Translations under genes and position numbers: made by a program | Virus record (IMG/VR): IMGVR_UViG_2896601577_000003 | From: a virus | Taxonomy: Duplodnaviria > Heunggongvirae > Uroviricota > Caudoviricetes | Length of the DNA stretch: 37,046 bases | Reading direction: 5' to 3' (one strand) | In this document: positions 1-37,046 of the stretch, piece after piece | Layout of the letters: every line of letters begins with the position of its first letter | Position numbering within the stretch: position 1 is the first letter of the stretch | The notes under the pieces: generated by a model | What the model saw: the letters and a program-made list of their open reading frames with translations, nothing else | Database searches by the model: none | What the model was told of the DNA's origin: nothing

Positions 1-141
1 TTACTGCTTACACTGTAAGAACGCCGCAAACTCCGCTCCCCAGAAGCTCATCCGTATTTCGCACAGCGAACCGTGCAGCATCCAGATGATGAGGATTGCC
101 GTCACGCAGAACGTGATGGCCGTAAGCGATTTTTGCGACAT
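1..141 (-). CDS. Hok/Gef-family type I toxin (small membrane peptide), chromosomal flank of the prophage
   Basis: 46-codon reverse-strand ORF (ATG 141-139, TAA 3-1), below the ORF-track length cut-off so read by hand: MSQKSLTAITFCVTAILIIWMLHGSLCEIRMSFWGAEFAAFLQCKQ. One hydrophobic helix followed by LCEIR...EFAAFL, the pattern I recall for Hok/Gef peptides. AGGAG about 8 nt upstream. Confidence 0.5.
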   Translation of the reverse strand: MSQKSLTAITFCVTAILIIWMLHGSLCEIRMSFWGAEFAAFLQCKQ

Positions 142-492
142 AGCGCTTGCTCCTTTTTCGGGGAGGCGCTAACCTATCACTTGCTTAGGGTAGACGGTTA
201 GGGCCTCGGTTAAACAAAAATGTTTTCCGGGGCCTTTCCACATCTGGCCTTCAGGTATTCCCTCCGACCATCAGCCGAAAGGCACCCGCGCGTAATCTAT
301 CGCTTTTTTGTTACTCCGGCAATTCTGCTCGTTAATTCTGAGGTAAGGGCAAACTCATCTGATTGTTTCCTCTGTGTGAAGTTGGCAGTTCATGCCACGG
401 GTAGACTGGCCCCCTGAATCTCCAGACAACCAGTATCACTTAAATAAGTGATAGTCTTAATACTAGTTTTTAGACTAGTCATTGGAGTACAG

Positions 493-854
493 ATGATTGA
501 TGTCTTAGGGCCGGAGAAACGCAGACGGCGTACCACACAGGAAAAGATCGCAATTGTTCAGCAGAGCTTTGAACCGGGGATGACGGTCTCCCTCGTTGCC
601 CGGCAACATGGTGTAGCAGCCAGTTATTTCTCTGGCGTAAGCAATACCAGGAAGGAAGTCTTACTGCTGTGGCCGCCGGAGAACAGGTTGTTCCTGCCTC
701 TGAACTTGCTGCCGCCATGAAGCAGATTAAAGAACTCCAGCGCCTGCTCGGCAAGAAAACGATGGAAAATTAACTCCTCAAAGAAGCCGTTGAATATGGA
801 CGGGCAAAAAAGTGGATAGCGCACGCGCCCTTATTGCCCGGGGATGGGGAGTAA
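493..854 (+). pseudogene. insC: IS2 orfA (InsC), frame-broken
   Basis: ORF 448..720 contains [44 protein letters not shown] (InsC N-terminus) and then leaves the InsC frame near 620. An in-frame TAA follows at 771-773 (MEN*). Intact InsC should be about 121 aa ending near 854. Confidence 0.7.
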
Positions 855-1717
855 GCTTAGTCAGCCGTTGTCTCCGGGTGTCGCGTGCGCAGTTGCACGT
901 CATTCTCAGACGAACCGATGACTGGATGGATGGCCGCCGCAGTCGTCACACTGATGATACGGATGTGCTTCTCCGTATACACCATGTTATCGGAGAGCTG
1001 CCCACGTATGGTTATCGTCGGGTATGGGCGCTGCTTCGCAGACAGGCAGAACTTGATGGTATGCCTGCGATCAATGCCAAACGTGTTTACCGGATCATGC
1101 GCCAGAATGCGCTGTTGCTTGAGCGAAAACCTGCTGTACCGCCATCGAAACGGGCACATACAGGCAGAGTGGCCGTGAAAGAAAGCAATCAGCGATGGTG
1201 CTCTGACGGGTTCGAGTTCTGCTGTGATAACGGAGAGAGACTGCGTGTCACGTTCGCGCTGGACTGCTGTGATCGTGAGGCACTGCACTGGGCGGTGACT
1301 ACCGGCGGCTTCAACAGTGAAACAGTACAGGACGTCATGCTGGGAGCGGTGGAACGCCGCTTCGGCAACGATCTTCCGTCGTCTCCAGTGGAGTGGCTGA
1401 CGGATAATGGTTCATGCTACCGGGCTAATGAAACACGCCAGTTCGCCCGGATGTTGGGACTTGAACCGAAGAACACGGCGGTGCGGAGTCCGGAGAGTAA
1501 CGGAATAGCAGAGAGCTTCGTGAAAACGATAAAGCGTGACTACATCAGTATCATGCCCAAACCAGACGGGTTAACGGCAGCAAAGAACCTTGCAGAGGCG
1601 TTCGAGCATTATAACGAATGGCATCCGCATAGTGCGCTGGGTTATCGCTCGCCACGGGAATATCTGCGGCAGCGGGCTTGTAATGGGTTAAGTGATAACA
1701 GATGTCTGGAAATATAG
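812..1717 (+). CDS. insD: IS2 orfB (InsD) transposase, DDE catalytic domain
   Basis: 301-aa ORF; sequence matches IS2 InsD as I recall it (…[32 protein letters not shown]…[19 protein letters not shown]…). Confidence 0.9.
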
Positions 1718-1728
1718 GGGCAAATCCA

Positions 1729-1924
1729 ACGGGATGCCCTCTGATGAGTGAATGGGGGAGGCGTGCTTTGAAGTGAATTTGTGGAAGGCTTCCAGTGTTG
1801 AGAAACATACGCCGCATTCTAGATTGTTACACTGATAATACTTTTGTCTCACGGTGTTTGAATCATTTTCCGGACGACTGGTGCGGATACGGGCAGATGC
1901 GCCACAAAGCGGACAACGGAACAT
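1729..1924 (-). pseudogene. ogr: Ogr/Delta-family zinc-finger late-gene activator, interrupted after codon 65 by IS2 (3' remainder at 332-396)
   Basis: N-terminus MFRCPLCGASARIRTSRPENDSNTVRQKYYQCNNLECGVCF has the C-x2-C ... C-x4-C spacing of P2 Ogr. ORF 1688..1924 runs into the IS2 end (the tail [11 protein letters not shown] is IS2-encoded and recurs on ORF 33127..33366). Joining 1729 to 396 across the duplication restores an 86-codon ORF ending TAA at 334-332. Confidence 0.7.
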
Positions 1925-2059
1925 AGCGACCTCTCTTATTGTAGTGCTTGCACTATTCTAGGTTGTATTCTCTAAGATTTAAACATGACTTTCTCTATAT
2001 AATGATTTTTAGCATTAGTTAATAAACGAACGGCACTCTAAGGAGCGCCGTCAAAGATA

Positions 2060-4918
2060 TTATTCTGATGTCACTCTTTGCGAGTGAGCTATTTTTAAAT
2101 CAGCGTTTCCTTCAAATACTACATTCAACTCATAGTTAAGAGTTAGCTTGAATTTTTCTGAGTCACTTTTGATATTCTCTGAAGTGACATTTACTAACTT
2201 ATTATTATCATATTCTCTAATAATTAATTTAGTGAAGTAGTTATCCTTTACCACAAGAGAAAATGGTTGATTAACAAATGGTAAGAAGTAAACCTTACGG
2301 GTACCGGATTCAGTAGTTATGTTCATAGAGCCATCATCATTTTTTCTCATTAGTTCTCTGAGGTTGGGATTATCGAAAAGCATACGATTATATTGCTGAA
2401 AGATCTCTTTACTCATCACAAGAACCAGTTTGCCAGCCAAGTCAGCAGATGATTTTATGTGATCAATCAACATATTGAAATCTTCTATTACGGTATGTTG
2501 CGAACAGCCAGTGCTAAATAAATTTGAAAGTATTATTCTCTGGATGTCCTTGAGAATTAAGTCTGCTTGAATATCACCTTCATTGATATAAGGGATGGAT
2601 TCTATTCCTTCGGCATACGGTTCTTTATCTATCTTAATAGATATCTTATGTTTTGTGAAACAATCGCTAGCCTGCTTAAAATCAATAGATTTGAAAAGTG
2701 AAAGAGGGAGCGTTTTCTTGATGCGTTTACGAAGATGTTCTGATGTTTTACGTGCAGTGCTATCTAGTCGATGTACATCTATGGCAGCATCCTGAAGTCT
2801 CATATCAAGATCTTTCTTTAGCATGTTAATATGCTCTTGAAGCAACTTTCTTAAGTTTTCTTTTTTTGTTTGGAGATCGTCCAATGTTAAAGTCAGCTTG
2901 ATTTTAGTGTATTCGATGGAGTTACAAATTTTTGATAATACTCCAATGAGTCGTTGCTTCTCACGATATGTTATATAGTTGTTTTCTATTGCTTCTTTTA
3001 TTTCTTTTGATACGCTATCGTTCTTGTTAGAAAAAATTAATAATAGCTGAACCCATGATTGTTCCATATCAATAAATCCACAGTCAAAAACATTACTGTA
3101 AACTCTGCCCATCACCATGTCTGTTTTATCATAGTCACGTAAACGCCTTGCTAAACTATTCATCCACCCATTGTGCTCCATATTTTCAGACCATGTCCAC
3201 AGGCAGATTCTAATTAATATCTTGATTAGTTGGCTTGCATTATCAATTTCTTCAGTGGGAGTTTCATATCCACCGGTTTGGTCAATAAGTTTACCCTCTA
3301 AAATAAGTTTAATGTAATGTGTCATTAGTTTGTCAGAAGTATTGATTCTTGATGTCAGATAAAGACATGTGCATATACGCATGTCAGTCAACGCATTTAT
3401 GATGGCAATATTGAACCACTCTCTGTCTGAATTGAAGTTTAGTTTTTTGGATATGAAAAAAACCGGGTTAAAAAGCTGGCCTTTGTAACTGTATTTTTCT
3501 ACCGAATGGCTGTCAATATTCATTGAGTGCTGCCATCGGTTAATAAGATCGACGGCTGTATCAATAGTAGAAGGATCGCGAGTCTGTGTTGCATCAATAA
3601 TCATCGATGGAAGTTCTTGTAGTTGCGTTTTGCAAAATAATTCAAATAAATCTGAATTCTCTGTATTGCAGAAACGAAAGTTTATGCTTTCTTGATATTG
3701 CTCCCAAACAGTGGTATAGGTTCTTAATATACGATTATAACGTGAACGAAGCGAGGCATTTAAGAGTGATTGGTTGTTTCGGAACCATTCTGTCAATATT
3801 GACCATTGTGAACGAGTAATTCCCATATAGATACAAAGTTCATTGCTGATAAGATGTTTTCTATTATTGATAATACGCACTCCGCTCCAAAGACATAATT
3901 CAAAAAATCTTTCAGAAAGATTAATTTTATCCATGGAATTATTTGATATTTTATAAACTTCATCTGAAAACTCATATTGAAAACTCCGTTCAAATAATTC
4001 TGTAGTGATCAGTAAGAAGTTATTGTTGGTATTATCATCTTGAAAAAAATACAAATCGCAGAGATTATTAAAGTTATTAATTAATGCAGAGATAGCATTG
4101 TCAAAACTAATGAGATCAGAATCCCGCAGATACATATACGTATCTGCTGTTATAGCCTGCATTGTAAGACTTACGGAAAAATCTCCTCCTTTAATCGGAG
4201 CCCTATAAAAACATTGCTTAAGTATTTTTATTAATAAGCTGTCTGGTTTGATATTTTTAACGCTAAAAAGTATCTTACCCGTGGATTCTGTTTCTTTTGT
4301 ACGATTATCACCAATGACAAATGACGCAAAATGATTCTTCTTTTTTAGTTGGTAATTAATAAGATTAAGAGTAAGTTGAAAAGGACGGTGATATAAACTT
4401 AACTCATCTTCCTTAGAATAACTGCTAGCCACAGATATGTATTCTCCTTTGTAATCAGCTTGCTTGATTTCTAAATTTGAATAGTTATGTTTTTGATAGA
4501 TAGGGTATAACCTAAGCTTGGCTGAGATTTTGTTACAAATATGGGGCATTACTATTTCGAAGGCAATGTATCGCTTTATAATTATTTGCCGTTTTACATC
4601 ATCAAGAATTTCAAGACTCACGATAAAGAACCAAATAGAAAGAACTATGTTTATCAAAAGCCATAATATGCTGATTAGACAAGCTATACCATAAAGATAA
4701 CTTCCAAAGACAGTTTTAATTAGTACACTGAGAAGTATAAATCCTGATAAGAAAAGCCCGCTGAGTCCAGCAAGCATGAATCCTGAGTAACGCTGATAAG
4801 CAGTTTGGGCTATTTTTCTATCTGCCTTTTTTTGGAATAAGATACTTACTAAACCTATAACAAGGGGTATACAATACCAATAATTGTCAATTGGCCACTT
4901 AAAATGGTTGTTTGCCAT
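2060..4918 (-). CDS. Hypothetical 952-aa membrane-anchored protein, unknown family (cargo gene in AT-rich island)
   Basis: Uninterrupted 2859-nt ORF in visibly AT-rich DNA. The first ~110 aa contain 3-4 hydrophobic helices (CIPLVIGLVSILF; FMLAGLSGLFLSGFILLSVLI; YLYGIACLISILWLLINIVLSIWFFIVSL). The remaining ~840 aa are Lys/Asn/Ile-rich with a coiled-coil-like stretch (…LTLTLDDLQTKKENLRKLLQEHINMLKKDLDMRLQD…). I found no Walker A, PD-(D/E)xK, HEPN or kinase motif by eye. Confidence 0.6.
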   Translation of the reverse strand: MANNHFKWPIDNYWYCIPLVIGLVSILFQKKADRKIAQTAYQRYSGFMLAGLSGLFLSGFILLSVLIKTVFGSYLYGIACLISILWLLINIVLSIWFFIVSLEILDDVKRQIIIKRYIAFEIVMPHICNKISAKLRLYPIYQKHNYSNLEIKQADYKGEYISVASSYSKEDELSLYHRPFQLTLNLINYQLKKKNHFASFVIGDNRTKETESTGKILFSVKNIKPDSLLIKILKQCFYRAPIKGGDFSVSLTMQAITADTYMYLRDSDLISFDNAISALINNFNNLCDLYFFQDDNTNNNFLLITTELFERSFQYEFSDEVYKISNNSMDKINLSERFFELCLWSGVRIINNRKHLISNELCIYMGITRSQWSILTEWFRNNQSLLNASLRSRYNRILRTYTTVWEQYQESINFRFCNTENSDLFELFCKTQLQELPSMIIDATQTRDPSTIDTAVDLINRWQHSMNIDSHSVEKYSYKGQLFNPVFFISKKLNFNSDREWFNIAIINALTDMRICTCLYLTSRINTSDKLMTHYIKLILEGKLIDQTGGYETPTEEIDNASQLIKILIRICLWTWSENMEHNGWMNSLARRLRDYDKTDMVMGRVYSNVFDCGFIDMEQSWVQLLLIFSNKNDSVSKEIKEAIENNYITYREKQRLIGVLSKICNSIEYTKIKLTLTLDDLQTKKENLRKLLQEHINMLKKDLDMRLQDAAIDVHRLDSTARKTSEHLRKRIKKTLPLSLFKSIDFKQASDCFTKHKISIKIDKEPYAEGIESIPYINEGDIQADLILKDIQRIILSNLFSTGCSQHTVIEDFNMLIDHIKSSADLAGKLVLVMSKEIFQQYNRMLFDNPNLRELMRKNDDGSMNITTESGTRKVYFLPFVNQPFSLVVKDNYFTKLIIREYDNNKLVNVTSENIKSDSEKFKLTLNYELNVVFEGNADLKIAHSQRVTSE

Positions 4919-5178
4919 TCGGTTAATGAATGCCTAAACGGGAAATAATGTAAAAGATTATTTTTTATAAATAATTCGTTTAAATATCCAACATAAAGTA
5001 GTACAAATGAAAAAGCTGATATGCAAAGTACTGATTTAACCGGTGAGGATGTTAATCTTATGATGTTTTTTTCAATAAAATTCCATTTTAAATTCGAATA
5101 AAATGGATTTTTAACCATTTTATTACGAACATAGTTCTTTGCTAAAATCTCTGTTGCACTTAAAAATTGTCCAATCAT
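4855..5178 (-). CDS. Small hypothetical membrane ORF (107 aa), either a separate gene or the frame-shifted N-terminus of the 952-aa gene
   Basis: ORF overlaps the 5' end of the large ORF by 64 nt in another frame. Contains a hydrophobic helix (VLCISAFSFVLLYVGYL). Same AT-rich composition. Homopolymers GGGG/AAAA lie in the overlap. Confidence 0.35.
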   Translation of the reverse strand: MIGQFLSATEILAKNYVRNKMVKNPFYSNLKWNFIEKNIIRLTSSPVKSVLCISAFSFVLLYVGYLNELFIKNNLLHYFPFRHSLTEWQTTILSGQLTIIGIVYPLL

Positions 5179-5426
5179 GAATTACTCTTCTATAAAGTGT
5201 GGGTCTACTAACTAAACTGGAACTTTTACTATTGAGTCATATTCCCTTGGACGGGATGGACTGTGAAGATTATACTTGACTTCCTCTGTCATGTGGGAAA
5301 AACATCCGTATTATTGTTAGCATCTGGTTGATGCCCCAACCTCTGACATCTAGTGGGCTGATACATTATCTTTTGTTCTTACTGTCAGTGTAGAAGCACA
5401 TCTCAAAAATAATATTTTTAAGAGAT

Positions 5427-6534
5427 TTATTCTGTTTCTGCTATCCATTCCGGGATTTTTGCTTCAAGTTCAAGCTGCGTGGTAAAGCCGCTGTTATCAA
5501 TGGTGTGCTCGGCTTTTGCAATAATCCAGTCCTGATAATCAATCTCGCTTTTAAAGCCTGTCACTGTGCCATGCATTTCGGGATAGAGTTCTGCACGACC
5601 ACGCGCCAGCGTGATGGAGAATGATGCGGCTCCGCGTTGTAGCTGCTGCCACTTTGCCGCCGCTGCGCGTCTTGCTGCCTGCTCGTTCTGATAAGTCTTG
5701 CGTAACACAAACACGTTGCCTTCCGCACCTTCCATATAGTCGCCTTCCCGACTGCTACTTTTCTCCTTTTTGGGTTTTGGCGGTTTGCGGCGTTTCACGC
5801 TGACTTTTTTCTTTTTCCCGTAATTAAGATCAAGCCAGTAGGCGCGTACCCCCGTATACGCCTCGCGGTCAGCAATGCGGAACTGATGGCGATCGCCGCT
5901 GCTGCGTGTAATGGCGAACGAGGGCAACGGCTGCCCCTGTGCGTTCACGCCACCACCTGGCATGATGAATAACAGATTGCCGCTTTTTACCGTGGCGATT
6001 GCTCCCAGCATTTCCGCCATGCGCGTAAGAAAGGACATGTCGCTTTCTTCGGTCTGGTCGGCGTGGTCGATTTCGATATCCATCAGCATTTCGCTGATTT
6101 GCGGTTTCAGACCGTATCGATGAGCGATGGCGGATACCACACGCTCAACGGTCACATCATGCCAGGACACCTCACGTTTAACGTTAAATTCATCCCGAAA
6201 ATCTGCGCTTCTGGCTGAAACAGTCAGCCTGTCCGGCGGTCCTTCGTGAGCGATTTCATCAACAATGTAAGTGCCTTTTTCTGTCAGCGGTTCCCCTTTC
6301 CAGCCAATGAGAACCGTCAGACGCGGCCCCGTGGCGGTAGCTGCAACTGACCATCCGCATCATCCAGCGTGATGGTGAGCTGGTCCGCCTCAAATCCCCG
6401 GTTGTCGGTCAGTTACAGGCTCATCAGGCGCTCCGCCACGCCTGACAGCGTTTTACCCTCCGAGAGAATATCAAAATCCGGCATTTTCACGGGGGCCGTG
6501 CCCTGACTGAGCAATTGCATGGTGGTGTCGGTCA
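5427..6534 (-). pseudogene. D: P2 gpD-like tail protein; C-terminal 247 codons intact, N-terminal third frame-broken
   Basis: ORF 5427..6170 matches the P2 D C-terminal region as recalled (…ATVKSGNLLFI…ITRSSGDRHQFRIADREAYTGV…REGDYMEGAEGNVF…SGFTTQLELE…). ATG at 6534-6532 gives MTDTTMQLLSQGTAPVKMPDFDILSEGKTLSGVAERLMSL, then an in-frame TAA and frame changes before 6170. Confidence 0.8.
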
Positions 6535-6692
6535 TCTACTCCCTCCCTGTGCGGCATGGTCGCATGTGCGTGCGGAGGGGGTTACTGCTTTTTGTTGTCG
6601 CCGTGGCGGGAGAACGGCGCAGGGGTGAGATTACGCGCGTGGTGGGTGATGATTGTTGCTGAATCATTTAACGGATACAAGGGGCTGAAGCT

Positions 6693-7877
6693 ATGAGTGA
6701 AACTCGTTTTCATGGTGCCCGTGTTACGGAGAATACCGACCTGGTAACAGCGATTAACGATGTTGATTCCAGCGTTATCGGTATCGTGGCAACGGCGGAT
6801 GATGCGGACGCGAAGCTGTTCCCGCTGAACAAGCCCACACTGCTGACCCGCGTCAATGACGTGCTGGGAAAATGCGGGACAACGGGGACGCTTTATCGTG
6901 CGCTTAAGGCCATCGCAGACCAGGTGAGCACAAAGGTGATCGTCGTTCGCGTGGCTGAACACAAAGAAGAAGACGGAAAGACGCAGGATCAACTGGTTAT
7001 CGGTGGTTCTGAGGATGACGGCAGCTATACGGGGATGTATGCGCTGCTTGTTGCAGAGCAGGATGAAAGCATCGGATACCGTCCGCGTATTCTGGCCGCG
7101 CCGGAGCTGGACACGGAGGCGGTAACAAAATCCCTGTGCGTGATTGCAGATAAACTGCGCGCGTTTGTGTATGCCTCATGTCATGGCTGTAACACGATGG
7201 CCGAGGCAATTACCTACCGCCAGAAATTCAACGAACGTGAGGTGATGCTCTTATGGCCGGACTTCATCGCCTACAACCCGAAAAATGGCAAAAACGAAAC
7301 GTTCCCCGCGCCTGCCTATGCGTGCGGCCTTCGTGCGTACATTGACCATGAACAGGGATGGCACAAATCGCTGTCCAACGTTCCGGTTAAAAATGTGCTG
7401 GGGATGTCGAGGCATGTGTTCTGGTCGTTGCAGGCCGAAGACAGCGATGCCAACAGCCTCAACAACAAAGAAATCACGACCATTATTCGTCGCAACGGGG
7501 TCCGCTTCTGGGGTAACCGCACACCGGAAACGAACGCCTACATCTTTGAGGTGTATACCCGAACCGCACAGGTGCTGGCTGATTCAATTGCGGAAGCGCA
7601 GTTTGAAACCATCGACAGTCCACTGACGCCTGCGAATGTGAAGGATGTTATCAGTGCCATCAGGGCAAAACTGGATTCACTGGTGACTGCCGGGAAACTG
7701 ATTGGCGCGGAGTGCTGGTATGACGTGGTGGATAACAGCACCACGGATTTACGTCAGGGACGTGTGCGTATTCGCTACAAATATACGCCCGTTCCGCCAC
7801 TGGAAGACATGGAGCTTTACCAGACGTTTACTGATGAATACTTTGAACCCGCATTTGCGGTGCTGGGAGGTGCCTGA
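6693..7877 (+). CDS. FI: Contractile tail sheath protein (P2 FI-like)
   Basis: 394 aa; motifs …FPLNKP…RILA…LRAF…REVMLLWPDF…EQGWHKSLSNV…RFWGNRT…TRTAQV…YTPVPPLE… match the P2 FI sheath family. AAGGGG RBS upstream. Confidence 0.9.
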   Translation: MSETRFHGARVTENTDLVTAINDVDSSVIGIVATADDADAKLFPLNKPTLLTRVNDVLGKCGTTGTLYRALKAIADQVSTKVIVVRVAEHKEEDGKTQDQLVIGGSEDDGSYTGMYALLVAEQDESIGYRPRILAAPELDTEAVTKSLCVIADKLRAFVYASCHGCNTMAEAITYRQKFNEREVMLLWPDFIAYNPKNGKNETFPAPAYACGLRAYIDHEQGWHKSLSNVPVKNVLGMSRHVFWSLQAEDSDANSLNNKEITTIIRRNGVRFWGNRTPETNAYIFEVYTRTAQVLADSIAEAQFETIDSPLTPANVKDVISAIRAKLDSLVTAGKLIGAECWYDVVDNSTTDLRQGRVRIRYKYTPVPPLEDMELYQTFTDEYFEPAFAVLGGA

Positions 7878-8353
7878 TGGCTGTGCCAAAACATCTTCGC
7901 TTTTTTACGCTGTTTGTGGATGGTGAAAACGAAGTGGGTAATGTGACGTCCGTCACTCTGCCTAAGCTGACGCGCAAAACCGACAGCTACCGGGGTGGTG
8001 GCATGATGGGTGCGGTAAGTATTGATCTCGGTCTGGACGACTCCGCGCTTGATGCGAGCTTTGTCATGGGGGCGCAGTTCGTGAGCTGTTCCTTAAGTAT
8101 GGCGGCACGATTGACGGCACGCTGCTGCGTTTTGCGGGTGAATACTACACCGATGCAGAAAGCGACCTGTATGAAGTCGAAATGCGCGGACGTGTGACGG
8201 AAATTGATATGGGGGAAGCCAAACAGGGCGAAGCCACATCACACACTTACGCCATTAAAACACCTACTACAAGCTGAGTGTTAACGATCGCCCGTTGTGG
8301 GAGATTGACCTGCTGAACTTCATTTACCGGAAGGACGGGGTAATGACTCCAAC

Positions 8354-8731
8354 TTATTGATAGTGTTTTATGTTCAGATAATGCCCGATGACTTTGTCAT
8401 GCAGCTCCACCGATTTTGAGAACGACAGCGACTTCCGTCCCAGCCGTGCCAGGTGCTGCCTCAGATTCAGGTTATGCCGCTCAATTCGCTGCGTATATCG
8501 CTTGCTGATTACGTGCAGCTTTCCCTTCAGGCGGGATTCATACAGTGGCCAGCCATCCGTCATCCATATCACCACGTCAAAGGGTGACAGCAAGCTCATA
8601 AGACGCCCCTGCGTCGCCATAGTGCGTTCACCGAATACGTGCGCAACAACCGTCTTCCGGAGCCTGTCATACGCGTAAAACAGCCAGCGCTGGCGCGATT
8701 TAGCCCCGACGTATCCCCACTGTTCGTCCAT
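8354..8731 (-). CDS. insB: IS1 InsB (expressed as InsAB' by -1 frameshift)
   Basis: 125-aa [43 protein letters not shown]… matches IS1 InsB. Confidence 0.9.
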
Positions 8732-8775
8732 TTCCGCGCAGACGATGACGTCACTGCCCGGCTGTATGCGCGAGG

Positions 8776-9051
8776 TTACCGACTGCGGCCTGAGTTTTTT
8801 AAGTGACGTAAAATCGTGTTGAGGCTAACGCCCATAATGCGTGCAGTTGCCCGGCATCCAACGCCATTCATGGCCATATCAATAATTTTCTGGTGCGTAC
8901 CGGGTTGAGAAGCGGTGTAAGTGAACTGCAGTTGCCATGTTTTACGGCAGTGAGAGCAGAGATAGCGCTGATGTCCGGCAGTGCTTTTGCCGTTACGCAC
9001 CACCCCGTCAGTAGCTGAACAGGAGGGACAGCTGATAGAAACAGAAGCCAC
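8776..9051 (-). CDS. insA: IS1 InsA
   Basis: 91 aa [46 protein letters not shown]… matches IS1 InsA. Confidence 0.9.
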
Positions 9052-9219
9052 TGGAGCACCTCAAAAACACCATCATACACTAAATCAGTAAGTTGGCAGC
9101 ATCACCGAAGGACGGCAAGGACATTGTGCCCGATCGCATCCGTTCCGCGCTTGGGCTTGGCTGATAAGTAATATGCTGGCGGCGCAGTGCGTCGCCTCTG
9201 ACTGAAAAGGAGACAACAG

Positions 9220-9594
9220 ATGAAAGACATCGATACTGAAACCCGGAATAACACCGTGGCGGATAATGTGACGGCAGTTGAGGATATGGCTGTCGAACGT
9301 GGCGTAAAACTGACCCGACCAATTGAGCGTGGTGGCGAAAAAATCACGTATGTGGAGATCACCGGGGCTATTGAGCAGGCTGGATCCCTGCGTGGTCTGT
9401 CGCTGTCTGATGTGCTGAATCTGAAAGCGGATACCATGTTCACGCTGTTGCCTCGCGTGACCTCGCCACGACTGGATGAAGTGATGATTAAAAAAATGTC
9501 GTCACGCGATTTTATTCAGTTGTGCGCTGTGGCTGTAAATTTTATGAGCGAGCCAGACTCTGGCGCGAAGAGCGTGCAGGAGACGGCAGCGTAA
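9220..9594 (+). CDS. E: Tail assembly chaperone (P2 gpE-like)
   Basis: 124-aa ORF between the tube and tape-measure genes. A downstream ORF in the -1 frame (open from 9492 to 9758) overlaps its 3' end, the conserved chaperone frameshift arrangement. Confidence 0.8.
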   Translation: MKDIDTETRNNTVADNVTAVEDMAVERGVKLTRPIERGGEKITYVEITGAIEQAGSLRGLSLSDVLNLKADTMFTLLPRVTSPRLDEVMIKKMSSRDFIQLCAVAVNFMSEPDSGAKSVQETAA

Positions 9595-9758
9595 TCACCC
9601 TGGTGTGCTTTGAGCACATCGAAGATCTGGTGGCGGATATTGCCGCCATTTTTAACTGGTCGCCCGCCGAAATCTTCATGATGACGCCCTGCGAAGTGGT
9701 TAGCTGGCGTGAGCGAGCGGCACTTCGTAGCGGGAATGCAGACAATGAAGACTCTTGA
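9492..9758 (+). CDS. E' extension reached by programmed -1 frameshift (E+E' fusion)
   Basis: -1 frame is open from 9492. A run of seven A (9490-9496, …ATT AAA AAA ATG… in the E frame) lies exactly where the two frames overlap. Confidence 0.55.
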   Translation, partial: KNVVTRFYSVVRCGCKFYERARLWREERAGDGSVITLVCFEHIEDLVADIAAIFNWSPAEIFMMTPCEVVSWRERAALRSGNADNEDS

Positions 9759-12551
9759 TATCCGGGTCGCTTTCAGCGCCGTTGACAGGCTGACCCGGCC
9801 TGCCGAAAACGCCCGCCGCCTGATGGGGCAGTTTGGTGACTCCATCCAGCGAACGCAGGGGGCGATCAAAAATCTCGAGCGTCAGGCGCGATCATTTGAG
9901 CGCGCCCGTGACGCTGTCAGTAAAGCGGATGCGGGCATCGTGAAAGCACGACGCCAGCTTAACGCCCTTAATCAGTTACAACGCACGGGTACAGTGCTCA
10001 GCGAAAAACAACAAAAGCTGATGCAGCAGTTAAGCACCCGGCTTGAACGCCTGAATGAATCGCGCACACGGGAAATTCAGAAAATGCGGGAGCTTGGCGG
10101 AGAGCTGAAACGCCACGGCATTTCCCTGACAGGCAGCGATAACACCATCCAGCAGGCCATCAGACGCACCGAACAGTACAACAACCAGCTTGAACGCGAA
10201 CGGCAGGCGCTTGCGCGTGTAACACGGGCGCGTGAGCGGTATTCGCGCGCGCAGGAAACAGCGGGAAAACTGAAAACAGGTGGTGCGCTGGCAATTGGTG
10301 CGGCAGCGGCGGGCGGCTATGCTGCCGGGCGTTTTTTGCAGCCTGCGATCGGGTTCGGCAAAGAGATGTTCCGCGTTCAGGCACTGACGCGAATCGACCA
10401 GAACAGCCCGCAGTTTAAGGCGCTGCGTGAGCAGGCGTTAAAACTTGGCTCTGAAACGCAGTTCACCGCAGGCGATGCCGCCAGTGGACAGGCATTTCTT
10501 GCAATGGCTGGCTTTACACCACAGGCCATTCAGGCTGCGCTCCCTGGCGTACTGAGCATGGCAACGGCTGGCGGTATGGACCTCGGTGAGACGGCGGATA
10601 TTGGCTCAAATATTCTGACGCAGTTCGGTCTTTCTGCTGACCAGATGGACCGGGTCGGCGACACACTCACCGCAGCGTTTACCCGTACCAACACTGACCT
10701 TCGCGCACTGGGTGAAACCATGAAATATGCAGGTCCGGTGGCGGGTAAGCTGGGAATATCTCTGGAGCAGGCCGCAGCGATGGCGGGCGTGCTGGCGAAT
10801 ATGGGTATCAGGGGGAGTGATGCTGGTACGGCAATGCGTGCCAGCCTGGCTCGTCTGGCATCACCGCCAAAGGCGGCAGCAGAGGCGCTGAAAGAGCTTG
10901 GCGTGTCTGTCTCGGATGCCGGGGCAAAATGCGCCCGATGGAGGATGTGCTGGCTGACCTTTATAAAGCTACCCGCAAATACGGGGAAGTTGACCGGGTA
11001 TCGTTCTTTAAGGACATTGCCGGAGAAGAGGCTTTCACATCATTTATGGCCCTCGTTGATGCGGCAGGTGACGGCTCCTTACCCAAACTGAGAAAAGAAC
11101 TTGAAGGCGCGCGCGGTGAGGCTGAACGCACGGCAAAGGTTATGGCCAACAACCTTGACGGCGATCTGAAATCACTCAGCAGTGCATGGGAAGGGTTGCG
11201 CATCCGCATTGCAGATCTGATTGACGGTCCGCTGCGTTCTGTCACGCAGTGGCTCACGCGTGTGGTATCAAAGGTGACGGCGCTGGCGCAGGCCCATCCC
11301 GCACTGACGCGCCAGCTACTGATTGCAGGCGGTGCATTGCTGGCAATGACTGCAACGGTTGGCTCGTTGTCGCTGGCTATTGGTGTGCTTGCTGGCCCGC
11401 TGGCAAAACTGCGTCTTGGTTTTTCCCTCCTGACCGGATCAATGAATGCTGTCAGGGTTCTGCCAGCACTATGGGGAATGGTGACGGGTTCCGTTTCTTT
11501 ACTGGGAGGCGCTATCGGGGCGTTGTTCAGTCCGGTTGGTCTTATCGTGGCTGCGCTTGCCGGAGCTGCCGTTCTTATCTGGAAATACTGGGATCCCATC
11601 AGGGCATTTTTTGCCGGGGTGTTCAGCGGGATTATGGAAAGGCTGACCCCGTTGCGCGAAACATTTGAACGGTTTGGTCCTGTTTTTGACGCAATCGGGA
11701 GTGGGATCAGCCAGGTGTTTAACTGGTTTAAATCGCTGCTGTCACCGATGGAGTCCAGCAAGGAAACTCTGGATAAATGTACCAGTGCTGGCGAGATATT
11801 CGGTAACGTTCTTGGCGGTGCGTTACAACTTGTTCTGACACCTGCAAAAATGTTGCTGGATACGCTGGCGTGGATACTTGAAAAGCTTGGTGTGCTTCCG
11901 GATGAAGCGGAAAGGGCGCGCAAGAAAATCGAAGACGCACAGCGTGCGGCCATTCTTCAGGACAAGGTTGCCTTGCTTCAGGGGGACCTGGCGAAAATCA
12001 ATCCGCCGAAGCCTGTGGAAAATGGCAATGGCACCGGAGGTGATAACCCCAAAGACAATAAACCGCTCACAGACAGCAATACCGGTACGCTGCGCAGACT
12101 CAGCAAAATTGCTGATAACACAGGTAAGCTGGTTGAGGAGACGAAAAAACGCATTGGCCCCGGCGATATTGTCTTTAAAAACCTGCCCCGAGCACTTGCT
12201 GTTCGTGGGGAGTGGCAGGAGCGGAAGATTGCGCAGGTCAGTAAGCCTGCCCCCGCAATTAATATCACACCCGTGGTTCCGGCTCCGCTGCCTCCGGCGC
12301 TGGTCCCTGTTGTTGCGGCCAGCTCCCGCCCGGTGGCGGAGGCTATACGATCTCCAGTGGCATCAGTTCCTGTAACTTCCCGTAACCGGGAGCCTGTTGC
12401 CTCCGGATTTGGTGGTGAAATTCATGTTCATCTGCATAACGTTGTTACGCAGAATCCCCGCGAACTGGCGAAACTGGTCGGTGAAATGGTCAGGGCAGAA
12501 ATGGAACGGCGCGCCCGTGCCGGGCGTGGCTGTTTTTACGATAAAGATTGA
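9736..12551 (+). pseudogene. T: Tail tape-measure protein (P2 gpT-like), split into two overlapping ORFs by a frame break
   Basis: ORFs 9709..11091 and 10929..12551 together give an ~810-aa Ala/Gly-rich protein with a hydrophobic central segment, typical of tape-measure proteins. The frames switch between about 10900 and 11090. Confidence 0.85.
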
Positions 12552-12557
12552 GGAGTC

Positions 12558-13052
12558 ATGGCCATGATGATGATCTACGGCATGTTTGTTTTTGAGCTGC
12601 GCACGCTGCCGCATCAGCAGTTACAGCAAAACAAAAGCTGGCGGCATGTGAAAAATGAACGCGTTAACCGTTCAGCAAGCTGGCAGTATATCGGTGCAGG
12701 TGATGATCGCATCGTTCTTTCTGGTGTGCTTTATCCTGAAATTACAGGTGGCGAAGTGTCGCTGTCGCTGCTGACCACGCAGGCGTATACAGGACGACCC
12801 TGGCCTTTGATTGATGGCGTCGGGCAGATTTACGGCATGTATGTCCTGACTGAAACGAATACGACCCGCTCCGAGTTTGATCGCTACGGTAAGGCGAAAA
12901 AGATAGAATTTTCACTGACTCTTGAACGCTGTGATGAGGATTTGCGGGAGCGCCTGCAATCCTCATCGTTCAGTGATATGCTGTCCGGCTTCAAAGATAA
13001 GGTGACATCATCTCTTAACAGCGCGGCCAGTTCAGTTAAAGGGCTGTTCTGA
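12558..13052 (+). CDS. U: Tail protein (P2 gpU-like)
   Basis: 164-aa ORF immediately after the tape-measure gene; sequence is consistent with the P2 gpU family as recalled. Confidence 0.8.
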   Translation: MAMMMIYGMFVFELRTLPHQQLQQNKSWRHVKNERVNRSASWQYIGAGDDRIVLSGVLYPEITGGEVSLSLLTTQAYTGRPWPLIDGVGQIYGMYVLTETNTTRSEFDRYGKAKKIEFSLTLERCDEDLRERLQSSSFSDMLSGFKDKVTSSLNSAASSVKGLF

Positions 13053-13065
13053 TTTAACACAAAAA

Positions 13066-13097
13066 CCGCTAATGGTCAGATTAGCGGTTTTCATTTT
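13066..13097. terminator. Bidirectional hairpin between convergent U and invertase genes
   Basis: Perfect 12-bp inverted repeat AAAACCGCTAAT / ATTAGCGGTTTT with a 6-nt loop, flanked by T-rich tracts on both strands. It overlaps the invertase stop codon. Confidence 0.5.
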
Positions 13098-13697
13098 CCT
13101 GAGTCTGCCCGGTTGTTTCTTCAGTCTGTATATCGCCTACAGGGTGATAACGATAAATCGTCGATGTGCCAATGCCGTAAATTATTGCCAGTTGTTTTCT
13201 GTCGTGCCCGTTTTTGATTAGCCTTGCTATTTGCTCATGCTGTTCTTTTGTCAGCTTCGGTCGACGTCCGCCTGTGCGCCCCTTGCGCGCGCTGCCGCCA
13301 GCCCGGCCAGTGTACGTTCAACAATTAATTCACGTTCCATTTCAGCCAGGGCACCCATCACGTGGAAGAAAAAACGCCCCATTGGAGAAGATGTGTCTAT
13401 GCTGTCGGTCAGACTGCGAAAATTAATCCCTCGCTCCCGTAGTTCCCCGACGAGAGAAATCAGATGTTTCATGCTTCGCCCGAGGCGATCCAGTTTCCAG
13501 ACAACCAGCGTGTCACCTTTTTGAAGGCGCTTTAAAGCGCGTTTTAATCCCGGTCGGTCTGTCTTTGTCCCGCTTAATTTATCTTCAAATATTTGTTCAC
13601 ATCCTGCACAAACAAGAGCGTTTCGTTGCAGGTCTGTATTCTGGTCATTTGTTGATACCCTTACATAGCCAATCAGCACACTGAATCTCCCGTCCAA
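13081..13697 (-). CDS. Serine DNA invertase (Hin/Gin/Pin/Cin family), one frame break near the catalytic-domain/HTH junction
   Basis: N-terminus …LIGYVRVSTNDQNTDLQRNAL…DTLVVWKLDRLGRSMKHLISLVGELRERGINFRSLTDSIDTSSPMGRFFFHVMGALAEMERELIVERT… is typical of this family. The C-terminal HTH (GRTGGRRPKLTKEQHEQIARLIKNGHDRKQLAIIYGIGTSTIYRY) is read in a shifted frame from about 13255. Confidence 0.85.
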
Positions 13698-13733
13698 AAG
13701 CGCAAATCATGCCATGCAGGCCAGAAACGGCCA

Positions 13734-13759
13734 TTATTTAAAACCTCGGTTTACAGGAA
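13734..13759. repeat. gix/hix-like 26-bp crossover site (left boundary of the invertible tail-fibre cassette)
   Basis: TTATTTAAAACCTCGGTTTACAGGAA closely resembles the Mu gix site as I recall it, and is a 21/26 inverted match to the site at 17187-17212. Confidence 0.7.
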
Positions 13760-14620
13760 ACGGTAAACAGGGCTGGTAACGCCGTGCAAAAAAATGGCGA
13801 TACCTTGTCCGGTGGGCTTACTTTTGAAAATGACTCAATCCTTGCCTGGATTCGAAATACTGACTGGGCGAAGATTGGATTTAAAAATGATGCCGATGGT
13901 GACACTGATTCATACATGTGGTTTGAAACAGGCGACAACGGCAATGAATATTTCAAATGGAGAAGCCGCCAGAGCACCACAACAAAAGACCTGATGACGC
14001 TGAAATGGGATGCACTAAATATTCTTGTTAATGCTGTCATTAATGGCAGTCTTGGAGTTGGTTCGACGAATGCGTTAGGTGGTAGCTCTATTGTTCTTGG
14101 TGATAATGACACCGGATTTAAACAGAATGGAGACGGTATTCTGGATGTTTATGCTAATAGTCAGCGTGTATTCCGCTTTCAGAATGGAGTGGCTATTGCT
14201 TTTAAAAATATTCAGGCCGGGGATGGTAAAAAATTCACGCTATCCAGCTCCAACAACTTCACAAAGAATGCAACGTTTAATTTATGGGGTGCTTCAACCC
14301 GTCCAGTAGTTGCAGAGTTAGGCGATGAGGCAGGATGGCATTTCTATAGCCAGCGAAATACAGATAACTCGGTAATATTTTCTGTTAACGGTCAGATACA
14401 GCCCAGCAACTGGGGGAATTTTGATTCACGCTATGTAAAAGATGTTCGCCTGGGTACGCGTGTTGTTCAATTGATGGCGCGTGGTGGTCGTTATGAAAAA
14501 GCCGGACACGCAATTACCGGATTAAGAATCATTGGTGAAGTAGATGGCGATGATGAAGCCATCTTCAGACCAATACAAAAATACATCAATGGCACATGGT
14601 ATAACGTCGCACAGGTGTAA
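13760..14620 (+). CDS. Alternative tail-fibre C-terminal variable domain (Sv), currently in the silent orientation
   Basis: Open frame from the crossover site; ends …IQKYINGTWYNVAQV, parallel to the other variable domain (…IQYCINGTWYNAGSI). Followed by a tail-fibre assembly gene. Confidence 0.7.
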   Translation, partial: TVNRAGNAVQKNGDTLSGGLTFENDSILAWIRNTDWAKIGFKNDADGDTDSYMWFETGDNGNEYFKWRSRQSTTTKDLMTLKWDALNILVNAVINGSLGVGSTNALGGSSIVLGDNDTGFKQNGDGILDVYANSQRVFRFQNGVAIAFKNIQAGDGKKFTLSSSNNFTKNATFNLWGASTRPVVAELGDEAGWHFYSQRNTDNSVIFSVNGQIQPSNWGNFDSRYVKDVRLGTRVVQLMARGGRYEKAGHAITGLRIIGEVDGDDEAIFRPIQKYINGTWYNVAQV

Positions 14621-14623
14621 ATT

Positions 14624-15151
14624 ATGCAGCATTTAAAAAATATTAAGTCCGGAAATCCAAAAACAAAAGAACAATATCAGCTAACAAAGAATTTTGATGT
14701 TATCTGGTTATGGTCCGAAGACGGTAAAAACTGGTATGAGGAAGTAAATAACTTTCAGGACGACACCATAAAGATTGTATACGACGAAAATAATATTATT
14801 GTTGCCATAACCAAAGATGCCTCAACGCTTAATCCCGAAGGCTTTAGTGTCGTTGAGATTCCAGATATAACAGCCAATCGTCGCGCCGATGATTCAGGGA
14901 AGTGGATGTTTAAGGACGGAACTGTGGTTAAGCGGATTTATACAGCAGACGAACAGCAACAACAGGCCGAATCACAAAAGGTCGCGTTGCTTTCTGAAGC
15001 TGAAAGCGTTATTCAGCCACTGGAACGCGCTGTCAGGCTGAATATGGCGATGGATGAGGAACGCACACGACTGGAGTCATGGGAACGCTACAGCGTTCTG
15101 GTCAGCCGTGTGGATACAGCAAATCCCGAATGGCCACAAAAGCCTGAGTAA
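14624..15151 (+). CDS. Tail-fibre assembly protein (Tfa/U type) for the silent fibre variant
   Basis: 175 aa, N-terminus [40 protein letters not shown]…; paralogous to ORF 15180..15713 on the opposite strand. Confidence 0.8.
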
Positions 15152-15179
15152 AAATTAAGGCCCAATATCGGGCCTTCTC

Positions 15180-15713
15180 TCATTCTGGTTGTTCGGGAAA
15201 CGTTACTGGCAGGCTGGAGGTGTCTGTAGATTCGACTTTCTGCGCATAGAGCATCCACTCGGTTAATTTTTGTTTATTCTCGTCGGAAATGATGCCCAGC
15301 CGTAGCTGTGAGTCCCATAGCTGGGTTTTATCCCTGACAAGTTGCAACAGGCTTTGCTTTTCATTTTCCGCTTGTTGCCTCTGCTCTTCCTCGGTATAAG
15401 TTCGCTTTATCACTACGCCATCTTTGAACAACCATTTCCCCGAAATATCAGCCCGGCGATTTGCTGTAATATCAGGTAATTCAACGACGCTTGCGCCTTC
15501 CGGATTAATTGCTGAAACATCCTTTTCAATACAAATAATAACGCCGTTATGGTCATAGACCATTTTCAAAGTGTCTGGCTGGAAATTCTTTTGTTCCTCA
15601 TACCAGTTTTTTCCATCATCTGAATAAAGCCATTTGATGTTAAATTGCTTTGTTAGCTGGTATTGCTCTTTTGTTTTAGGGTTGCCAGCAGTAATGTTTT
15701 TTAAGTGCATCAT
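15180..15713 (-). CDS. Tail-fibre assembly protein (Tfa/U' type) for the currently joined fibre variant
   Basis: 177 aa [40 protein letters not shown]…; convergent with its paralogue, as in Mu/P1-type invertible fibre cassettes. Confidence 0.8.
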   Translation of the reverse strand: MMHLKNITAGNPKTKEQYQLTKQFNIKWLYSDDGKNWYEEQKNFQPDTLKMVYDHNGVIICIEKDVSAINPEGASVVELPDITANRRADISGKWLFKDGVVIKRTYTEEEQRQQAENEKQSLLQLVRDKTQLWDSQLRLGIISDENKQKLTEWMLYAQKVESTDTSSLPVTFPEQPE

Positions 15714-15715
15714 CG

Positions 15716-17186
15716 TTAAATACTCCCCGCGTTATACCACGTCCCATTAATGCAATACTGAATTGGCCTTGCCTGTGTTGTATCAATTAATTCATCACGG
15801 TTTCCGTTAACTGAACCCGTAACGACATAACCTGACCTGTCAGACCAGCCGGGACCATTCCATGTCTGAACAGATGACAGACCGCCAAGGCGAATACCTG
15901 TAATAAACCTTGAGTTACATTCTGCCCGCGTATATGCACCAACATCTCCCGCTGAAGGTTTTCGTGTCGTGGTATAGAAATCTGACCAACCTAATTCAAC
16001 CCGGTAATGACTCCAACTTATTGATAGTGTTTTATGTTCAGATAATGCCCGATGACTTTGTCATGCAGCTCCACCGATTTTGAGAACGACAGCGACTTCC
16101 GTCCCAGCCGTGCCAGGTGCTGCCTCAGATTCAGGTTATGCCGCTCAATTCGCTGCGTATATCGCTTGCTGATTACGTGCAGCTTTCCCTTCAGGCGGGA
16201 TTCATACAGTGGCCAGCCATCCGTCATCCATATCACCACGTCAAAGGGTGACAGCAAGCTCATAAGACGCCCCAGCGTCGCCATAGTGCGTTCACCGAAT
16301 ACGTGCGCAACAACCGTCTTCCGGAGCCTGTCATACGCGTAAAACAGCCAGCGCTGGCGCGATTTAGCCCCGACGTATCCCCACTGTTCGTCCATTTCCG
16401 CGCAGACGATGACGTCACTGCCCGGCTGTATGCGCGAGGTTACCGACTGCGGCCTGAGTTTTTTAAGTGACGTAAAATCGTGTTGAGGCTAACGCCCATA
16501 ATGCGTGCAGTTGCCCGGCATCCAACGCCATTCATGGCCATATCAATAATTTTCTGGTGCGTACCGGGTTGAGAAGCGGTGTAAGTGAACTGCAGTTGCC
16601 ATGTTTTACGGCAGTGAGAGCAGAGATAGCGCTGATGTCCGGCAGTGCTTTTGCCGTTACGCACCACCCGTCAGTAGCTGAACAGGAGGGACAGCTGATA
16701 GAAACAGAAGCCACTGGAGCACCTCAAAAACACCATCATACACTAAATCAGTAAGTTGGCAGCATCACCATTCAACCCCATAACCATCACGAGCCGACCT
16801 GTAGGAAATGCCACCATTTTTATAATTCACACGGAATTGTACGGCAGGACAGCTACCAGCATTTATATTAAAGTGAAGAATTAATGTAGATGCACCACCA
16901 ATCAGGGCGTTATATGCACTACTATCCCAATTCCATCCAATGGATGTATCACCATTAACAGTATTACCTGTTTGTCGGAGTGCAAATGCATTGACATTTT
17001 TGGCACTAATTGAAATATCGCTAGAACCATCAAAACCAACTCCAGCAATTTTTCGTGCTGTTTTCAGCTTTGTTGCAGTAGCGGCATTGCCGGACAGTTC
17101 CCAGAAAGGCCACCGCTGAATGTTTGTCGATTGGTCCAGGTATTCGCTGTACTGAGTAACGGTATTTTCTCCCCGCTTGTGCCGAG
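15716..17186 (-). pseudogene. Tail-fibre variable C-terminal segment (Sv') joined in frame to H, interrupted by IS1 copy 2
   Basis: Reading on from H through the crossover site gives …AKNVNAFALRQTGNTVNGDTSIGWNWDSSAYNALIGG…DGYGVE | IS1 | …GWSDFYTTTRKPSAGDVGAYTRAE…IQYCINGTWYNAGSI, stop at 15718-15716. Confidence 0.7.
16003..16769 (-). mobile_element. IS1 copy 2 inserted inside the invertible tail-fibre cassette
   Basis: Same termini as copy 1. Perfect 9-bp target-site duplication ATTCAACCC at 15994-16002 and 16770-16778. InsB intact (16018..16395); insA frame-broken at a C-run (ORFs 16440..16667 and 16532..16714). Confidence 0.95.
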
Positions 17187-18476
17187 TTCTCGTAAACCGA
17201 GGTATTCGATAACGGCAGCAACGGTCGATTTCGCAAGAATATCCCGCCCGACTTTTGTCAGGGTTGCCAGGCTGGCGACATCATTCCCCGTAAAATACGG
17301 AAACCTGTCTGCCGCAGTAGCAAGCCCGGCCAGCGCCGTCAGGGTGGCATCTTTCGGTTGCTTACCCGCAAGCGCGTTAGTCATGGTGGTCGCAAAATTC
17401 GGGTCGTTTCCCAGCGCCGCCGCTAACTCGTTCAGCGTATTCAGTGCGTCAGGTGACGAATCTACAAGGGCGGCAATCGCAGCCATAACGAAAGCCGTGC
17501 TTGCGATTTGGGTATTATTCGTTCCCTGTCGCGCAGTTGGCGTTGTTGGCGTTCCGGTCAGCGCAGGACTGTTTAAGGGCGCTTTCTTGTTCGTTTCATC
17601 CATTACCGCCTTAACCGCTTTCGATGTCGCGGCCAGTGTTTCAGACGTGCTGTTGGTGGCACTACTGAGCTGGACTATCCCTTTTTGTGCCGTCGTGGCG
17701 TCCTGAGCGGTATATTTTGCGTTAGCAAGGTCATACGCGGCCTTTACTGCTTTCGGCGTTGCAGCCTGCGTTTCAGACGTGCTGTTGGTGGCGCTACTGA
17801 GCTGGACAAGGCCTTTTCGCGTCGTGCTGGCATCCTGCGCAGTATATTTACCGTTAGCAAGATCATACGCGGCCTTTACTGCTTTCGGCGTTGCAGCCTG
17901 CGTTTCAGACACGCTGTTAGTGGCGCTACTGAGTTGAACAAAGCCTTTTGCGGTCAGCGAGGCGTCCGGGTGACGTCGTGACTGTTCATGCTCTTTCAGT
18001 TTGTCATCCACGTAATCCACTGTGGCCATCACCATGGTGTTGTCCACGGTAAGCGCCACGGTGGCAGTGCTGGATACGGTCAGAATGGTGCGAAATGTTT
18101 GTGCACGACCGGACCCTTCGGCAACGGCTGGCTTGTAACTTTCGGCAGTATTTCCCACCGCGATTAAATCGCCGTGCTCATCAAATACACCAATTTCCCG
18201 GATCCAGAATCCGCCCGTTTCAGGAGGAATAACCAGCTCCGCAATAATGCGGTTCTGATGTGTTGCGTCCAGGATGACGCGATTAACAGTATGTCGCCAC
18301 ACCTCATGCACCAGACGGGTCTGCTTACTGTCTGGTGTGGGCAACGTGCCGCCACCGTCGCCCACGGCCATATGAGTCAGGCGGACAGGCTTACCATCTG
18401 GCGCGGCTACCTGAGCTAATTTTTTTGCACCCGTATCGGTGATAATGGTTTTAAATTTTCGTGTTGTGGTACTCAT
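17064..18476 (-). CDS. H: Tail fibre protein, constant N-terminal part (P2 gpH-like)
   Basis: 470-aa ORF with three tandem copies of a fibre repeat (…VQLSSATNSTSETQAATPKAVKAAYDLAN…). The ORF ends at 17064 only because of a 1-nt break near 17100; the reading frame otherwise continues through the crossover site into Sv'. Confidence 0.85.
   Translation of the reverse strand: MSTTTRKFKTIITDTGAKKLAQVAAPDGKPVRLTHMAVGDGGGTLPTPDSKQTRLVHEVWRHTVNRVILDATHQNRIIAELVIPPETGGFWIREIGVFDEHGDLIAVGNTAESYKPAVAEGSGRAQTFRTILTVSSTATVALTVDNTMVMATVDYVDDKLKEHEQSRRHPDASLTAKGFVQLSSATNSVSETQAATPKAVKAAYDLANGKYTAQDASTTRKGLVQLSSATNSTSETQAATPKAVKAAYDLANAKYTAQDATTAQKGIVQLSSATNSTSETLAATSKAVKAVMDETNKKAPLNSPALTGTPTTPTARQGTNNTQIASTAFVMAAIAALVDSSPDALNTLNELAAALGNDPNFATTMTNALAGKQPKDATLTALAGLATAADRFPYFTGNDVASLATLTKVGRDILAKSTVAAVIEYLGLRELGTSGEKIPLLSTANTWTNRQTFSGGLSGNCPAMPLLQQS
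17187..17212. repeat. gix/hix-like 26-bp crossover site (right boundary), inside the H coding sequence
   Basis: TTCTCGTAAACCGAGGTATTCGATAA; its reverse complement TTATCGAATACCTCGGTTTACGAGAA matches the site at 13734-13759 at 21/26 positions. Confidence 0.7.
17600..17990. repeat. Three tandem ~132-bp repeats inside H (tail-fibre repeat motif)
   Basis: Near-identical DNA units, for example starting 17731 and 17863, encoding KG(L/I)VQLSSATNS(T/V)SETQAATPKAVKAAYDLAN(G/A)KYTAQDA…; boundaries approximate. Confidence 0.6.
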
Positions 18477-19008
18477 GCTTAATCGCCTGGATAAATGGTA
18501 ATAACTTCACCGTCATAAGTTGCCGCCGCTGCGAAAATATCCCCGGAATTTCCTGAATGATATTCAGCCCTGTCATGTGGCGGCTGACCGGGCGGGCATC
18601 AGCAATCAACCGCTCCATTTCCAGATACATTTCCTCCGTCACGCCACTGTCCAGCGTGCCGACTTCAACGGTAAATGTTCCCGGTTCTCCGCCGAACTCC
18701 CACCACTCAGACACGCGAATGAGGTATCCCAGCGGCTCAATGGCCCGGCGCAGTGCGCTGATGGTCCCTTTGTGTCGGTGTATCAGCCATGCATCACGAA
18801 TAACCTGTCGCTTTGTCTCTTCCGGCCAGTTGCGATCCCAGCGGTCAACGGAAAACGCCCAGGCGAGATAAGGCAGCAGATGCACCGGGCAGGTGTCCGG
18901 CGACCACAGCGTGTTGAGGTCTACCGGAATGTCTGTAATGCGTGTTCCGACGGCTTCGGCACAACGCATGAAATTGCTGGCTGATGGTGGTAACAACGAA
19001 TTACTCAT
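18451..19008 (-). CDS. I: Baseplate protein (P2 gpI-like)
   Basis: Start MSNSLLPP… at 19008 overlaps the J stop (ATGAGTAA); the ORF-track start at 19041 is an upstream in-frame extension. Position between J and H. Confidence 0.75.
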   Translation of the reverse strand: MSNSLLPPSASNFMRCAEAVGTRITDIPVDLNTLWSPDTCPVHLLPYLAWAFSVDRWDRNWPEETKRQVIRDAWLIHRHKGTISALRRAIEPLGYLIRVSEWWEFGGEPGTFTVEVGTLDSGVTEEMYLEMERLIADARPVSRHMTGLNIIQEIPGIFSQRRQLMTVKLLPFIQAIKHEYHNTKI

Positions 19009-19896
19009 TGCGTCCACCTTCGCTGATGGTGAATGACTCACAGCGCGCCGCCTGTATGTCGCTGATGGCCATATTCTGTGTGGGTTCGATTATCTCCACG
19101 CGTTGCACACCGTGCACATGCAGTGCGGCAGCAATGGCGGACAACGCCACGTCCTGACCGATAAGCCCTGCTCAGCCAGCCACTTCCTGAACGACGATTC
19201 AGCCGCGGCCAGAATAGGTTCGGATTCCGGGCCGGGGTAAAAGTACAGTTTTGCATTCAGCCGCCATGTCACGATTCTGGCACTCTGTACGGTCAGGCGG
19301 TCGGCCACCGGGCGGGTATCCTCTGCATTCAGAACGGCGCGAACGGTATTAAGCAACGCCTCCGTTGCTGTGCCGTCGCCCTCAGTGGACAGGATGGAAA
19401 CCGTCACGTTGGCCGGAGACGGGCTGATGGCCTGCGCATCGCGTACCAGACCGCTGGCGCTGCGTGCAAAATACTCGTATGCACCTGACGGGCCAGCAAC
19501 ACTCAGACCGTCATATGCCCGTTGCGCCCGTAGTCTCAGCGAGGTGTCACTTTCCATCACTGCATCGGTGGTATCCGTTGCCGGAGTGATAACCAGGCGC
19601 TTTGTGTTCATATTGCCCGCGAGGTTGTCCAGGTCTGTCCCGGCGCTGTGGCTTAGCATGCAGGCGCGTGCACCCTCATTGACCCGCTGGCGTAACAGCA
19701 TTTCACGAAACGACATGGTTTGAGCGATAACGTTAAGGGGTTCCGATTCCAGCTCCAGCGCGGCGGAAACGGCTTCACGCTGTTCGGCGGGATAGGACGC
19801 AATCATCATGGCCTTTGTGTCAGCCAGAATTGCCTCAAAGTCAGGCTCCGCGATGATGGCGGGTTCCGGTAACTGTGAAAGGTCAACGGCAGGCAT
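19001..19896 (-). CDS. J: Baseplate protein (P2 gpJ-like), one frame break near 19172
   Basis: ORF 19090..19896 (268 aa). The C-terminus …IGQDVALSAIAAALHVHGVQRVEIIEPTQNMAISDIQAARCESFTISEGGRNE* is read in a shifted frame after a G-run; stop at 19003-19001. Confidence 0.85.
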
Positions 19897-19899
19897 GAT

Positions 19900-20250
19900 T
19901 TACTCCCTCAGCGTGATGGTTAATTCAACATTCTGCATGGTCTGCATGACAGTGCCCGACAGCGTCACCCCGGCGCGGCCTCCTGCCTTCCAGACAACGT
20001 CGATAGCGTCCAGGGCAATGCGGGGTTCCCATCGTGTCAGCGCAATCACGGCAGCACTCATGCATTGCAGACGCGTGGTGTTATTCATGGGTTCGTCAAT
20101 CAAATCAGGCACAAGGCTGCCATATTCCCGTCGCATAACCCGGCTTGCCAGCGGGGTGGTCAGGATGTCCCTGACTGACTGTTTCAGGTGCTCCATATCG
20201 TTCAGGTTTCCCGTTCCGTCCGGGTTCATTCCTGTGTAGCGGGTTGTCAC
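19900..20250 (-). CDS. W: Baseplate wedge protein (P2 gpW-like)
   Basis: 116 aa, GTG start overlapping the V stop (GTGA); position and size match P2 W. Confidence 0.8.
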   Translation of the reverse strand: MTTRYTGMNPDGTGNLNDMEHLKQSVRDILTTPLASRVMRREYGSLVPDLIDEPMNNTTRLQCMSAAVIALTRWEPRIALDAIDVVWKAGGRAGVTLSGTVMQTMQNVELTITLRE

Positions 20251-20827
20251 TGCGGGCCTCCTGTCGAATCGCTGCCACCTTTAACGCCACCGTGTTTATG
20301 CGTATGCACTGTGATGCCGTTTGAGGTGAAATTGCCGCCGCTGTGCGTGATATTGCCGCTCATCTTTCCCCTTTTGTGACGTCAAGCGTCGCCGTTCTCA
20401 GAAGGTCTGTGCATTCCACGACGGGCGTATCCAGTGTCACGCTGACGGATGCCTGCAGGGTGGCTGTTTTCATGCCGCTGGCGCTCAGTGCGCCTGCGTC
20501 CGCGTCGTAGCGGAACACCGCGCCATCCGGCGCGCTGACCACGATTTCTTTCAGGCTTTTGCCGGGGGCCGGAATGGCATCACTCCACAGGCTGCCAATT
20601 ATCATGGCGGTTTCCGGGTTGCCGCCAATGCAGGCAATTACCACCTGTTCGCCTGGTGATGGCGGCAGCCACACATTGAAGGCTCCCGCGCGAGTGGTGT
20701 TCCAGCGCAGCCAACCTGTTTCCAGTTCGCCGCTGCGAACGCGCACGCGCCAGGACTTCTCATCAACTTCAGAGATGATCCCGGTGCGGATGATATTGCT
20801 CAGTAGCCGCATGAGTTCTGCGCTCAC
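20247..20827 (-). CDS. V: Baseplate spike protein (P2 gpV-like), one frame break near 20368
   Basis: ORF 20360..20827. The C-terminal ~38 codons (…MSGNITHSGGNFTSNGITVHTHKHGGVKGGSDSTGGPQ*) are read in a shifted frame after a C-run. Confidence 0.85.
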
Positions 20828-21468
20828 CGTACAGCCTCTGCAATCCGGCCCAGCACCGTGTTATAAATCGGGCGCTCATCTGCCTGGCTGATACCCAGCA
20901 GCTCACGTACCGGGTAATCGGTGAAAATGCCCGGCGCAACCTGATCGCGCTCACCGAACTGATGAACGCGTGCAATACGTGCGGCCACGCCGCTGTAACC
21001 CACCGTCACACCGGAAGCATCTGCACGGGCTTTCAGGTAGCGGGCGGTGCGCAGTTTTACGAACATGGGGACGCGCTTTGTGCTGTCCTGGTTGATGCGC
21101 CGGGTGCGTATTTCCAGAAAGCGGTCGATGTCATCCCGGTAAAACGTGCGGATGCTGTTTTTATCCTCATCCCACCCGGTGATGGTTCGCCCGTATTTCC
21201 CCGTGTCGTGATGCCAGTTTTTCAGCGTGCGTGCTTCGTTATTCCAGATAAAGCGAATGCGCTCCTGTATCCGGGTTACGTGGCGTCTGCGTGGTGTCCA
21301 TGCGGTCCCGTCCGGCGCTTTCTGTGACCGGATACGTGCCTGCTGGGCGCGGCGTAAATCCTGTGCCAGCTTTCTGGCGATGTTATTGATGGCCTGCTGA
21401 TTCAGGCTGTCGCGGATGGCTTCAAAGGTTTCATCCACGCGAGTGAATGCCTTATCCATCGCTTTCAC
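20824..21468 (-). CDS. Tail completion / virion morphogenesis protein (P2 S position)
   Basis: 214-aa ORF between R and V, overlapping both. Assigned mainly by synteny. Confidence 0.65.
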   Translation of the reverse strand: MKAMDKAFTRVDETFEAIRDSLNQQAINNIARKLAQDLRRAQQARIRSQKAPDGTAWTPRRRHVTRIQERIRFIWNNEARTLKNWHHDTGKYGRTITGWDEDKNSIRTFYRDDIDRFLEIRTRRINQDSTKRVPMFVKLRTARYLKARADASGVTVGYSGVAARIARVHQFGERDQVAPGIFTDYPVRELLGISQADERPIYNTVLGRIAEAVR

Positions 21469-21919
21469 CCCACGTCACATCCTGGAATACATGCGACCAG
21501 TCGCCTTCGGGAGATGGCAGGCGGGGTTTTGGCTCCAGCAGGTGTTCTGCCTGCGGTGTGCCCTGACTGCTGCGCGTGATGCGAACGCGTTCCCGCAGGG
21601 GGAGCGTAAACAGGAGATCGGCGCTGTCATCGTCATTGATAACGGCGGAGAATTTGATGTCCTGATTACGCTCAGGGTTGAGCAACAACTGTGGCTGATT
21701 TTCGGATAACCACGCCAGCAGCGGCAGCGTGAGGTCGTCCAGCTCCCCGGCGTAATCCATGACAAACATCACCATCTGATAGCGGTAAACAAACGATGGG
21801 GTTTCTCCGGTCGTTTCAATGTTGCCGCTCTCCACGAAAATGGTGAATTTTTCCGGGTTAGCCTGACACCATCGGCATGAACGGGTCATGGCTTCACGCA
21901 GGGAATCAGTTTTCAGCAT
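21452..21919 (-). CDS. R: Tail completion protein (P2 gpR-like)
   Basis: 155 aa, same length as P2 R, directly downstream of the lysis cassette. Confidence 0.75.
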   Translation of the reverse strand: MLKTDSLREAMTRSCRWCQANPEKFTIFVESGNIETTGETPSFVYRYQMVMFVMDYAGELDDLTLPLLAWLSENQPQLLLNPERNQDIKFSAVINDDDSADLLFTLPLRERVRITRSSQGTPQAEHLLEPKPRLPSPEGDWSHVFQDVTWGESDG

Positions 21920-22196
21920 GGTTGTTATCCTCGTTGTTCAGTCGTTGCAGCCTGCGCTGTTCCAGTAATTCAATGGCCCGTTTATCCGCGTTACAGGTTT
22001 CCAGTGCATCCAGAAGGCGGTCGCCCCATATACCGAGATTTCCCCATGTGGGAGTGTCAGGGAAGGGGGGAGGCGTTACCGGTATGGTCAGCGTCTGCGG
22101 TATAAGCCGGACTGACGGCGCTGGCAGTGGCGCGTTCTGCGTGCCTGCGCAGCCTGTCAGTAAAACGAGCGTCAGGCAAAGCGTGGGCGCATTCAT
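21906..22196 (-). CDS. lysC: Rz1-like outer-membrane lipoprotein spanin (LysC-like), overlapping the 3' end of lysB in another frame
   Basis: Start MNAPTLCLTLVLLTGCAG has a lipobox (L-T-G-C); Pro-rich mature part; 96 codons; overlapping Rz/Rz1 architecture. Confidence 0.65.
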   Translation of the reverse strand: MNAPTLCLTLVLLTGCAGTQNAPLPAPSVRLIPQTLTIPVTPPPFPDTPTWGNLGIWGDRLLDALETCNADKRAIELLEQRRLQRLNNEDNNHAEN

Positions 22197-22464
22197 CTTT
22201 TGCAATATCGTTGCGTAGCTGTTCACGTCTTACCTCTCCGTCCTGATTGCGTTGCTGATTTTCCACGCGGAGTTGCGCCAGCACCTGCTGCATATCCTGT
22301 ACCCCGGCGCTGATGATATTCAGGGTGTCGGCGGTACTTTTCAGGGTGCTGGCCTGCGCTTCGTTTCTGGCGTTCTCCCGGCCCAGCGACCACGACAGAC
22401 GCATGGATGTTCCCCATCCGGCAGTCAGAAGGAAAGCGACGCCAAGCGTGGGCCAGAGCTTCAT
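22057..22464 (-). CDS. lysB: Rz-like inner-membrane spanin (LysB-like)
   Basis: Start MKLWPTLGVAFLLTAGWG (N-terminal TM) at 22464 overlaps the endolysin stop (ATGA), followed by a coiled-coil-like region. Confidence 0.7.
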   Translation of the reverse strand: MKLWPTLGVAFLLTAGWGTSMRLSWSLGRENARNEAQASTLKSTADTLNIISAGVQDMQQVLAQLRVENQQRNQDGEVRREQLRNDIAKDECAHALPDARFTDRLRRHAERATASAVSPAYTADADHTGNASPLP

Positions 22465-22852
22465 GCCGGATAGGCTCCGTGTGGTAACTGAAAATGCGGT
22501 CCGTCTTTCAGGGTCTTCCAGTCGCCGCCCCATTCCACCGGAATATTCAGTTCCCGGCTGGCCTGTCTGAATGCTGCTGCGATTTTTTCGTACAGCGGCC
22601 ATTCCCATGACACCTGGCTGCCGATATAAGCCACAACATCCACGGCATGCCCCGTAAGGTGGCGGCTGTTCATGGTCTGGCTCTTACCCGTGGCCACCAG
22701 TTGCTTCTGGCGGTAACGGCTGCGCAACCCTTCGGTGATACCAAAATCCACTTCCGAGATTTCCAGTGCCGTCGGGTCACTTTCACCAGATCAGGATTTA
22801 CACCCTGCAAATTCTTTTCGCTCCGGCTGCTGAATTTAAATGTGTTGCTCAT
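22461..22852 (-). CDS. Endolysin, M15-family L-alanyl-D-glutamate peptidase type (T5-Lys-like); one frame break near 22770
   Basis: MSNTFKFSSRSEKNLQGVNPDLVKVT… then, after a G-run, …EVDFGITEGLRSRYRQKQL…SRHLTGHAVDVVAY…DGPHFQLP. The H-x3-G-x-A-x-D and D-x2-H motifs fit zinc M15 peptidases. Confidence 0.75.
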
Positions 22853-23172
22853 TCGTCCTTCTCCTTCACCCTGCGATTAAAGGCCGCAATAACCTTGTCG
22901 CGAGCTTTCTCTGCACCCATAAAACCGATTGATGCGCCGATAAACGTCACGGCATCTTCAGGAAACCCGAAGAAGCGCAACGACCCGGCCACGGCCATGG
23001 CAAGAACGCCGCACGCCAGCGATCCCGTTACGGTCTGAACCAGTGTTCGTCCGTCATAAAGGCTCATCAGCGCGGAAATGCTGACCGCCGCGCCTACTGC
23101 ATACACCGTTGGCAGGTGGTCAAAGAGCCACGCAATAACCTGCTCTGTGATCCCTGTTTGAATGGTGCTCAC
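22849..23172 (-). CDS. Holin (three predicted TM helices)
   Basis: GTG start; VSTIQTGITEQVIAWLFDHLPTVYAVGAAVSISALMSL…VTGSLACGVLAMAVAG…FIGASIGFMGAEK…; immediately upstream of the endolysin. Confidence 0.6.
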   Translation of the reverse strand: MSTIQTGITEQVIAWLFDHLPTVYAVGAAVSISALMSLYDGRTLVQTVTGSLACGVLAMAVAGSLRFFGFPEDAVTFIGASIGFMGAEKARDKVIAAFNRRVKEKDE

Positions 23173-23174
23173 TG

Positions 23175-23375
23175 CTACTCCCCCCACAACTGAATCATTT
23201 CTCGTTTCTTCTTCTCCGGCTCCGGCATCTCCACTTCCTGCCCGGCGTCCAGAAATACCTGCTGACAGAGTCCGGGGTTGGCATCCAGCACCTTTTCGGT
23301 GACGCCCTGCGTCGTGCCGTAGTACCGGAAACAGAGCGAATCCACGGTGTCGCCTTCCAGTGCCTTCACTTTCAT
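23175..23375 (-). CDS. X: Tail protein X (P2 gpX-like, LysM-like)
   Basis: MKVKALEGDTVDSLCFRYYGTTQGVTEKVLDANPGLCQ… resembles P2 X as recalled. Confidence 0.75.
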   Translation of the reverse strand: MKVKALEGDTVDSLCFRYYGTTQGVTEKVLDANPGLCQQVFLDAGQEVEMPEPEKKKREMIQLWGE

Positions 23376-23869
23376 CAGCACAACTCCGCAAAGATTCGCG
23401 GGCGGCACAGAATGTCAGAGATGGCCCAGCTCACATCACGCCACAAATCCGATGTCTGTATATCCAGAGCGTCTGCCCGGCGGTCGCCCTTGTCCGTAGT
23501 GTCTGCATCACGATAACGCTCCAGAATCAGGGCGCGCGTGGCGGTATAAACAGCATTGCGCCAGTGCCAGAGATTGACGCTTTCTCCGTTAATTACGGGT
23601 GCCGGAACATCGGCCAGCGTCTGATGGCCAGCTGCCTGCTGTTCCTGCTGCCATGCTTCCAGCTCGCGGGTAACGTGTGCCACAGCCCCGGTGGCAGTAT
23701 GCAGCAGGCGGGAGGTGGTCACGCGCCCCGGCAGTCGTACCGCCAGACGCAGCTCGCGCAGCACAATATCCGGCCAGAATGCACCCGCTGAAATGCGGGT
23801 ATCGCCATCATCGGTATCGGTGATGTCGTCCTCTGCGGGTCCGGGTTCAGTTCTGGCAACCATAGTCAT
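23375..23869 (-). CDS. L: Head completion protein (P2 gpL-like)
   Basis: Start MTMVARTEP…; C-terminal …LILERYRDADTTDKGDRRADALDIQTSDLWRDVSWAISDI… matches P2 L as recalled. Confidence 0.8.
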   Translation of the reverse strand: MTMVARTEPGPAEDDITDTDDGDTRISAGAFWPDIVLRELRLAVRLPGRVTTSRLLHTATGAVAHVTRELEAWQQEQQAAGHQTLADVPAPVINGESVNLWHWRNAVYTATRALILERYRDADTTDKGDRRADALDIQTSDLWRDVSWAISDILCRPRIFAELC

Positions 23870-23972
23870 GGGGTTCACTCCTGAAAAAAAATCGGGCGGT
23901 GGGTGCGCGGTGTAAACGGTCACGGAGTCAAACCGGAACACCGCGCACGCCGCCCGCTGACGGGGTCAGTCG

Positions 23973-24773
23973 TTAACCGCGCTTCGCCTTCTGCGTCGCG
24001 GTGGTTTTTCGTGTTGCAGGCTTCCGCGTTGTCTTTTTACTTTTGCTGCTTTCGTCCTGCGCCTGCTGTGCGCTGGCGTCTTCTGGTTCGGCTGCGGAAT
24101 CGGCTTTTTTCAGGGCGCGGGAAAGGGTTGCAATCTCGCGTTTCACACCTGCGTTCGGGTTCAGGTGCATTGCTTCGCGCAGCAGCTTCAGTGACAGGGC
24201 CATGCTGTCCGCATCACTCAGGCCACGGCGGGCAAAGGCGCACGCTTTGCATAATTTGGCGCGCACTTCGTCCGGCATGTCCTGGTCGGTGACAATCTCC
24301 CGGAGGGTGTCCAGTGGTTCGATAAAGGCGGACAAATCCGCGTCGGCATCCGTCCCGGCCTGCGTCAGTACCGGATTACAGATTTCTTCGGTCAGTACCG
24401 TGGCAGCAGTACGGCCAAAGTTATCCGGCATGATGAGGTTGTGACGGACTACATACGCGCCGATACGCAGCGCAAGCGGAAGATCGCCACAGTCAATCGC
24501 CCACACCATCAGCGTGGCAATCACTTCATCCTGCTGCCCGCCGTCAGCCTCCAGCGTTCCCTCAATCCAGCCGGAAAAATCCGGCAACAACTCTTTTTTG
24601 ATGGCGGCTTTCGCGCTTCTGGCCTGTACGCCCTTAAGCCGGGCCTGTGCCAGACGCAGACGATACAGCACCTCTTCATGCGCGGTACGCGCGGCGTGGT
24701 CCACGCCTTCATTCGCCCGGCCTGCGCGCTGTGCCATCACGTTCTGCCAGTGTTGTTGTGCAGGAGTAATCAT
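23973..24773 (-). CDS. M: Terminase small subunit (P2 gpM-like)
   Basis: 266 aa with a basic C-terminal tail; position between N and L. Confidence 0.8.
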   Translation of the reverse strand: MITPAQQHWQNVMAQRAGRANEGVDHAARTAHEEVLYRLRLAQARLKGVQARSAKAAIKKELLPDFSGWIEGTLEADGGQQDEVIATLMVWAIDCGDLPLALRIGAYVVRHNLIMPDNFGRTAATVLTEEICNPVLTQAGTDADADLSAFIEPLDTLREIVTDQDMPDEVRAKLCKACAFARRGLSDADSMALSLKLLREAMHLNPNAGVKREIATLSRALKKADSAAEPEDASAQQAQDESSKSKKTTRKPATRKTTATQKAKRG

Positions 24774-24818
24774 TTTTTCTCTCCGTTACAGGCGGGCATG
24801 ATGCCCGCCGTGAGTTGA

Positions 24819-25860
24819 TTAGCTGTCGGCGAACTTCAGGCCAGTAACCATCGCGCACTTGCCATAGTCTTCAACGACATAAGCGTCATTGATGGACTGG
24901 TAGGTGGCGATGCGGTTGTATTCCGGCTCGTCTTTCATCAGGCGACGCATTGAACCTTTCTGCCAGTAAATCGACAGGTTGTTGAACGAGGTGATCAGCA
25001 TCGTTGCATCCGGGAAGAACGGCGCAAGGAACACGCCCAGCCCGCCAATGGTGCGCGATGACAGGATGAGCTGCCCGGCGAGTAATTCCGCATTGGGATT
25101 CTGGCCGCTGATGCTGTTCAGCACGGGCAGACGCAGCGAGTTAAACAGGTTGCGCCCCATAATCACCACGAGGTCGTCAGCTTCCTTGTGCCATTCATCC
25201 AGCAGGGATGAACGCGCGTCCTGTACCAGTGCATCAGCGTTCGCATACTTACCCGCGTGCGCCACGGTGTTGTCCATGTTGCGGGAGGTCAGCGTCACGT
25301 CATTCATAACGCGTTCGCTGGCGTCGGTTCTGATGTGCTCCAGCCAGCCCACGTTAACGTCCTGAAGCAGCTTGTTGGTGCTGAAGTTGGACTCATCCGC
25401 GTGAGACGTGCCGTTGAAACCGATCATGATGCGGTCAAGCGCCACCTGTCGGGCAATCTGTGCGCTGATGCGGGACTGAAAATCAGGGTGTGCCGACCAG
25501 GCATCAAGCTGCGGATACGAAATAAACGTGTCGTAGTTCACCTGTTCACACTGATATTTGCGGTTTTTCAGATCAACCACGTTATTCGGGTTACGGCGTT
25601 TTGTGCCGTCATAACTGGTATTCGTGCGCGCAATCGGTCCTGTGGTATCTAGGAGGATTTTTTCACCTTTCTGGTCGGTCACGCCGATCACGTTATTTTT
25701 TTCGTAAATTCGGTACTTTCCTTTGAGGCGTTTTCAAAACGCTGCTGCACCGCGGGTTCGCGACACCAGTGCAGATACCGGGATATTATTAAGCGACGCC
25801 TGCTGCGCCATATAGCAACCCAGCTTGTTGCGGGTAATATCTGACATCACCAGATTCATA
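24819..25860 (-). CDS. N: Major capsid protein (P2 gpN-like), N-terminal frame break(s) around 25690-25760
   Basis: ORF 24819..25691 matches the P2 N C-terminal two-thirds (…IMIGFNG…LLQDVNVGWL…DALVQDA…DLVVIMGRNL…LSIYWQKGSMRR…YVVEDY…). The N-terminus MNLVMSDITRNKLGCYMAQQ… is read from 25860 in another frame. Confidence 0.85.
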
Positions 25861-25882
25861 AAAAATTTGCTCCTTTGTCTAA

Positions 25883-26752
25883 TCAGAAGTCGGCCAGCTG
25901 GTCGGAGGCTGCGCCCGTTGCGGTGAAGCGGTTCTGCGGATCGCCGTCCTGCGTGCGCAGTTTTTCCTTCAGTGCTGCCAGCTCTGTGGTCAGTGACGTA
26001 ATTTTCTGGCGGTCCTGCTGATGGCGGGTTTCCAGCACATTAAAACGGTCGATAATGTCGGCCTGTGACGTTGCGACGCCTTCCACCGCTTCCTGAATAC
26101 GGGAAAAACTGGCGTCATCCGCTTTGCGGCCACGGCCAATAATCCCCATTACGCGGTTAAACCACTGGGTGCCTTCTTCCTGGCGTTGTTCTGCCATTTC
26201 GATGATTTCAGACTCGATGGCTTCGGAGATAAGCGGCGCTTCACCCTGGATACTGTTAAACGTCATCACCGCCTGACGTTGCTGTGCCGTGAATTTCAGG
26301 CGCTCAGTGCCCAGGCTTGCCGGGGTGTCGGTCATCGCCAGCCCGACCAGATAGGCGCGCCCGTTAACGGAGAACTGCGGGTGCAGTTCGATACTGGAAT
26401 AGATTTTCTTGCCGTCCGCAACAAGCTGCTTCATGCGCTCGGTCGGTTCGATTTCTGCATACAGCGCAGTACGTCCGGCCAGCGGACCTTCCGTAATGTC
26501 TTCCGTACTCAGTGCGGTGACATCGCCCATTGCGGAAAATTCGCTTGACGGGCATGGCGAGAGATAGTGCTCAACGTTCACGCGGGCAGCGTAAACATCC
26601 GGGTTGAAGTTCTCGGCGGCTTCACGCAGATGCACCGGACTGATTTCACGGCCATCAACAGTTGATCCGGAGACAGCCACGCGAAACTTTTTGCGGGATG
26701 TCTTTTTTTCATTAGCCATAGTTTTTGCCCCTCTGACTGGTTCTTCAGTCAT
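25883..26752 (-). CDS. O: Capsid scaffolding protein (P2 gpO-like)
   Basis: 289 aa; …FRVAVSGSTVDGREISP… N-terminus and coiled-coil C-terminus; divergent from P as in P2. Confidence 0.8.
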   Translation of the reverse strand: MTEEPVRGAKTMANEKKTSRKKFRVAVSGSTVDGREISPVHLREAAENFNPDVYAARVNVEHYLSPCPSSEFSAMGDVTALSTEDITEGPLAGRTALYAEIEPTERMKQLVADGKKIYSSIELHPQFSVNGRAYLVGLAMTDTPASLGTERLKFTAQQRQAVMTFNSIQGEAPLISEAIESEIIEMAEQRQEEGTQWFNRVMGIIGRGRKADDASFSRIQEAVEGVATSQADIIDRFNVLETRHQQDRQKITSLTTELAALKEKLRTQDGDPQNRFTATGAASDQLADF

Positions 26753-26873
26753 GATGGCAAAGCGTAACAGGCTGATACAAAGGGCTTTTGTTGTAAGAAA
26801 ACGGCCAGAACAGAGGGTTAAGGAGAACAGTTTCGCGCGCGGGTAATCTTCCTGTAATTACTCAGGGGGAGCA

Positions 26874-28623
26874 ATGATTCAGGACGCTTTTGTGCGCCAG
26901 CGTGCGCGGCAACTTTACTGGCAGGGTTATCCGCCCGCAGAAATATCACGTCTGATGGGAATAAACCCGAACACGATTTATGCGTGGAAAAAACGTGACC
27001 AGTGGGATGAAACGCCACCCGGGCAGCGTGTCACGCAGTCCATCGATGCGCGCCTCATCCAGCTTACTGAAAAACAGAATAAAACAGGCGGTGACTTTAA
27101 GGAAATAGACCTGCTGACCCGGCAGCTTAAAAAGCTGCATGATGGCCAGCCGGATGTGATGGCCGCAGGAAAGAAAGGCCGGGCGAAAAAACTCAAAAAT
27201 CATTTCACGCCGGAACAGATTGCCGCACTGCGGGAAAAAATCATCAGCAGGCTGGAGTGGCATCAGCGGGGCTGGTTTGACTCCCTGACCCTTTGCAGGG
27301 AAGCCGGGATACGTAACAGGATGATCCTGAAATCCCGACAGATTGGGGCGACCTGGTATTTTGCACAGGAAGCACTGCTGATGGCGCTGCGTGACGATGT
27401 GGCGCAACCTTACCAGCGTAACCAGATTTTTTTGTCTGCGTCGCGTCGTCAGGCGTTCCAGTTTAAAAGCATTATTCAGAAGGCGCGGCTGAAGTTGATG
27501 TGGAGCTGAAAGGGGGCGATAAAATCATCCTCTCCAACGGCGCAGAGCTGCATTTTCTCGGCACTTCTGCTGCGTCGGCACAGTCCTATACGGGCAATTT
27601 TTATTTTGATGAATTTTTCTGGGTCAGTCGCTTTGCTGAACTGCGCAAGGTGGCTGGCGCTATGGCAACCCTCAGCGGACTGCGGCGCACCTACTTCTCC
27701 ACGCCATCCACCGAAACGCACGAGGCATACGCCTACTGGAACGGCGACCGCTGGAACGAGAAAAAGGCCTCGCATAAACGCCAGCGTTTTTCTGTGGACT
27801 GGAAAACGCTGCATAACGGGCTTATCTGCCCTGACCGGACGTGGCGGCAAATTGTCACGCTGGAAGATGTGGTTAATCACGGCTGGAAACACACCGATAT
27901 CGACGAAATTCGTGATGAAAACACCGAAGACGAGTTCCTCAATCTCTATATGTGCGAGTTTGTCCGCGAAGGGGAATCGGCATTTAACCTGAATATCCTG
28001 ATTGGCTGCGGCGTTGACGGATACGACGACTGGAAAGACTGGAAACCTTTTGCTCCCCGCCGATGGGGAATCGTCCGGTATGGATTGGGTATGACGCAAA
28101 CGGCAGCAGTGGCAACGGCGACAGCGGCGCTGTGTCCGTGGTGGTTCCTCCGTCTGTTCCTGGTGGCCGTTTTCGAACGGTGGAGACGCGACGCGTTCAG
28201 GGGCTGGAGTTTGAAGAACAGGCCAGAGTCATTGAAGAGTTCACGTGTCGCTACAACGTGGAACACATCGGCATTGATGTGACGGGCGGGAACGGGGAGG
28301 CTGTTTATCAGATAGTGAAACGGTTTTTCCCTGCCGCTATTCCGTACACCTTCACGCTGTCATCAAAACGGTCGCTGGTACTGAAAATGCTGCAAATAAT
28401 GCGTGCCGGGCGGTGGGAATACGATCGCGCCGAACGCGAGCTGGTCGCGGCCTTTAACGCCGTGCGTAAGGTGAAAACACCGGGCGGCTTTATCACTTAC
28501 GAAACGGACCGAGCGAGGGGGATCAGCCACGGCGACCTTGCGTGGGTAACCATGCTTGCTGTCATTAACGAACCGATTGGCGGCGAAGGAGAAAACGAGC
28601 GTTTCACGGTTATGGAGTTCTGA
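26874..28623 (+). CDS. P: Terminase large subunit (P2 gpP-like), split into three overlapping ORFs by two frame breaks
   Basis: ORFs 26874..27509, 27500..28282 and 28063..28623 together give ~583 aa with terminase features. Breaks lie near 27500 and between about 28070 and 28280. Confidence 0.85.
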
Positions 28624-29680
28624 TGAGCAGAAAAAATAAAAAAGTGCGCATGAGTTCACGCATTGATCTCGCTGATGCGCTCAGGAAAGAATCATCGCTC
28701 AGTGCATTCACATTTGATGGTCCTTATCGCCTGACCGGGCATGACCTGCTGGACAATATGTACTGTGCTGATAACGGGCGGTGGTATGAACCCCGGTGGA
28801 CTGGTACGGTCTGGCAAGAGCTGCCCGGCAAACGTCTTGGCATCAGTCTGCGCTTTACTTTAAGCGCAATGTATTGCTCGGTTGCTACATCCCGCACCCG
28901 CTGCTTTCCCGGTAGGATTTCTCGGCGCTGGCGCTGGCGCTGGCGCTGGACTGGTTTGTGTTCGGTAACGCATTCCTTGAGCTTCGAAGCAATATGCTCG
29001 GCGAACCGCTTAAATTACGGCACGCCCTGGCGAAATACATGCGACGCGGAAGCGATCTTGAATCATGGTGGTATGTGCAGGATGGCAAGGATGCGTTTCA
29101 GTTTCGCCCAGGCAAAGTGTGTCACCTGATGAATCCTGACATTAACCAGGAAATCTACGGCATGCCGGAATATCTCGGCGCATTACTCTCGGCCAGCCTG
29201 TCTCATTCGGCGGACATGTTCAGAAAACTGTATTACGACAACGGATCCCACGCCGGGTGCATCATCTACATCGGTGCCGCGCAGGTAAACCGCGAAAGCA
29301 TGGACTCCCTGAAAGAAACGCTACAGGGTGCGCGTGGTGGTGGTGCGTTTAAAAACGTGCTCATTCATGCGCCCAACGGGGGCAAAGAGGGGGTGCAAAT
29401 TTTGCCGTTCCAGCAGATCACCGCAAAGGATGAGTTCATGAATGTTAAGGCGGCATCCCGTGATGATGTGCTGGCTGCGCACCGCGTTCCGCCGCAACTG
29501 ATGGGGGCGATGCCGGGTGAAAAAAGTGCGTTTGGTGATGTGGAGAAGGCCGCGCGGGTTTACGCAATTAACGAGCTGATGCCCGTCATGGAGGCCATGA
29601 AGCACATCAATGACTGGCTTGGCGAAGAGGTGATCCGCTTTAACCCTTACGCACTGTTAGACATCCAGCCCACATCCTGA
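28623..29680 (+). CDS. Q: Portal protein (P2 gpQ-like), split into two overlapping ORFs
   Basis: ORFs 28623..29129 and 28958..29680; start overlaps the P stop (TGATG). Frame break between about 28800 and 28915. Confidence 0.85.
28924..28947 (+). repeat. (GGCGCT)x4 hexanucleotide tandem repeat inside the portal gene
   Basis: Four perfect tandem hexamers, encoding (AL)4 in the downstream portal frame and RWRWRWRW in the upstream ORF frame. Confidence 0.85.
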
Positions 29681-29699
29681 CGCGCTTCGCTTGTCTGCT

Positions 29700-30160
29700 G
29701 CTTCGCCGGGGCATAAAAAATTTATGCCCCGACTCTCCAGCTCCTGTATCAGTCAGATAATTTCACGACGCCTTCCAGTTTATCGCCACCATCGACGGTC
29801 AGACTCTTACGCAATCCCACCGCGTTGACTGCATGTTCTCGCCGCCTCAGTGCGATTTTGACGGCCTTACCTTTCACCCCATCAAATCAGAATCCCTCAC
29901 GTATTTTTCACGCTCAGCGTGAGAAATACGGCCATTCTGTCGTGTCGCTGCGACATCGTTAAGGGAACGCTATTTACCCCCTGAAACGCGGGCTGTTCCC
30001 CGTCACCTGCGCGCAGAAAAAGCGCGTTTTTTTGTGCACGCACGGATCCTTGACGGATCCAGCCGCCACGCGGGCTGGAAGGGCAAAAATTCGTTCAAAA
30101 AAATTGTGCAAATTTGTGCACTATTGTGCAGCAGGGCGATGTGCGATTATCGCCCTAGTT
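29700..30160. other. Non-coding cos-proximal region (packaging site presumed here by synteny)
   Basis: About 470 bp with no convincing ORF, between the portal gene and the early-region cargo. Contains a perfect 10-bp-stem hairpin (29708-29730), a near-palindrome (29904-29926), direct ACGGATCC repeats (30042-30049, 30053-30060) and phased TTGTGCA repeats. I could not match the P2 19-nt cohesive end from memory. Confidence 0.3.
30104..30130. repeat. Three direct TTGTGCA repeats with exact 10-bp phasing
   Basis: TTGTGCA at 30104-30110, 30114-30120 and 30124-30130, followed by a 7-bp-stem hairpin GGGCGAT…ATCGCCC (30134-30155). Confidence 0.7.
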
Positions 30161-30169
30161 TGAGGGGGA

Positions 30170-30760
30170 TCAGGTGTTATTTTTATCTGTCGTCAGTGGG
30201 CTAAACCATCCACAATTTACATCGCATGACTGATGCGTTCTGTCCTCGTGTTTCTCCTGCCACAATGCTTTTCCGCCAGCCTTTATGATGGCTCTTTCAA
30301 CATCCCGCTCGTATCGCAAGGGCTGAAATACGTCATTAATGAAATATTCGCTTATGTCCGGAAGCGATACTGCAAAATTATTTGTTTGTTGCGCCGTCCT
30401 GCTATGCAGCAAAGCGGCATGCTTTAATGCGTCCTGTGCTTTCTGGAATTTAAGTGCATAGTCAGTGGCGATTTTTTCCAGTTCAGCGATTCGGTTGTCT
30501 TTGGTTTCCAGCCAATCAAGTAGCGCCAATACTTCAGGATCCCCGACATCCAACACTGTTACGCGTGATTTTTCATAATGTTCGTCAGCAAGAGTTCGGC
30601 CAATTTTGAAATCTCCATCATCACCATAACCGGAGCAGGCATAAACAACCTGTGCTCCAGATATTCGCTGAATTGACATTTCCTCGCCGCAAATAGGGCA
30701 TTTCGGTACTGGCACAGGTGAATAACGTTCACGTAATGCCTGATAGTTGATTTCGCTCAT
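30170..30760 (-). CDS. Hypothetical 196-aa protein with N-terminal zinc-ribbon-like motif; last gene of the early-strand operon next to cos
   Basis: MSEINYQALRERYSPVPVPKCPICGEEMSIQRISGAQVVYACSGYG… (C-x2-C … C) plus a C-terminal …HQSCDVNCGW. No family recognised. Confidence 0.55.
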   Translation of the reverse strand: MSEINYQALRERYSPVPVPKCPICGEEMSIQRISGAQVVYACSGYGDDGDFKIGRTLADEHYEKSRVTVLDVGDPEVLALLDWLETKDNRIAELEKIATDYALKFQKAQDALKHAALLHSRTAQQTNNFAVSLPDISEYFINDVFQPLRYERDVERAIIKAGGKALWQEKHEDRTHQSCDVNCGWFSPLTTDKNNT

Positions 30761-30823
30761 TAAGTCGTTCTCCTTGTTTATGTTCTGAGGTGGAGAGCAG
30801 GGCGAACTCGCCCTGATGTTGTG

Positions 30824-31135
30824 TTATTCAGGAAATAACGCCCGGATATTTCCGGCCATCTGACTGGTTATCTGTGCGGTTGATACTGGCTGTGATGTGG
30901 GGCGTTCTGTCCTGGTTTGTGTCACTGATAACGCTTCATCACCAGCCCATGCAGCCAGTCGATAAGCCTCTGCCGGATTCATTTTCAGAAGTGCCAGCCC
31001 GGCCAGAAAAGCCACGCGTTGGCCGCTTTTGCGGGCTTCTGGTGTAAGGCTGTCCAGCCAGGCGCATGCTTCTCCTTCGTTCTTGACGGCGGTGGGCTTC
31101 AGATAGAAACTTATCCGTCTGGTTGGAGTCGTCAT
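30824..31135 (-). CDS. ParR-like partition adaptor / centromere-binding protein
   Basis: From ATG at 31135: MTTPTRRISFYLKPTAVKNEGEACAWLDSLTPEARKSGQRVAFLAGLALL…IRALFPE resembles plasmid R1 ParR as recalled (…IAFKLNP…LDSIP…ALTAGLALY…LRSLFP). Start lies 4 nt after the parM-like stop with AAGGAG upstream. The ORF-track start at 31270 is an upstream extension. Confidence 0.65.
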   Translation of the reverse strand: MTTPTRRISFYLKPTAVKNEGEACAWLDSLTPEARKSGQRVAFLAGLALLKMNPAEAYRLAAWAGDEALSVTQTRTERPTSQPVSTAQITSQMAGNIRALFPE

Positions 31136-31139
31136 TGGT

Positions 31140-31745
31140 TTACTCCTTGTCCATTGCGTACAGCCCATTAACCAGAGCAAACTGTGGCACCCCGTCCGCG
31201 ATGAAAGTCGCATTAACTCCGCAGGCTTCGCGGATAGCGGGTGCCACAATCTCCGCCCCTCCACCGACAACCATCACCCGCCCGTAACCCGAAAAACCCG
31301 CCAGCGCGCGGATCACGCGTTGTTTCAGTGTTTCTTCCTTTTCACGAATTACCGCCATAAGGCTGGCGTAATGCGCGTCATTGTGGATGTGCTGGCGCAG
31401 CCAGGCTTCATCATGGCGATGTTCGATAATGGTATTGGCGATGTGGTGACTGGTGCGCATACCGTTAGTGGCCATCACCGACAGTACGGCATCGGCCATC
31501 AGAGAAACGCCCACGTGTGGATCGCAAAACACCTGGCTGATACCTGCCAGTTGCCCCTGAACCTTTGCCACATCCAGCGTGGTTCCGCCCAAATCCACAA
31601 TCAGCAGGGATTCAAACGGACTCATGTCAGCCAGTGCCTTAAAGCCAGCCGGAATGGATTCAGGCATAACCCGTACGTTACGGATAGTGAATGCTTCGCC
31701 GTTCTGGTACTCCACCGGGCGCATGACGTTCGCTTTTTTGCGGTT
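31140..31745 (-). pseudogene. ParM/StbA-like actin-fold ATPase, C-terminal ~200 codons only (5' end removed at the IS911 junction)
   Basis: …SLLIVDLGGTTLDVAKVQGQLAGISQVFCDPHVGVSLMADAV… and …GYGRVMVVGGGAEIVAPAI…VNGLYAM match the ParM phosphate-2 and C-terminal motifs. The first 5 codons of ORF 31140..31760 are encoded by the IS911 terminal repeat. Confidence 0.7.
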
Positions 31746-32902
<1,157 letters not shown>

Positions 32903-33167
32903 AACCGAAGAACACGGCGGTGCGGAGTCCGGAGAGTAACGGAATAGCAGAGAGCTTCGTGAAAACGATAAAGCGTGACTACATCAGTATCATGCCCAAA
33001 CCAGACGGGTTAACGGCAGCAAAGAACCTTGCAGAGGCGTTCGAGCATTATAACGAATGGCATCCGCATAGTGCGCTGGGTTATCGCTCGCCACGGGAAT
33101 ATCTGCGGCAGCGGGCTTGTAATGGGTTAAGTGATAACAGATGTCTGGAAATATAGGGGCAAATCCA
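32903..33167 (+). mobile_element. IS2 3'-terminal fragment (about 265 bp) abutting IS911
   Basis: Identical in content to 1464-1728 of the complete IS2 (InsD C-terminus …[28 protein letters not shown]… and right end GGGGCAAATCCA at 33167). Confidence 0.85.
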
Positions 33168-33366
33168 CTGCGGCACAGATCAGCTCGGAAAGTTCGTTAA
33201 GTGCATCCAGATCATCAGCGTAAAAAGCCACGTCATACAGACTTCGGATTGCTCTGGTCAATGAGTCACGGGCCGCACGTTCAGCATGAGCGCCTGATGC
33301 ACTTAAGCGAAAATAAAAACGCTCAAGTGCTTTGTTAATGAGAGTTTTATATTCTTTGCCCATCAC
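33168..33366 (-). pseudogene. Early-operon gene, 5' fragment truncated at the IS2 fragment
   Basis: ORF 33127..33366: MMGKEYKTLINKALERFYFRLSASGAHAERAARDSLTRAIRSLYDVAFYADDLDALNELSELICAAVD then an IS2-encoded tail. Confidence 0.4.
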
Positions 33367-33374
33367 AACGCCCT

Positions 33375-34010
33375 TTAATCTGCTTTCTGTATTTCAGCTT
33401 CTGAATCCATACAAATAATTTCGATATAGGGTTCATCGCCATTAACCTGGCGTGCCTTTTCAGCTTCGCTAATGATTTCTCGTACGGTCTGGTACGGAAG
33501 TTCCACAAGCAGTCGCGTGCCGTTCAGATAAACGTAAGTGGCTTCGTCGGCTCCGTTTTTACCCGCCGGAGTCACTCCGTCAATAGCGGATGCACGTAAT
33601 AACAGTTCACCGCGAAAATCAATAAAACGGATAAATACACCTTGTGCATGGTCTTTGGTCATAAAGCACCTGTTATAAATCAGTCTGTTTAATAAAACTT
33701 TGCCGCGAAGCAGACGATCAATCGTGCGAAGTGCTTCGTATAATGTGAAATCCTGCCCGAACTGATTGTCGCCACAGCTCAATGCAAAAATGCGGTTTCC
33801 GGTAAACGGATTGCGTGGGCATTTGTGGATCACGATTCCAGCTTTCTCAATCAGCCAGGTGTGCTCGCCGATTTGTTTTACTGGGTAGCCATCCTGCGTT
33901 GCGTGTGTATCACTCAGGCTGTAGCGGATGTTGCTGCGTGATGCACTGGTAGTGAAACGGTTAGCGTGGCGTTCTGTTCCGGTACGAAAATTACGGCGTT
34001 GCTTCAGCAT
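33375..34010 (-). CDS. Hypothetical early-operon protein (211 aa), in the position of P2 orf78/B
   Basis: Intact ORF downstream of the cox-position gene; no motif recognised. Confidence 0.45.
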   Translation of the reverse strand: MLKQRRNFRTGTERHANRFTTSASRSNIRYSLSDTHATQDGYPVKQIGEHTWLIEKAGIVIHKCPRNPFTGNRIFALSCGDNQFGQDFTLYEALRTIDRLLRGKVLLNRLIYNRCFMTKDHAQGVFIRFIDFRGELLLRASAIDGVTPAGKNGADEATYVYLNGTRLLVELPYQTVREIISEAEKARQVNGDEPYIEIICMDSEAEIQKAD

Positions 34011-34024
34011 AAAATGACACCTCG

Positions 34025-34303
34025 TTATTTTGTCATCTGCACGTATTTTTCTGCGCTCCTGATTGTTTTCAGGAAAAGAGCGAAGAGATTTACTGTGCGT
34101 CTTGAGTTCTTTTCATCTTGGTTGATGGGAATTGAACCTCTGTCAGCCTGTCTTTTCACTGTGTTAACAGCTTGGTTGGTACGCTTTGCGTAATCTTTCA
34201 GGCTTTCTTCAAGTACTGGTAACCCATGCTCATCGCGGTAGGGATAGAACGCTGCTAAACGCTCAAAGTCTGCCTGTTCGTGTGTGTTCAGGACTTTTGC
34301 CAT
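34025..34303 (-). CDS. Small early regulator in the Cox position (first gene of the early operon, divergent from C)
   Basis: 92-aa ORF, similar in size to P2 Cox (91 aa) but not recognisably similar in sequence. Assigned by position only. Confidence 0.4.
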   Translation of the reverse strand: MAKVLNTHEQADFERLAAFYPYRDEHGLPVLEESLKDYAKRTNQAVNTVKRQADRGSIPINQDEKNSRRTVNLFALFLKTIRSAEKYVQMTK

Positions 34304-34348
34304 GTGTGATAACCTGCGCTATCTGTGGTTGTTTGTGACTTGGTGTGC

Positions 34349-34388
34349 TTATAAGTACACCTTGTGCGCAAGCTTAGTGTACTTATAG
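34349..34388. promoter_or_regulatory. Candidate operator: 40-bp near-palindrome in the divergent cox/C promoter region
   Basis: TTATAAGTACAC…GTGTACTTATAG inverted arms (11/12) around the palindromic core CTTGTGCGCAAGC, centred between the divergent starts at 34303 and 34400. Confidence 0.4.
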
Positions 34389-34399
34389 GGACACTGTCA

Positions 34400-34708
34400 A
34401 TGCTTATCGGTGAAAAAATTAGAGTGATTCGTGAATCAGAGGATTTAACGCGCGAAGAATTTTGCGGCCTGATTGATGTGCCTATCGGCACTTTGCGTCG
34501 TTATGAAACGGGGCGGATTGAAAACATAGGGGGCGAAGTGCTTATCAAGATTGTTAATCACCCTCGCTTTTTTAAGTACATGAATTGGCTTATGACGGGA
34601 AAAACAAATGAGGCTGCTGGGCAGATCAGTCCCTCTCTCTCCCCTGATGGGCCAGAAAACACATCGTCTTCTCAAAAATCCCGCAAGACTGGTACACAGC
34701 CCGGCTAA
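34400..34708 (+). CDS. C: Immunity repressor (P2 C-like, HTH)
   Basis: From MLIGEKIRVIRESEDLTREEFCGLIDVPIGTLRRYETGR… to …QISPSLSPDGPENTSSSQKSRKTG; parallels P2 C as recalled (…SEKIVLMRKSEYLSRQQLADLTGVPYGTLSYYESGR…QIAPALAHFGQNETTSPHSGQKTG). The ORF-track start at 34364 is an upstream extension. Confidence 0.8.
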   Translation: MLIGEKIRVIRESEDLTREEFCGLIDVPIGTLRRYETGRIENIGGEVLIKIVNHPRFFKYMNWLMTGKTNEAAGQISPSLSPDGPENTSSSQKSRKTGTQPG

Positions 34709-34757
34709 TCATAGAACGCTGGGGCATGGTGGTCTTGTAACGCTGGGGTTTCACGAA

Positions 34758-36065
34758 TGAACCGCCCGGGAATCCTGGAGACTAAACTCCCTGAGAAAGA
34801 GGTAAACAGGATGACTAAAAATACTCGTTTTTCCCCGAAGTCCGTCAGAGGGCGATTCGTATGGTTCTGGAAAGTCAGGGCGAATATGACTCACAGTGGG
34901 CGGCAATTTGTTCCATTGCCCCAAAGATTGGCTGTACACCGGAGACTCTGCGTGTCTGGGTACGCCAGCATGAGCGGGATACCGGAGGCGGTGATGGCGG
35001 GCTCACCACCGCTGAACGTCAGCGTCTGAAAGAGCTGGAACGTGAAAATCGTGAACTGCGCCGCAGTAACGATATCCTTCGCCAGGCTTCCGCTTATTTT
35101 GCGAAGGCGGAGTTCGACCGCCTCTGGAAAAAGTGATGCCACTGCTGGATAAGCTGCGTAAGCTGTACGGGGTCGGACCGGTATGCAGTGAACTACATAT
35201 TGCCCCGTCAACGTATTACCACTGTCAGCAACAGCGACATCATCCTGATAAACGCAGTGCCCGTGCGCAGCGCGATGACTGGCTGAAGAAAGAGATACTG
35301 CGCGTATACGATGGGAATCATCAGGTATACGGTGTGCGTAAAGTCTGGCGTCAGTTGTTACGGGAAGGTATCAGAGTGGCCAGATGCACTGTGGCACGTC
35401 TCATGGCGGTTATGGGACTTGCCGGTGTTCTCCGGGGTAAAAAGGTCCGTACGACCATCAGCCGGAAAGCCGTTGCCGCAGGCGACCGCGTAAACCGTCA
35501 GTTCGTGGCAGAACGACCTGACCAGCTGTGGGTGGCTGATTTTACTTACGTCAGCACATGGCAGGGCTTCGTCTATGTGGCGTTCATCATTGATGTGTTT
35601 GCCGGATACATCGTGGGGTGGCGGGTCTCATCGTCCATGGAAACGACATTCGTGCTGGATGCTCTGGAGCAGGCGTTATGGGCCCGTCGACCGTCCGGCA
35701 CGGTCCATCACAGTGATAAAGGTTCTCAGTATGTATCGCTGGCCTACACACAGCGGCTTAAGGAAGCCGGATTACTGGCATCAACAGGAAGTACAGGCGA
35801 CTCGTATGACAACGCGATGGCGGAGAGCATCAATGGTCTTTACAAAGCGGAGGTAATACACCGTAAGAGCTGGAAAAACCGTGCAGAAGTGGAACTGGCC
35901 ACACTCACGTGGGTGGACTGGTATAATAATCGACGATTGCTGGAAAGGCTGGGCCATACTCCTCCGGCAGAAGCAGAAAAAGCTTATTATGCTTCCATCG
36001 GAAACGATGATCTGGCAGCCTGAGTTCACAGATAAAACACTCTCCAGGAAACCCGGGGCGGTTCA
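34758..36065 (+). mobile_element. IS3-family element (IS629-like, about 1.31 kb) inserted between C and int
   Basis: Imperfect terminal inverted repeats TGAACCGCCCGGGAATCCTGGAGA… (34758…) and …TCTCCAGGAAACCCGGGGCGGTTCA (…36065). orfA from about 34811 (MTKNTRFSP…, one frame break near 34840) and orfB 35133..36023 with a DDE domain; A AAA AAG slip motif near 35124-35130. Flanked by the direct repeat CGAA (34754-34757 and 36066-36069). Confidence 0.85.
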
Positions 36066-36068
36066 CGA

Positions 36069-37046
36069 ATGAGCATAAAATCAATTCTGGGAGGGTATCT
36101 TCTTGACATGTGCCCTGAGGGGCGTAAAGGCAAACGCATTCGCAAAAAATTTAAAACGAAATCGGATGCAGTTTTATATGAGCGGTGGGTGCTGGCGCAA
36201 CAGCATAACAATGAGTGGAAAGGAAACTCTATTGATCGCCGTCCTCTGTCAGTGCTTATTGACTTGTGGTGGAAATACCACGGCCAGCTAATGAAGTCAG
36301 GGCATAACACGCGCCTTAAATTGCTGCGCTTGAGTGAAGCAATGGATGACCCGTGCGTGCATAAACTTAATACAACGATGCTCACCGAGCTACGTGTGTC
36401 CAGGATAGAGCAGGGGATACAGCCCAGCACCATAAATCGAGAGATTGGGGCGTTAAGCGCGATGTTTACCGCACTCATCTCATCCGGCCATTTTCTTAAC
36501 GATAACCCCGTTCAAGGCCTTAAAGGAATGAAGGTTAAGGAGCGCGAAATGGGATATCTGAGTAAGTCTGAATGTGTTCAGTTGCTGGATGCACTGGCTG
36601 AAAATCCCGATGAACGACTGGCTGTCGAAATCCTTCTGTCGACCGGGGCGCGATGGGGCGAGGTAGCGGCACTGGAGCAGCGCCGTGTTCTTCATTGTCG
36701 AATCACTTTTTCAAAAACGAAGAACAGCAAAAACCGTACCGTTCCTATTTCTGAAAGCCTGTTTGAAAAGATCAAAAAACGGGGCGGGAAACTGGTGTTT
36801 CCGACGCTGGATTATTCATTGGTTCGCGATGTCATCAAAACGGTCGCACCTGATGTTCCTGACGGCCAGGCTGTTCATGCGCTGCACCACACCTTCGCCA
36901 GTCATTTCATGATGAACGGCGGCAATATTCTGACGCTCCAGAAAATTCTGGGGCACGCAAAGATTCAGACAACGATGATTTATGCCCATCTTGCGCCGGA
37001 TTACCTGCAGGATGCGGTGAGGTTTAATCCACTAGGAGGTGCTTAA
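36069..37046 (+). CDS. int: Tyrosine integrase (P2 Int-like)
   Basis: 325 aa ending …HALHHTFASHFMMNGGNILTLQKILGHAKIQTTMIYAHLAPDY… (R…H-x2-R…Y catalytic region); N-terminal …GRKGKRIRKKFKTKSDA… parallels P2 Int. Stop is the last codon of the window. Confidence 0.9.
   Translation: MSIKSILGGYLLDMCPEGRKGKRIRKKFKTKSDAVLYERWVLAQQHNNEWKGNSIDRRPLSVLIDLWWKYHGQLMKSGHNTRLKLLRLSEAMDDPCVHKLNTTMLTELRVSRIEQGIQPSTINREIGALSAMFTALISSGHFLNDNPVQGLKGMKVKEREMGYLSKSECVQLLDALAENPDERLAVEILLSTGARWGEVAALEQRRVLHCRITFSKTKNSKNRTVPISESLFEKIKKRGGKLVFPTLDYSLVRDVIKTVAPDVPDGQAVHALHHTFASHFMMNGGNILTLQKILGHAKIQTTMIYAHLAPDYLQDAVRFNPLGGA

Follow-up and report, generated by a model that had tools for sequence, protein, structure and literature searches.

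The prophage and its gene order

The element in the window (the whole stretch of 37,046 nucleotides analysed here) is a P88-like prophage (Xuanwuvirus, Peduoviridae) of the P2 family. Between positions 29600 and 30130 it is 92–98% identical to phages P88, 520873, Chuche, Shae_phiSM and P88_4B11, and at ~30130 the homology to these phages stops. The gene order in P88 is terminase large subunit, portal, ~450 bp without credible genes, variable cargo, parR, parM and replication gene A. In the window the portal gene, the homologue of P2 Q, occupies 28623–29680 on the + strand and is 97% identical to the portal gene of P88; it is followed by the conserved block described below (29971–30130) and then by cargo, parR and parM, a layout like that of P2. 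The cargo gene (30170–30760, − strand; Pfam PF13935, 2e-32) is Ead/Ea22-like, is found as the same gene in P88_4B11, and lies in a cos-proximal variable hotspot in the sense of PMC9122126. A first reading made from the sequence alone (the sequence-only reading) had described a parR-like gene as adjacent to the non-coding region. Such a gene exists at ~30825–31136 (− strand; Pfam Plasmid_stab_B; 94% identity to P88 ParR), but the cargo gene stands between the two. The gene for the small terminase subunit, the gpM homologue and presumed reader of the repeats considered below, is located at 23973–24773 on the − strand (Pfam PF05944, 6e-37).

This prophage is defective and decayed. Relative to P88, the terminase large-subunit and portal genes together show single-base homopolymer deletions, an in-frame TAG and a 12-bp tandem duplication; the last two, along with a 1-nt deletion, are lesions of the portal gene, which is a pseudogene with split open reading frames. 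The homopolymer deletions could instead be sequencing errors. An IS3-family element (~31746–33167) occupies the place of a 6.3-kb segment that contains the 5′ part of parM as well as gene A, and by comparison with P88 it cuts parM off so that only the 3′ part remains (31143–31745, − strand).

Motifs in the non-coding region

Every motif that the sequence-only reading had listed downstream of the portal gene is present, with positions that agree to within 1–4 nt. The hairpin after the Q stop, which had been called perfect, is so along an 11-bp stem (arms 29707–29717 and 29721–29731, + strand); it begins 26 nt past the portal stop at 29680, lacks a T tail, has a predicted RNA fold of −17.7 kcal/mol (z −4.2), and is nearly invariant among 71 unique P88-like sequences. 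The near-palindrome that had been placed at 29904–29926 proved to be larger, a 31-bp palindrome at 29900–29930 with 15-nt arms (29900–29914 and 29916–29930) and one mismatch (RNA fold −19.4 kcal/mol, z −7.1). The GC stem followed by seven T (GCGCGC/GCGCGT, then T7; 30009–30033, + strand) was likewise found and fits the pattern used in a terminator scan, with a folding energy (z −1.4) that is not above shuffles.

Two direct copies of ACGGATCC, 11 bp apart, had also been singled out, and they begin at 30042 and 30053 (30042–30060, + strand), in a variable spacer, and carry two GATC sites. A Markov shuffle of the window gives on average ~5 pairs of 8-mers as close as these, and the window itself has ~10 separate loci with such pairs (18 overlapping pairs). 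Because similarly close 8-mer pairs are so common in shuffles, the ACGGATCC pair alone is not beyond chance.

Among the listed motifs, only the phased TTGTGCA triple is clearly non-random. Its three units (R1–R3; 30104–30130, + strand) start at 30104, 30114 and 30124, confirming the exact 10-bp intervals that had been noticed at the outset, and they are followed, as had also been noticed, by a hairpin at 30133–30156. TTGTGCA is the only 7-mer in the 37-kb window with three copies in a 10/11-bp register, and 200 Markov shuffles produced no such case. A fourth unit (R0; 30032–30038, + strand), absent from the sequence-only reading, lies 72 bp upstream of the triple and overlaps the T7 run, and four of the eight TTGTGCA copies in the window thus fall within 99 bp. 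Directly before the triple is a conserved A-tract, CAAAAAAA (30096–30103, + strand), which is an inverted match of TTTTTTTG at 30027–30034, and a GC-rich dyad, TCCAGCC-N8-GGCTGGA, occupies 30058–30079. The hairpin past the triple has an 8-bp stem (arms 30133–30140 and 30149–30156), folds at −14 kcal/mol on the − strand (z −3.6) and has no T tail. Other cargos bring their own hairpin at the equivalent place, and this one is part of the variable cargo, not of cos. An Rfam scan of 29500–30400 returned nothing relevant.

A block conserved across phages and satellites

All of these motifs had been taken as one structured array, a view that did not survive comparison with relatives. The conserved unit is only ~29971–30130, and three of the motifs, namely the hairpin at 29707, the palindrome at 29900 and the ACGGATCC pair, belong to the P88 lineage alone; in the phiT-like and satellite versions of the region the palindrome was not found and the ACGGATCC pair is not conserved. 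The GC stem at 30009 is also not kept in those versions, in which the T run is kept.

The block of about 160 bp recurs at 92–99% identity in 1149 of 5426 complete E. coli genomes (21%), and among the E. coli matches listed it is unannotated in nearly every record. The distantly related Enterobacter phage phiT5282H (Novemvirus), whose portal is 68% identical, has a single stretch of sequence in common with the window, a ~140-bp block whose edge coincides precisely with the end of the third TTGTGCA; this is also where homology to every other relative breaks off. Pattern scans returned further matches in Kluyvera, Erwinia, Pantoea, Mixta, Enterobacter, Izhakiella, Kosakonia, Salmonella and Thiolinea, and in >200 viral or metagenomic contigs.

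When 19 diverse representatives were aligned, four conserved sub-blocks (B1–B4) were resolved, with variable spacers between them. B1 (29990–30015) reads GGGCTGTTCCCCCGTCACCTGCGCGC, of which the window is one C short; B2 (30027–30038) reads TTTTT(T/C)GTGCA; B3 (30058–30090) consists of a GC-rich dyad and then GGAAGGGCA(A/T)AAA; and B4 (30095–30130) consists of TCAAAAAAA and the three repeats. The sequence TTTT(T/C)GTGCA around R0 is invariant in all 19 representatives save at the T/C position.

The first scans were ascertained on the repeat array, and the search was repeated with the pattern of B1 (the 19-mer) alone, which yielded 56 unique sequences. Three units at 10-bp spacing are present in all of these except the five that diverge most, in which the units depart from the consensus. 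Substitutions fall mostly at unit positions 7–10 and leave the TGTGC core in place, and TTTT(T/C)GTGCA is altered in one of the 56 sequences (L173). The 19-mer itself is near-invariant in all lineages. Conservation of a core together with a 10-bp register matches the pattern expected of sites on duplex DNA, which is consistent with the original suggestion that the phased repeats are a protein-binding array.

The block was located at 263 loci in three contexts. It lies 426 nt past the portal stop in P88-like phages and ~370–380 nt past it in phiT-like phages, while in a third, portal-less class it sits between an ogr/Delta-like gene and an integrase with an alpha-type primase. This portal-less class is a P4-like satellite. 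Twenty satellite loci (E. coli DLI.6n locus L010 and 19 others) carry the whole block and have no portal or terminase gene. The left flank of the block, ATTTACCCCCTGAAACGCG (29971–29989), is common to P88-like phages and the E. coli satellite. E. coli satellites have a P88-type left flank, whereas those of Kluyvera, Erwinia and Izhakiella have a phiT-type flank that is unlike it; in each case the satellite flank matches that of the presumed helper type. Because this non-coding sequence is copied in satellites that depend on the capsids and terminase of a helper, the block reads as a packaging signal, and P2 and P4 provide the precedent for such a signal common to helper and satellite (PMC9122126).

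Collinearity with the cos sites of P2, 186 and P4

The cos sites of P2, 186 and P4 have 19-nt 5′ cohesive ends, and a ~55-bp core has been described for P2 and P4 (Ziermann & Calendar, 1990, as cited in PMC9122126 and PMC9594776). For comparison with the block, the genome ends of these three elements were joined and read from portal to hotspot. All three then present the same series: GCGCGC(A/G), the 19-nt cohesive end, a GC hairpin followed by TTTT, AATGCA, ~60 bp, and three (A)TGCA units. A GC dyad is present inside the ~60-bp stretch in 186 and P4. Alignment to the cos regions of P2 and 186 had been put forward as the check on the sequence-only reading, and the block is indeed collinear with the experimentally defined cos of P2, 186 and P4, with its repeats at corresponding places. 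It has the flanking core on the right-end side (hairpin, T run and TGCA), and it is shared with satellites.

On the − strand, B1 reads GGTGACGGGGGAACAGCCC in the consensus of the relatives and is identical to the P2 end, GGCGAGGCGGGGAAAGCAC, at 13 of 19 positions; the 19-mers of the satellite and of L011 are each identical to it at 14 of 19. The orientation of the 19-mer relative to Q is the same as in P2. L011, a prophage of E. coli 23CRST028, has TTGTGCA repeats but a 19-mer that reads CTTGCTCCCCCGCCTCGCC, and so bridges the two cos types. Over positions −26 to +32, compared ungapped, L011 and P2 are identical at 41 of 58 positions, a value reached by none of 20000 shuffles; P2 and P4 are identical at 53 of 58 over the same interval, and phiT, the satellite and the window match P2 at 25–28 of 58, which was reached by at most 79 of 20000 shuffles. 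A profile HMM (nhmmer) was also built from TTGTGCA-type blocks with the L011-type sequences left out. In 186, P4 and P2 alike, the known cos was its top match and was aligned in the same register, with weak E-values (0.029, 0.32 and 1.6, respectively).

The spacing of the repeats is held in common. Counted from the end of the 19-mer, TGCA occurs at +25, +97, +107 and +119 in P2; at +25, (+31), +97, +107 and +116/+120 in 186; at +25, (+31), +97, +107 and +120 in P4; at +25, (+34), +97, +107 and +117 in prophage L011; and at +27 (R0 in the window), +99, +109 and +119 (R1–R3) in phiT5282H, the E. coli satellite and the window. All seven elements compared therefore have TGCA at +25/27, +97/99, +107/109 and +116–120. 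The equivalent of R0 in P2, 186 and P4 is TTTTAATGCA at +25, and their distal units are ATGCAA, ATGCAC and (A)TGCA at +97, +107 and +116–120; the flavours of the units agree in both families, the first being TGCAA and the second TGCAC. The symmetry of the GC-rich dyad is kept at the equivalent place with other sequences (CCAGTACTGG in satellites, CCAGCGCTGG in L011, CGCCAGCTCTGGCG in 186 and CCGCGCC-N6-GGCGCGG in P4), and a 13-mer within it, TCAGACCGCGCCG, is common to P4 and phiT-like elements. From their order and spacing, we read the four TTGTGCA units of the window as positional homologues of the TGCA units of P2, 186 and P4, and the GC stem with T7 at 30009–30033 as the positional counterpart of the GC hairpin and T4 that precede the first TGCA in those elements.

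Proposed placement of the cohesive ends

The alignment places the putative cohesive-end homologue at 29990–30007 of the window, ±2 nt. This candidate cosN, the homologue of the P2 cohesive-end 19-mer, reads 5′-GGTGACGGGGAACAGCCC on the − strand, in a register that is uncertain by ~2 nt. The 19-mer of the relatives has one more G than that of the window, which is 1 base short in a C5/G5 run that is invariant elsewhere. Since the 19-mer is 1 base short and the prophage is defective, this copy of cos may no longer function.

The only published placement is at odds with 29990–30007. The linear record of P88_4B11 (NC_049391), the only linear record that breaks inside the block, does so at 30085|30086, in the GC dyad and not in the 19-mer. 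Its authors set nt 1 'relative to reference genomes' (PMC6969025), and for this reason we take the break to be probably the authors' guess and set it aside as evidence for the ends; the P2-like phage records of the same study (PMC6969025) start at the true P2 cos. Two further lines were followed and dropped. Contig ends in viral and metagenome collections are enriched near the array, with 6 of 90 lying within 140 nt of it, but they fall at inconsistent bases. The GC dyad (30058–30090) was considered as a nick site on account of its composition and of GGGCGGAAAGGG, which resembles the P2 19-mer in the opposite orientation; anchoring through L011 and P2 instead gave collinearity with 29990–30007.

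A putative terminase recognition array

We consider it likely that ~29971–30130 is the cos packaging site of the P88-like prophage, with a layout that follows that of the P2, 186 and P4 sites. The sequence-only reading had offered a cos or terminase-binding site among its candidates. The cos part of that proposal is supported by the conservation across genera and in satellites and by the collinearity with P2, 186 and P4, whereas binding by the small subunit is something that we infer. The TTGTGCA repeats are most likely terminase recognition elements, and by analogy with other cos phages gpM is probably their reader. Lambda gpNu1 acts at the repeats R1–R3 of that phage, and there, as in HK97, it is the small subunit that reads the repeats next to the nick site. 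Identity of gpM is 48–57% within the TTGTGCA group and 32–36% to P2 and 186; for the window, gpM is 54–57% identical to that of phiT5282H and 34–36% identical to those of P2 and 186. The type of repeat tracks the terminase clade, a co-variation that does not tell gpM apart from gpP or the portal. A finer division, in which the large subunit would track the 19-mer and the small subunit the repeats, was examined with L011, which combines a P2-like 19-mer with TTGTGCA repeats; its TerL is no closer to P2, and the comparison is not discriminating.

Read on the − strand from hotspot to portal, the proposed site would begin with three TGCACAA units in 10-bp register, followed by a T/A tract, the GC-rich dyad, a single TGCACAAAAAAA unit, a stretch of ~20 nt that folds into a GC hairpin in the P88 lineage, and the G-rich 19-mer GGTGACGGGG[G]AACAGCCC. 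According to this model, terminase would recognize the TGCA-containing repeats, with gpM as the likely reader, and the proximal unit and the distal triple would be brought together across the 61-bp spacer. The large subunit would then introduce staggered nicks in or at the 19-mer, at exact positions that we infer, thereby generating cohesive ends. Satellites with a copied block would be packaged by the same terminase, and the sharp end of homology past the third repeat would mark the start of the cos-proximal cargo hotspot. The repeats lie on what we take to be the right-end side of the mature P2-type chromosome. Lambda cosB is on the end that is packaged first. The array may serve either in initiation (lambda cosB-like) or in termination (cosQ-like).

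Even if the block is a cos site, the TTGTGCA units might be read by the large terminase subunit, by a host architectural protein or by a phage regulator. The A/T tracts that flank the units suggest bent DNA, like the use of a host factor at lambda cosB, and the type of repeat follows the whole terminase/portal clade, not gpM alone. Nevertheless, we regard a reader other than gpM as unlikely. Other cos phages are known to use the small subunit at such repeats, inspection of the block by eye found no IHF, CRP or Ogr (TGT-N12-ACA) consensus, and satellites keep the units without consistently encoding phage regulators.

Transcription termination accounts still less well for the repeats. The hairpins at 29707 and 30133 are probably terminators, the second of them belonging to the − strand cargo gene; the first is so read because it occupies the same position as the annotated tQ of P2 and tW of 186. 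It can further be argued that the entire region is nothing but a cluster of terminators between a convergent portal operon (+) and a gpA-parMR-cargo operon (−), with the repeats contained in a − strand terminator of the form GTGCA-CAAATT-TGCAC and then T7. The terminator scan did pick out 30009–30027 (+) and 30121–30106 (−), each followed by a T run, and the 29707 and 30133 hairpins are significantly stable. However, the repeat array folds as RNA no better than shuffles do (z −0.4), and the same is true of the 30009 stem. The phiT-like and satellite versions keep the T run and GTGCA but not that stem, and satellites in which the flanking transcription is different still retain the block. Conservation of five core nucleotides at a strict 10-bp period, moreover, fits binding of a protein to duplex DNA and not an RNA stem, and we judge it improbable that the region is no more than a set of terminators.

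A partition site had been the other candidate of the sequence-only reading. The TTGTGCA repeats would here form a centromere of the parC type, to which the ParR-like protein, encoded at a distance of 700 bp, would bind for partition of the prophage in a plasmid state. P88-like phages do have a ParM/ParR pair downstream, the parR stop lies ~86 nt from the array in the cargo-less relatives L079 and L102, and phased direct repeats are typical of parC. This reading is contradicted by the distribution of the array in elements without parMR, and we hold it to be very improbable. phiT5282H carries an identical array, and its entire genome is devoid of parMR. parMR was found in 0 of 69 phiT-like and 0 of 20 satellite loci; for 34 of the former and 13 of the latter, the sequence extends at least 5 kb downstream. 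It is absent as well from 15 P88-like loci whose downstream sequence is at least 5 kb long, and P2, 186 and P4 are without parMR yet have TGCA repeats at the same offsets. The array also lies downstream of parR, past the cargo gene, whereas parC would be expected upstream of parM. A better parC candidate in P88 is a pair of 18-bp palindromes (ACGGGA-N5-GAATCCCG) immediately upstream of parM; they are missing from the window because that region is deleted.

Least probable of all is that the repeats are iterons of a replication origin, for although phased repeats beside an A/T-rich tract resemble origins and the replication gene gpA is nearby in intact relatives, the same array accompanies unrelated replication proteins (a gpA-type nickase in the phages, an alpha-type primase in the satellites), the ori and crr repeats of P4 are annotated elsewhere and differ in sequence, and the P2 origin lies inside gene A.

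Discussion

The region is a feature of an expected kind, a previously unannotated member of the P2-family cos sites. The P88 genome paper makes no mention of cos, and none of the papers that mention Xuanwuvirus is about packaging or cos, as judged from titles and abstracts. What is modestly new is the fixed geometry of TGCA-core repeats that is common to P2, 186, P4, the P88/phiT group and the satellites. To our knowledge, recognition of cos in the P2 family is much less understood than that in lambda, and the geometry shared with P2, 186 and P4 offers a concrete and testable model of how P2-family terminases recognize cos.

We tentatively extend this to a more general proposal, to which we give slightly less than an even chance. 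Repeats with a TGCA core in fixed geometry (~+25; ~+97, +107, +117) would form a universal terminase-recognition module of the Peduoviridae, and the flavour of the repeat (ATGCA in P2, 186 and P4; TTGTGCA in the P88-like and phiT-like phages) would set packaging specificity and the mobilization of satellites by helpers, defining a second compatibility group that includes capsid-encoding P4-like satellites. A second packaging-specificity group with its own satellites is thus a prediction of the analysis.

P88-like prophages are present in approximately one fifth of complete E. coli genomes, and their packaging site is almost never annotated and has no description in the papers searched. Placing cos fixes the true boundary of the cos-proximal defence/cargo hotspot, directly past the third repeat. 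The 160-bp cassette may also be of use for the construction of cosmids or transducing particles with P88-type helpers.

Three known systems invite comparison. The parC site of type II ParMR systems (e.g. plasmid R1) is alike in having short direct repeats in helical register near parR; unlike parC, the array described here is conserved with the terminase clade and not with ParR. The lambda cos site (cosQ-cosN-cosB, with gpNu1 sites R3, R2 and R1 and the IHF site I1) would be analogous in that a nick site is flanked on one side by several repeats for the small subunit, with bent or bendable DNA lying between these, whereas there is no sequence similarity between the two and the number and spacing of the sites differ. 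The closest likeness is to the cos sites of P2, 186 and P4, which share with the block its position between the portal gene and a variable hotspot, a homologous G-rich 19-mer, a hairpin with a T run, the TGCA layout, the sharing between helper and satellite and, in 186 and P4, the GC dyad between TGCA units. There are differences as well. The candidate 19-mer differs from that of P2 at 5–6 of 19 positions, the units are TTGTGCA at a strict 10-bp spacing instead of (A)ATGCA at spacings of 10 and 9–13 bp, and an A7 tract precedes the triple. The terminase is only 34% (gpM) and 45% (gpP) identical to the P2-type enzyme and, given this low identity, the packaging specificity of the P88-like phages is probably distinct from that of the P2 group.

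The replication region and the terminase and portal genes of the prophage

An IS3-family element, comprising ORFs with an rve integrase core and HTH_Tnp_1, occupies positions 31746-33167 of the window, where it truncates parM and replaces the segment corresponding to P88 coordinates 2888-9209. Replication gene A lies within that P88 segment, so the prophage is incapable of replicating on its own. Also deleted from the window is a region that in P88 (L001) lies upstream of parM (5610-5705) and contains two 18-bp palindromes (ACGGGA-N5-GAATCCCG) spaced 56 bp apart, one of them inside the end of gene A. These palindromes may act as the parC/operator site for ParMR in the phage.

Comparison with P88 showed that the terminase large-subunit and portal genes (26874-29680) are disrupted in the window: homopolymer runs have lost single nucleotides, and there are also an in-frame TAG and a tandem duplication of 12 bp (GCGCTGGCGCTG). 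Either the prophage is decaying or homopolymers were misread during sequencing.

Sequence features near the cos block

A 31-bp palindrome at 29900-29930 is very stable (-19.4 kcal/mol, z -7.1), lacks an adjacent T tail on either strand and shows no conservation outside the P88 lineage. Some P88-like prophages (L042, L047, L049 and others) carry a ~635-bp insertion directly after the portal gene, bounded by the portal stop and the position matching 29677 of the window. The insertion contains an oppositely oriented ORF of 174 aa and constitutes a second small cargo site, on the portal side of cos. Within the cos block, the spacer at 30042-30060 and its equivalents in relatives repeatedly contain GATCC, which includes a Dam GATC site: two copies are found in P88-like phages, one in phiT-like phages and three in L155-type elements, and the satellites lack the motif.

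The cos block in Thiolinea and in P4-like satellites

A divergent form of the block, adjoined by a gpN-like capsid gene, was found in Thiolinea disciformis (L024/L141). In it, one P2-type TTTTAAAATGCACC and one P88-type TTTTTTGTGCAC element stand in tandem and are followed by the TTGTGCA triple; the architecture therefore reaches beyond Enterobacterales.

The P88/phiT-type cos is also carried by a family of P4-like satellites (L010, L012, L013, L017, L019/L021, L023, L027 and L138), exemplified by the element beside hpt/can in E. coli DLI.6n (L010, 3139-10598). Each has a major capsid gene of its own, which belongs to the P2-gpN family and has an N-terminal extension of ~118 aa, alongside genes for an integrase and an alpha-type primase and one that is ogr/Delta-like. 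L019/L021 represent the 12.7-kb contig QAKE01000006.1, a complete satellite genome with a terminal overlap of ~500 nt in the assembly; the contig is labelled a Bacillota MAG and was probably mis-binned. At its start a Nextera adapter remnant is joined inside the cos 19-mer (…TACACATCT|CTGTCCCCCCGTCACC). Throughout this satellite family, cos faces the opposite way from that in P4 with respect to delta and int.

Follow-up and report, generated by a model that had tools for sequence, protein, structure and literature searches.

Genes at the locus and the IS-associated deletion

The DNA analysed here, a stretch of 37,046 nucleotides that is referred to as the window, carries a P88-like prophage (Xuanwuvirus, Peduoviridae) of the P2 family. 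The region considered is the cos-proximal end of its early (replication) operon, where three genes lie on the minus strand: a remnant of parM (31140–31745; codons 119–319 of 319), an intact 103-residue parR encoding a StbB/ParR-type adaptor (30824–31135, with its ATG at 31135), and an intact gene for a 196-residue Ead/Ea22-like protein (30170–30760). Positions 16980–31745 show 97.9% identity with an intact prophage and 97.7% with P88 over ~13 kb, and matches to P884B11 reach 99.8%. The high identity to P88 and P884B11 is collinear and extends across structural and early genes; apparent single-base deletions at C homopolymers occur in the late genes. In intact relatives, the gene order is gpA, parM, parR, variable cargo, cos and portal.

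The product of the parM fragment matches the ParM C-terminal family PF21523 (E 4.6e-69) and, of StbA_N, just the final 39 positions. Its sequence equals residues 119–319 of the intact, 319-residue ParM WP_000686499. The missing 118 N-terminal residues include the phosphate-binding motif IDDGSTNIK/DDGSTN, and a complete ParM with both nucleotide-binding halves is thus absent from the window copy and present in intact relatives. Aligned with R1 ParM (PDB 1mwk), the intact protein gives E 1e-92 along its full length (residues 2–316). ParR is recognised by Pfam Plasmid_stab_B (PF10784; E 7.9e-23) and by phrog_2515, a PHROG 'partition protein' family (6e-57). Its N-terminal region aligns to R1-type StbB and its final residues are also conserved, with an overall identity to R1 ParR of only ~23%; a PDB sequence search with ParR returned no matches. 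As in type II ParMRC systems, the adaptor gene directly follows parM: 4 nt separate the parM stop codon TAA from the parR ATG, and an AAGGAG lies within the final parM codons. At two related loci, L064 and L081, parM seemed to contain a 423-nt insertion, but this arose from the way the match was reported, and parM is intact in both. NCBIfam offered nothing useful for ParM, ParR or the 196-residue protein.

Much of this had been anticipated by the original prediction, made from the letters alone, which proposed ParM-like and ParR-like genes with a 4-nt spacing and a shared ribosome-binding site, a loss of about 120 parM codons, and a module probably inactive in this copy. The assignment was to be abandoned if the similarity failed on proper alignment; the alignment was run and the similarity stands. 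The loss is of 118 codons, and both the truncation and the probable inactivity are confirmed. The third gene had been described as a zinc-ribbon ORF of unknown function. Its product instead belongs to the Ead/Ea22-like family: residues 2–140 match Pfam PF13935 with E 2.1e-32 (113 bits, the cutoff being 27), and RefSeq names the identical protein, WP_001289966, 'ead/Ea22-like family protein'.

The break in parM coincides with an IS911-family element (31741–32902, minus strand), recognised by Pfam matches to HTH_Tnp_1 and rve, by its terminal sequences and by the RefSeq assignment of its best matches to the IS911 family. Its orfA and orfB lie at 32528–32866 and 31776–32501, and its IRR end adjoins parM with an ambiguous overlap of 5 bp (TGAAG). 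The element has broken into an IS2, of which a 3′ fragment remains on the plus strand (32903–33167); this fragment holds the C-terminal part of orfB (rve_3 match, IS2 annotation) and the right terminal repeat ...GGGGCAAATCCA. Phage homology restarts beyond the deletion in a truncated early gene with a Pfam DUF4754 match (33168–33366, minus strand). Window positions 33168–33976 correspond to positions 41220–42029 of the related locus L004, and L004 positions 35986–41219 are therefore missing from the window. parM is cut by this 5.2-kb, IS911/IS2-associated deletion, and no complete RefSeq E. coli genome has the same IS junction. The cause of the truncation had gone unrecognised in the earlier description of the locus.

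The deletion took away the first 118 parM codons, the candidate centromere discussed below, gene A together with the replication origin, and a number of small early genes. In this copy, the partition module is therefore dead, as is the prophage's capacity for autonomous replication. parR and the Ead gene remain as intact ORFs, severed from the early promoter.

A partition pair in integrating phages

parMR is present in 1,308 of 5,426 complete E. coli genomes (24%), and the layout is identical in all 81 parMR loci examined. Rather than the accessory cargo that had been supposed, parMR is a constant, lineage-defining part of P88-like phages, placed directly behind the replication gene A. One apparent relative lacking parMR, phage 500465-2, was set aside; its record is a mis-delimited prophage prediction that includes host genes. 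Plasmid ParMs are at most 52% identical to the phage protein, so that a recent plasmid donor is excluded.

The nearest well-characterised system is ParMRC (stbAB) of plasmids R1/NR1. In intact phage copies, ParM is ~50% identical to its R1/NR1 counterpart over the full length, and a small ParR/StbB gene (PF10784) comes right after parM in both settings. The phage module differs in lying within the early replication operon of an integrating P2-family phage. Upstream of the phage parM, neither the ten-iteron parC of R1-type plasmids nor a detectable promoter of its own is present, and at best two palindromes take their place. The window copy departs further, with the first 118 ParM residues gone and the upstream region deleted.

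Rousset et al. suggested that such genes serve plasmid maintenance (PMC9122126), and a genuine R1-family partition pair would suit phages that persist as stable plasmid prophages. Furthermore, one complete P88-like genome has been deposited as a circular 34.5-kb 'plasmid' (NZ_CP148288). That contig is equally explained by an excised, induced genome, and in complete E. coli genomes the chromosome carries 1,454 of the 1,456 parMR copies. All phages examined retain an integrase, and the lysogens of PhiSM and P88 are integrated (PMC6456863; PMC5285337). With no promoter of its own detected, parMR should also be silenced by the immunity repressor. Maintenance of a stable plasmid prophage by ParMR is thus unlikely.

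Transient action after infection or induction is most plausible for the intact module, because parMR belongs to the repressor-controlled early operon, has no promoter of its own that could be detected, and comes from phages that are nearly always found integrated. At that stage, the module would place or separate circular monomers during their replication, or would ensure that each daughter cell keeps a genome that has not yet integrated. The closest functional parallel to a partition-type machine carried by an integrating phage is AlpAC of the integrated Corynebacterium glutamicum prophage CGP3, in which the actin-like AlpC and its adaptor AlpA act early after induction and are needed for efficient replication of the phage DNA (PMC4446434). 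Like P88-like ParMR, AlpAC combines an actin-like filament former with a DNA-binding adaptor in an integrated prophage. The two are likened by function, a close relationship in sequence not being expected, and they differ in host phylum, in phage type and in the placement of the AlpA site within its own promoter region.

Candidate centromere and the cos flank

In type II systems, parC is a set of ParR sites, repeated upstream of parM and overlapping the operon promoter; the window has no such arrangement. In intact relatives, two GGGATT-N4-AATCCC palindromes at a distance of 73 bp precede parM in 81 of 81 parMR loci, including those of Hafnia and Cronobacter. The palindromes lie at about -125 and -52, with start offsets that differ by 1–2 nt, and extend from the end of gene A into the spacer between gene A and parM, so that one of them is inside the gene A coding region. 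The motif matches nowhere else in the 35.8-kb P88 genome, and these two occurrences compare with an expectation of 0.13. The motif is absent from the gene A regions of P2 and phiT5282H, and the window, from which the upstream region has been deleted, holds no match.

The palindrome pair, with its putative ParR binding, is a better parC candidate than the TTGTGCA repeats near cos described below. ParR dimers would bind the two palindromes as sites of 16–20 bp, and ParM-ATP filaments captured by ParR would drive circular phage genomes apart. The pair also shows perfect co-occurrence with a C-terminal gpA extension that is specific to this lineage, and its association with parMR is consequently inseparable from shared ancestry; no phage in the collection has the same gpA C-terminus without parMR. 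The palindromes could alternatively form RNA hairpins or serve as sites for another protein. An R1-type plasmid parC has ten iterons where P88-like loci have two palindromes, and a search for A-run periodicity upstream of parM gave no R1-like 11-bp iteron pattern. Similarly, no sigma-70-like promoter was found on the parM strand by a simple consensus match, a scan that could miss a weak or regulated promoter. Comparison of ParR alleles did not discriminate among candidate sites. The two allelic types are 51% identical and diverge from about codon 19 onward, leaving the N-terminal 18 residues, presumed by analogy with other ParR proteins to contact DNA, nearly identical.

The alternative centromere, for which the original prediction had suggested a ParR-binding test, is the set of three phased TTGTGCA repeats at 30104–30130, downstream of the operon and beside cos. 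The three copies are present with exact 10-bp phasing, and none of 100 shuffles produced such a triplet. The repeats are kept in all parMR phages and are the sole iteron-like tandem array that TRF reports in P88-like genomes. On the minus strand, they themselves form a terminator-like hairpin, which a T-run follows. The approximate cos core lies at 29990–30012 (GGGCTGTTCCCCGTCACCTGCGC) and aligns to the 19-nt P2 cohesive end, its position being assigned by homology from alignment with P2 cosR, phiT5282H and a Hafnia relative and from the P2 cosR annotation. Beside it, at 30009–30038, are the hairpin GCGCGCAGAAAAAGCGCG, a T-run and a further, cos-proximal copy of TTGTGCA. P2 and 186 have a matching layout near cos, in which a hairpin is followed by TTTT and then ATGCA. 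Both also have ATGCA three times in phase, as far from cos as the TTGTGCA triplet is, in addition to the cos-proximal copy. Conservation of the TTGTGCA repeats is nearly perfect in Enterobacter phage phiT5282H, a phage without parMR. The repeats are therefore not specific to parMR but a conserved element of the cos flank, which also bounds the cargo slot. In known type II systems, moreover, parC lies upstream of parM, as it does in an R1-type plasmid. Taken together, these comparisons leave the TTGTGCA repeats with little chance of being parC.

The variable slot and the Ead/Ea22-like gene

The three genes lie where P2 carries old and tin, between gene A and cos/Q, as the original prediction had stated and as the P2 annotation and PMC9122126 confirm. 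Rousset et al. defined this gpA–gpQ locus of P2-like phages as a defence hotspot (PMC9122126). In the window, the variable slot of the hotspot spans 667 bp (30131–30797, minus strand) and contains the Ead/Ea22 gene with its own hairpin at 30133–30158 (CAGGGCGAT...ATCGCCCTG). The conserved parMR block ends with a hairpin directly after parR (30798–30815, minus strand; CAGGGCGAGTTCGCCCTG), which shares a common stem with the slot hairpin. Homology to P88 stops exactly at 30130 and restarts at 30798. Between the same two anchors, 46 IMG/VR loci hold 20 cargo types, among which are matches to AbiL, IetA, RmrA and PDC-M04A. The slot thus has the variable content, the conserved flanks beside cos and the known defence systems among its alternatives that mark a hotspot cargo, and parMR sits upstream of it, outside the slot.

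A case for joint action of ParM, ParR and the 196-residue protein as a single accessory cargo module can be made from their adjacency, shared strand and tight spacing. The parM–parR–Ead arrangement does recur, in 226 E. coli genomes. The original prediction had itself named failure of the 196-residue ORF to co-occur with parMR as evidence against such a unit, and this is what was found: the gene lies downstream of parR in 12 of the 46 IMG/VR loci, and in a Hafnia relative the slot next to parMR is empty. As at least 20 alternative cargos occur downstream of parMR, of which the Ead gene is one, the three genes are not one unit. The precise breaks in P88-like DNA homology at the parR hairpin and the TTGTGCA repeats also count against a joint module, as does the presence of Ead-family genes elsewhere, among other places on plasmids of ~110 kb and at a different site of P88 itself, and the proposal has very little left to recommend it.

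It is equally improbable that parMR is aimed at other elements, with ParR/ParM disturbing the partition of R1/IncF-type plasmids or hindering competing phages, given that the richness of the locus in defence systems and the ~50% identity of ParM to IncF ParMs of the same hosts are set against the absence of any PADLOC match for ParM, ParR or the Ead protein, the constancy of parMR within the lineage, its early-operon position upstream of the variable slot, and the ~23% identity of ParR to R1 ParR.

The explanation preferred for the locus as a whole, at a probability of about 0.8, is a stump of a type II, R1-family ParMR that is fixed in the P88-like lineage, next to an independent and swappable Ead/Ea22 gene, and truncated by an IS-associated deletion; its mechanism would be that outlined above. 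A more specific and distinctly tentative extension of this explanation joins several of these elements. P88-like ParMR may be a DNA-positioning machine for replication or establishment, comparable to AlpAC of CGP3, and not a device for plasmid maintenance. Its minimal centromere would be the two palindromes in the 3′ end of gene A, perhaps coupled to the lineage-specific, ~440-residue C-terminal extension of gpA, and the Ead/Ea22 gene, in the defence slot next to it, would serve exclusion or lysogeny control. None of this is operable in the window copy, owing to the deletion.

The genes are already annotated in RefSeq, and the exact arrangement in the window is already in the published catalogue of P2 hotspots (Rousset et al. 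2022, Table S5A; PMC9122126). Genes, order and position are the same, with DNA identity of 97–99.8% to P88, P884B11 and many E. coli prophages, and the surviving proteins equal WP_000686499 (C-terminal part), WP_001289966 and WP_000211289 except for the single substitution A80T in ParR; the window copy differs in its truncation by IS911/IS2. As an IS-made stump in a prophage unable to replicate, it carries little weight in itself. The general question is why an R1-type actin segregation pair is kept inside an integrating phage found in about a quarter of E. coli genomes. The comparisons narrow this question by supplying a specific candidate centromere, by assigning TTGTGCA to a cos-flank design common to P2, 186 and their relatives, and by placing the module upstream of the variable slot.

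The Ead gene ends 489 nt from the portal stop codon (29680), counted from stop to stop. Its product has 515 homologues, in which N- and C-terminal modules are combined as a mosaic. A zinc ribbon draws four Cys/His ligands from two zinc knuckles on a β-hairpin scaffold. Residues C21-x2-C24, C42 and H61 are conserved within its variant of the N-terminal module, which contains just three cysteines and gives no zinc-ribbon Pfam match; other members of the family have Cys-free sequences in its place. A PDB sequence search with the Ead protein returned no matches. Its AlphaFold2 model, with a mean pLDDT of only 56.7, has a small β-rich N-terminal domain, a helix at residues 75–123 and a small α/β C-terminal domain. 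Compared with lambda Ea22 and P22 Ead, the family match to PF13935 is far above threshold and the gene likewise belongs to an early operon. The lambdoid genes lie in the exo–xis region, whereas the window gene occupies the cos-proximal hotspot of a P2-family phage; its C-terminal module differs, and its N-terminal module is of the C-x2-C...C...H type. Lambda Ea22 consists of an N-terminal domain, a coiled coil and a C-terminal domain (PMC10834534), and the layout predicted, at low confidence, for the 196-residue protein, with a long coiled-coil helix between two small domains, would be alike. A pro-lysogenic role has been reported for lambda Ea22 (PMC7093339).

The P88-like locus and its truncation in the window

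Escherichia phage P88, Xuanwuvirus P884B11 and many E. coli prophages share 97–99.8% identity with the region. In intact copies, such as NZ_CP069978 and P88 itself, the order is the replication endonuclease gpA (940 aa), ParM (319 aa), ParR (103 aa), one or more variable genes and cos, with the portal and terminase genes beyond cos on the opposite strand. P2 has the same layout and carries orf91, tin and old in the equivalent place, so the original prediction was correct in assigning the locus to the P2 old/tin position. The gpA of P88-like phages (gene A, 36416–39238 in the intact reference prophage and deleted from the window) is 940 aa long versus 761 aa in P2; about 440 C-terminal residues past its Phage_GPA domain have no Pfam match, and the last 250 residues occur, within the phage collection, in parMR-carrying phages only.

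Three open reading frames lie on the minus strand at 30170–31760 of the window. The first (31140–31760, 206 aa) encodes the C-terminal part of ParM (PF21523, E 4.6e-69), and Pfam matches the ParM N-terminal domain, PF06406, over only its last 39 of 158 positions. Its stop codon is separated by 4 nt from the ATG of parR at 31135, and AAGGAG lies within the final parM codons. The 103-aa ParR (30824–31135) matches Plasmid_stab_B (PF10784, E 7.9e-23) and the PHROG annotation 'partition protein' (6e-57), and the third frame (30170–30760, 196 aa) encodes an Ead/Ea22-like protein (PF13935, 113 bits versus a cutoff of 27). Every detail of the earlier sequence observation (the reading frames, the ParM and ParR matches, the 4-nt spacing and the repeats) was thereby borne out. 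Its interpretation survives in part: the position and the plasmid-partition identity stand, while accessory cargo, a three-gene unit and the TTGTGCA repeats as a possible ParR site are not supported.

The locus is inactivated here by an IS-associated deletion. The window is collinear with the intact prophage up to 31745 and again from 33168; reference positions 35986–41219 (5.2 kb) are absent and replaced by two IS sequences. These are an IS911-family element (31741–32902, minus strand) with both terminal repeats, and the IS2 fragment into which it inserted, consisting of the last 265 bp of IS2 (32903–33167). The deletion removed the first 118 parM codons, the whole of gene A, several small early genes and the end of a DUF4754 gene. 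By analogy with P2, whose origin sits inside gene A, the replication origin was presumably lost as well. The event is recent, because neither the remaining ParM segment nor Ead shows any difference from the reference proteins, and ParR has a single changed residue. The IS junction was found in none of the complete E. coli genomes in RefSeq.

A second, apparently full-length IS2 copy lies near the ogr/hok end at 402–1728 (orfA 448–720, orfB 812–1717). This copy and the IS911/IS2 junction at 31741–33167 show that IS activity has been heavy in the prophage. Relative to the intact prophage, the window also has single-base deletions at 17100, 18541, 19166, 20368, 22769, 27484, 28060, 28789 and 29998, which produce apparent frameshifts in terminase, portal, tail and baseplate genes. 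Seven of the nine (all except 27484 and 28789) shorten C runs, and the pattern suggests homopolymer sequencing errors, not real pseudogenes.

Ancestry and possible role of parMR

Alignment identifies the ParM and ParR of these phages as genuine R1-family proteins. Intact phage ParM aligns with R1 ParM (PDB 1mwk) over residues 2–316 (E 1e-92) and keeps its nucleotide-binding motifs, and phage ParR aligns with R1-type StbB at the N-terminal region and the extreme C-terminus. The ParMs of true plasmids are at most 52% identical to phage ParM, and within the R1 family parMR of these phages is therefore an old and separate branch that was not recently acquired. Above 52%, the only matches are six records at phage-level identity (≥95%), and those inspected contain P88-like prophage genes.

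The view of parMR as accessory cargo did not hold. A block running from parR through parM into the 3′ end of gene A is found in 1,308 of 5,426 complete E. coli genomes, in which all but two of 1,456 parMR copies are chromosomal (1,454). In IMG/VR, a search with ParM recovered 80 loci, each encoding it at 99–100% protein identity, and Hafnia and Cronobacter relatives have the same gpA–parM–parR–portal layout as P88-like phages.

The parM and parR genes sit after gene A in the early operon, and a promoter scan detected no sigma-70-like promoter on their strand; parMR would be expressed with the replication functions once the phage has infected a cell or been induced, and would be silent in a repressed lysogen. 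P2-type replication yields circular monomers, which are the packaging substrate. It is proposed that parMR acts on such circular phage genomes, where it may space replicating monomers or, alternatively, may ensure that both daughter cells keep an unintegrated genome until it integrates. In function, AlpAC of the integrated prophage CGP3 is the nearest precedent (PMC4446434). A rival explanation, that parMR keeps a P88-like phage as a stable plasmid prophage, draws on one record, NZ_CP148288.1, a complete P88-like genome that was submitted as a circular plasmid and could equally be an excised genome or a true episome. That 34,461-bp record, from a cat E. coli isolate, carries int, C, cox, A and parMR along with the full set of structural genes.

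Candidate centromere and cos-flank repeats

A pair of palindromes, GGGATT-N4-AATCCC, is present at about −125 and −52 of the parM start in all 81 parMR loci with enough upstream sequence, the Hafnia and Cronobacter relatives included. Start offsets vary by 1–2 nt, and the spacing is 73 bp in 79 of the 81. A direct repeat of roughly 35 nt surrounds each palindrome, and the end of gene A contains one of the two. The 35.8-kb P88 genome contains just these two matches versus 0.13 expected. The palindromes were not found in the gene A regions of P2 and phiT5282H, nor in the window, from which they are deleted. Arm variants are not compensatory, leaving an RNA-hairpin reading unsupported. The pair is put forward as a better centromere candidate than the TTGTGCA repeats, although two sites are unlike the ten iterons of R1 parC. 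It also co-occurs perfectly with the lineage-specific gpA C-terminal extension, an association that shared ancestry could explain.

The TTGTGCA repeats had been suggested as a possible ParR-binding site. Three copies at 30104–30130 are spaced exactly 10 bp apart, a triplet seen in 0 of 100 shuffles, and they double as a terminator-like hairpin on the minus strand. Their existence and phasing are confirmed, and since phages without parMR have them or their counterparts, they are not a parMR-specific centromere. The parMR-less Enterobacter phage phiT5282H, in which an AAA ATPase and an S8 peptidase are encoded in the stretch from gene A to portal, retains the array nearly unchanged beside its cos region. 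P2 and 186, also without parMR, follow the same design, with a cohesive-end core, hairpin, T-run and one ATGCA, then three phased ATGCA copies about 90–125 nt further inward; TGCA cores are in register in a five-way alignment. The repeats thus belong to the conserved cos flank of P2-family phages, and may serve packaging-site recognition. The common cos design is seen in the window (29990–30130), P2, 186, phiT5282H and the Hafnia relative, with a lineage difference in the repeat heptamer: ATGCA in P2 and 186 versus GTGCA in P88-like phages and phiT5282H.

Variable cargo beside parR and at a second hotspot

Among P88-like phages, DNA homology is lost at the hairpin after parR (30798) and at the third TTGTGCA repeat (30130), both fixed points. 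In the interval that they bound, 20 different inserts of 511–3,689 bp were found among 46 IMG/VR loci, 12 of which have the 667-bp Ead insert; the Ead arrangement occurs in 226 E. coli genomes. Alternative inserts encode proteins matching the PADLOC models AbiL, IetA (beside an S8 peptidase), RmrA and PDC-M04A, and in the Hafnia relative the slot is empty, one hairpin being followed directly by the repeats. Co-occurrence of the 196-aa gene with parMR, proposed earlier as a check, is accordingly not constant, and membership of that gene in a parMR module is ruled out by the alternative inserts, the empty Hafnia slot and the homology breaks. The slot corresponds to the gpA–gpQ defence hotspot of Rousset et al. 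(2022), so that the arrangement is already catalogued, and it is widely distributed.

Hairpins at 30133–30158 and 30798–30815 bracket the slot and have a common stem (CAGGGCGA/TCGCCCTG). The same stem on both sides, and the single such hairpin in the empty Hafnia slot, suggest cargo exchange or insertion at the early-operon terminator hairpin. Recombination reaches further. At least two allelic types of ParR, 51% identical, are found (window 30824–31135 versus 4241–4555 of locus L089), with a DNA breakpoint at about codon 19; because the types diverge from there while the neighbouring parM is still >95% identical, the recombination boundary of the hotspot extends into parR.

The 196-aa protein, described originally as a zinc-ribbon protein of unknown function, is assigned to the Ead/Ea22 family, and a zinc ribbon remains plausible. 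Homologue comparison reveals a mosaic family with a common central helix and interchangeable C-terminal modules. The CxxC...C...H N-terminal module of Ead is conserved within its variant; other members have Cys-free modules instead. A low-confidence AlphaFold2 model of Ead (pLDDT only 56.7) comprises a small β-rich N-terminal domain, a long helix at 75–123 and a small C-terminal domain, in keeping with the three-part layout described for lambda Ea22 (PMC10834534), a protein reported to favour lysogeny (PMC7093339). A PADLOC search with the Ead protein gave no match.

A 952-aa open reading frame (2060–4918, minus strand) with three or four N-terminal transmembrane segments and no match in Pfam, NCBIfam or PADLOC occupies the second P2-type hotspot, which is located between gpD and the ogr/hok side. 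It lies in an island of 32–34% GC (2001–5430) that just 5 of the 5,426 complete E. coli genomes have, there with the annotation 'MFS transporter' or 'hypothetical', and is possibly an uncharacterised prophage-borne defence or exclusion gene.

Follow-up and report, generated by a model that had tools for sequence, protein, structure and literature searches.

We describe a P2-like prophage, integrated at ihfA-btuC in a chromosome of the Shigella type, in which an IS629-type element has entered the short spacer that separates int, the integrase gene, from the immunity repressor gene C, and we conclude that this insertion was very probably a late, neutral step in the decay of a prophage that was already immobile. 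The insertion would have had no real consequence because the prophage carries an integrase with a replaced catalytic arginine (R273H), four more IS copies and no replication gene A. Throughout, the window denotes the whole 37,046-nt stretch of DNA that was analysed; its relevant features are collected in Table 1.

Table 1. Features of the C-int junction and further insertions in the prophage, numbered from the first base of the window.
Feature	Position	Strand	Remarks
IS3-family copies	~401-1729 and ~31776-32866		
IS1	~8338-9100		in tail tube gene
IS1	~16002-16770		in tail fibre gene
C-type immunity repressor gene, 102 aa	34400..34708	+	from ORF list; longer GTG ORF from 34364
Residual C-int spacer	34709..34753	+	direct repeat AACGCTGGGG at 34715-34724 and 34739-34748
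IRR-like stretch GGGGTTTCA in residual spacer	34745-34753		
CGAA, target-site duplication, left copy	34754..34757	.	single in SE11 empty site
IS3-family IS (IS629/IS1203 type)	34758..36065	+	1308 bp; canonical length 1310 bp
IRL (left inverted repeat)	34758..34781	+	C run 34765-34767 has 3 C vs 4 C in 10 other copies
orfA (HTH_Tnp_1)	34811..35136	+	frameshifted as assembled; intact frame again from ORF 34861-35136
ALIL pseudoknot (Rfam RF01497)	35091..35207	+	116.2 bits vs gathering score 50, E = 7e-31
orfB, DDE transposase domain (rve)	35133..36023	+	stop codon 45 nt before int ATG
TGGTATAAT, perfect extended -10	35919..35927	+	putative promoter reading rightward, 142 nt before int
IRR (right inverted repeat)	36041..36065	+	ends ...GGGGCGGTTCA
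CGAA, target-site duplication, right copy	36066..36069	.	last base (36069) doubles as first base of int ATG
int, P2/HP1-type tyrosine recombinase, 325 aa	36069..37046	+	window ends at int stop codon
Codon 273, CAC (His)	36885..36887	+	replaces box II catalytic Arg; HALRH to HALHH

An IS629-type element at the start codon of int

The junction reads ...GGGGTTTCA CGAA, followed by the element (TGAACCGCCCGGG...CCCGGGGCGGTTCA) and then by CGAA TGAGC. The element begins with TGAACC at 34758 and ends with GGTTCA at 36065, giving TG...CA termini, and a repeat search recovered imperfect inverted repeats of ~24 bp at its two ends, as in a ~1.3-kb element with imperfect terminal inverted repeats. A reading of the DNA from its sequence alone (hereafter the sequence-only reading) had placed the right end at 36065 and a CGAA duplication against the start codon of int, and this was confirmed: CGAA flanks the TG...CA termini on both sides, and the right copy runs into the ATG at 36069-36071. 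Target duplications of IS629 are 3-4 bp long (PMC3271280), a range that includes CGAA; in our own count over 15 distinct copies, the duplication was 3 bp in 13 and 4 bp in 2. Owing to the likeness of the target to the tips of the IS, eleven nucleotides, TTCACGAATGA, occur at both junctions, and the 4-bp length of the duplication therefore depends on the canonical TG...CA termini, which are common to all other copies.

The element had also been called IS629-like, an assignment borne out by 97.9% nucleotide identity to the copy annotated IS629 in phage BP-4795, by the rve domain of orfB and by the ALIL pseudoknot. The product of orfB matched Pfam rve (E = 5e-28) and the NCBIfam model NF033516 for IS3 family transposases (309 bits against a cutoff of 160), the C-terminal part of orfA is intact as judged by Pfam, and the same pseudoknot is marked in other copies in RefSeq, within transposase CDSs annotated 'programmed frameshift'. 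Identity to 1310-bp RefSeq copies annotated as IS3 family transposase reached 99.5%, and a single mismatch separates the element from a copy in the sister genome L009. It shares with the IS629/IS1203/IS3411 group a length of ~1310 bp, TG...CA ends, imperfect inverted repeats of ~25 bp, a duplication of 3-4 bp, orfA with its HTH, orfB with its DDE (rve) domain, the ALIL frameshift pseudoknot and 97-99.5% nucleotide identity, but differs in being 1308 bp long as assembled, with one C fewer in IRL and one in orfA. In O157:H7, 62% of IS629 copies lie in prophages (PMC3271280), a preference that the copy in the window matches.

The empty site of Escherichia coli SE11 reads ggggtttcacgaATGagc, with one CGAA only. 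Removal of the IS and one CGAA from the window in silico restored the uninterrupted C-int junction of SE11, to which the product aligned end to end (1835 nt, 99.56% identity, one 1-nt gap); the distance from the C stop codon (34706-34708) to int was then 48 nt, close to the 'about 50 bp' previously claimed, and is 49 nt in SE11. The further claim that ~1.3 kb of IS DNA separates int from its upstream signals agrees with the 1312 bp by which int is now separated from the C gene and from Pc, the promoter expected upstream.

The uninterrupted junction is present in 229 of 5426 complete E. coli genomes. None of the places listed by megablast in these genomes has an IS at the C-int junction, the IS lying elsewhere there; in all three genomes that covered >80% of a 3.1-kb query it lies at another site, inside the cox-like gene in two and downstream of int in the third. 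The O111 matches to this query are rearranged. Neither IMG/VR nor the GTDB species representatives gave an exact match to the right junction. By exact-protein look-up, the window was traced to L010 (GCA_002949895.1, CP026867.1), with which it is 100% identical; a look-up with the C protein for a second copy of the left junction returned long contigs without the IS only. The right junction recurs in an independent draft assembly (L016), in which one contig leads out of the IS, over the junction and on into int, with 100% identity.

The interrupted lysogenic operon

The product of the C gene has weak Pfam matches to HTH_3 and HTH_31, and its counterpart at the same position in SE11 carries a helix-turn-helix annotation. 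With the IS taken out in silico, the gene order, with a cox-like gene diverging from C and int downstream of C across a short spacer, is that of WPhi and P2; in P2, the Pc promoter of the lysogenic operon expresses both C and Int (PMC3936717). The spacer is 69 nt in P2 and WPhi, compared with 48 nt in the prophage after excision, and two operator-like half-sites in direct repeat lie 33 nt apart, against a spacing of 34 nt in WPhi (PMC1904263). The Int protein is 48% identical to those of P2 and WPhi and belongs to a distinct lineage: the Int proteins of isolated phages are at most 56% identical to it. Unlike the P2 and WPhi operons, that of the window prophage is integrated between ihfA and btuC, is broken by the IS and encodes an Int with R273H. 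A comparable event is seen in E. coli RM19259 and O157:H7 BB24-1, where IS1203, of the same IS group and in the same orientation, has entered the same switch region of the same prophage family; there, however, the insertion point is within the cox-like gene, ~0.6 kb upstream of that in the window, C and int are contiguous, and Int keeps R273.

An older lesion in the integrase

Int has the Pfam domains Int_N and Phage_integrase and matched the PDB entry 5c6k_A ('Integrase', E = 2e-79), which we take to be the P2 integrase, and HP1 integrase (1aih, E = 2e-44). The start codon that abuts the duplication is real, because homologues of a number of genera open with MSIK at this very residue and, by tblastn, residue 1 aligns with residue 1 of WPhi Int. 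A 50-aa N-terminal extension in the homologue P0001 was considered as an alternative start and rejected as an over-long gene call, its upstream ORF overlapping C.

The histidine at position 273 aligns with the arginine of HxLRH in both 5c6k_A and HP1 Int. This column is arginine in 116 of 116 homologues, and the residue is arginine in the four E. coli homologues of SE11, RM19259, BB24-1 and 300709. The catalytic set is incomplete: R195, H270, H296 and Y305 are present, and the second arginine (Arg II) is His. In lambda Int, R311H is a catalytic null; taken with the universal conservation of the position, this suggests that R273H would inactivate the enzyme. Nothing on lambda Int R311H came up in a search of the literature. 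An identical 325-aa Int is encoded in eight further loci (L007-L009 and L011-L015), among them that of S. boydii 600657 (PMC7545283), and none has an IS at the junction. As the same protein is thus encoded in sister Shigella loci that lack the IS, R273H predates the insertion.

Damage extends to the rest of the prophage. Two of the four further IS copies lie in tail genes, and a 6.8-kb stretch that includes gpA has been replaced by 3 kb carrying an Ead/Ea22-like gene and a ParM fragment. The element also lacks replication gene A, has a truncated gpD and a split tape measure gene, and is thus not a complete inducible prophage; a 952-aa ORF (2060-4918) had no Pfam or PADLOC match. With gpA missing and tail genes interrupted, the IS at int is therefore not what immobilises the prophage.

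We propose that Int would have lost its second catalytic arginine before the IS arrived, and that an IS629-type element would then have entered the C-int spacer by the usual copy-out/paste-in route, duplicating CGAA up to the A of the int ATG. Such an insertion would move int 1.3 kb from Pc and leave it as the last cistron behind orfA and orfB, with Int synthesis probably reduced by polarity. Both the reduced expression of int and the neutrality of the insertion are inferences.

Assembly quality

The window contains many single-base deletions in C/G runs, which look like assembly errors and suggest an unpolished long-read assembly. In orfA, the C run at 34833-34836 has four C where 10 other copies have five, and the frame breaks after codon 8. 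The one-C losses in IRL and orfA are probably sequencing or assembly errors, and since such deletions occur throughout the window, the apparent frameshift in orfA cannot be trusted. Assembly error, and not decay, may likewise account for some of the genes that look fragmented in the window, but the IS insertions and the replacement of gpA are not explicable in this way.

Choice of target

Seven of the nine positions of the left flank GGGGTTTCA agree with the IRR tip, compared with at most five at the other sites examined; at this single site, the chance of at least 7/9 matches is ~1e-3 per orientation. Together with the 4-bp spacer and IRL, the flank mimics an IRR-spacer-IRL junction, which points to IR-like targeting and not to selection on int. 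Judging from this resemblance, the site was probably chosen for the likeness of the target (GGGGTTTCA, then 4 bp) to the right tip of the IS. We know of no case in which IR-like targeting has been shown for IS629. In PMC9333248, IS911 and IS30 are described as making targeted insertions beside IR-like sequences that give IRL-IRR junctions (on IS911 targeting see also PMC2909936), and the hallmark of this targeting as given in PMC9333248, citing Loot et al. 2002, is the IRR-spacer-IRL geometry that is reproduced at the site in the window. In contrast to these elements, no sequence-specific target has been found for IS629 (PMC3271280), and the case in the window differs from the documented ones in comprising one site, with a 7/9 match and a normal duplication.

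Expression of int behind the element and alternative explanations

The sequence-only reading held that the IS itself grounds the prophage, cutting int off from the C-int transcript and its upstream signals so that no integrase is made and no excision follows, an account that we regard as unlikely. IS elements are classically polar, 1312 bp have been put between two genes that share Pc in P2, and the frameshift in orfA, as assembled, would expose ~1 kb of untranslated RNA to Rho; a loss or reduction of int expression via polarity is plausible on these grounds, and a literature search gave nothing relevant on promoter activity or polar effects of IS629. The terminators with which the IS had been credited did not, however, materialize: a terminator scan of its + strand gave one weak terminator-like site only (35523-35538), and the four such sites in the whole region do not exceed the 3.1 +/- 1.4 expected by chance. 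According to the ORF list the IS has the same orientation as C and int, and read-through from Pc or from an IS promoter could therefore reach int, whose native leader is recreated by the right tip of the IS (TTCACGA, plus GGGG two bases further upstream); the start region is predicted to be no less accessible with the IS than without it (unpaired probability 0.62 vs 0.56). Above all, R273H is already found in sister loci without the IS, and the conclusion that excision is lost owing to the IS is overtaken by this older change at an invariant arginine and by the multiple disruptions of the prophage. The same co-orientation, retained leader and lack of a convincing terminator would suit a promoter swap, in which the IS drives int by read-through from its own promoter or from TGGTATAAT, making Int independent of C and Cox control. 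A relaxed promoter scan identified this motif as a perfect TGnTATAAT on the + strand, a candidate for the kind of outward promoter that the sequence-only reading had named as a possible argument against its own account, and experiments have demonstrated such promoters in some IS3-family elements (PMC9330008). We nevertheless judge such a swap quite unlikely. The candidate -35 partners are poor (3/6), and the motif is a by-product of Trp-Tyr-Asn codons of orfB, created by a minority AAT allele; its T occurs in 23 of 153 copies examined, regardless of their neighbours, and is common to the IS629 copies of sister Shigella genomes. A standard promoter and terminator scan gave nothing at the right end of the IS; consensus promoter scans, standard and relaxed, also detected no promoter where Pc has to be located, and are weak evidence either way for that reason. 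Any Int that was made would, besides, carry H273.

A related proposal gives the insertion site itself a role: IR-like insertion would have made the site non-random, the leader would have been recreated, and int would have been re-wired from Pc and Cox to transcription from the IS, including 35919-35927. If true, this would offer IS3-family elements a ready-made route to capture the expression of a gene downstream of their landing site, but we consider the combination highly improbable. Finally, with so many single-base deletions in C/G runs, it might be asked whether repeat mis-assembly in an error-prone long-read assembly placed the IS at the C-int junction. The clean 4-bp duplication, the canonical IS ends and the perfect colinearity with the empty site after excision all argue against such an artefact, as does the L016 contig that spans the right junction, and we give it a practically negligible probability. 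A late insertion into an already immobile prophage thus remains our preferred explanation.

Conclusions

Both the element and this kind of event are known, and the case is one of ordinary genome decay with little significance beyond annotation. It cautions that the enzyme and the rest of a prophage should be checked before its immobility is blamed on an IS at a start codon, and that frameshifts in the window should not be taken at face value, as bases are missing from C/G runs in the source assembly. For the biology of these bacteria, it is a well-documented instance of the grounding and erosion of prophages in Shigella-type genomes, with IS elements piling onto an element whose integrase was already catalytically crippled.

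Insertion site and identity of the element

The junction between the immunity repressor gene C and int reads AACGCTGGGGTTTCA-CGAA-(TGAACCGCCCGGGAATCC ... CCCGGGGCGGTTCA)-CGAA-TGAGCATAAAATC, where the parenthesized part is the insertion sequence (IS), and CGAA flanks the element on either side (34754-34757 and 36066-36069), with the last base of the right copy, 36069, also being the A of the int ATG. This ATG is the true int start: an MSIK start lies at the same residue in Int homologues of Escherichia, Salmonella, Yersinia, Edwardsiella and Aeromonas, and a tblastn alignment of Int with WPhi Int runs from residue 1 of both. In E. coli SE11, which carries the same prophage family, the empty site reads ggggtttcacgaATGagc with a single CGAA, and the window minus the IS and one CGAA aligns to SE11 as a single block of 1,835 nt at 99.56% identity. 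The reconstructed 400-nt junction is uninterrupted in 229 of 5,426 complete E. coli genomes, and no IS occupies this C-int position among the matches listed from those genomes. In silico excision brings the stop codon of C to 48 nt from int. SE11 has 49 nt here, and WPhi and P2, whose genes follow the same cox<-|->C->int order, have 69 nt. The sequence-only reading, which had placed the end of the CGAA duplication on the A of the int ATG and predicted a gap of about 50 bp after excision, was thus borne out in every detail of its observation. Published IS629 duplications span 3-4 bp (PMC3271280), and the 4 bp seen here are the rarer length among 15 distinct IS629 copies counted (3 bp in 13, 4 bp in two). 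The C-int spacer also holds a perfect 10-nt direct repeat, AACGCTGGGG, at 34715-34724 and 34739-34748, conserved in SE11; the G-rich stretch ahead of int comes from its second copy.

At 99.5% identity the element matches 1,310-bp E. coli copies annotated as IS3 family transposase, nearly full-length copies of it occur in 3,043 of 5,426 complete E. coli genomes, and its orfB product scores 309 bits against the NCBIfam model "IS3 family transposase" (cutoff 160). Its earlier designation as IS629-like is correct because of its identity to annotated copies: besides those of E. coli, it matches the IS629 of phage BP-4795 at 97.9% and differs from an IS629 copy in a sister genome (L009) by a single mismatch. 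Some 1,306-bp IS629 copies (L007, L008 and L069) share a 4-bp deletion (GTGC) in orfB, which marks a defective sublineage of IS629.

Features of the prophage discussed in the text
Feature	Coordinates	Strand	Details
IS3-family copy, not IS629	~401-1729		orfA 448-720, orfB 812-1717
IS1 in tail tube gene	~8338-9100		DDE_Tnp_IS1, E about 1e-74
IS1 in tail fibre gene	~16002-16770		DDE_Tnp_IS1, E about 1e-74
Ead/Ea22-like gene	30170-30760		in replacement stretch 30131-33168
Truncated plasmid-type ParM	31140-31760		in replacement stretch 30131-33168, alongside IS3-family copy
IS3-family copy, not IS629	31776-32866	-	orfB 31776-32501, orfA 32528-32866
IS629-like element	34758-36065	+ (coding)	1308 bp; TG...CA ends, imperfect inverted repeats ~24 bp
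orfA remnant	within IS 34758-36065	+	HTH_Tnp_1 domain
orfB	within IS 34758-36065	+	296 aa; rve DDE core, Pfam E = 5e-28
ALIL frameshift pseudoknot	between orfA and orfB	+	Rfam RF01497, 116 bits
Int codon 15, R15C	36111-36113		column Arg in 106/116 homologues
Int codon 273, R273H	36885-36887		arginine of box II motif HxLRH
C/G-run deletion sites, examples	13278, 17099, 18540, 19165, 22768, 28059, 29997, 33702, 34720, 34764, 34832		vs SE11 and sister assemblies

Assembly support

The last 4,978 nt of the window are 100% identical to GCA_002949895.1 (CP026867.1), and the insertion is real because a second, independent assembly (GCA_001906145.1) has the same junction, on a contig running from inside the IS into int at 100% identity. 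Several further genomes encode an identical Int protein; one of them is Shigella boydii 600657 (CP049281; PMC7545283), from which we infer a Shigella-type host.

Compared to SE11, about a dozen single-base deletions in C/G runs are scattered across the prophage. Two lie in the 2.6 kb adjoining the IS and are absent from sister draft assemblies, and two lie within it (C4 to C3 in the left inverted repeat, IRL, 34765-34767; C5 to C4 in orfA, 34833-34836), at positions where 10 of 10 other IS copies compared have C4 and C5. So systematic a pattern looks like long-read assembly error. The deletions produce apparent frameshifts in the IS orfA and in a 211-aa DUF4761 fusion ORF (33375-34010), and possibly also the split in the tape measure gene; because the assembly drops C/G-run bases, neither the frameshift in orfA nor the splits in several structural genes should be trusted at face value.

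An inverted repeat-like target

When 34745-34757 is set beside 36057-36069, the left flank of the target resembles the right tip of the IS: the 9 nt preceding the left CGAA, GGGGTTTCA, agree with the tip of the right inverted repeat (IRR), GGCGGTTCA, at seven of nine positions, the best such match of all sites examined (five or fewer elsewhere), with a chance of at least seven matches of roughly 1e-3. Flank, 4-bp spacer and IRL together look like the junction of an IS circle, in which a spacer joins IRR to IRL. For IS911 and IS30, integration beside IR-like sequence with the same IRL-IRR geometry is documented (PMC9333248, citing Loot et al. 2002; PMC2909936); a survey of IS629 in O157:H7 reported no sequence-specific target (PMC3271280). 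We propose that the IR-like flank probably directed IS629 to this position, an interpretation based here on a single site.

Consequences for int expression

In P2, the lysogenic operon transcribed from Pc expresses both repressor and integrase (PMC3936717; PMC1904263). The insertion puts a distance of 1,312 bp between int and the C/Pc region, so that part of the proposed uncoupling is real. The terminators attributed to the element fared less well: on the + strand inside the IS there is one weak terminator-like site (35523-35538), and the whole region has four against 3.1 +/- 1.4 expected by chance. Overall the proposed mechanism is partly supported, with silencing of int no more than plausible. 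Since the IS is oriented as C and int are and orfB ends 45 nt ahead of the int ATG, read-through into int could come from Pc or from the IS promoter. The IS tip also recreates the native int leader, as IR-like targeting would account for: the two junctions share the 10 nt TTCACGAATG, a 16-nt stretch is 88% identical, and the Shine-Dalgarno-like G-rich run is displaced by just 2 nt. Predicted accessibility of the int start region is not reduced (mean unpaired probability 0.62 with the IS vs 0.56 without).

A relaxed scan turned up a perfect extended -10 at 35919-35927 (+), TGGTATAAT, which reads towards int from 142 nt ahead of its ATG and is formed by Trp-Tyr-Asn codons within orfB. Its T allele is a minority one (23 of 153 IS629 copies examined, including those of sister Shigella genomes) and not special to this copy; as an outward promoter the motif is no more than a candidate. 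Among routes to lower int expression, Rho-dependent polarity over the poorly translated orfB would be the most likely candidate.

An older lesion in Int and a decayed prophage

That the prophage should no longer excise, as the sequence-only reading held, is true, but it has causes older and stronger than the IS, in Int itself and in the wreckage around it. Int differs from its E. coli counterparts by P7L, R15C, N157K and R273H, and none of the four nucleotide differences from SE11 int is synonymous. R273 aligns with the matching Arg of HP1 integrase (1aih) and of PDB chain 5c6k_A ("Integrase"), which we take to be P2 integrase, and the column is Arg in all 116 full-length homologue representatives (48-98% identity); the remaining catalytic residues (R195, H270, H296 and Y305) are intact. 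Loss of Arg II abolishes catalysis in tyrosine recombinases, and R311H of lambda Int is a classical null. Because the identical H273 protein is encoded at sister Shigella loci whose C-int junction lacks an IS (L007-L009, L011-L015), R273H is older than the insertion.

Set against SE11, the rest of the prophage is heavily damaged by further IS copies (see the table), gpD is truncated, and about 3 kb (30131-33168) stands in place of a 6.8-kb early region to which gene A, for the replication endonuclease, belongs. The stretch 1967-5440 does not align to the SE11 prophage and contains a 952-aa ORF (2060-4918, -) with no Pfam or PADLOC match, which may be accessory cargo. Between the cox-like gene and C lie direct repeats GTGTGCTTATAAGTACAC (34344-34361) and GTGTACTTATAGGGACAC (34377-34394), probably C-repressor half-sites, whose spacing of 33 nt is like the 34 nt of WPhi. 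Whether the IS silences int is largely moot.

All components described here are of known kinds, from the IS629 element and the C-int operon architecture to IS-driven prophage decay, and in O157:H7 62% of IS629 copies lie within prophages (PMC3271280). Within the same prophage family, E. coli RM19259 (1743-3040 of its locus) and O157:H7 BB24-1 have IS1203 inside the cox-like gene, an independent insertion of the same IS group into the same switch region. As a known element in a known kind of event, the insertion at int is of low significance in itself. Prophage decay driven by IS is typical of Shigella, and the copy ahead of int is best read as one late insertion into a prophage by then unable to excise, replicate or build tails.
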